A stretch of DNA of 53,478 bases, filler included, from Jimgerdemannia flammicorona (lineage: Eukaryota), in the NCBI GenBank assembly GCA_003990765.1. It is 3 parts of 3 records of this genome, joined end to end, with 100 filler letters (N's around TTAATTAATTAA, not from the genome) between each part and the next. Parts side by side here need not be neighbours in the genome. Positions count along the whole stretch, not along the records: positions 17,863 to 35,623 come from RBNJ01002420.1; 2 more parts are not named here. One strand, 5' to 3'. This document shows, in pieces, positions 1 through 53,478 of this stretch (positions are counted from its first letter, which is position 1; every line of letters begins with the position of its first letter). Both the position numbers and the translations under genes were made by a program. The notes beneath the pieces are model-generated. The model made no database searches. It was given only the letters and a program-made list of their open reading frames with translations, and was not told the DNA's origin.

Positions 1-545
1 TTTTTTTTTATAGTCACTTAGACTCCTTTATTACTAATAGATTCTATAAAAACAATATACAATTCACTGTGCCATCAATTACAATATCTCAACCCACTAT
101 CCAATCTTCTGAAAGAGACTCCCTCTCACCCTTTTATGATTGAATATCTCTCACTACAACCCTCCCCCCACTCTGCTCATATATTTTTTCTATTAGATGG
201 CAATGATAACCTCCTTACAGACTCCATCCCAGCCACCAACCTATCAAGACATCCTCCATCAACCCTTCCCATCTCAGTAATCACTCACCCAAACTCAACT
301 ACTGCTCTCTTCTCAAAGACAAACAATTAGTATCTAGTCAATCCCACTCATATAGCCAAAACTCACCAAATAGTAAGCCACTCATTCTCCACCCCACCCA
401 CCAATCTATCCTCAACTACTAACCAAAAGTCTTCAAGTATCTTATACTCTCTCAGTCAATATTCTGATATCTGCACAAATTTCCCCTTCTATCTTACATT
501 ATAGTACTTCTTACATTCAAATTATCCTTCTTCTATAAGATGGCC
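1..545 (-). mobile_element. 3' fragment of the G-rich L1/Tx1-type LINE (degenerate, internally deleted)
   Basis: The reverse complement ends GTAATAAAGGAGTCTAAGTGACTAT(A)n, matching the 3' ends at ~8648-8697 and ~17729-17762. The adjacent sequence resembles the ORF2 C-terminal CCHC region. Confidence 0.85.
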
Positions 546-2799
546 TAACAAGCTAGCTATTGTCTAGTAGCTTGATTATATCAGATATAGCAGAGCTTAT
601 GTAGTCTATACCTCATTCTGTATACCATGCTCTTTCTACTATTAGAGAAAAGTAACCATATACTAATGATCAAAAATATATATCTGAAACTCCAATATAT
701 ATATAAGACTATATCTGAGCTAAATAGAATAGCCCCTGCCATCTCAAGTAGAATAATAGATAAAGAAAAACTCCTTTCAAAGTATAGAACAATAAGTAGG
801 ACCTAGTTCTCTCTAATGAGATAAGTAGAGAACTTATATATGAGATGGGAGAAGACCTATAATACTTTACTACTCAATTATATTACCATATCAGCTCTCA
901 GTTTCAGTTGAGTATAGCTAAGATACCTGATCCAGATAGTCTTAGGTCTTCTGATCACTCTTAATAACTGGGATCTAATCTCATAAATCACTAAAAGTAG
1001 CCAAGAGTAATATCTATCACTTAATCACTCTATATTAATTAGAAGATTCTACTGATATAGTATCTACTCTAGCCCTGATAACTATCACTAGTCTGATATC
1101 TAACTAATCTACTGTAATCACTCTTCTACTTATCTATAATGGCTATCTCCTCTCTTATCTTAACTCTATCTAAGAAACAGTTATCTATATTAGAACTATG
1201 CTTACTAAGAAGCTTACTAAAGCTCAGAGAGCTCTACTATAGATACATACTAAGGACTTGTAGATAACCTATACTAGTACTTAATGCTCAAGGTTAGCCA
1301 ACTCTCTATATAATCTATAATATACTAAGATGATATCTTATTAATGACAGCAAAAAGAAAAAGATACTATACCAAAATAAGTATATCTCAAATATAGCCA
1401 GAGATATCAAAAACTATAAAAAAGTAGAAAAGATACCAATCAGATACTGATAAAAGGACAACTAATTACCATTATCTCTCTTCCACTATCTTACAATAGG
1501 TACAGTAAACTAACCCAAGATAGAGGAGATATAAGTTATAGAAAAGAGATTTAGAAGGTTGTCTACTAAACCTTATGACTAGTATACTAGTAGAGATAGA
1601 GATATAATACTATATCTCCTTTGTTCTACCACTATCAGCCTAACTATAGTTCTTCTATCCTCTACTATAGTATACTAGCTCTCTACTCTAGTAACTCTTC
1701 TCTAGCTACTTCTACTACTCCCAGTACCTCCAGCTCTAGCAGCTACTACAAAACTCTTAAAAAGGTCTAGACCAGGCAATAGTTCTTTCTCCAGTAACAT
1801 TCAGATTATATAAACTTTTGGCAATACTCAAGACTTTGTTTTTGGAGAAAAGGTACTAGTAATATGGTAATTGATGAGTATTCCAAGATATGTGCTAGGC
1901 AGGATAGCTCTAGTATATTTGACTAACAGTATGTGGGGAGGAGTCATGGCTTGGGGAGAAGTATGAGGGGCTTGCTGACTAGTGGATATAGAAGGATAGG
2001 AGGCAGTGCTGGTAGATAGAGGATGGAGAGGATGAGCTTCATAAACAAAGTGAAGAGAGGTCAACCAATGATGATGACTGGACTGGAGGGCTGATTGAGA
2101 AAGAGCAAGGAGTCAGTGAAGGCTGGAGGTTCTGGGAAAGTGGCCCATAGAGGCAAGGGCAGTAGGGCTGGGGAGTAATAGCTGGGGGGAGTAAGACTAC
2201 TGATGGCATGGAGACTGCTAATCTGAAAAAAAAATCCAGATATGACTATTGATGGTAGATCTGGTCAGAGAGTGGGCATAAGGCCTGGGGATCTGATAGA
2301 TGGTATGATGGGACTAGTGGTGATACTATTACTCAAGAAGTTGAGGTCAGAATTCACTATCACATTGTGTTTCTGAGGCTTGACAGTAACAGCAAGAATA
2401 ATTCTGAGGCTTCTGGCCCAGAAGGTGAAGGAGGCTACCTCAGTGAAGTTTTTGAAGAGACTGAAAGGGGTAGAGGTTGGCTCTAAGAAGGAGAAGGTAC
2501 TGTTGGAGACTATGGAAAAAGGTGTGGTAGTGGGGGGGATAGCAATTGACCTAGTGCTTATACTAGAACCTCTAGGTGGTGTAGCTAACAGTGCTGAATA
2601 TTCCTATAGTATTAAAGAAAATGGCCAGGGGGTTGATTGTAGAGGCCATTAAGGAGTATGGGGAGATTGTAGTTATTGAGTTCTAAGTCTGAGAAGATAC
2701 CAAATTCAGATAGAGAGGCTTTTCTCCAGTACTATTCAGGTTACACAATCTTTGGAAGGCACTCATGACATCATTTTTTGGAGCAAAGAGACTAACAAC

Positions 2800-4824
2800 A
2801 TGACAACCGATAGGTGAGCTGAGGTGCATACTGGGTAGGGCAGCCCAAGCACTTTTAAATGGCAGCAAGTTGGGAGAGGCCCAGGACTGGGGGGGGGCAT
2901 GAGGGGGCTGCTGGCAGGAGGACAAGGAAGGGGTGGCGGTACTGGTGAAGGACAGGGGTCTGGGAGGGCAAGCTTTGTGGAGACAGTGAAGGGGAGGCAG
3001 CAGGTATCAGGGCTGGAGGGCTGGCTGAGGAGGGGTAAGAAGACTGAGAAGGTGGCAGTGCATGGGGGAGTGGCCCTTGGAAGGGGGGGCAGTGAAGCTG
3101 GAAGAGTAGCAGCTGGGGGGAGTGTGACTGCTGATGGCGATGGGACTGCTAATCTGGAAAAAAATCCAGATATGATGGCTATTGGCAAGGCTGAGCAGCT
3201 GGGGCTTGGAAGACAAGGGGATTTGGTGGATGGCGTGATGGGCCTGGCAGTGGCCCTGTTACTCAAGAAATCGATCTTAGTATTTGTGGTTACACTGTGC
3301 TTCTGGGGCTTAGCAGTGATGGTGAAAATGGTACTGGGGCTTATTGCTAAGCAGGTGGCAGGAGCTGCTTCGGTGAAGTTTCTGAAGGGACTGGAGGGTG
3401 TGGAGGTGGGTTTTGAGGAGGCTGAGCCACTGGAGGAGGCACTAAAGGTTGGGTTGATGGTTGGGGAGGTGTGTGTTCCAATGGTGAGGTGTTTGAAATG
3501 GGATCCGAGGGTGGTCCAACTGCTGGTGAAAGGAGTACCCATGGTGACAGCAATGAAGACAAGAAAGAGAGTTGAGGATGTCATGGCAGAGTATGGAGAG
3601 GTAGTGGATATCAGATTCAGGGTCTGGGAAGGGACCATGCTCAGGACTGGGGATGTAGATGTGAGGATTTGGCTAGCTGGGAAAGAAGCTACTGGGAAGG
3701 CGAGGGACTGGCCTTCAGTGATGGTTTGGGGAGCAATCTTGTGCAAGGTGACAAGGGTGAAAGGAAGTGAAGAGGAGGAAGAGGATTTATTGGAAGCACT
3801 GGAAGAACTGGATGGGACTGTGGAGCAGTGAGCAAAGGCCTCGAAGGCTTTCATGGAGTTGATGTACCTAGAGGTAGTGGATGGAAAGAGGATTCGAGTG
3901 GACAAAGTACAGTGGGAAAGGGCTCAGGGGTGGAAGAGATAGAAGGATCTGCTGGCTAAACTGGAGGGCAGACCACAGAAGGATGTAAGCAAGAAGATGA
4001 GTGCGGAAGGGGCCAAAGCAAGCATCTGGGCTGGCGAGAGGAGTGGGAATGATGGGGTGGAGACAGGGAAGGCAAAAGAGGTGAAGATTATTGACCCATA
4101 TGCTGATGGCACCTTGGAGGTTTGGGATGAGGTCTGGGAGAACTCCCCCACTCCTTCTCCTCTTATCAGGCATGGCCCAGCTTCCAGAAACAAGACTGGG
4201 GAGGATGTGACGATGCTGGGGACCCAGCAGGTGAAATTCAGCATTCTGGAGATAATGAATGGGGGTCAAGTAGTGGCAGCCAGGGAGGAGGAACTGGTGG
4301 ATGTCCCAGAGGTGTAGGATGAGGATGCAAGTGCTGGAGCTGATACTACAATGCTGGACAGAGGGAGGCCAGTGACCCCTGGTGGGAAGGAGGTGGGGAA
4401 CCTACTTTGGATGTGCTGGATGATGAATAATCTGGCAGCAGAAGAGTTGGGGGAGGTGGACTTGTGTGTGATGGGTGACGAGTACTGGGCAAGAATTTTG
4501 CAGGGAGAAGGAGTGGTGATGATACTGAAGGCAGAAATTCTTACAGTATATCTGGAGGAGGAAGGGTATGAGGTGGACAAGGAGCGGGAGGCAGAGATGG
4601 CAGTTATCACTGGGGAGAGGGCTGAGTACTGTTGGAACAAGCATCATGGGTTGCAGCTTTGGCAGGAGACTTGCATTGAGTATAGAGAGGAGTTTGAGGA
4701 GAAGGCTGATGAGGAGATGAATGAGCTATTGGCTGGATTAGAGGCTCAGAGAGCTGAAGAGGAGGAGGTGATGGCAGAATATAATCTGGACATAGCACAG
4801 GAGGAGATGAGCATAAAGTAGTAG
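2800..4824 (+). pseudogene. LINE ORF1 of copy A (in-frame stops)
   Basis: Track ORFs 2899-3831, 3997-4317 and 4351-4821 are collinear with the intact ORF1 at 19441-21471. The stops arise at CGA/CAG/TGG codons. Confidence 0.9.
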
Positions 4825-4854
4825 AGATCGACTGAGAACAAATCATATTTCATT

Positions 4855-7800
4855 ATGAACAGTACAACCAACATTTTTTCTTTGAATGTAAATGGGCTAA
4901 GGGGCATGGTTAGATGTAGGAACATTTTTATTTGGCTGAAGGGATTGGAGGCCAATCTCTTCCTCTTGCAGGATGTCAGGTGTGAGGATGATTCTAATAA
5001 GATGGAATGGACAAAGGAATGGGGTGGCATGGTGATTTGGAATGGCAAGGTTGGGATTCTGGTTCAGAAAGGCAGAGGGGAGATAAGAGATGTGAGGAGC
5101 TGGGGGGAGAGACTGGTCTGGGGTGAGTGGATTTGTGCAGGCTGGGAGCCAGTTACAGTTGGCTCCTGTTACTGCTCTGCCATATGGGGGGAGCATGTAG
5201 ATTAGGTGAAAGGGCTCCAGGAGAGTGGGATCCTTGCTGAGGCTGGGGTGGATATGCTTGAGGGAGATTTCAATATGGTTTGGAATGTACAGTTGGATAG
5301 AACTGATGGAAGATGGGATGCTGAGAGCAGGAGTGGGGGGCTGGCGATGTGGGAGGAAGTCGAAAGACTAGGAGTGCTGATAGATGCTGGTAGGGAGTAC
5401 TGGGGAGACAGGAGGGTATATATACATTGGGCTGGAGGCCTGGGGACAAGGATTGACTGGATTCTGATGGCCAACTGTTGGGGCTGTGATGTTTGGAGGA
5501 TGCTGGAGGTGGAATGGTGTCCATGGTCAGATCACTGGGGCCTTTTAGGACAGGGGTGTTTTGGGGGAAGTAGAGATGGGCCTGGACATTGGCACCTAAA
5601 TTCCTCCTTGTTAGATGATGAGTCCTAGTGGGAGGAGTGGGCTAAAGACATTCAGCTGAAGGTAGAGAACTGGTGGCAGGAAGGGGCCTCAATTGGGTTT
5701 CAGTAGATGAGGATAAAAGAGATGGCCAGGATATACTAGAGTGAGGCTGGCAGAGAGGCTGGGAAGCAGCGAAGGCAGAGAGTGCATTGGGCTTCTACTA
5801 GATTGGCTAGGCTCCTGGAGGAGTGGACAAGACTGACAATAGTGGAGGAAGAAGAGGATTGAAGAATAATGAGGGTGAAGATGGAGGTTGGGGAACTACA
5901 ACAGGTGCTGTGGGAAGAGGAAGAGGTAAGGATGCAAGGCCTGGTGGCACAGCTTCATTGGCAGGGACTGGAGGAAGGGGAGAGGCCTTCCAAGTTTCTC
6001 ACGAGGATACTTAGAGCAAGAAGGGTATAGCAGCAGTGGGAAGGGGTACTTGACTTGGATGGTATACTAGTGCATAGTATACAGGATATCCTTGGAATGC
6101 TGAAGGAGTGATGGAGTGGATTGTGGAGTGAGGAGGAGAGTGGGGTGGATGCTACAGCCATTGACCGAACATTAGAGGATTGGTACCCACCACAAGTTGA
6201 GAGACTAGGTGACCTGGTGATGCCTGTAAAGGAGGATGAGATCTGCCAGGTTCTTGCTGCGACAGCCTCAGGTATGGCACCTGGGGAGGATGGCCTACCC
6301 TGAGACTTCTGGAAGCGAATGGTTGGAGTCCCAGGCATGTTGGGAGAGTTGACAGCACTGTGTGACTTTATATTGCAGTCAGGGAGATGGATGGGGGAGC
6401 AGGATCTTGGGCTGGTGATGCTGCTTTATAAGAACAAAGGAAGGTGAGAGGATTGGAAGAACTGGCAGCTGATAATGTTGCTAGATATGGACAGAAAGTT
6501 GGTGACTAAGGTGGTGGTCACAAGGCTACAGAAGATAGCTCAGCAAATTGTAGGTGTTGAGCAGAGGGGCTTTGTAGGGGGTCAGCTTATTAGAGATGGC
6601 ATATCCTGGGTATATGGAGTTATTGAAGGTGCTAGAGCCTGTGGACTGGATGGGCATCTTGTCTTCTTGGATCAGGAGAAGGCTTATAACTAGGTGTGAC
6701 AAGTCTGGCTGGTGAAAGTATTAGATAGAATTGGGGTTCCAGTCCAATTTCGGTTGGCAATAGTCAGCCTACTAGAAGGGAGTAGGGCTGCACTCATGTG
6801 TAATGGGCATAGAGGGGTAGCATTCCCTCTGGGTAGGGGGGTGCCCCAGGGGGACCCACTGTCCCCCATTTTGTATGCTCTTTCCTTGGAACCTCTAATG
6901 GACAGAATTCGGCAGATAATAGTGGGACTCTCTATCTATGGAATTAGCTAGAAAGTTGGAGCCTTTGCAGATGACATGGTGGTTGGTTTGGGAGTGATTG
7001 CTGATATCGAGGAGCTCAAGAAGACAGTGGAGTGGTATGAGGAGTACTCTGGGGCAAAGCTGAATTGGCACAAGTGTGAAACAATAGTGCTGGGTAACAG
7101 CCTGGTGGGAGGAGAGGTTATTGGAACAATTGTCCCCACTGGTGAGGTGGTGCAGTACTTGGGCATCTATTTGTTGGTCTATGGGTCTGTTCTGCCCAGG
7201 CTGTGGTGGAAGGAGAGGTTATTGGAACAATTGTCCCCACTGGTGAGGCAGTGCAGTACTTGGGCATCTATTTGTCAGTCTATGGGTCTGTTCTGCCCAG
7301 GCTGTGGTGGGAGCAGTGAGTTGGAATTTGGGAGGAGGATCTGTAAGATTGGGGGGGAAGACACTTCTCTCTGGCGGGAAGGATCTTGATTTTGAATGTA
7401 TACTGGCTGCCGAAGCTGTGGTATTTGGCTTATCATCTGGACTTCTCAGCCTGGGTGGTGAAGAGATTGGTGAAGGTAGCCAAGGGATGAATTTGGGCTG
7501 GCAGATGGAGTCAGATCAGTTGGGAGACCTTGTCCCTACTGGTGGTGAGAGGTGGTCTTGGGCTGGTGGACTTTTCCAAATGACTATACTGCTTGAGAGC
7601 ATAGTGGCTTAAGAGAGCGGTGGAGTTGTGTGGAGGGGGTTGGGTTCCCCTGCTGCAGAAGGTCTGGGAGAGGCAGTCATCACTGAGAGGCTCAACTGGT
7701 AATCTTCTCTCATTAGTTGGACTTCAGAACACTGCACAATTGTGATATAAAGGCTTCTGGTGGGAGATAGCAGAGGGGGCACACCACATTGGTATTTGCT

Positions 7801-8612
7801 GGCAAGGGAATGAGGGGGAGAGGGCTTGGGACCCAGTGATGTGGAGATGGGATGGCATTCTACTGGGTGGCATACCTTTACTTAAGTTCGATATTAGTGA
7901 TGAAGTAGAATACCAAAGGGGACCGGGCCAGGATCTGTGGCCTAGTGGTTGGCAAGGAGTTGGAATTGGAGAGGAGTGGAACTGGCATGGTGTTTGGACC
8001 TGGAGTACCACAGTGAAAAAATGGATGCTGCCAAAGTACTGGGTGGTCTGGTGGCACATGCTGAGGAGGAATGTGATGCTCAACTTCTGCTCAGAACACC
8101 TTATCATGGGGGGTTGCTTTGACTGTGAGGAGTGCCATAATGTAGGGTAGGAAGGGAGATTTGTACAGATGTCAGAATATTGGCTAGGAGAGTGTGAGGT
8201 GTTGGGAGACTTTTGGCAGGCCATTGGAGACTGCTTGGGGGTGAGGTATAGGGGAGATGATGTATGGGAGAGGTGGGAGGACCTGAGGGATCGATTGGTA
8301 GGAGGGATAGAGATGGAGTGAATTATCTTAGGCTGGGCATTGGCTATTTGGATTGGGCTGACCAGTCACTGGCTATTTGTTTTTGAGGAGAAGAGGCAAC
8401 AGAGCTTGGGGAGCTGGTTATCATGGTGGCAGTGCCTTATGGAGGACACCTTGACAGACTGGTGGCTTGGTTGGGGGCTACAGGGGGGTCAGAGGTGCTA
8501 CTTGGTAGTGAAAATCTGTGGTCAGAGTGGTGGGAGAGTTGGAGTCATTGGTGAGAGGGTAGTCTTTATTTGTGAAGAGGTGGGGAGGGGCCCCCCTATG
8601 GGGATCAGATAG
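4855..8612 (+). pseudogene. LINE ORF2 of copy A (APE endonuclease, reverse transcriptase, C-terminal CCHC-like region)
   Basis: Motifs NVNGL, GDFN, RIDW, SDH, HWHLNSSLL, APGEDGLP, LDQEKAY, GVPQGDPLSP, FADD and CEEC. Many stops and a 101-bp duplication. Confidence 0.92.
7103..7304 (+). repeat. 101-bp tandem duplication inside ORF2 of copy A
   Basis: GGAGAGGTTATTGGAACAATTGTCCCCACT recurs at 7111 and 7212. TGGTGG microhomology at 7103, 7204 and 7305. Confidence 0.95.
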
Positions 8613-9181
8613 TGGGTGGTGATATTGTATACTTATTCATAGACTGGTAATAAAGATGGAGTCCAAGTGGCTATAAAAAAAGAAAAAAAAAAAAAAAAGA
8701 TACCAAATTCAGAACTGGGGATGTGGACATCAGGGTGTAGCTAACAGATAAGAAGAATATAGGAAAGATGAGGAACTGGCTGACAGTTCTTAAGTGGAGA
8801 CCTGTAGAATATAAGGTCTTGTAAGAGAAAGGGATACTAGAGGAAGAAGAGGACTTGCTGGAGATATTGGAGGACTTGGCTGGAGCCATAGAGAGAAGGA
8901 AATTAGTCTAGAAGGAGTATGTTGTGGAGATTGTCAATGGTAAGAAGATGCAGCTGGATTGGGCAGCCTGGGAGTAGGTATAAGGTGGCAGATTCAAAAG
9001 AATCTGTTGGTGAAGTTGGGAGGAAGGACAGAAGGGGGGACTGCTACTGAAAATGCTGGATCATGAGTGAGTACCTGGGCAGGAGATAAGGGGGTAACTC
9101 CTGAGGTAGCCCAGAGAGAGAGAGGTTGCTCTGAGTTGAGTGTCATTATGGAAGATACAGAGATGGTTGAGGGATATGCAC

Positions 9182-11960
9182 CTTTCTTAGCTACAATTCA
9201 CATTACACACATCTTTACAATACACTTTCAAGTCGTTTATTGGAGAAAGATACTAAGGCAATGGCAAACAGAAAGTAATCTGGAGCATATATTGGGTAGG
9301 GTGGCCCTAGCACATTCGACTAGCAGCAGGTGGGGAGAGGTCCTGGCCTGGGGAGAGGTATGAGGGAGCTGCTGGCAGGAGGTCAAGGAGGAGGAGGAGG
9401 TAGTGATAGAGGACAGGGGTCTGAGAGAGTGAGCTTTATGGAGATGGTGAAGGAGAGACAGCAGACATCAGGGCTGGAGGGATGGCTGAAGAAAGGCAAG
9501 AAGATAGAGAAGACAGCAGTTTTCAGGGGAGTAGCCCTTAGCAGTGAGGGCAGTAGAGCTGGGGAAGTAGTAGCTGGAGTGAGTGTGATGGCTAATGATA
9601 GTAGGACTGCTAATCTGGAAAAAAATTCAGATGTGACTACTGATGGTACAGCTGAGTGGCAGGGGCTCAGAGGGCAGAGAGACTTGGTAGATAGTGTAAT
9701 GGGCCTGGCAGTGGCCCTGTTACTCAAAAAATCAATCTTGGCATTTGCAGTTACACTATGCTTCTAAGACCTAGTGGTGATAGTGAAAATGGTGCTGGGG
9801 CTTATTGCTAAGCAGGTGGCTGGAGCAGCATCAGTAAAGTTTTTGAAGAGACTAGAGAGAGTGGAAGTGGGTTTTGAGGAGGCTGAGCCTTTGGAGGAGG
9901 TGCTGAAGATTGGCCTAACTGTTGGGAAAGTGTGTGTCTCTATGGTATGCTACCTGAGATGAGTTCCTAGAGTAGTACAACTGCTGGTAAAAGGAGTGCC
10001 CATGGTGACAGTAGTGGAGATGAGGAGGAGAGTTGAGGAGGTTATGATGGAGTATAGTAAGGTGGTGGACATTAGCTTCAGGGTTTAGGAAGGGACCTTG
10101 CTCAGAACTGGGGATATAGATGTGTGGATTCAGCTGGCTGAGAAGGAGGCTACTGGGAAGACAAGAGACTGGCCATCAGTGATGGTCTGGGGGGCAATCT
10201 TGTATAAGGCAACAAGGGTGAAGGGGAGTAAGGAGGAGGAAGAAGATTTGTTGGAAGCATTGGAAGAGCTGAGTGGTATGGTAGAGTAGAGGGCAAAGGC
10301 TTGGAAGGCTTTTGAGAAATCAATGTACTTGGAGGTAGTAGACAGGAAGTGGATTTGAATGGATAAGGAGCAGTGGGAAAGAGCTCAGAGATATAAGCAT
10401 CAGAAGGAGCTGTTGGCTAAGCTGAAAGATGGACCTTAGAAGGATGCAGGTGGAATGGTGGAGGTGGGGGGTGCCAAAGTGAGTATCTGGGCTGACAAGG
10501 ATGGTGGGAGTGCAGGGAAGGTGGCAGGGGAGAATAGGGAAGTGACTGACAAGAATCCATATGCTGATGGTATATTTGAGGTCTGGGAGGAGGACTGGGA
10601 GGAATTGCCTACCTCTACTCCTCTTATCAGGTGAGGTCTGGCTTCCCAAAGCAGGGTAGTAGAGGATGTGCCAATGAGAGGGGCCCAGTGAGTGCAGTTT
10701 GGAGTTCCTGAGGTGGCAAATGAGGGACAGGTGGTAGTAGTTGGAGAGGAGGAACTGGTGGATGTCCCAGAGGTGTGGGATGAATCTGCAAGTACAGGGG
10801 CTGACACCATGATGTTGGATGGAGGAAGACTAGTGACTCCTGGGGGGAAGGAGGTGGGGAACCTGCTTTGGATGTGCAGAATGATGAATAACCTAGCAGC
10901 TGAAGAGTTGGGAGAGGTGGACTTGAGAGTAATGAGTAATGAGCATTAGGTGAGGATCCTGTGAGGGGATGGGGTAGAGCTGACATTGAAGGCAGAAATC
11001 CTTGTGGTATATCTGGAGGAGGAAGGGTACAAGATAGATAAGGAGCAGGAGGCTGAGCTAGCAGAGGTTGCTGGTGAGAGGGTTAAATACTGTTGGGACA
11101 AGTGTCATAGATTGTAGCTCTGGCAGGAGGTCTGTCTGGAGTACCATGAGGAGTTTGAGAAGAAGGCAGATGGGGAGATGAATGAGCTATTGGCTGGACT
11201 GGAGGCTCAGAGAACTGAAGAGGAAGAGATGACTGTGAAACATAATCTAGACATAGCATAGAGGTAGATATGGAGCAGTAGGGATAGACTAGATAATATA
11301 CCATATTTCATTATGAATAGTACAACCAATATTTTTTCTTTGAACATGAATGGGTTATAGGGTGCTTCTCGACATAGGAATATTTTTATTTGGCTGAAGA
11401 GATTGAAGGCTGATCTCTTCCTCTTGTAGGATGTTAGGTGCAAGGATTATTTAGATAGGCTGGAATAGATGAAGGAATGGGGAGGTGAGACAGTTTGGAA
11501 GGGTAAGGTTGGAATTCTGATCCAAAAGGGTTGAGAAGAGATACAGGAGATGAGGAGCTGGAGGGAAAGATTGATCTGGGGAGAGTGGATACATATAGGC
11601 TGGGAGCCAATCACAGTGAGCTCTTGTTACTACCCTGCTATGTGGAGTGAACATGTAGATTGGATGAAGGGTCCCAGGAGAGTGGGGTCCTTGCAGAGGC
11701 TGGGGTAGATATGCTTAGTGGTGACTTCAATATGGTCCAGGATATGCAAGTGGATAGAACAGATAGTGGAAGGAGAGCTGAGAATAGAAGTAGAGGGTTG
11801 GCAGTATGGGAGGATGTGGAAAGACTAAGTACTTTGATAGATGCTGGTAGGGAGTATTGGAGAGATAGGAGGGTATACATACACTGGGCAGGGGGTCTGG
11901 AGACAAGGATTGACTAGATGCTGATGGCTAGCTGCTGGGGATTGGATATTTGGACATGAC
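9182..11960 (+). mobile_element. LINE copy C: 5' UTR, ORF1 (9261-11281) and APE part of ORF2 (from 11313), interrupted by copy B
   Basis: 5' motif CTTTCTTAGCTACAATTCACATTACAC. Collinear ORF1/ORF2 remnants stop just after the RID motif, where another 5' motif begins. Confidence 0.9.
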
Positions 11961-14900
11961 CTTTCACCAGTAACATTTGGGTGACACAAGACTCAGACAA
12001 CACTTTTTACAACATTTTTGGTGTCCGATGACTAACAACATGGATGGCAACGATCGAACTGGTGAGTGTACTGGCCAGGGGGGTGGTGGCACCTTTGGCT
12101 GACAGCAGGTGGGGAGGAGGGGAGATGGTTTGGGGATGCCAGGGGCCTCGATGGCTAGCCAAGGCCCTGGTGGCAGAGGGAGGGGCAGTCTGAGGCAGAG
12201 AGGAGGGGAGAGGTCAACCTTTGCTGACAAGGTCCGAATGGGGAAAATGGCTTCTGGGCCAGATGGTTGGCTGGGCCTGGGGAAGGCATCGATGGCTACT
12301 GCTGGGGGTCAGAGAGGTGCACCCTGGGGTACTTCTGGTGGTAGGGAAGGAGCTGGAGTAGGGGCTGGAGATATGACTGTTGATGGGGCTGTGACTGGAG
12401 ATCTGGCAAAAAATCCAGATGTGATGGCAGTTGGCAATTCGGGACTTGGAGTGGGCACAAGGCCTGGGGACCTGGCTGATGGGGTGACAGGCATGGTGTC
12501 GGCCCTGTTACTCAAGAAGTCGAGGTCAGAATTCGTGGTCATGATGTGCTTCCGAGGCTTGGCAGTGACGGTGAGGATGATTCTGGGGCTGATGGCGTAG
12601 GAGGCTAAGGGAGCAGCATTGGTGAAGTTCTTGAGGGGGAAGGAAGGGGTTGAGGTGGGGTTTGAGGAGGAAGATGCCTTGTTGGCAGCCATGAAGAAGG
12701 GGGTGATGGTTGGTGGAGTTGTGGTACCTATGGCCTGGTGCATGCGCTGGGACCCCCGAGTGGTGTAGTTGGCAGTGTTAGACCTCCCAACGGTGTCAAA
12801 AGAAAGGACCAGGGAGTTGGTTGTAGAGGTGGTCAAGGAGTATGGCGAGATTGTGGATGTTGGGTTCAAGGTCTGGGAGGGCATGGAGCTTAGAACTGGC
12901 GATGTCAATATCAGGGTGAGGCTGGCTGGGAAGGAGAATACAGGGAAGTCGAGGGACTGGCCAGCAGCACTGAGGTGGGGACCAGTGGAGTGTAAGATCA
13001 CCAGGGTGAAGGGGACTCCAGAGGAGGAGGAGGACCTGTTGGAGGCTCTGGAGGACCTGGAAGGGGCAGTGGCAAGGAGGAAATTGGCCTGGAAGGAGTT
13101 TGAGGCCAGGACAGTGGTTGGGGAGGTGGATGGGAAGAGGGTCCAGATGGAGAAGGGGGCCTGGGAAAAGATGCAGGGGAGGAGGATCCAGAAGGAGCTG
13201 TTGGTGAAGTTGGGTGAGTGTGGGGCTGGTGGAAGCTCAGGGGAGGGAGTTGCAGGGTCATGAGAGAGCACCTGGGCTGAGGGGGGAGAGATGGCCCAGG
13301 GTGGAGTTCGGATTAGCAGTGGGGAGGGGAGAGAGGGCAATTTGGAAGTGGATGCCGAAATGGGTGAGGGTGTGCATCCTCAGTATAGTGTCCTGGATGG
13401 GGCAGAGGGAGAGGAGGAGCTGATGGATGTGCCAGATGAGGAGTGGAATGAGTCGGTGAGAAGAAGCACACTGGTGGACCCCGAGGTGGATGGAGGACAA
13501 ATCGCTCAGGGGGCGGCGGAGGCAGTGGATGAGGAGAAGTAAATGTGGAATACCTTGGAAGGGGTGGTGGCTGAAGAGCTGGGGGGTGAGGACTTCAGGG
13601 TGTTGGAGAAGAAGCATTGGGAGGAGATCCTATGGGGGGAGGAGGTGCCGAGGAAGATGAGGAATGAGATCCTGGCGGTCCTCCTGGAGTCGGTTGAGTA
13701 TCAGGTTGATGATCAGAGGGAGGAGGAACTTAGGAGGATTGTGAGTGCCAGAGCATTTTTCTTGTGGAATTCGAGGAAGGGACTGGAGAAGTGGCACACT
13801 GTCTGCTTGGACTATAGGGCTGATATGGAGGAAGTGGACAGAGTGGAATGTCAGGAAATCTTGGGAGCACTGGATGCTCAGGATAATGCCAAGAGTGAAG
13901 TGGAAGCTGAGCAGTGCTTGGATCTGGCAGGAGATGAGATGAGCATGGAATTATAGATTGGGGTCTCTATAGCAACATTTCTTCAATATGAACAGTATAA
14001 CTAGGATTTTCTCATTGAACGTTAATGGGCTACAGGGGTTGGCTAGGAGGAAGTATATTTTTGGATGGCTTAAGGGACTAGATGCAGACCTCTTCTTACT
14101 GCAGGATGTTTGTTATGAGGCAGATGTAAACTTATAGGATTGGACTAAGGAATGGGGGGGCACAGCAGTTTGGAGGGGAAAAGTGTGTATTCTCATTCGG
14201 AAAGGGATGGGGGACATTGGGAACATTGGACATTGGGGGTCTTGGGTGGTGTGGGGAGTGTGGAAGAGGCCTGGATGGGGCCTGCTGATGGTCGGGTCCT
14301 GTTACTGCCCAGCTGAGAGAGGGGAGAGGGTGGAATGGATCTGTGGATTGAAGGAGGCTGGTGTGTTGGGAGAAGTTGGGTTAGACTGTATGGGGGGTGA
14401 CTTCAACATGGTATGAGATAAGGAGTTGGACAGAACTGATGGAGGGAGAGGTATGCAGAGTGAAAGTGGTGGGTTGGGTGACTGGTTGGAGATGGAGAGG
14501 TTGTGTTCTCTAGTAGACTCAGGAAGACATTTTTGGGCTGATCGGCAGATGTACACCCACTGGGCAGCAGGACTGGGCTCTAGGATTGACTGGGTTCTAA
14601 TGGCAGAGTGTTGGGGGACAGATGTCTGGTCAGCACTGGAAGTCATATGGTGTCTGTGGTCTGATCACTGGGGGCTGCTTGGAGGGGGGAGGTTTGGGGG
14701 AAATGAGGATGGGCCTGGACATTGGTGACTGAATTCTTCCCTGTTGGAGGATAGGGTATTGTGGGAGGGATAGGAATCGGAGGTGGTTGGAAATATAGGC
14801 AGGTGGCGGGAACAAGGACTGGAGATTGGGGACCACTGGAGAAGGCTGAAGGTGAAGGCTCAGGAGTATTGGAGGGAAGCAGGGAAAGGAAAGTGTGCCC

Positions 14901-17762
14901 AGCATAGGCAGCGGGTGCTGTGGGCCTCGCGGCATCTAGCAGCACTCATGGAGAGATTGGCAGGTGTGCTGGAGGATGGGGCCGTGACTGATTGGTATAT
15001 TGCGAGGATCTGGCAGGAGGTGGAGGAGCTCAAAGGGGTACTATGCAGGGAGGAGGAGGAGCAGTTGCAGGGAATGGTGGCCCGCCTGCAGTGGCAGGGG
15101 CTTGAGGAGAAGGAGAGGCCTACCAGATTCTTGTCATGGTTATTACAAGCATGATGTATGAGGCAGTGGTGGGAGGGAGTTTTGGACGAGAATGGCGAGC
15201 TGGTGGTAGAGATGCTGACAATTCTGGACCTACTGCGAACCCGGTGGGGGAATCTTTGGAGTGAGGAGGATGGGGGATTGGATGCCCTGAACATTGAAAG
15301 ACAGCTGGGGGATTAGATGCCCTGAACATTGAAAGACAGCTGGGGGATTGGCACCCGGACCCTGCAATGGGACTTGGGGCATTGGGGGACCCAGTGAGTA
15401 GTGAGGAGATTTGCAGGGTTGTGGCCTCAACGAGTAAGGGGACAGCTCTGGGAGAGGATGGGCTTCCCTGGGATTTTTGGCAGAAGATGGCTGGGGTGGG
15501 AGTAGTGCTAGAGGAAATGACTGCTACATATGTGTGATGGAGTTCTTCGGTCTAGTGCCTGGATTGGGGGACAGTGCTTAGGGCTGGTCTCTTTGCTCTT
15601 TAAAGACAAGGGAAGGCATGAGGACTGGAAGAACTGGCGGCCGATTATGCTTCTCGATATGGACCACAAATTGATGACAAAAATCTTGGTGATGAGGTTG
15701 CAGGGCATCACCCAGCAGGTTCTTGGTGTGGAGCAACATGGGTTTGTCGATGGTCAGTTGATTCGAGATGGGACAGCCTGGGTTCATGGAGTGATTGAAG
15801 GTGCCCGGATGATAGGGGTGGATGGCAGATTGGTGTTTCTGGACCAAGAGAAGGCTTATAATAGAGTGCAGAGATTATGGCTGGAAGGAGTGCTGAAGCA
15901 GATTGGCATCCCGCCAGGGGTCCGAAGAGCATTAATCAGCCTCTTGGAGGACAGTCAGGCAGCATTGGTCATCAATGGCCACTGGGGGGTGACCTTTCCC
16001 CTGGGACGTGGGGTGCCACAAGGGGACCCCTTGTCGCCCATATTGTATGCTCTTTTCCTGGAGCCACTACTGGACAGAATTCAGTATAAGATTGGAGGCT
16101 TGGACATTTTAGGGGTAAACTGGAAGGTGGGGGCCTTTGCTGATGATATGGTGGTCGGGCTGGGCTCCTTGGGAGATGTGGTGGAGTTACAGAGGACTGT
16201 GGAATAATATGAGCAGGGTTCTGGTGCTAAACTTAACTGGCACAAATGTGAGATGCTGGTGCTGGGTGCTGAAATTGTTGGTGGTGATGTTATTGGGATG
16301 GTGGTGCTGGCAGGTGAACCAGTGCGCTACTTGGGGATCTACTTCTTGGTGTTCGGATCTCTTCTTCTCTGGGCATGGTGGAACTGTAAACTTCTGGAGT
16401 GGGGTAATGTTTTGCTGAGATGGGGAGGCCGGCATATGTCCCTTGCCAGAAGGGTGATGGTGTTGAATGTGTACTGGATGCCGAAGCTGTGGTATGTTGA
16501 ATATCATTTGGATTTTCCAACCTGGGTGGTTAAGGAGTTGTTGAAGATAGTGAGGTCATGGATCTAGGGAGGACGGCAGAGCCAGGTTGGTTGGGAGGTG
16601 CTCACACTGCCCTTGGAAAGAGGTGGGCTGGGCTTAGTGGACTTTACTAAGTGACTTCTATGTCTGAGAGCCTGGTGGCTGCAAAGGGTGAGTGAGCTCA
16701 GGGGGTGGGAGTGGGTGCCCCTCATGCAGAGGTTGTGGGAGGTTCAGTACTCCCTGCATAGTGGCTCCAGGATCTGCTTGCAATGTTGGCCATGGAAGGG
16801 AGCAGGAAGATGTAGTTTACAGGCTTTTGGTGGGGGGTGGTGGATGGTGCTAAGAAGATTGGACTTTGGTGGCAAGGTGATGAAGCCGAGGAGGATTGGG
16901 GACCGTGGATGTGGCAGTGGGACAGGCTTCTATTAGGTGGGGTCCTGGTGGAGGACTTTCAGCTTGGCGAGGGTCTGGAGTGTCTGTGGGGCCTTGGCGG
17001 GGACCTGTGACCAGAAGCCTGGCAGAGGGTTGGAATTGGGGAGGAGTGAGATTGGAATAGACTCTGGCTTTGGAGCAAACAGGTGTGGCAGTGGCTGCCC
17101 CCTAAGTTCTGGGTGGTGTGGTGGCGGGTCCTACAGCAGAATGTGATATTGAACTATTGGTCTGGACACTTGGTGGATGGTGGGGTATTCAAGTGCAAGG
17201 ATTGTTTCAATGTTGGTCAGGAGGGAGGAGTGATACAAATGCCTGAACATTGGCTTGGTGAATGCGAGGTTTTGGGGGAGTTTTGGAGAGGTATTATGGA
17301 CAGGGTAGGGCTGGGGGCCAGGGAGGGAGAGGAAGGGGGGAGGTGGGGAGAGCTCTACCGGCATCTGGTGGGTGGAGTTGGGGATGAATGGCTGACCCTT
17401 AGTTGGGCTTTGGCTATGTGGGTTGGACTGGCAGGGCACTGGGTTTATGTATTTGAGGAAGGGTGCCGGGTCGGGATTGGTGACAAGATGGCTAGGTGGG
17501 AATGGTTGATGTTGGATATTTTGAATAGTTGGTGGTGGGGTTGGGGGATGAGTGGGGGGTACCGCAGGGGTCTGGTGCAGTATATCACCCAGGAGAGTGG
17601 TGGGAGGGTTTGGGTAGTGGGTAATTGGGTGGTGCTCGGGCAGGAGGAGAATGTGAGAGAGGGTTTAGGCCCCCGGGGTGTTGGTTGAGGACAGGGGTGG
17701 CATTGTATTGTATACATTATAGACTTCGGTAATAAAGGGTAGTCCAAGAGACTATAAAAAAA
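11961..17762 (+). mobile_element. Full-length LINE copy B (divergent subfamily), ORF1 12040-13956 and ORF2 13988-17688, both disrupted
   Basis: 5' motif CTTTCACCAGTAACAT. APE/RT motifs WRPIMLLDMD, LDQEKAY, GVPQGDPLSP and FADD. C-terminal CKDC-x14-H-x4-C. AATAAA and the start of the poly(A) run into the gap. Confidence 0.95.
15271..15350 (+). repeat. 35-bp tandem duplication (frameshifting) in ORF2 of copy B
   Basis: TGGGGGATTRGATGCCCTGAACATTGAAAGACAGC occurs twice, followed by a third TGGGGGATTG (10-bp microhomology). Confidence 0.95.
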
Positions 17763-17862
17763 NNNNNNNNNNNNNNNNNNNNNNNNNNNNNNNNNNNNNN
17801 NNNNNNTTAATTAATTAANNNNNNNNNNNNNNNNNNNNNNNNNNNNNNNNNNNNNNNNNNNN
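17763..17862. other. Artificial contig linker (N44-TTAATTAATTAA-N44)
   Basis: Exactly 100 bp. The central 12-mer has stops in all six frames. The same structure occurs at 35624-35723. Confidence 0.97.
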
Positions 17863-19410
17863 TTGCTCCCCCACCCATCTCCCTGACAGCAATATAGAGT
17901 CGCACAGTGTCGCCAGTTCTCCCAATATGCCCGGGACTCCAACCATTCGCTTCCAGAACTCCCAGGGGAGACCATCCTCCCCAGGCGCCGTGCCCGAGGC
18001 TGTCGCGGCAAGAACCTGGTGGATCTCGTCCTCCTTTACAGGCATCACCAGGTCACCTAGTCTCTCAGCTCGCGGTGGATGCCAGTCTTCTAATGTTTGG
18101 TCAATGGCTGTAGCGTCTGCCCCACCCTCCTCCTCACTCCATAATCCACTCCATCGTGCCTTCAGTGTTCCAAGGATGTCCTGTACACCATGCACCAGTA
18201 CACCATCCGAGTCCAGTACCCCTTCCCACCGTTGCTGTACCCTTCTCGCTCGAAGTGTCCTTGTGAGAAACTTGGAAGGCCTTTCCCCTTCCTCCACCCC
18301 CTGCCAGCGAAGCCGTGCCACCAGTCCTCGTACCCTGGACTCTTCCTCTTCCCGCAGCACCTGTTGCAGTTCCCCTACCTCCATCCTTACCTGCGTTATT
18401 CTCCAATCCTCTTCCCCCTCTACTGCCGCCAGTCTCACCCACTCCTCCAGGAGCCTAGCCAATCTAGTAGAAGCCCAATGCACTTTCTGCTTTCGCTGCC
18501 TCCCAGCCACCCTGCCAACCTCGCTCCAATATATCCTGGCCATCTCCTTCAACCTCATCCACCGAACCCCAATCGTGGCCCCTTCCTGCCGCCAATTCTC
18601 CACCTTCAGCTGAATGTCATTTGCCCACTCCTTCCACCGGGCCTCATCATCTAACAAGGAGGAATTCAGGCGCCAATGTCCAGGCCCATCCCTACTTCCC
18701 CCAAAACACCCCTGTCCCAAGATGCCCCAGTGATCTGACCACAGACACCATTCTACTTCTAACACCTTCCAGACATTGTGTCCCCAACAGTCGGCAGTCA
18801 GAATCCAGTCGATCCTTGTCCCCAGACCTCCAGCCCAATGCGTATATACTCTCCTGTCCCCCCAGTGCTCCCTACCAGCATCCATCAGCGCCCCAAGCCT
18901 TTCAGCCTCCTCCCACGCCGCTAACCCTCCACTCCTACTCTCCGCACCCCGTCCTCCATCAGTCCTATCTAGCCTTACATCTCGAACCATATTGAAATCT
19001 CCTCCAAGCATATCCAACCCAGCCTCAGCAAGGATCCCACTCTCCAAGAGCCCTTTCACCCAATCCACACGCTCCCCCCTCACTGCAGGGCAGTAACAGG
19101 AGCCAACTGTGACCGGCTCCCAACCTGTTCGAATCCATACACCCCAGACCAGTCTCATCCCCCAGCTCCTCACATCCTTTATCTCCCCTCTGCCTTTCCG
19201 AACCAGAATCCCAACCTTGCTGTTCCAAATCGCCATACCACCCCATTCCTTAGTCCATTCCATCCTATCAGTGTCATCCTCACACCTGACATCCTGTAAG
19301 AGGAAGAGATCGGCCTCCAATCCCTTCAACCAAAGAAAAATGTTCCTGCGTCTAACTGCACCCCTTAGCCCATTCATGTTTAAAGAGAAAATGTTGGTTG
19401 TACTGTTCAT
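17863..19410 (-). CDS. LINE ORF2 N-terminal part (APE endonuclease, linker, start of RT), truncated by the gap
   Basis: MNSTTNIFSLNMNGL, LQD, CYCP, GDFN, RIDW, SDH, HWRLNSSLL, EEGERPSKF and APGEDGLP with no stops. Confidence 0.93.
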
Positions 19411-19440
19411 AGCAAAATACGGTTGGTTCGCAATCAATCC

Positions 19441-21471
19441 CTACTGCTCCATGCCCCTCTCCTCCCGTGCTGTGTCCAGATTATGTTCAGCCATCACCTC
19501 CTCCTCTTCAGCCCTCTGAGCCTCCAGTCCAGCCAACAGCTCATTCATCTCCTCATCAGCCTTCTCCTCAAACTCTTCTCGGTACTCGATGCAAGCCTCC
19601 TGCCAAAGCTGCAAACCATGACGCCTGTTCCAACAGTACTCAGCCTTCTCCCCAGTGACCACCGCCAACTCCGCCTCCCTCTCCTTATCCACCTCATACC
19701 CTTCTTCCTCCAAGTACACCGCAAGAATTTCTGCCTTCAGCGCCATCGCCACTCCTTCCCTCTGCAAAATTCTCATCCAGTGCTCGTCACCCATTCCACG
19801 CAAGTCCACCTCCCCCAGCTCTTCTGCTGTCAGATTGTTCATCATCCGGCACATCCAAAGTAGGTTCCCCACCTCCTTTCCACCAGGGGTCGCCGGCCTC
19901 CCTCCATCCAGCATCGTGGTGTCTGCTCCCGCACTCGTGTCCTCATCCCACACCTCTGGGACATCCACCAGTTCCTCCTCCCCTGCCGCCACTACTTGGG
20001 CCCTCTCCAACACCTCCGGAACGCTGAATTTCACCTGCTGGGTCCCCAGCATCGTCACGTCCTCCCCAGGCTTGTTCCTGGAGGCCGGGCCCCGCCTGAT
20101 TAGCGGGGAAGGGGTGGGGGAGTTCTCCCAGCCAGCATCCCAAATCTCCAAGGTGCCGTCTGCATATAGGTCTCTAATCTGCGCCTCCTTAGCCTGCCCT
20201 GACCCTGCCCCTTCGTTCCCCCCCCTCTCTCCAGCCCAGACACTCGCTCCGGCCCCTTCGGTACCCGTCTTCATGTTTGCATCTAGCTGTTGTCCACCCC
20301 CCAGCTTGGCCAGCAAATCCTTCTGCCTCTTCTGCCCCTGAGCCTTTTCCCACTGCACCTTGTCCACTCGAATCCTCTTTTCATCCACCACCTCCAGGAG
20401 CGTCGCCTCCTCAAAAGTCTTCCAGGCCTTAGCTCGCCGTTCCACAGCCCCATCCAGCTCCTCCAGTGCTTCCAATAAATCTTCCTCCTCCTCCTCACTT
20501 CCTTTCACCCTCGTCACCTTGCACAGGGAAGCCCCCCAGACCAACACCGACGGCCAGTCCCTCGTCTTCCCAGTGGCCTCTCTCCCAGCCAGTCGAATCC
20601 TCACATCCACATCTCCAGTCCTGAGTGTGGTCCCTTCCCAGACCCTGAATCCGATATCCACCACCTCTCCATACTCCGCTATGACGTCCTCCACTCTCTT
20701 CCTCGTCTCCATCGCCGTCACTGTGGGTACTCCTTTTACCAGTAGTTGGACCACCCTCGGATCCCATTTCAAACATCTTGCCATCGGAACGCACACCTCC
20801 CCAACCACTAACCCAACCTTCAGCGCCTCCTCCAGTGGTTCTGCCTCCTCAAATCCCACCTCCACTCCCTCCAGACCCTTCAGAAACTTCACCGAGGCCG
20901 CTCCTGCCACCTGCTTAGTGATAAGCCCCAACACCATTTTCGCCGTCACCGCTAAGCCTTGGAAGCACAGTGTGACTGCGAATGCCAAGATTGACTTCTT
21001 GAGTAACGGGGCCACAGCCAGTCCCGTTACACCATCTGCTAGGTCCCCGGGCCTCATGCCCTTCCCACTGCTCGGCTCACCATCAGCAGTCCCATCTAGA
21101 TTTTTTTCCAGATCACCCATCACACCCCCATCAGCAGTCCCTGCCCCAGCCGCTACCCCCCCAGCTCCACTCCTATGGCCTTCCAGAGAGGTACCCCCAA
21201 GAGGTTGCTGCCTGGAAGTTGTTGCCGGTACCTTCCCCCCTCTCAGCCAGCTCTCCAGTCCTGCTCCCTGTCGACCCCCCTTCACCTTCTCCGCAAAGCT
21301 CACCCTGCCCGACCCTTGGCCTCCAGCTCCACCCTCTCTTCCACTGCGACCCCCCGCCAGCAGGCCCCTCATACTTTCCCCCAAGCCGGGGCCTCTCCCC
21401 ACTTGCTGCCATTCAAATGCTCCAGGGCTGCCCTGCCCAGTACGCACCTCCGGATGTTCGTTGGTCACCAT
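19441..21471 (-). CDS. LINE ORF1 protein, 676 aa: Gly-rich N-terminus, probable RRM-like central region, acidic helical C-terminus
   Basis: Open frame from the ATG (MVTNEHPEV) ~78 nt after the 5' motif, the same spacing as in copies A, B and C. The RRM call is inferred from the pattern VQLLVKGVP...EYGEVVDI...RTGDVDVRI. Confidence 0.9.
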   Translation of the reverse strand: MVTNEHPEVRTGQGSPGAFEWQQVGRGPGLGESMRGLLAGGRSGREGGAGGQGSGRVSFAEKVKGGRQGAGLESWLRGGKVPATTSRQQPLGGTSLEGHRSGAGGVAAGAGTADGGVMGDLEKNLDGTADGEPSSGKGMRPGDLADGVTGLAVAPLLKKSILAFAVTLCFQGLAVTAKMVLGLITKQVAGAASVKFLKGLEGVEVGFEEAEPLEEALKVGLVVGEVCVPMARCLKWDPRVVQLLVKGVPTVTAMETRKRVEDVIAEYGEVVDIGFRVWEGTTLRTGDVDVRIRLAGREATGKTRDWPSVLVWGASLCKVTRVKGSEEEEEDLLEALEELDGAVERRAKAWKTFEEATLLEVVDEKRIRVDKVQWEKAQGQKRQKDLLAKLGGGQQLDANMKTGTEGAGASVWAGERGGNEGAGSGQAKEAQIRDLYADGTLEIWDAGWENSPTPSPLIRRGPASRNKPGEDVTMLGTQQVKFSVPEVLERAQVVAAGEEELVDVPEVWDEDTSAGADTTMLDGGRPATPGGKEVGNLLWMCRMMNNLTAEELGEVDLRGMGDEHWMRILQREGVAMALKAEILAVYLEEEGYEVDKEREAELAVVTGEKAEYCWNRRHGLQLWQEACIEYREEFEEKADEEMNELLAGLEAQRAEEEEVMAEHNLDTAREERGMEQ

Positions 21472-22195
21472 ATTACTAGTAGCTTTCTCTAGAAACCATG
21501 TCGAAAGTGTTGCCAAAGGGTTGTGTAACCTGAATGTTACCAGAGAAAGATGTACTGATGTGTTGCATGCTGATGAGTTACACAAGTTGTACAAGATTGC
21601 TCACAAAGGCTTGCTTCTATTCCTTTTGAGACCTCTGCCATACAATGCATTGACTCAACAGCTCAGTCACCAAAGGCATACCCCACAATATCCATCAGCC
21701 TTTCTTTATCTTGACCAAATGTTGTGAATAAAGTCAGCAGATCTCACCATAGAGCTGTGGACCCTAAGAAAAGCATGAGGTGAATTGAGTCATACTGGGG
21801 AAATTTAAATATAAACAAGTAAACAAGTGGCAGCCAAGTAAGCAACCTATATCTACTATCAGCTGCTCCAAAAAGGCTACCACATATATAGCTATAAGGT
21901 CTGTGAATTCTGAGGTCCAAAGGGCCACCATAAGTTGTTGCTGGAATTCTCCCTCATCTCTGCCATCACCACCACCATTGCCACCACTCTTGATGAGCAG
22001 CTTGTATATTGCCCATATAAGAAAGAATCTAACATTATTAGCAGAGAGTGCATTTCTACCTCAAATACTCTCTCTTTTGACAATTATTGCAGGGTGAAAA
22101 ATGAGTAGACTGGACCAATGTATGAATTAAGGGCTGCTGTTCTGTTTGCTTGTAATATGGTTGGAAAGAATAAAGAAAAAGAATAAAGAAAAGAG

Positions 22196-22241
22196 AGGGA
22201 ATAAAAGGAAAGAGTGATGTTATCAAAGTATGGCAGGAAAA

Positions 22242-22273
<32 letters not shown>

Positions 22274-22345
22274 AAAAAGAGAGGGAATAAAAGAAAAGAG
22301 TGATGTTATCAAAGTATGGCAGGAAAAAAAAAAAAAAGAGTGAAA
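22196..22345 (+). repeat. Tandem duplication of GAGGGAATAAAAGRAAAGAGTGATGTTATCAAAGTATGGCAGG-(A)n
   Basis: Two near-identical units, each followed by an A-tract. Confidence 0.85.
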
Positions 22346-22380
22346 TGAACAAAAGAAAGGGTGATGTTACCAAAGATTTC

Positions 22381-22513
22381 AATCTGGATGGATCAATCCC
22401 GATAGATCAATCCAGATGGATCAATCCAGATGGATCAATCCAGATAGATCAATCCAGATGGATCAATCTAGATGGATTAATCCAGATTAATCTGGATCAA
22501 TCTGGATCAGATC
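22381..22513. repeat. Minisatellite of 14-bp GATCAATCCAGATG units grading into 10-bp GATCAATCTG units
   Basis: Read directly: about seven 14-mers, then about three 10-mers. Confidence 0.9.
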
Positions 22514-25500
22514 ACAAGACTAATCTAAGTTGATTCAAATCCATCATGATGAACCTGAATCAAATCTCATCCGGATCAACTCCACTCATTCAGAACACTA
22601 CAGACCACTAGTCCCAGCTTCTTCAATAACTCTATAAACTTAGGCAGTACTATCTCAAATAAGTCTGCCTCCAACAAATCTCCTCTACTTCTCTCTTAGT
22701 ATCTGCTGAGTCACTCCTTGTAGTCAAGCTACTACTATCTTAGTAACTAGCTTCCTATCTATATTCAGGAGTATAATTGGCCTCTAGTTCTTCCAATCCT
22801 CTCTTCTGCTCTTATCCTTATATAACAGGACTACCAAACCAAGGTCTTATCCTTTAATCTAGACTTCAGTTATAAGAATAGAGTCACAGAGTACCACCAT
22901 CTCTCTTAATACTCCAGGGATCCTTACCATCTTCTTCCAGAAGTCCTAAGGCAGTCTATTCTTCCCATGTACTATACTAGACTTTGTAGCCACTAGAATT
23001 TTCTAAATCTTCTCCTCTTAGACTGGTAGGATCAAATCCCAAGGCCTTCTATTAGTGATGACTGCCAATTCTCCAAGATCTCTTCAATACCTGCAGCATC
23101 TATACCTCCCTCTCTCTCATTCTATGGACTACTCTATCTCTCCTTCAGAGACCTCAGAATCTGATATATGCCATATACAAGTGAGCTCTCAGTATCCAAA
23201 ATCCCCTCTCATCTTTGTCTCACCCTTTTTATCTGAAGGAGCCTTATTAGATACTATGAAGGTCTTTCCCTCTCTTCAAGTCTCTGCCATCTCAGCCAGA
23301 CAGTCATACTCTTTATATGCATCTCCTCCTCCTCCCTTAGCACCTGCTACATCTCTACTATCTCAAGTTTGACTTATACCAATCTCCAGTTCTGCACTTC
23401 CTCTAAGTCTAATAATTTAGCCCACTGTAGCTATAGTCATATCAATTTAATAGAAGTCCACCTCACTCTTTACTATTGCTAGATTCTAGCAAACCAGCCA
23501 GTATCTCTCCAGTAACTCCTTCAGTCTCATCTATCTAACTATAATCAATACTCACTCAAGAATCCAACTCACTATCTTCAACTGTATCTCTGCTACCCAG
23601 AGATTCCTCAGTATGCTCTCTATCAGTAGAGAGATATTAAGATACCAATATCCAAGCCTATCCCCACTCTCTCCAAACTGGCCTCTCTCTATCAAACCCT
23701 AGTAGTCTGACTAAGAGTACTACTCCACCTCTAATGATTTCCAAACATTCAACCCCTAATAGTCTGCTATCAGTATCTAGTCAATTCTTTTATCCAGACC
23801 ATTGACCCAATGAGTATATATCCTCTTCTCTCCCCACAGTATCCTTTCTGTATCCCCCAAGAAGCTAAGGCCCTCTACCTTCTCCCAGGTATCCAGGCCA
23901 CTACTTTTTCCTTTAGTACTCCTCTCTCTATCAGTCCTATTTATCTGAAGATTTCTGACCATATTTAAGTTATCTATCAGAATATTAACTCCATTCTTAA
24001 AAAGAATACCCTTCTCTAATAACTCATTAATCTACTACATTCACTCCTGACAGCAGAATAGTAGTAAGAGCCAATTACTACTAGTGCCCAGCTCAGCCAA
24101 ATCTATTTCTCCTATATCAACTGGTTACTCCAACTCCTGACTCTTCCTATATCTCCTCTGCCACTCCTCACCAGAATTGCCACCTTGTCCTTCCATACAG
24201 CAGTGCCCCCCCATTCTCTCATTCACTTTTCTTAGTTAATATTATCCTCACATTATATATCCTATAACAGAAAGAGATCAGCCTCCAATCTCTTTAGCAA
24301 ATTAAAAATATTATACCATCTCCCAGAGCCCTATAGCCCATTCACATTCAAAGAAAAAAAATGTTAGTTGTACTGTTCATTAGGAATAATGTTAAAGAAG
24401 AATGTTCTCTTCACAACTCAGCACTTATCTCCTCCCTTACTAGGTCTAATCTATACTCTGCAGTAATCTCTACATTCTCCATTCTTTTAGCCTCCAATAT
24501 AGCCAGAAGATCAGTCAGTTCCACATTCTCCTTTTCCTCAATTGAGTCTATACTCCTGATATGCTCTCTGCTAAAGTTGAAGGTCCTGCCTCTACTTCTA
24601 TCAAAAAGCTATCTGTTCCACTATTGCTGCTACCAGCTCTTTCTCTCTTATTTCATTAACCTCATATCCCTTCTCCTCTATAAAAGATGATCAATATCTC
24701 AACCTTAAGAGCCTCCACTATATCATCTCTATAGAGTACTCTCTTTCAATACTTCTCACTAATAACTTATAGATTGATATCTCTCAACTCCTCTACTACC
24801 AAGTTATTCATTATGGTACATTCACCATAAGTCCCCAATATCCTTACCTCTAGGAGTATCAGGTCTCTCCTTGCTCAGTATTGAAGTATCTATACTAGCA
24901 CTAGCAGATTCTTCTCACTTCTCCTCAAAGATATCAACCAACTCATCCTCCTTAGTTCCTATCATCTACCCCCCTATCTCTGCATCTGATACTCCAAACC
25001 AAACTCTGTGCATATCCCTCATCTCTACATCCTCACCAGCTTATACCCTCCCAGTGATAGCTAGCACTCTGCTCACCTTCTCCTTCTCTCAGACCTCCAG
25101 AATGCCATTAGTATATAGTGCCTAATCTCTAGCCACTCTACTTGTTTGATCACTGACTATCTTCTGCTTCCCTCTTCTACTGGCCCAAATACTTATCTAT
25201 AATCTCTTAGCAGTTTCTGATCTACCTAATCCTATGGCTGCTTTCTCTTTCATATTTACTAATAGCTTCCTCAATCTCTTCCTTCTCTGTGCCCTCTTGT
25301 AAGCACACAACCTCCAAGCCACTAAATTCACATGCGACCTCTGAACAAATCTGGAAATCACCTGCTTGATCACAAAGCTGAGTCAAACCAAAGTCACAGT
25401 GCACAAAGCTGAGTCAATATGAAGTCACAGAACACAAGGTTTATACAAACGGAATCTTACCAATCAGGACCAAATGCATATATACTAAGCACCAAGATGC

Positions 25501-25553
25501 ATCAAATCAGAGAACTAAAACAAACAACAACCACAACTTCCAAATACACAAAT

Positions 25554-26651
25554 ATGACCACTGAGATCTACAACTGTATCCATGCTGACATTTGGAATGC
25601 CATTGTCAACTGAGCCACACCCCCTCTGCCCCTCATGAATATCCATAGCCTGGCACCCCTCTACTTTATGGAAGCCCAATGGAATGCTCTGAACATACTT
25701 AGTGAGGCTTACTGAATTGGACAAATCTCAAGCTACTACCAGATTGGCCACCTCCTGGAAGACATGGTCGAATACCACCATGATACAGATATTACCCAGA
25801 TGTCTCAACACCAGAAGCTCATTGCCCGCAAACATCAAGAACTCTTCTATGAGTACAGTACCTTTATTCCCCACCTCTGAGTTACTACCAGCGAAATGGT
25901 TGCTACTCTATCCTATGGCCAAATCGATGACATGATACAAGAACTCAACCACAAGTACCTTGAGTATGTCGAAACCACAGACAGAACCTTCCTACACCCC
26001 AATGACCACATCCTGCAAATGCCTCAATTTGGATATGCTATGAAGGATATCTACGATATAATCTACTTCGATGAAGATGAAGCAGAAGACAATGATCCCT
26101 CTGATGCTGACATGACCTCTAGCCAAGGATCTCTGCCAACCCTGATCACTCCACCAACCTTGCTGATGAACTTATAGCAGTTCATAACTATATACGAGAC
26201 TTATTGGGACAATGACCACTGGCATGAATACCAATCCACCTTTATCCCTGATTACTTCAACTACAATGAAGAGACAAGAGAACACAACCTGTATCTCCAG
26301 ACAACCCTTGAGATTGAACCAACCACTCCACCACCCAAGTATGAGTGACACGAATCACAGCCACCAGTATACTATAACCCCACAACTCATAGTGCCATAA
26401 CCTATAAAAGATACATGGACAGTGAATCTGATGAAAGCGAAGACAACACACCTATCCTTTGCCCACTAACACCTTATCTAGCCTATGAGACAGACGACGC
26501 TATCCTGTGGGATGGAGATGAAGTCCCAATGTATTACTACCTCAGTGAATAAGGAGAAGTAATCTGCGAACCACTTTTCCTAGATGACTACTTCATCGGA
26601 GATAATGCAATCGATGGTGATGTCATCGAGGACTACCCAGATAGTGCCTAA
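25554..26651 (+). pseudogene. LTR-internal (U3) ORF, 365 codons, unknown acidic protein; 5' LTR copy
   Basis: A single frame from ATG to TAA with no frameshift. Six internal stops, four of which are sense codons in the other LTR. Confidence 0.8.
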
Positions 26652-26838
26652 ACCCATAAATAGTCTAGCAGTCATAGTATAGTTAGATTAGCCTTATGAC
26701 ATAACTGTGAACTGACTCAGTAGTCAGACAATCTCTTAACATGTCAGATCATACTTGTACGACGTGATTGCATTCCGACTCAGCAAGGCACTTAGTGCTA
26801 CATCCATATTTAGCATAGTCCAGATAGCCCCTCACTAG

Positions 26839-26967
26839 TATAAATACCCCCTCCCCCAGACCTCAGAATCTCAGACTCGAATACACAAGAACATTTCTGA
26901 ATACTTCCCCACAATATCTCATCACATAACTACTCCTAGTATAGCAATATCATGAATAGCAAATAAA
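26839..26967 (+). promoter_or_regulatory. Putative LTR TATA box (TATAAATA 26839-26846) and poly(A) signal (AATAAA 26962-26967)
   Basis: Both motifs are conserved in the 3' LTR (~30050 and ~30173), in the order expected for U3-R-U5. Confidence 0.6.
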
Positions 26968-27329
26968 CCTATTCGATAACCCACAAACCACTCTTAAGTA
27001 AATCCACTCTCTGTTAGGTCTCACTCCTAACTCCATCACAAAATTTTCTAATTGGGTATTGTCTGCAGCGATATGCCGATTCAACTAAGCTGGTCTTAGT
27101 TTCTTGAACTTCCTGAAATACAGAAAATCCTGAACATCCAGAACTAGTCTGAAAAAGGACTTTTGGTTGAGACATCAATCTGATCTTGAAATCAATAAGC
27201 GTAGAGGATGTACTCCATATGAAATTGATCTTGACCATAAGAAAACAGTCTTTCAGAGTATCCAGAACTTCTAGAAAACCCTTCCAGAACTATGTAATGG
27301 TTACCCTAAAAAGCAACCCTCTTACAACT

Positions 27330-27338
27330 TGGTAGCAG
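27330..27338 (+). other. Primer-binding site, probably for initiator tRNA-Met
   Basis: TGGTAGCAG lies 3 nt after the LTR end. TGGTAGC is complementary to the ...GCUACCA 3' end of eukaryotic tRNAiMet. Confidence 0.75.
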
Positions 27339-27929
27339 TGGTTTACAATCCAATTCCACTTCAAGATGCTTCCTCACCCCACTATAAACCTCTCTGTGAA
27401 TTCCTACAAGTTGGTATAAAGCCCTACCTCTGAACTGGAATTTATCCAAACCATCTGACAATCTGGAGAGAATTGAACCTAATGTACAAGGACAATTTGA
27501 CCTCCACACCTGTAACAAGTGGGACAAACTTCATTCAAAGAAAGAAATACTCCAGTTAAATCAGCAAATAGGCGAAACCCTATTCACCGAACTCCTTGCA
27601 CTACACCCAGCAAGTCAAGACGAAGAAGGTCTTATTGAAGCCTTCTTTACTCTTCTCAACAAGAGTTTTGTCAGCTCCACAAATCTGAGTGACCTAGGAC
27701 AACCAGCAGTAGTCTTTCTAGCCTTAGTTCCTCATGAAGCCCAAGCCTCTGTAGCCAAGTGGCTCAACTCTACCAACTTTCACCATACCAGGACCAAGAC
27801 CGCATTATACTACTGATTCCAGAACAGCAAGGCCTGCCATATTCTTAAAGAAGAAGCAAGAGAAACCCTTCATCAACTATCTGACCCTGAACCTGAAGCA
27901 GGCCCTGCTACAGTCCTACTTGAATCTGA

Positions 27930-28398
27930 AACCAACACTGCAGAGAAGAAACCTTTGATATTGGAGAAAAGGTTCTACTTGACATCAGAGGATACTGAGT
28001 TGACAACCTCAAGCATAGACCATCGACAAAGCTGAACAGTAAGTTCATTGGACCATTTGAAGTCATTGCATAAGTCTCTCTAACCTCCTACAAATTGGTG
28101 CTACCAGACACCATTAAGATTCACCCAGTCTTTAATGTTGAATGTCTCAAGCAATACAATGAGAATGATGATGAGTTTTTTCCAAACTGAACCACTGAAC
28201 CACTAGTACCTGTCATTATTAATGACCAAGAAGAGTACGAAGTTGAACAAATCCTCAACAAATGTGGCAACAAGAGCCACCCTGAGTACCTTGTCAAATG
28301 GAAAGGTTACCCAATCTATGATGCAACCTGGGAACCCAAGACCAATCTTCAGAATGCTACTGACCTAGTTCAGGAATATGATTCCTTGAACAACTAGA
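27930..28398 (+). pseudogene. Integrase C-terminal (GPF/SH3-like) region plus chromodomain remnant
   Basis: Translation: TFDIGEKVLL...KLNSKFIGPFEVI...YKLVLPDTIKIHPVFNVECLK...EEYEVEQILNK...EYLVKWKGYPIYDATWEPKTNL. Confidence 0.92.
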
Positions 28399-28525
28399 AC
28401 CAAAATACTCTGCACCTACTAACACATACTATATATTATCCTCCCAAAACATTATAATTATTGTGAACCAAACCAAGAACTCAGCAGAACAAAATTAGAA
28501 GGCCCCAATGAGGATGTTGAAAGCT

Positions 28526-28538
28526 AAGAAGGGGAGAG
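28526..28538 (+). other. Polypurine tract
   Basis: AAGAAGGGGAGAG immediately before the 3' LTR. Confidence 0.85.
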
Positions 28539-28539
28539 T

Positions 28540-30511
28540 TGTAAGTGCACAACCTCCAAGCCACTGAAATCACACACAACCTCTGAACAAATCTGGAAAT
28601 CATCTGCTTGATTACAAAGCTGAGTCAATATGAAGTCACAGAACACAAGGTTTATACAAATGGAATCTTATCAATTAGGACCAAATGCATATATACTGAG
28701 CACTAAGACACGTCAAATTAGAGAACCAAAACAAACAACAACCACAACTTCCAAACATACAAACATGACCACTGAGATCTACAACTGTATCCATGCTGAC
28801 ATTTGAAATGCCATTGTCAACCAAGCCACACCCTCTCTGCCCCTCATGAATATCCATAGCCTGGCACCACTCTACTTTATGGAAGCCCAATGAAATGCTC
28901 TGAACATGCTTAGTGAGGCCCACCAAATCGGACAAATCTCAAGCTACTATCAGATCGGCCGCCTCCTAGAAGACATGGTCGAATACCACCATGATACAGA
29001 CATTACCCAGATGTCTCAACATCAGAAGCTCATTGCCCACAAACATCAAAAACTCTTCTACAAGTACAGTACCTTTATTCTCCGCCTCTGAGTTACTACC
29101 AGCAAAATGGTTGCTACCCTATCCTATGGCCAAATCGACGACATGATACAAGAACTCAACCATAAGTACCTTGAGTATGTCAAAACCACAGACAGAACCT
29201 TCCCACACCCCAATGACCACATCCTGCAAATGCCTTAAGTTGGATATGCTATGAAGGATATCTACGATATAATCTACTTCGATGAAGACGAAGCAGAAGA
29301 CAATGATCCCTCTGATGCCGACATGACCTCTAGCCAAGGATCTCTGCCAACCCTGATCACTCCACCAATCTTGCCAATGAACTTACAACAGTTCATAACT
29401 GCATACGAGACTTATTGGGACAATGACCACTGGTATGAATACCAACCTGCCTTTACCTCCGATTACTTCAACTATAATGAAGAGACCAGAGAATACAACC
29501 TGTATCTCCAGACAACCCTTGAGATTGAACCAACCACTCCACCACCCGAGTATGAGTGACACGAATCACAGCTACCAGTATACTATAACTCCACAACTCA
29601 TAGTGCCATAACCTATAGAAGATATATGGACAGTGAATCTGATGAAAGCAAAGACAACACACCTATCCTTTGCCCACCAATACCTTATCCAGCCTATGAG
29701 ATAGACGACACTATCCTGTGGGATGGAGATAAAGTCCCAATGTATTACTACCTCAGTGAACAAGAAGAAGTAATCCACGAACCACTTTTTCTAGATAACT
29801 ACTCCATCAGAGATGATGCAATCGATGGTGATGTCATCGAGGACTACCCAGATAGTGCCTAAACCCATAAATAGCCTAGCAGTCATAGTATAGTTAGATT
29901 AGCCTTACAACGTGACTGTGAACTAACTCAGCAGTCAGACGATCTCTTGACATGTCAGATCATACTTGTATGACGTGACTGCATTCCAACTCAGCGAGAC
30001 ACTTAGTGCTACATCCATATTTAGCATAGTCTAGATAGCCCCTCACTAGTATAAATACCCCCTCTCCCAGACCTCAGAATCTCAGACTCGAACACACAAG
30101 AACATTCCTGAATACTTCCCTAAAATATCCCTTTACACAACTACTCCTAGTATAGCAATACTATGAATAGCAAATAAACCTATTTAATAACCCACAAACC
30201 ACCCTTAAGTAAATCCACTCCCTGTTAGGTCCCACTCCTAACCCCATCACGAAATTTCCTAATTGGGTATTGTCTGCAGCGATACGCCAATTCAACTAAG
30301 CTGGTCTTAGTTTCTTGAACATCCAGAACTAGTCCGAAAAAGGACTTTTGGTTGAGACGTCAACCTGATCTTGAAATCAATAAGCATAGAGGACGTACTC
30401 CATACAAAATTGATCTTGACCATAAGAAAACAGTCTTCCAGAGTATCCAGAACTTCCAGAAAACCCTTCCAGAACTACATAATGGTTACTCTAAAAAGCA
30501 ACCCTCTTACA
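28540..30511 (+). repeat. 3' LTR (1972 bp)
   Basis: TGTAAG...CTTACA, followed by the TSD CCTCT. Confidence 0.95.
28765..29862 (+). pseudogene. LTR-internal (U3) ORF, 365 codons; 3' LTR copy
   Basis: Track ORFs starting at 28906, 29251 and 29626 share one frame with the ATG at 28765. The 1098-nt length is identical to the 5' LTR copy. Confidence 0.8.
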
Positions 30512-31629
30512 CCTCTCCTACTGTCCTCTGTCTACCTAGATATGCTTTCTATCTACTATCTCCAAATATATCAAATCTATATAGGTCTTCCATATCTTTG
30601 CTTGATATTTTACTACTCTACTAAGTTTCTTTAGAGTCTTCAGTAGGTCCTCCTCCTCCTCCTCCTCACTCTCCTTTACTGTCAATACCTTACAGATAAA
30701 GGCTCTCTATAATATCACTAAAGACTAGTTTTGAGTCTTTTCAGTAGCCTCTCTCTCAGCCATGATCTCTTCAATTCTATGTCTCATCTCAACTGTTGTC
30801 ACCATAGGTACCCCTTTTACTAAGAGCTGGAATACTCTTGGGTCCCATCTCAAGTACTATATCATAGGTACTACTACTTCTCCAATAGTTAGGCCAGCCT
30901 TTAATACCTTTCTGTCTTCTCAATACCTACCTCTACTCTCTCTATATCTCTCAAAAACTTTACTGAAGCTGCTTCTACTATTTATTTCAATATCAGTCCT
31001 AATATCATCTTTGCTATCACAGCTAGCTTTTGAAAATATAAGATAGCAAACTTTAAGATTGACTTCTTGAGTAATAGGGCTATTACTAGACTTGTTACAT
31101 CATCAGTCAGATCTCACTACCTCTTTTGGACCCTCTGCCCAACCTCTCTATCAGCCATTATATCTCTTTTTTTTTCCAGATCTATTATTATACTACTATC
31201 AGCAGTTACTTCATTACTCTCAGCTATAGTACTTTCAGCATCTATGCTTGCTTCCCCAGACTGAGGGTCTCTCTCTCTCTCTATGCTAGCCTTGTCCTTT
31301 CTCTCAGCAGCACTAGCCCTAGCTCTAGCTAGTGATCCACTCTTCTTTACCTTATTCACAAAGCTTGGGGGCCCAAATCTGTCTCTATTTCCACCAAATA
31401 CTAGTCTCTCTCCAGAGCTCTCTCTACTTTTCACTTCTCTAAAAGCCTCTATTCTTAGGCCATAACCTCTCTCCACATACTGTCAGCCAAATACCCCAAG
31501 TCTATCTGACTCAGCTTGTATATTAGAACTCTTGTTTAATAATATTTTACTAGTATCTTTTCTCTGAGTTATATTGTAAAGTATTACTTAAAGTTAGTAT
31601 AATGTGAATTGTACTAGAGAAAGATATAT

Positions 31630-32420
31630 CTGACTAATTATAATTACTGATAATATAAAACTAATAGAATAGTTATTTATAAAGTTAATATTTTAAAATA
31701 ATAAATTAATAATAGTTCATATAAAAATAAATTAATAATTAGAGTTTTTTATTTTTTAACTTAAAATAAAGATATTTATTTTTAATCTATTAGTTAATAA
31801 GTATTAAGTTCTAATATAATAGATTTGTAACTTAAAAAATATATTTTTTAAATTATTTCTATCTTTAAAGTTAGTAATAAAATATACTTAATAATAATAA
31901 CTAAAAATATTATTACTAGACTATTAAAATATATAATACCAAAATATAAAATAATATATCTTAATATTTTATTATTAGAATACTCTTTTTTACTAAACTT
32001 TTCTGATTATTTTAATTTATTTATATAAGATTAGAGTATAAAATTTAGGCTATTAATTATAATATTAAGTTAAATTTAAACTATATATTATATTATATAT
32101 ATATATATATATTTTATTAATTAAAATCATTATAATTAAAAATATAAGTATTAAAGTAGGTAGTAATTATATATTATTATACTTTTAAGATAAATACATA
32201 CAACTACTAAATCTTTAAAAAAATATATTAATTTGTGATTTATAGTATATGTTATTTAATTAAAAAATATAAATAAATTAAATAATTATTATTTAATTTA
32301 AAAATATTTATTTATGATATCTTAAATATTATTAGAAATCTTTATTTATAAATGACAACTTTTAAAAGAGTAAACCTAACTAAATAAAAATATCAGAGTA
32401 TAAAATACATGTATGTATAA
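31630..32420. other. Extremely AT-rich block
   Basis: Almost devoid of C/G and rich in TA. Lies between the TE cluster and the CpG-retaining gene island. Confidence 0.85.
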
Positions 32421-33039
32421 TAAAATCGAATTGATTTAATAATACGTCATCGATTTGTAATGTTTCACAGAAGTCTGGCTACTACCGTATTTGGTCCGAT
32501 GTACGCCGCTGCCTAAAACACCACCACAAGGTCCGGCCTACTACCTTAAATAGAAAGCGACCAAAGAACAGGAGCCAAAAGAAACATAAACTCTCAGATA
32601 TTGAGGGGGCCGATGAAGGTAAATAGTTACCTTGAAACTGACTTGTTCTTTGCAAGTCTCTCGTGTGACAATGTATGCTATATGCACCAACTCAAACTTA
32701 CTGTTTCAACAGTCGCCAACCGGCAATCACCTACGCCAGGTGCGTATCACTTATACTAACAACTATATTGGTGTAGTCTGAGTGTTTGGTGCACTTTGGG
32801 AAACGATTGTGGCCTGTTTCTCCTAGTGGTCGTGATTTGACTTTGCCTTTGAGGGAGTCGAAAAGCATTCTGCAACTTGCCGTCTTTTATTCACAGCCCC
32901 TCTTAACTCACTTCTCTACGCACAGGACTGGAGGACGAGACCGGCGAATGACCCTGTGATAAAAAAGGCCAGAACGTCCAAAATAAGAGGTAAGCGAGCA
33001 ATCATTCGAATGGTTAGAGTATCAATTTCTATTCGGTAG

Positions 33040-35623
33040 TGCGTTTTCAGCAATGGGAGAAAGGGGCTAGGAACCATAGTTACGTAGAGCTCCATACTCT
33101 TGAACGTCCAGTTATGAGAACATATCTGTTCATTCGCGCTGGTTTCTTCACTTCACGGCATCATCGATCTCAGGAAAGGCGATCTCAGGAAAGGCGATCT
33201 CAGGAAAGGCGTCGAGGAATGAGCATGGTAGTGGCAAGGTTAGAGCCAAGAGATATCAGCGTAAGGTGTAAAACCTTCATCTCGTTCTATTTGCCGGTTG
33301 CACTCCTAACATTCCCTGTCATGGCCTCATAGAAGCCCATGACTATCCTCGCCTCAGACAAGAAAACTGACTCCGACATCGACGATGACCAGATGACGGA
33401 TAGCAGTAATATTGCTACAGAGGTAAAGTAACAATGAATCTCCCCTCAGTCCTAAACCTGGCGGATATTATTTCGCTTGCTATTCTAACATTATCACAAA
33501 TACCGTTCGTTGCATTATGTGATGGCTTTGTAGGCGTCCGGAACCCTGGTCACTAAGGCAAGCACCACGGAAACTGGCCAGCCATCAAAGAGACCAAGAC
33601 CTGCAGCTACTGGAGAGATCCAGGTGCATTACGGCGTTATATTTTATGCTATACTTGCTTCATAGTGTTATGAGTTTGCAACACTAATGATCTTTGCAAA
33701 TGTAATGTTCTGTCCTGGTTTGGTAGACTTCAGGAAATGTCTCATCGTCAGCCGCGGAAACTACCTCTGCCTCTTCTACTCCCGTCATCTCTGATTTTCT
33801 CCAACAAAAAAATCTCCAGGATTGGGGCACCAATGACGTTTTCACCTTCCTGAATGTCAACAAAAATCGCCAGTTCGGAGACGAACATATTAAAGTCATT
33901 CAAGGACAAGAAGTCGCCGGCATAGGTTTACTCGAGCTGACCAAGACCGACCTTATTGACAAGCCATACCATCTGAAAGGAGGGCCAGCAGCAGGGATCG
34001 ACAGACTAGTTAAGGATCTAAAAGTTGCCATGGGGCTCGTCAGCGGCTCTGGTAAGTGTCGCGTACATACATCTACTTTTTGCTTGGTCGGCGGACGGCA
34101 TGCTGCTTAAGTTTTTTAATTTATACAATTGGTGGTTAAAAAAGAACATAACTCGGTTTCAAGCCACTCTCTCAATCGTTCATTTCATATCGTGTCTTGC
34201 TGCCACCTTGTTCTTCATCACCTTCTGCAGCTCTCCACGGTAACATATTTTTGCCTTTTCATTTCGTTATCTCCACTTTACCTTTCGAAAATCCAAACTA
34301 CATTTTCTCCTTACTGCCATTTCATTTTAACTATTGCTGGTTCATTTCTAATCTGTGCCCATCCATCCATTACTCTTGACTATTTCAGGTACAATATTTC
34401 CTTTTGCTTTATTTTGTTTTTTCCTAGAAAACCGCTACGATAGGCAAATTCCTTTTACTAATACGTGATCAAACTTACTCCTTCATCTACTCGCACACTA
34501 TCACAGTGCGACTCAATGCCACTCCAGGTACATTTTCTTTGGTTATTTTTGGATTTTCTGCAAGTACTCGAGGGTGTTGTCTGTGCGCTTGGAATGCTCT
34601 TTTCTCCGAGATCTTTGTCGATTCATTCGTGTTATTGCGGAACGACCTGAAAAACTCATTCCTGCATTCATACCTCTATCCGTCCACATATTCATCCTTC
34701 CCGACATTCTCTTTCTACGCAAATCCCATGCCCCGACTATTTCAGGTATGATGTCTCTTTTGCTTTTTTACTCTCTTTCCCATAAAATATACCAATAAAA
34801 TGTCGAGTATATATATAGTAGATACGCTTGGAATAGTACAATTATAAGGATGTCTTGGTGTTTGATTTCCTTTTCATTTTACTTGCCAATTTCACTTCTT
34901 AACACGTTCTATCCAACCATTCCTGATTTGAACCTCGCTATCGCCAACAGCCTCCGTCGAAAATACACATTTTATTATTTATGCCCTGCTTTCCACTTTC
35001 ATTCATTGATTACCTAGTCTTACTCACACAAAGCTGTGCGAGACTGATTTTCCACTGCCGAATGTTGCAAACCCTGACTGCCGGCGCTACCATATTATTT
35101 ATTAATTGGTTACCATTGTTCCTAAAAAAAAAAATTTTCCATCAATTCTTCAACGAAACCATCGTCCTGTTTTTCCTCACCGAAGTGCCTTTCGTTACCC
35201 CAGGTACGATCTCTTTCTTACGATTATTGAGAACACTGGAATATTGACGTCGTTTCCAAAAAAAGAAAAAAAAAAAAGTATTAAATCGTTCGAAACTCTG
35301 CGCTACGCTGTTTCTAGCGTTTTGCCGTGTTCCGGGAAAATATTAATGAGGAGGAATGATGTGGAAGGGTATAGACTTTCCTGCACTAATTTCCTTTCTT
35401 GTGCGATTATATTCAGACAGGAGACCCTATCCCGATGAGACAGACGAGGGCCGGGACCAATTGATGGTGATACCAACCGAGCGGTTAGAATATATCGAGA
35501 AATTCATAAGGAAACGACCCGTTACCCTTCTACGGAGCCCCCCGCTCTCGGGTAAGAGTACACTGGGCGTGACACTCCGGGACCGTTTCTTGGCTGGAAA
35601 TTATGATGCTGTATATATATCTT
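33040..35623 (+). CDS. Multi-exon gene: low-complexity N-terminus, SAM-like domain and P-loop NTPase (Crinkler/CR-effector-like architecture); 3' part lost in the gap, start uncertain
   Basis: In-frame GT-AG exons 33333-33422, 33534-33623, 33727-34051 and 35417 to the gap. Upstream exons 33040-33260 and 32926-32989 are plausible but less sure. SAM-like segment LQDWGTNDVFTFL...IQGQEVAGIGLLELTKTDL...LKGGPAAGI. Walker A VTLLRSPPLSGKST. Confidence 0.75.
33164..33211 (+). repeat. 15-bp tandem repeat CGATCTCAGGAAAGG x3
   Basis: Three perfect copies; the length preserves the frame (RSQER). Confidence 0.9.
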
Positions 35624-35723
35624 NNNNNNNNNNNNNNNNNNNNNNNNNNNNNNNNNNNNNNNNNNNNTTAATTAATTAANNNNNNNNNNNNNNNNNNNNN
35701 NNNNNNNNNNNNNNNNNNNNNNN
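35624..35723. other. Artificial contig linker (N44-TTAATTAATTAA-N44)
   Basis: Identical in structure to 17763-17862. Confidence 0.97.
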
Positions 35724-38700
35724 CCCCCCCTCACCCTCTCTCAATGAAAGACCACTCTATCATTCACTATCACCACCTGTCCACCACTCTGTTCACAGAT
35801 CCCTTCTACTAGATGGCAATATTGTCCACTCTAGGGATCCCAACCAATCCACCACCCAGTCAGCAAATCTCCCATCAACCCCTCCCATTTTAACAACTTC
35901 TTCTGTATACCTATCTGTTGCCCCTCCTCAAAAACAAAGAGCCAATATCCAGCCAGCCCTACCCATATAGCTATATAAAACCCACCCTATAGTGAGCTAT
36001 CTATTGCCCACACTATCCACTAACCTAGATTTCAAATCCTCCCAGCGACCTCTCTCTCTATCCAGCCTCCTCTCTACACCCAGTCAGTCCCCTACCAATA
36101 TCCAAAAGTCTCCTAGAACCTCACACTCTCTCAGCCAATGTTCTGGTGTCTGCACAAATCCCCCAACTTGCCCTACATTATAACACTTCTCACAATCTAC
36201 TCATCTACCATCCACCAGATGTCTAGCATGGAAATTCAACATAATATTCCTCCATAGCATCTGCCATCATACCACCCAGAACTTGGGAGGAAGCTACCTC
36301 CACACCTCAGCACTCTATGACCAAACTCCTGCCCAGTCCCACTCTTTACCAATCCTCACTGCCTGCCAACTACTTGGTCATAGATCCTGACCAAGTCTCT
36401 GCTAACACTCCCTCCTTTACCAATATCAAACTCAGCAAGTGGAACACTCCCCAGAAGCCATCTGTTCCATTGCCATATAGCTGGACCCCACAGTATCTCC
36501 TCCTTATTGCTTCACCAGTATAGGCCTATTCAGTATACTCCATCCACCACCCTCCACCAGAAGCCCTTATACCATAGCCATCAGCTTTCATCCAGACCTA
36601 CCAGAGATAGCAAATCTCCCAAGGACCCTTGTGAGAAGAATCTCATCTTCCACACCTTCTGCATCAGTGGCACCCAACCCCCTCCCTGCAAATCAATAGC
36701 TCTTTTCAACCACCAAGCTTGCAGACAGTATAGCCTCTTAGGAAAATCTACTAGGCCTAGCCCTCCCCAAACCACTGGTGTTACAAGAGTGTCTCAACTG
36801 ATCTGAGACCACCTTACTGCCCAAATCCAATCTCTAGCCAGTTTCATCAGTCTCTTCACCACCTAAGCTAGAAAGTCCAAATAATAAGCAATATACCATA
36901 GCTTGGGGAACCAGTAGATATTCAGAATTGATATCTGACCTGCTAGAGAGATGTGTCGACCTCCCCAATCTCTAAGAGTCTTTCCCCAAATGGCCACCCT
37001 CCTCTCCCACCTCATCCAAGGCAAGACAGAACCATATATAGAAAGAAAGATGCCCAGATACCTCACCATCTCTCCTGTAGGGACAATTGTTCCAATAATG
37101 TCTCCTCCCACTAGCCTGTTCTCCAGCACCATCATCTCACACTTATACCAGTTGAGTTTCACCCCAGAATACACCTCATACTATTCCACCATCTCCTTAA
37201 GTACCTCAACATCTGCTACTGAGCCAAGTCCAACTACCATATCATCTGCAAAGGCCCCCACCTTCCACACCACACCATACACAGAGAGTCCCACCACCTT
37301 CTATCATATCCTATCCATCAAAGGTTCTAATGAAAGGGTATAAAGAATAGGGGACAGTGGATCTCCCTGAGGAACTCCTCTTCCCAAGGAGAATGCCAGA
37401 CCCCAGTGACCATTACACATCAGTACTGCTCTACTGCCCTCCAACAGATTTAACATAGAAGCTCAAAATCATGGGGAAATACCAATTCTATCCAGTACCT
37501 TGCCCAGCCACACCTGCCAAATATGGTCATAGGCCTTCTTCTGGTCCAAAGAGACCAGTCTTCCATCCAATCCTCAAGCCTGTGCTCCAATAATACCATG
37601 AACCCAGGCTGTTCCATCTCTGATAAGCCTGCCTCCAATAAAGCCCAGCTGCTCCTCACCCAGCACCTGTTGGGCAACCTTCTGTAGCCTTGTAACAATT
37701 ATCTTAGTCACTATCTTCCTATCCATATCCAGAAGTATGATCAGTCTCCAGTTCTTCCAGTCCTCTCTCCTCCTCTTGTCTTTATACAACAAGGCCACCA
37801 ACTCCAAGTCCTGCTCTCCAATCCACTTACCATTCAAAAGAACATAGTCACAGAGGGCTGCCATCTCTCCTAAAACCCCAGAAACCTTCACCATCTTCTT
37901 CCAAAAGTCCCAAGGTAACCCATCCTCTCCTGGTACCATTCCAAGCTTAGTTGCTGTAAGGACTCTCTAGATCTCCTCCTCTTGGACTGGTAGGATCAAG
38001 TCAATAAGGCCCTCTACTTGTGGTGGTTCTCAATCCTCCAGCATGTCTCCAATTGCCTCCTCATCCTCACTCCCTTCTTTCTCACTCTACAGACCCCTCC
38101 ATCTCTCCATCAGTACCCCCAAGATCTGTTGCATACTATGCACCATTTCCCTCTGTATCCAGGACCTCATCTCATCGATACCACACCCTTCTGACCTGGA
38201 GGAGCCTTGACAAGTATCTAGTTTGCCTCTCTCTCTCCTCAAGTCTCTGCTACCTCAGCCTGGCTATCATTCCTTTCATACATATTTCCTCCTCCTCTCT
38301 CAGTATCTGTTGCAGCTCCACCACCTCCAATATTGCTCACTCCAACCTCTATTCCCCCACCTCTTCAGAAGATATCAAATCTGCCAATTCCATCTGTAAT
38401 CTAATCAACTGATTTGAAGTATACCTAACTCTTTTCCTTCTCTGCCTCCCAGCATCCCTACCAGCCCCTCTCCAGTAAACCCTTGCAGTCTCTTTCAACT
38501 TCATCCAATAGACACTCACTGATGAACCCTCATATATCTAACTAGCAATCTTCACTTAGATGTCCTCCATCCATGGGTCCCACAATATCTTCTCAGTCAG
38601 CAGAGAGGAGTTAAGATGCCAATATCTGGGTCTATCTCCACTCTTCCCAAACTGTTCCTGCCCCAATAGCCCCTAGTGATCAGACCATGGACACCACTCT

Positions 38701-41496
38701 ACCTCCAAAGTCTTCCAGACATCTATACCCCAGCATTTGGCCATCAGAATCCAGTCAATCCTCATACCCAGCCCATTCACTCAGTATGTGTAGACCTGCT
38801 TTTCTCCCCACCATGTTCTGCCCATATCTCCTAATGAGCTAAGGTTCTCCACCTCCTCCCAAGCATTCAGACCACCACTCCTCTCATCTGCACTCCTCCC
38901 TCTATCTGTTCTACCCAACCAAAGATTCTGCACCATATTAAAGTCACCTCCCAGAACATCTACTCCTTCCTCCAAGAGGATGCCCTCCTCCAAAAGATCC
39001 CTAATCCTCTCAATCCACTCACCCCTAGCTGCAGGGCAGTAGTAAGAGCCCACTCTCACTGGCTCCCACCCAGGTTGATGCCATTCTCCCCAGACCAAAT
39101 GGTCCCCCCAACTTCTGATTTCACCCAAATCTCCTCTACCCCTTCTCATCAGAATTGCCACTTTACTAATCCAAGCTATAGCTCCTCTCCATTCTCTAGT
39201 CCACTCCATCTAATCCTCCTCATCCTCACACTGTACATCCTGCAGTAGAAAAAGATCAGCCTCTAATCTCTTAAGCTAAGTAAAAATATTCTCATACTGC
39301 TCAGATCCCCTTAATCCATTCACATTTAGAGAGAAAATATTAGTTGTACTATTCATAAGGAATAATGTTAAATATCAAGCTCATCCTCTACAGATCTGCA
39401 TTCAACCTCTCCTGCACCAAGTCCAAGTTACGTTTAGCAGTCAGTTCCTCCTCTTCAGCTGTCTTTCCCTCCAGCCCAACCAGAAGCTCAGCCATCTCTC
39501 CATTCTCTTTTTCCTTGAAGTCCTTATAATACTCCAGGCACACTTCCTGCCAGAGTTGCAAACTATGCCACTCTGTCTACAGTAGGCAGCCCACTCATCA
39601 GCCACAACAGCCAGCTCAGTCTTTCTCTCTACATCAACCTCATATCCCTCTTCCTCTAGGAAAATAGCAAGCACCTCTACCTTCAGTACCTCCACCACTC
39701 CATCTCTCCACAGAATCTGTGCCCAATGCTCCTCACTCATCACTCTTAGGTCTACTTCTCCCAACTCCTCAGCTGTGAGATTATCCATCACCCAGCTTAT
39801 CTACAGCAGGTTTCCCACCTCCTTCCCTCCTGGTGTCCCCAGTCTTCCTGCATCCAGTATCATAGTATCTGTCCCTACACTTACAGCCTCATCCCACCCC
39901 TCCTCTGGGACATCCACCAGCTCATCCTTGTCAACTACCACCACCTGTCCTTCTTTTGCCATATCAGGAACTCCAAAGTGTACCCACTGAGTATCCCACA
40001 TCAGCTCATTCTCAGCTGCCCAACCCCTCACTGTCAGACCACACCTGACCAGAGAGAGAGAGTCTTCCAAGACTGGCTCCCAGACCTCAAACATACTATC
40101 AGTAAATGGGTCTTTGTGTGTCCTCTTCCCAGCCCCATCTAGGTTCTCCACTGCATCTCCTCCTCCTCCTTTACTAGCCCAGACACTTATCTCTATGCCC
40201 CCAGACTTCTCAGTGCCCCCAGAATTCATCTTCACCCCTCCTTCCATGCTTGCCAGTAGCTCCCTCTGCTTCTTGCACTCTTGAGCTCTCTCCCACTGTC
40301 TCTTGTCAGTGCGAATATGTTTTCCATCTATAATCTCCAAGTATGTCAACTCTATATACAACTTCCAGGCCTTCACCCTCTACTCTACTACTCTACTCAT
40401 CTCCTTCAGAGCCTCCAACAAGTCCTCCTCCTCTTCTTCACTCCCTTTCATCCTTGACATCTTACAGATGAAAGCTTTCCACATCATCACCAAAGGCCAG
40501 TCACTTGTCTTCCCTATGGCCTCCTTCCCAGCCAGTCTAATCCTGATATCCACATCTCCTGTCCTGAAGTGGTCCCCTCTTACATCTGGAAACCAATATC
40601 AACCACATTGCCATACTCTGTCATCACCTCCTCCACCCTCCTCCTAGTCTCAACCTTTGTCACCATAGGCACCCCCTTTACCAGTAACTGGACCACTCTG
40701 GGGTCCCATCTCAAACACTATACCATAGAGACCACTACCTTACCAACAGTCACTCCAGATTTCAACACTTTCTCTAGTGGGCCCACCTCCTCAAAACCCA
40801 CTTCAACTCCCTCAAGTCCCTTTAGAAACTTCATTGAGACAGCTCCAGCCACTTGCTCTGAGATAATCCCTAGAACCATCTTTGTTATCACAGCTAAGCT
40901 CTGGAAGCACAAGGTCACTATGAACTCCAAGATCAACTTCTTGAGTAACAGTGCCACCACTAGCCCCATCATACTATCAGTCAGGTCCCTCTTCCTCTTT
41001 GGGTCCATCTGCCCAGCCATACCATCAACAGTCATATCTGGATTTTTTTCCAGATTCCCAGTCACACCACCATCAGCAGTCTCACCTCTACTCTCAGTAG
41101 CTACTCCACTAGCCCTTCCTTCTACCTATTGAGGCCCAGCACCTCCAACTTCTTCTTCTTTCTGCTTCCCCTTCCCACCTGTCTGCCCACCATGAGCTCT
41201 CACTGACCAACCTCCAGCCTTCAGTATGTCCACAAAGCTTCTCCCCTTCGGCCCTCCAGCCCCTCCACCAGTGCTGCTCTACTGCCTGAGCTGCCCTGCT
41301 CACTTAGACCACCAAAAGACCCTATCCCAAGCCCATACCCTCATTTGATATATTGCCAGTTGAAGGCCCCAGGTCCATCCAACCTAGTATACATGTCTGC
41401 TTACTTATTGGTTACTATAACCTTAGTATCTTTCTCTAATAAATGGGTCAAAAGTATATTTCGAAGTTTGTATTACATGAGTAGTAGTGGAGAAAG
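35724..41496 (-). mobile_element. Near full-length decayed LINE copy G (ORF1 ~39388-41419, ORF2 35724-39356); 3' end in the gap
   Basis: 5' motif CTTTCTCCACTAC. ORF1, APE and RT remnants (GDFN, PGEDGLPW, LLDMDRK). Very similar to copy H. Confidence 0.92.
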
Positions 41497-41499
41497 GTG

Positions 41500-42968
41500 C
41501 TGTAGATATCCAATATCAGTTCTCACAGATGGTTAGTGGGATCAGACTAGTTTTATCCACCATTCTGACTACTATTTTGACCACAATTCTACTCTCTTGG
41601 GTATGTAGCCACAGATATATCAAACAGACTTCTCTAGTCTATATAGTATAGCTCAGAACTATCTGACCATTTCTGCCACCAGTACTCCAGTCAAGCAGGT
41701 ATTCTCTAGTAGAGTGGATCTTATTTTCTCTAAGAGATATATACTGAATACTAAGGCAATCTGGGCCTATATATATCTAAAGTCTTGGTGGGGTACAGGC
41801 TGCTAAAATTGGATAAGTCCTACAGTATTAAATAAAAAAGAGTTAGAAATAAATTATTTTTTTTTAAAAAAAAAAAAAAAAAGAGAGAGTTCAGCTCAGG
41901 GTGTAAGGTGGTAGGCAGAGAGAGTGTATCAGTATTTGTGGTCCCTTGCTAGCTCAAGTGGGATAGAGATTGGCAGGATTATTGGTAGAGAGAGTATACA
42001 AAATTTGTAGCCCTCTGCTAGCAGCAAGAGGTGATCCCAAGCTATAAGTTGGTGTAGAAGTCTAGATCAGAGAGAGTATGCAGAATTTATAGTCTAATGA
42101 TCTACTGTGAGAAGTAACTTTAAGCAGATCAGACTTCAGTACAGATCAAACTCTGGTATAGATTCAGGCTCCATAAGTATCCTGGCCCTATACTATAGTA
42201 CTATATCAGTAGTATTACAAAGTAGGGCCAAGGAACTAGTAGAGCCTAGCAAAAGCCCAAACTAGTACAATAAAATAAAGAGCAGAGTGGAGGTTGATAG
42301 AATTGACAGAGTGAGTATGTAAAATTTATAGCCCTCTGCTAGTAGTAAGGGACAGCCCTAAGCTATAAGCTGGTGTGGGAGTCTGGATCAGAGGGAGCAT
42401 ACAGAATTTGTAGCCCAATGACCTACTATAAGAAGCAACTTCAAGAAGTCAGACTCTGATACAGATTAGACTCTGGTGTAAATTCAGGCCCTGCAGATAC
42501 TCTAATCCTATACTATAGCACTATATCAGTAGTACTATAAAGCAGAATCAAGGGACCAGTAGAGCCTAGCAAAAAGCTAAAAACTAGTGCTACAAAACAG
42601 CTGCCTAACCCTCACAAAGACTGTCTAATCTTCACAAAGGCTGTCTAGCCTAACCTTCACAAAACTACTCCATCTACCAGTCTCAGATCTTGATGAGCCT
42701 ATTATCTATTATAAGTATGATGACTATAGTATCTGAGCTCTTCTTAAAGGTAATAGTGCTATAGAGGTCATGTGATTAGAATAGAACAGCTGTGTTAACT
42801 ACAAATGGGACCCCAAAACTATAGGTGAGGTTGTACTAGATACTATAACTATTCTCCCAAGTTGGGCCCTTCCTTTCTAGAATGTAAAACATTATCAAAG
42901 TAACATTATTGTCTATATATATAGATAGAGAAATAATGTATCTGATATACTCTAATATGACATAAGTA
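41500..42968 (+). mobile_element. hAT DNA transposon relic: dimerization-domain exon (~41600-41806) and 3' region
   Basis: Translation FSSLYSIAQNYLTISATSTPVKQVFSSRVDLIFSKRYILNTKAIWAYIYLKSWW fits the hAT C-terminal consensus (ARDYLAIPATS..VERVFS). Confidence 0.8.
41985..42590 (+). repeat. ~320-bp tandem duplication with recurrent GAGAGTATRCARAATTTRTAGCC motifs
   Basis: The units starting at ~41988 and ~42309 are collinear. The inverted relative at 44853-45690 has only one unit. Confidence 0.75.
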
Positions 42969-44019
42969 TATAGATAGGTGAACTCTTAGCCTAGGATCTC
43001 ATAGCTATATAGTAGTGGAGAATATCTACTCTTTATCTAGCCCTGGAAGCTCCAGCTTATAAATCTACTAAAATAGACAGCATCTGGTCAAATCCTTTCT
43101 TTTTATATGTAGGGGACAGAAATTCTTAAGCTATATCAAAAAAAAAGTCAAGCTCCTCACCTCATATATCATATACCAAGAATGTATATATAGCTATACT
43201 GAGAGCACCACTAAGCTAGTTTGCTGTTCAGTTTAGCAATCTGCTCAAAGAACTCCAAATTATGGCTGCTATTGCTATATAGACTATGTTATGCTCATAT
43301 ATAGCTTATTTTTCAACAGAACTTCTGAAGTTCTAATAAGAGTACAGAATCTTATACATCTCTGAAAATTTAAAAAAAAAATAGATTAGTTAAGAAAATT
43401 TTGAAAAAAAGGAGATGAATGTAGAGGATTTTGGAAAAAAAACTTTAGGAAATCCACTCTTTACCAATGTTGCAGTATTTCCAATTCCCATCCAAACTCT
43501 CTCTCTCTGCTTTTTATGTCCCCTCTTTTCTGTTATTTGGTATTTGATGTTATTCTCATAAACCTTATTGATATAGCAATAAAGCTTATTATTATAGAGA
43601 TTCCTTATCACTATTATAACAACCTCTCTATATTTATTAATAATAATATAGTTCTTTTTATTATAAAATACTCCAACAGACCAATAGACTCCTTAATTGA
43701 GAATAATTAACTCTGATTTAAATATAGACTCCCAAGTCTTAATAGTAATACTGGTATTTCTCATACTGAATAACTTATTCTCAAACTTCTCTATTTGATC
43801 AGATACCAGATATAGTTGAACTTGGCTAACTCTGAATTCCTCTCTACAGTAGAACTGAGCCTTGATCTGAGTAGTGAGCTGAGTTAATTATGTAGACAGA
43901 TTATATACAAGTATTATGTAGGAGTTTTTGGGAGAGAATATATAAAAATGAAGTTAAATAAAATATAAAGTGAGTATTCAGAAAAGAATATAAGAATGAG
44001 CTACAAACAGATGAGTTAT

Positions 44020-44854
44020 AGGGAGATGAGTTACATGTAGATGAGTTGCTTATAGATGAGTTATATAAGAGGCTTACTTTTGATCCTTTTGAGATCTCTA
44101 TCATATAATGTATTATCTCAATAGCTTAGCCACCAAAGACATATCTTACAATTTTCTCCAGCCTTTCTTCATCTTGACCAGATATTGTAAATAAAGTTAG
44201 CAGATCTCACTATAGAGCTGTAGACTCTAAGAAAAAGAGAAATAGTATGAAATGAACTTGGTTATATTGTGTGAATTGAAATGTATTAGTGAAAAGACAA
44301 TCTATATCTACTATTAGCTACTTTAAAAAAACTACATAGCTATAAGATTAATGAATTCTGAGGTCTGAAGGATTACTATAAGTTGTTGCCAGAATTCTCC
44401 CTTATTCTTATTATCACCATTGCTATCACTATCACTATTATCATTGCTACTACTACTTTAGCTCTTAATGAGCAGCTTGTATGCTGCCTATATAAGAAAG
44501 AATTTAACATTGTCAGCACAGAGTGCTTTTCTATCTCAAATATTCTCTCTTTTGATAATTATTAGGTAAAAAAATAAGTAGACCAATGTATGATTAAGGG
44601 CTACTATTTATTTATTTATGATATAGTAAGAGAAATAAAAAGGAGCATTAGAGAATAAAGAAAAAGAGAACAAAGAAAGAGTGATGCTATCAAAGATAAA
44701 GAAAGAGTGATATTACCAAAGATTTCAAGTAATCTAGATCAATCTGGATTAATCTGAATTAGATCATAGAACTAATCTAAGTTGATTCAAATCTATTATA
44801 TGATAAATTTGAATCAAATCTCATCCAGATAAATTGTATCTATTTAGAGCACTA
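44020..44854. mobile_element. Second, more decayed copy of the unclassified GATC-array repeat (may extend left to ~43400)
   Basis: Collinear with 21560-22600; carries a shorter GATCAATCTG array at ~44733-44765. Confidence 0.7.
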
Positions 44855-47800
44855 CTTGTATTATATTGGAGGATATCAGGTGCAATATTTCTCTATCTAT
44901 ATATATAGACAATAATATTATTCTAGTAATGTTTTATGTTCTAGAAAGAAAGAGTCCAATTTGAGAAAATAGTAGTAGTATTTGATATGACCTCACCTAT
45001 AGTTTCAGGGTCTCATTTGTAGTTAATACAGTCATCCTATTCCAACCACACAATCTCCATAGCACTATTACTTTTGAGAAGAGCTCAGATACTATAGTTG
45101 TCATGCTTATAATAGATAATAGACTCATAAAGGCCTGGAACCAGTAAGTGGAGTAGTTTTATAAGAGTTAGATAGTCTTTTGTAAAGGTTAGGCAGGCAG
45201 TAAGGTGTCTCTTTTGTAGAACTATGTAGTTTAGCTTTTTGTCAGGCTCTACTAGTTCCTTGGCCCTACTTTGTGGTACTACTGATATAGTACTATAGTA
45301 TAGGGCCAGAATATCTGTGGAACTTAAATCTGTATTGGAATCTGACTGCTTAAAGCTACTTCTTATAGTGGGTCATTGGGCTGCAAATTCTGCATACTCT
45401 CTCTGACTTAGACTTCCTTACTAACTAGTAGCTTAGGGTTGTCTCTTGCTGCTAATAGAGGACTGCAAATTTTGCATACTCTCTCTACCAACCCTGATAT
45501 CCTCTGCCCCACTCAGGTTGCTCAAAATAGCCCCCTGCAGCTGATGAGAGGCCACAAACTCTGGCATGCTCTCTTGTCTGCTACCTTATATCTTCAGCTG
45601 AATCCTCTTTTTTTTTTTTTTTTTTTAAATATTATATAAAAATAATTTATTCATTTAACACTACAGGACTCATTCAATTTTAGCAGCCTATACTCTATCA
45701 AGACTTTATATACATGTTAGCCTGGATTGCCTCAGTATTCAGTATATATCTCTTAGGGAAAATGAGATCTACTCTACCAGAGAACACCCACTCAACTAGA
45801 GTACTGGTGGCAGAAATGACCAGATAGTCCCAAGTTATATCATATAGACTGAAGAAGACTTTTTGATACATCTGTGGCCACATACCCTGGGGTGTAGAAT
45901 GGTGGTTAGAATGGTGGTTAAAATTGGTCCAACCTCACTAACTATCTGCAAGAAGTCAACTTATCTTTCACTAGTTGAGCACCTCTATACCCTCTAGTAG
46001 AATTATATAGTTACTAGTGAGATAAATGGTAAGTTCATCTATTGACAGTAGTTCTTCTACTGATAACTCTCTCTTCCTCTTTCAGCTGAAGTAAATGTAT
46101 GATAGAAGAGATTCTTCAATATATTTATCTGAACTTTGGCTGAAACCTTGTAGTAGTACATAGTTTTTCTAGTATATTTCAATTATGACTTACTTGGCTT
46201 CATTAATATAGTACTGCTCCCAGCCCTGATCTTTATGGTATTGTAGCTTTAAGTATAGATCTAATACTGTTTTAAGAAAAGAGAGTGAGTTTTGCAAGAG
46301 TTTTTCTTTTTTTAGAAGGGCTAACTACTATACCAATATACCTATATTGATTGAGTATATGGTGACATCTGTTTTGGAGTAGTATTTTCTAAGCTTGCTC
46401 AGAGCAACCTCTATAGTATCTCTCTGATCCAGACTAAACCAGAAATCATTACTATCCTTTAGCCTATCCTTGAGCTTATCCTCTAGTCAATCAATTAAAA
46501 GATTATATATCAGTATTGCAGAGCTTATTGTCAGAGTAGTTTGTTTGACTATATTCTTTATACAATTGTTGAAATAGTAGCAGTTAAGAACAGTGAATTG
46601 TTATATTACTATGTAGAGACAGATAAAATAAATGTAGAGCTAAAGCAATTATTACATATATCCAAAACTCTGATAATATTTCTTAGTATATTCCACTCAC
46701 TTTCATCTTTAGCCTCACTCTATGTTTTCTGATCAACAGTAACTATTGAATCTATCAGCTTTTTTTTTATTTTAAAAAAATTCCATTTTGAAATTAATTA
46801 ATAATTCTTAGTTAGACAAAATAATTTGCTTCAGCTTATCAAAAAAAAAAGAGTATATACTATAGTAAACTCTAGTACATATTAGATCATTACAAATATT
46901 GAGTTCTAATATATATAGATATATATCTAATATCAGCTCTTTCAGGACTAAACTGATTGCTCTGTACTATATAGTAAATTTGTCTCATTATTGTAGAGAT
47001 AATTGGACCAATATAATTGGTTTATATAATTTGGAAACAATATTCAGGGTTCCTCTACTTTCAGATATTTTGTCTATGTGTATAAGATAATTCTGAATAG
47101 CAAGATTCAGTATGTAGGTCTGATAATATATATAACAATTTTCTGTACCAAAGGCTACATTTTTCTATTTAAGACTAACTGCTAAAATTCAGAAAAATAT
47201 TGAGTTATTTGAGATATTTTCTATCATAATAGCCAAAATCTATACTTGAAATATTCAGTTAGTAAATTTATATAAAAATAAATAACCATTAAAATCTGTT
47301 TTGTTTTAAGACTTCTCTCAAAATATCAATCTGTTAGTAAGTCTTTCCTTTTATCTTAGTTGTAATCTCAATCTCCTAGATATAACTAATAAAAGTATCT
47401 ATAATGTTTTCTCCAGAATAAAGACTAGCAAGTTTGATGAAGTCAAGGATAAGAGATTTAAGTTGCCAATTGAGGTCAATCTAATAATCAGTAGTGCCCA
47501 GAAATGAAATTACATTAGAGAATATCTATATTAATTATAAATAAAATTCTGTCTGCTGAATTCTATTTATTAAATATAAGATTAAATAAGTGAGCTTTTT
47601 ATATATATATATGTATATATATAATTCAGCTTATAATAGTTATGATATTATCTTTATTTATTTATTTTATCTAAAGTGTCTGGTGAAGATTATTGTACTC
47701 CTTCTTATATCTCCAGAATATCTTTGCAAATTATATCAGGACTTGGCAGATATAAATTATACTTAAGGAGGCCAAAGATGCTCTGAATTGATCACTCTTA

Positions 47801-48050
47801 ATAGTTGTGAATAATTAGTCTGTATATACAATTTAGTAAATAAGTCAATTTCGAAATTCTGCTAAAGAATATCATTAAATATTTTTAATTAAATGGGGTT
47901 ATTGATACAGAAATGGTCAGACAATCAGATAAATGCATCCACTATAGCTTGGATATTGATTTTATTTATTTCTGTATTCTTTTTGATTTTGTTAGAATAT
48001 TTGTCTTTTATATTGTAATGTGCCTGGCTCAATAGAGGCAAATTACCATT
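44853..48050 (-). mobile_element. hAT DNA transposon relic with intron-containing transposase pseudogene (~45680-47900)
   Basis: Minus-strand remnants SNVISFLGTTDY*IDLNWQLKSLILDFIKLASLYSGENI, IEVALSKLRKYYSKTD, VLDLYLKLQYHKDQGWEQ and DYLVISATSTLVEWVFSG. The 3' region is an inverted match to 41520-42968. Confidence 0.82.
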
Positions 48051-48063
48051 ATAGCCACAATAC

Positions 48064-51000
48064 CTTTCTCAGTTACTACTCACATTACACATACTTTTGC
48101 AATACACTTTCAAGTCGTTTATTGGAAAAAGGTACTAAGATCATAGCAAACAATATGCAAGCTAACATATGTACTAGGTCAGGTTGATCTGGGGCCTTCA
48201 ACTGGCAACATATTGGGTGAGGGTATGGATTAGGGATGGGGTCATTTGGGGGTTTGAGAGGGCAGAGTGGTTCAGGCAGTGGCACTGGTACTGGAGGAGG
48301 GGCAGGAGGGCAGCAAGGGAGGAGCTTTGCTGAGACACTGAAGAATGGAAAATGGCCTGTGGGATCTTGTAGTAGTCTGGTAGGGGGAAAGGGAAAGCAG
48401 AGAGAAGGGGAAGTGGGAGGTGTAGCATCTCAGCCAGTGGGTGGAAGGGCCAGAGGAGCAGTAGCTGAGAGTAGGGGGGGGACTGATGATGGTGGTGTGA
48501 CTGAGAATCTGGAAAAAAAATCCAGATGTGATGGTTGATAGTGCAGCTAGGCAGATGGGCCCAAAGAGGAAGAGAGACCTTGCCAATAGTATGATGGGGC
48601 TAGTGGTGGCACCATTACTCAAGAAGTTGATCTCAGAGTTTGTGGTAACCTTGTGCTTCTGGGGCTTAGCTGTGATAGTGAGGATGGTTCTGGGGATTAT
48701 CTCAGAGCAGGTAGCTGAAGCTGCCTCAGTAAAGTTCCTGAGGGGTCTGGAGGGAGTTGAGGTGGGTTTTGAGTAGACAGGCCTGCTGGAGGAAGTATTG
48801 AAATCTGGAGTAGCTGTTGGCAAGGTGGTGGTCCCTATGGTGCAGTGTTTGAGATAGGACCCCAGGATAGTTCAGTTACTGGTGAAGGGGGTTCCTATGG
48901 TGACAAAGGTTGAGACTAGGAGGAGGGTGGAGGAGGTGCTCAGGGGCACAAGAAGCAGAGGGAGCTGCTGGTGAGTATAGGAGGAGGGGAAAAGAAGAAT
49001 GTTGAGAGCAATGTGAAGTCTAGGAACATAGAGGAGAGTGTCTGGGCTAGTAAGAGTGGGAGAGATACAGAGGAGGGCCTGGATGGGGCTGGGAAGATGC
49101 TGCCCAAAGACCCATTTGCTGATAGTACATTCAAAGTCTGGGAGCCAGTCTTGGAAGATACTCCCCCTCTGGTCAGCGAGATCCTGCAGTGAGGGGTCAG
49201 GCAGCAGAGGATGAGCTAATGTGGAGTACTCAGTAAGTATACTTTGGAGTTCCAGACATGATGAAAGGAGGACAGATAGTGGCAGTTGGTGAGGATGAGC
49301 TGGTGGATATTCCAGAGGAGGGGAGGGATGAGGCTGCAAGTGTAGGGGCAGATACCATAATGCTGAATGCAGGAAGTATGGAGATACCAGGAGGAAAGGA
49401 GGTGGGAAACCTGCTGTAGATGAGCTGGATAATAGATAACTTTATGGCTGAGGAGTTGGGGGAAGTGGACCTGAGAGTGATGAGTGAGGAGTATTGGGCA
49501 TGGATTCTGCATAGTAATGGAGTGGTGGAGGTGCTGAAGGCAGAGGTACTTGCTATTTTCCTGGAGGAAGAGAGATATGAGGTTGATGAGGAGAGGAGGG
49601 CTGAGGTGGTAGTTGTTGCTAGGGAACAGGCTGCCTACTGTTGGGAGGAGCAGTATGGTTTGCAACTCTGGCAGGAGGTATGCCTGGAGTATTATGAGAA
49701 CTTTGAGGAAAAGGAGAATGGGGAGATGGCTGAGCTTCTGGTTGGGCTTGAGGTAAAGATAGCTGAAGAGGAGGAATTTGCTGCTGAACATAACTTGGAC
49801 TTGGTACAGGAGAGGTTGAATGTGGATTTGTAAAGGATGTGTTTGATAATTAACATTATTCCATGAACAGTACAACCAACATTTTCTCTCTAAATGTGAA
49901 TGGGTTAAGGGGATCTGGGTAGTGTAAGAACATTTTTACTTGGCTTAAGGGATTGGAGGCTGATCTCTTTCTACTGAAAGATATTTGGTATGAGGATGAG
50001 GAGGATCAGATGGAGTAGACTAGAGAATAGGGAGGGACTATAGCTTGGATTGGCAAAATGGCAATTCTGATGAGGAGGAGTAGAGGAGATTTGGGTGGAA
50101 TCAGGAGCTGGGGTGACTGTTTGGTCTGGAGAGAATGGCATTGACCTGGGTGGGAGCCAGTGAGAGTAGGCTCTTACTACTGCCCCATGGCTAGGGGTGT
50201 GCAGATTGTATAAATTAGGGATCTTCTGAAGGAGGGCATTCTCTTAGAGGAGAGAGTAGATGTTCTGGGAGGTGACTTTAATATAGTGTGGAATCTTCAG
50301 TTAGATAGAACTGATGGAGAGAGGAGTGTGGGTAGGAGGAGTGGTGGTCTGGATACTTGGGAGAAGGTGGAGAACCTTAGTTCCTTAGGAGATATGAGCA
50401 GAATACAGTGGGGAGAAAAGAGAGTCTATACACACTGGGTGAATAGACTGGGTATGAGAATTGACTGAATTCTGATGGCTGAATACTGGGGCATAGATGT
50501 CTGGAAGACTCTGGAGGTGGAGTGGTGCCCATGGTCTGATCACTGGGGGCTATTGGGGCAGGGACAGTTTGGGGAGAGTAGAGATAGACCTGGACATTGG
50601 TGCCTTAACTCCTCTCTGCTGGCTGAGAAAGTATTGTGGGACCAGTGGGTAGAGGACATCCAAGTAAAGATTGCTAGCTGGATACATGAGGGTTCCTCAG
50701 TGGGTGTCTATTGGATGAAGTTGAAAGAGGCTATGAGGGTTTACTGGAGAGGGGCTGGTAGGGATGCTGGGAGGCAGAGAAGGAAAAGAGTAAGGTGTGC
50801 CTCAGATCAGTTGATTAGATTACAGATAGAATGGGCAGATTTGATATCTTCTGATGAGATGGATGACTAGAGGTTGGAGCAAGTGAAATTGGAGGTAGTG
50901 GAGCTACAACAGGTACTGAGAGAGGAAGAGAAGATGCATATGAAAGGAATGGCAGCCAGGCTGAGGTGGCAGGAGCTCAAGGAGGGGGAGAGATCTACTA

Positions 51001-53478
51001 GGTACTTGTCAAGACTTCTCTAGGCTAGGAGGGTGTACCATCGATGAGATGGGGTTCTTATGCAGAAGGGAAAATGGTACATGGCATGCAACAGATCTTG
51101 GGGGTACTGAAGAAGAGGTACAGGGGTCTGTGGAGTGAGGAGGAAGGGGGTGCAGATGAAGAGGTAATTGGAGACATACTGGAGGATTGGGAACTACCAC
51201 AAGTAGAGGGCCTTAGTGACCTGATCCTATCAGTCCAAGAGGAGGAGATCCAGAGAGTCCTTGTAGCAACTAAGCTTGAGATGGTGCCAGGAGAGGATGG
51301 GTTACCTTGGGACTTTTGGAAGAAAATGGTGAAGGTCCCTGGAGTGTTAGGAGAGATGGCAGCCCTCTGCGACCATGTTCTTCTGAATGGTGAGTGGGTT
51401 GGAGAGCAGGACCTGGAGTTGGTGACCTTATTGTTCAAAGACAAGATGAGGAGGGATGACTGAAAGAACTGGAGACCAATCATGCTTCTAGATATGGACA
51501 GAAAGATGATGACTAAGGTAATTGTTGCAAGGCTACAGAAGGTTGCCCAACAGGTACTGGGTGAGGAGCAGTGGGGCTTTTTTGGAGGCAGGCTTATCAG
51601 AGATGGGACTGCCTGGGTGCATGGCATCATTGAAGGGGTACAGACTTGTGGATTGGATGGAAGGCAGGTCTTTTTGGACCAGGAGAAGGCCTATGACCAT
51701 GTTTGGCACATGTGGCTGGATAAGGTGCTGGATAGAATTAGTATTCCCCCATGTTTTCAAGCTTCTATATTGAGTCTGTTGGAGGGCAGTAGAGCAGCAC
51801 TGATGTGTAATGGCCACTGGGGTCTGGCATTTCCCTTGGGAAGAAGAGTTCCTCAGTTAGATCCACTGTCTTCTATTCTTTATATCCTCTCATTAGAACC
51901 TTTGATAGATAGGATGTGACAGAAGGTGGTAGGGCTCTCTATATATGATGTAGTGTGGAAGGTGGGGGCCTTTGTAGATGATATAGTAGTTGGACTTGGC
52001 TCAGTGGTAGATGTTAAGGAACTTAAGAAGATGGTAGAATGGTATGAGGCTCACTCTGGGGCAAAACTCAACTAGCATAAGTATGAGACAATAGTGCTGG
52101 AGAATGAGCTTGTGGGAGGGGACATCATTGGAACAATTGTTCCTACAGGAGAGGTGATATAGTATCTGGGTATCTTCCTTTCAGGATATGGTTCTGTCTT
52201 GCCATAGGGGTGATGGGAGAGGAGTGTGGCCATTTGGGGAGAGGCTCTTAGAGGTTGGGGAGGTCAACACATCTCCCTAGCAGGCCAGGTATCAATTCTG
52301 AATATCTACTGGTTCCCCAAGCTATGATATATTGTGTATCACTTAGACTTTCTAGCTTGGGTGGTGAAGAGACTGATGAAACTGGCTAGAGATTGGGTTT
52401 GGGCAGAGAGGTAGTTACAGATCAGTTGGGACACTCTTGCAATACCAGTGGTTCAGAGAGGGCTAGGCCTAGTGGATTTTCCTAGGAGGCTACATTGTCT
52501 GCAAGCTTGGTGGTTGAAAAGGGCTGTTGAATTGCAGAGTGGGAATTGGGTGCCACTGATGCAGAAGGTTTGGAAGATGAGATTCTCTCCATAAGGGTCC
52601 TCAGGAGATTTGTTATCTCTGGTGGACCTGAATAGAAGCCAATAGCTATAGTATAAAGGCTTCTGATGGGGGGTGGTGGATGGAGCACACTGCATAGGTC
52701 TGCACTAGCAGAGCAATAAGAGAGAGATGCTGTAGGGTCCAGCTATGTAGAGATGGAACAGACTGCTTCTGGGAGGTATTCCACTTGCTGAGTTTGATAT
52801 TAGTGATGGAGTGGAGTGTCAGCAGAGACTTGGTCAGGATCTTTGGCCAAGTAGTTAGCAGGCAGTGAGGATTGATAAGGAGTGGGACTGGGCAGTTGTC
52901 TGGTCATAGAGTGCTGAGGTGTGGAGGTGGCTTCCTCCCAAGTTTTGGGTGGCATGGTAGCAGGTATTGTAGAGGAATGTTATGTTGAATTTCCATACTG
53001 GACATCTGGTGGATGGTGGGCAATTAGATTGTGAGGAGTGCTATAATGTAGGGCAAGTTGGAGGATTTGTACAGATGCCTGAACATTGGCTGGAAGAATG
53101 TGAGGTTCTGGGGGACTTTTGGATAGTAGTAGGAGACTGGCTGGGTGTGAAGAGGAGGCTGGACAGAGAGAGAGGTCGTTGGGAGAATTTGAAATCTAGG
53201 TTAGTGAGTAGTATGGGTAATGGGTGGCTCACTGTAGGGTGGGTTTTGGCTGTATAGGTAGGGCTGACTGGACATTGGCTCTTTGTTTTTGAGGAGAGGT
53301 GACAGATAGATATACAGGAGAAGTTGTTAAGATGGGAGGGGTTGATGGAAGATTTGCTGACAGGGTGGTGGGTTGGTTGGGGTCCCCAGGGTGGGTAATG
53401 TTGCTGTCTGGTAGAAGAGATCTGTAAATAGAGTAGTGGGCAGATGGTGATGGTGAATGACACCATAGTCTTTCATCA
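48064..53478 (+). mobile_element. Near full-length decayed LINE copy H (ORF1 to 49833 with an internal deletion at ~48940; ORF2 from 49863 to the window end)
   Basis: 5' motif CTTTCTCAGTTACTAC and APE/RT/CCHC remnants (SDHW, PGEDGLPW, LDQEKAYD, CEEC...EHWLEEC). Confidence 0.92.

Follow-up and report, generated by a model that had tools for sequence, protein, structure and literature searches.

Retrotransposon long terminal repeats (LTRs) are generally regarded as control regions without coding content; annotation pipelines mask them, and age estimates are made from them on the assumption of neutrality. Their U3 section is copied to both ends of the element during reverse transcription. Among retroviruses, mouse mammary tumour virus (MMTV) has an ORF, sag, in the U3 of its LTR, and the nef gene of HIV/SIV and the bel/bet genes of foamy viruses start upstream of U3 and run beyond the polypurine tract into the 3' LTR. 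Regulators of viral expression or host defence are found among the retroviral accessory genes that overlap U3. In fungi, the LTRs of Gypsy elements are usually a few hundred bp long, and the Boty elements of Botrytis are said to carry an antisense gene, brtn.

Additional ORFs have been described in LTR retrotransposons of plants (the aORFs, PMC7264820) and of bdelloid rotifers (extra ORFs, PMC5408684), and in the portions of these two papers reached by term look-up there is no mention of an ORF within the LTR. According to the available excerpts of PMC3485330, the ORF0 of the rice elements Retrosat2, RIRE3 and RIRE8 lies upstream of gag, env-like ORFs are placed between pol and the 3' LTR, and LTRs do not encode the enzymes of retrotransposon replication. 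In the open full-text literature that was searched, partial texts of PMC7264820, PMC10787394, PMC6875170, PMC5408684 and PMC3485330 included, no LTR retrotransposon was seen to be described with a conserved ORF contained entirely in its LTR. Accessory genes of retroelements as such are already known, and what appears to be new in the locus described here is the position of the gene, inside the LTR.

The locus lies in a stretch of 53,478 nucleotides (filler included) of Jimgerdemannia flammicorona, assembly GCA_003990765.1, referred to here as the window, which joins three parts of this genome and in which positions 17,863 to 35,623 come from RBNJ01002420.1. The window is rich in repeats and contains LINE-like fragments of reverse transcriptase; none of the 49 open frames scanned in it is recognisable as a host gene. 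The segment 25298-30511 is one insertion, a Ty3/Gypsy chromovirus-type LTR retrotransposon that is internally deleted, and no further copies of this element are present elsewhere in the window beyond its two LTRs. It is composed of the following features:

25293..25297, plus strand: target-site duplication CCTCT, left copy; the same pentamer adjoins the outer ends of both LTRs
25298..27326, plus strand: 5' LTR of 2029 nt, TGTAAG...CTTACA, a direct repeat of 28540-30511 with ~90% identity including gaps
27330..27341, plus strand: PBS-like site TGGTAGCAGTGG, 3 nt past the 5' LTR, read from the sequence at motif level
27400..27935, plus strand: left internal region (leader and presumed N-terminus of Gag), ending at the internal deletion junction
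27933..28397, plus strand: C-terminus of the integrase with a Tf2-type SH3 domain and a chromodomain (Pfam) and 3 internal stops
28526..28538, plus strand: polypurine tract AAGAAGGGGAGAG, directly before the 3' LTR, a motif-level reading of the sequence
28540..30511, plus strand: 3' LTR of 1972 nt, a direct repeat of the 5' LTR
30512..30516, plus strand: target-site duplication, right copy, 5 bp, matching the left copy

Both LTRs have the ends TGTAAG...CTTACA (TG..CA), and their borders, slightly revised from the preliminary description, are fixed by these ends together with the 5-bp duplication, the PBS-like site and the polypurine tract. One contig of the sequencing run X16 has a loose end before 25298 that is unlike the sequence ahead of it, indicating that another insertion of the family begins at the same base, and X16 contigs also have a loose end after 30511. 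At 27930 and 27940, contigs of the runs X1 and X3 end loosely; other copies thus diverge there, and the point is marked as the junction of the internal deletion. The left internal region (27400-27935) contains open frames of 138 and 72 aa, without Pfam match. On the other side of the junction, 27933-28397, with its 3 internal stops read through as X, was matched by the Pfam families SH3_Tf2-1 (E 4.3e-16) and Chromo (E 9e-17), and 100 proteins passed E <= 1e-10 in a database search with this integrase tail; of those listed, nearly all contain SH3_Tf2-1 and Chromo, and many have reverse transcriptase (RT) and integrase-core domains as well. The few that carry an organism name are from Rhizoctonia and Armillaria, together with a springtail chromodomain protein that covers only 30% of the query. 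The class of the element is assigned from these Pfam domains and from its Ty3/Gypsy polyprotein relatives; by its sequence it is a deletion derivative of a Tf2/Ty3-like chromovirus with fungus-like relatives. It shares with the Tf2 and Ty3-type fungal chromoviruses the SH3 and chromodomain end of the integrase, the TG..CA LTRs and the 5-bp duplication, and it differs from them in its 2.0-kb LTRs with a gene and, in this copy, in an internal region of only ~1.2 kb that lacks protease, RT, RNase H and integrase core, so that the Gypsy-order gag-pol set is incomplete.

Each LTR contains one copy of the gene under study:

25554..26651, plus strand: copy 1 of the LTR gene, a 365-codon pseudogene interrupted by stops at codons 20, 54, 109, 208, 265 and 333
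28765..29862, plus strand: copy 2 of the LTR gene, likewise a pseudogene, interrupted by stops at codons 14, 43, 109, 158 and 265

It had been proposed in the preliminary description that both LTRs hold the same 1098-nt frame without a frameshift, and the frames at 25554-26651 and 28765-29862 are indeed co-linear; in the LTR1-LTR2 alignment the two indels (at 25371, 31 nt long, and at 27105, 26 nt long) fall outside them, as that description had it. Its account of the stops was borne out as well. Codons 109 and 265 are the only internal stops in common, both TGA, and the private stops are transitions, with TGA against CAA at codons 20 and 54, TGA against TGG at codons 14 and 43, and TAA against CAA at codons 158 and 333. 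The window-private stops at 26550 and 29236 are CAA at nearly all depth in all four sequencing runs. The two LTRs differ by 143 substitutions in 1976 aligned bases (136 transitions and 7 transversions), and those inside the frame are distributed over the three codon positions as 27/20/25, at a density that equals the one outside. This even spread and equal density indicate that both copies have decayed neutrally since insertion. Both copies in the window are dead pseudogenes, in an old and heavily transition-mutated element.

The frame is located among motifs that could drive its expression and that of the element:

25371..25432, plus strand: 31-bp tandem duplication with TGAGTCA twice; LTR2 has one unit, which accounts for the 31-nt LTR indel
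25479..25484 (28690 in LTR2), plus strand: TATATA, candidate promoter of the LTR gene by motif position, 75 nt before the ATG
26838..26845 (30049 in LTR2), plus strand: TATAAATA, putative main LTR promoter, the motif being identical in both LTRs
26962..26967 (30173 in LTR2), plus strand: AATAAA, putative polyadenylation signal, the only AATAAA in each LTR

The ATG of the frame is 256 nt in from the start of the LTR, and 187 nt separate its stop codon from TATAAATA further downstream. The frame is therefore upstream of the main TATA box in both LTRs (26838 and 30049), in agreement with what had been described, and by its motifs it would lie in U3, a placement that, like the U3/R/U5 borders, is read from motifs alone. 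The motifs further upstream suggest a separate promoter for the LTR gene. TGAGTCA may represent a bZIP (AP-1/Gcn4-type) site. Across the window TGASTCA is not enriched (8 matches against 11.8 expected); three of these eight matches fall in LTR1, and one TGACTCA is found ahead of the main TATA box. An in-frame ATG is present 45 codons upstream of the frame in both LTRs, at 25419 and 28630, and it is uncertain whether this codon or the ATG of the frame is the start; if the ATG at 25419 is used, TATATA falls within the gene. None of the listed sequencing runs is recorded as RNA; in run X16, which may be RNA but cannot show transcription, depth is high at 26940-27327 and 30044-30431 and low over the frame.

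In its position the LTR gene resembles MMTV sag, since in both cases a gene of a few hundred codons would lie wholly in the U3 of an unusually long LTR, doubled at both ends of the provirus and found at the 3' end of the genomic RNA. In contrast to MMTV, the element described here is not a retrovirus but a non-enveloped Ty3/Gypsy chromovirus, in a eukaryotic soil host with fungus-like relatives, and the LTR gene is best seen as a positional analogue of the sag type, not as a member of it. The nef and bel/bet genes, which also place accessory coding sequence in the 3' LTR past the polypurine tract, appear to resemble it less closely, because they overlap U3 partly, whereas here the whole frame and its ATG are contained in the LTR, and there is no homology. 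With the aORFs, ORF0, brtn and the rotifer ORFs it shares the character of a lineage-restricted, fast-evolving extra gene whose function and family are unassigned; nevertheless, the aORFs and ORF0 described in the accessible parts of the sources cited above are in the internal region, unlike the LTR gene, which is inside the LTR and past the polypurine tract.

Relatives of the encoded protein were searched for among all protein representatives (1.8 billion), with four matches, two of which, the independent entries P0003 and P0004, were accepted; narrower searches restricted to near lengths and to shorter lengths gave one match each. P0004 is a protein of 128 aa, encoded by an open frame on a 1180-bp JGI contig, with 84% identity to codons 1-128. 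P0003, with 247 aa and also open, comes from a 998-bp ENA contig; over codons 115-364 its identity is 62% and its similarity 79%, in an alignment with two gaps of 2 residues each, both in-frame. At the window stops 14, 20, 43, 54 and 109 P0004 has W, R, W, R and R, and at the stops 158, 208, 265 and 333 P0003 has Q, Q, Q and N, so that all nine stop positions of the window are sense codons in one homologue or the other. For codon 265, the Gln of P0003 is the sole homologue residue for comparison. P0003 begins at the residue aligned with M115, shortly after the shared stop at codon 109, and the N-terminal third may be absent or broken in its lineage. The accepted matches look like other copies of the same family. 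Both homologues are known as proteins alone, and the position inside the LTR is read from the copies in the window; no relatives of their DNA were confirmed in two metagenome scans or in the viral and genome contig scans. The other two matches were taken as spurious: P0005 is a repeat protein that has a 38-residue motif in common, at 30-34% identity, and P0006 is a protein of 5546 aa with 23% identity.

The homologues also bear on how the stops arose. It had been suggested that several of them are decayed CGA codons, and the Arg residues found at codons 20, 54 and 109 in the intact P0004, next to Trp at codons 14 and 43, bear out that ancestry. A recoding of TGA was ruled out, given that P0004, under the standard code, shows Arg in place of the shared stop 109 and Trp in place of the stops 14 and 43. 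At the ten positions within codons 1-114 where P0004 has Arg, 17 of the 20 codon copies in the window are without CGN, and of the CGA-type sites in the LTR pair two are TGA/CAA, two CAA/CAA and one TGA/TGA, a pattern that a near-saturated decay of CpG on either strand would produce. Such decay implies that the shared stops need not be older than the insertion; the shared TGA at codon 109 may have two independent origins in the time since insertion, and the element may have carried an intact frame at the moment it inserted. When the C-bearing (or G-bearing) allele is taken as the older state, the inter-LTR rates per site rank as CpG > CpA > CpC >> CpT.

The protein is strongly acidic (pI 4.1-4.3, with 61-65 Asp+Glu against 10-17 Lys+Arg) and contains 45-48 Tyr+Trp+Phe and 25 Pro, and it lacks, in distinction to the product of MMTV sag, a membrane-type hydrophobic segment (GRAVY -0.5). 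Its predicted layout is a helical N-terminal part of ~120 residues, after which comes an extended acidic tail that abounds in Tyr, Trp, Phe and Pro and includes short conserved motifs; the blocks kept in the comparison with P0003 are MVxTLxYGQIDDM, HPxDHILQMP, QQFITxYETYW, DYFNYNE, NLYLQTT, ESESDE, PYPAY, YYYL and EPLF. Nothing in it is recognisable as Gag, Pol or Env, as already pointed out in the preliminary description, and P0001-P0004 gave no Pfam match (E <= 1 to 10). A search of PDB sequences found no relative (best E 0.37), and no homology to Sag, Nef or Bet was detected by Pfam, by this PDB search or by Foldseek (E <= 0.001). AlphaFold2 models from three-row alignments were of low confidence, both for P0003 (the C-terminal 247 residues, pLDDT 33.8) and for P0004 (the N-terminal 128 residues, pLDDT 50.2), which was modelled with five helices and for which Foldseek against the PDB returned nothing at E <= 0.001. 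In the ESM Atlas, P0003 is present with a poor model (pLDDT 0.39) that gave no usable match, and the feature matches of P0004 share <170 features, which is chance level. Since there is neither a confident structure nor a family match, function is conjectural: a regulatory or adaptor role serving the element is favoured from composition and position, and a transactivator or anti-silencing factor would be a guess from the acidic and aromatic composition.

Constraint on the gene was supported by several indirect tests. In simulations of neutral drift of the window codons to 62-72% amino acid identity, an open frame survived in 4-43 of 1000 runs, according to the transition bias set, a result that is moderate and not decisive because the decay of the window copies contributes to the 38% divergence from P0003. 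Conservative (BLOSUM62-positive) replacements make up 43 of the 91-92 differences from P0003 (47%), against 29-32% (sd 5%) in simulation, where 46% was reached in 0, 0 and 1 of 300 runs per setting. Logan contigs of the four runs, which are two soil metagenomes and two organism runs, contain 4785 (X1), 499 (X3), 349 (X16) and 652 (X2) related pieces, and these thousands of short pieces show that the family is abundant in those runs. When they were mapped to the element, none of the 12 listed indels fell inside the frames, which represent 42% of the element; gaps were seen in none of the 16 listed pieces inside the frames (at 6-19% divergence) compared with 7 of 10 in non-coding parts, and the 19 base differences listed in the frames were 10 at position 1, 0 at position 2 and 9 at position 3. 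These rows are a sample chosen by the tool (40 of 955 differences, 12 of 40 indels and 32 of ~6300 pieces) and have supporting weight only. Taken together with the homologues, it appears well supported that the gene was ancestrally functional in the active lineage of the family and, on the sequences compared, it is an extra conserved ORF besides gag-pol that is carried by the element family, as the aORFs are.

If the frame were not a gene at all, it would be an artefact of composition, or the true frame would be the in-register antisense one, which is also poor in stops (5 shared by the two LTRs). Where TTA, CTA and TCA codons are rare, the antisense frame in register is commonly left with few stops as a side effect. 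Here, the five antisense stops are common to both LTRs and leave a longest open stretch of 87 aa, and both homologues are open in the sense frame. Among the sense frames, that of the gene shares, besides the terminal stop, 2 internal stops between the LTRs, versus 13 and 31 in the other two, and 2000 dinucleotide shuffles had a mean of 24 stops (sd 4.6, minimum 9), with none reaching the observed 6-7. An absence of any gene is thus extremely unlikely, and the earlier claim of a real protein-coding frame inside both LTRs of a chromovirus-like element stands, on the depletion of stops and on the open homologues P0003 and P0004. That a protein gene is embedded in the LTR is, overall, probable.

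The origin of such a gene could be sought elsewhere than in the element. It might be a passenger, a host gene or a piece of one recently captured into the LTR by an ancestor of the family and useless to the element, with the open homologues being young copies; LTR retrotransposons are known from the available parts of two reports to acquire extra ORFs (PMC7264820, PMC5408684), and nothing ties the protein to Gag, Pol or Env. However, no host-type homologue was found in the 1.8 billion representatives, where the host's own proteome may be absent, and the only real matches resemble other copies of the same family. P0003, moreover, has remained open at 38% divergence, its gaps are in-frame and its replacements are conservative more often than expected, which argues for long-term selection and not for a fresh capture, and a passenger is accordingly unlikely. 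The frame could also derive from a different small mobile element, or from a rearranged gene of a foreign element, nested within the ancestral LTR; the length of the LTR (2 kb) would be compatible with this, as would weak inverted matches with GCTGAGTCA / TGACTCAG that flank the frame (I1 and I4, 76% complementary), but these arms are short and imperfect, neither convincing terminal repeats nor a target duplication is seen around the frame, and there is no match to a transposase or to any other family. Furthermore, the junctions between LTR and frame are continuous in other copies in the four runs (pieces 25403-25648, 25544-25816 and 29842-30055), and a nested origin is very improbable.

The preferred reading, which we hold to be likely, is that an LTR of Ty3/Gypsy chromovirus type holds here an element-borne accessory gene of ~365 codons, once functional and now a pseudogene in the window. 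The gene would occupy U3, between the 5' end of the LTR and its main TATA box, and the copying of U3 would provide two copies of it in each new insertion, of which a solo LTR would keep one. Its expression might follow two routes. It could be transcribed from a promoter of its own within the initial 250 nt of the LTR (with TATATA at -75 and TGAGTCA repeats further up), the transcript then ending at the AATAAA of the LTR, ~310 nt past the stop codon, or it could be read from a subgenomic form of the element RNA, whose 3' end would include U3 and the gene. The product would then aid the element as a regulator or adaptor, for example by activating transcription or by countering host silencing. 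A bolder extension of this, of which we are doubtful, is that the LTR is a self-contained cassette (enhancer-like TGAGTCA repeats, TATA-like box, 365-codon ORF and poly(A) signal), so that each LTR, solo ones included, could express a trans-acting acidic protein. Such a protein might act family-wide, for example by activating LTR transcription or by blunting methylation or RIP-like silencing, and, if this were true, a retrovirus-style U3 accessory gene would exist in a non-viral retrotransposon of a fungus-like host.

The abundance of the family in the soil metagenome runs would make its further study feasible, given a host genome and RNA data. A conserved U3 gene would mean that retrovirus-like accessory genes, of the kind of MMTV sag, have also arisen in elements other than retroviruses; each insertion would bring twice the gene dosage, solo LTRs would retain copies that can be expressed, and part of the LTR would be under selection, so that dating by LTR divergence would be biased. 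The orphan protein may, in addition, reveal how a retrotransposon deals with a host that heavily mutates its repeats, as the 136 transitions against 7 transversions between the two LTRs illustrate.

Between the two long terminal repeats (LTR1, 25298-27326, and LTR2, 28540-30511) of the internally deleted Ty3/Gypsy chromovirus-type element there are 136 transitions and 7 transversions, and these changes have an apparent context preference in the order CpG > CpA > CpC >> CpT, with CpG involved in only 32 of the 143. As judged from the sequence, this preference resembles RIP-like or methylation-driven hypermutation.

The 365-codon frame present as pseudogene copies in both LTRs (the LTR gene) is accompanied by an in-register antisense frame that is likewise stop-poor, with 5 shared stops and open stretches of at most 87 aa, and that probably arises incidentally from codon usage in the sense frame of the gene:

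25515-25727 and 28675-28938, minus strand, stop-poor in-register antisense frame

The LTRs also contain TGAGTCA / TGACTCA motifs, which by their consensus may be bZIP-type enhancer sites:

25371-25432, motifs within LTR
26713, motif within LTR
28621, motif within LTR

A 31-bp tandem duplication, to which one of the LTR pair's two indels is due, carries two of these motifs, and another is found upstream of the main TATA box, the putative LTR promoter motif; the motifs show no window-wide enrichment.

LINE-like elements and reverse transcriptase matches (Pfam RVT_1) are located as follows:

17815-21600, minus strand, LINE-like element
19444-21600, minus strand, its first ORF (719 aa), uninterrupted
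15521-16204, plus strand, RVT_1 match outside this element
37577-37966, minus strand, RVT_1 match outside this element
51464-51916, plus strand, RVT_1 match outside this element

The 719-aa ORF had no matches in Pfam, and after it comes an open frame of 541 aa that extends into a run of N; four 44-N runs occur in two pairs (17763-17806 and 17819-17862; 35624-35667 and 35680-35723). Very strong strand asymmetry was observed in blocks (2001-22000, 36001-42000 and 48001-52000), with a GC skew of about +/-0.45 at 48-56% GC. These blocks coincide with LINE-like elements that are rich in G and poor in C on the sense strand, the reverse of the C-rich, G-poor sense strand of the LTR element. A 300-nt direct repeat with 70% identity (22621-22920 vs 37585-37884, about 15 kb apart in the window) is unrelated to the LTR element.

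According to precomputed Pfam annotation, a dUTPase domain (PF00692) is present in two chromovirus proteins related to the integrase tail (the SH3_Tf2-1 and Chromo remnant), the polyprotein P0030 and the 349-aa piece P0090, and is a further case of extra domains among these chromovirus relatives.
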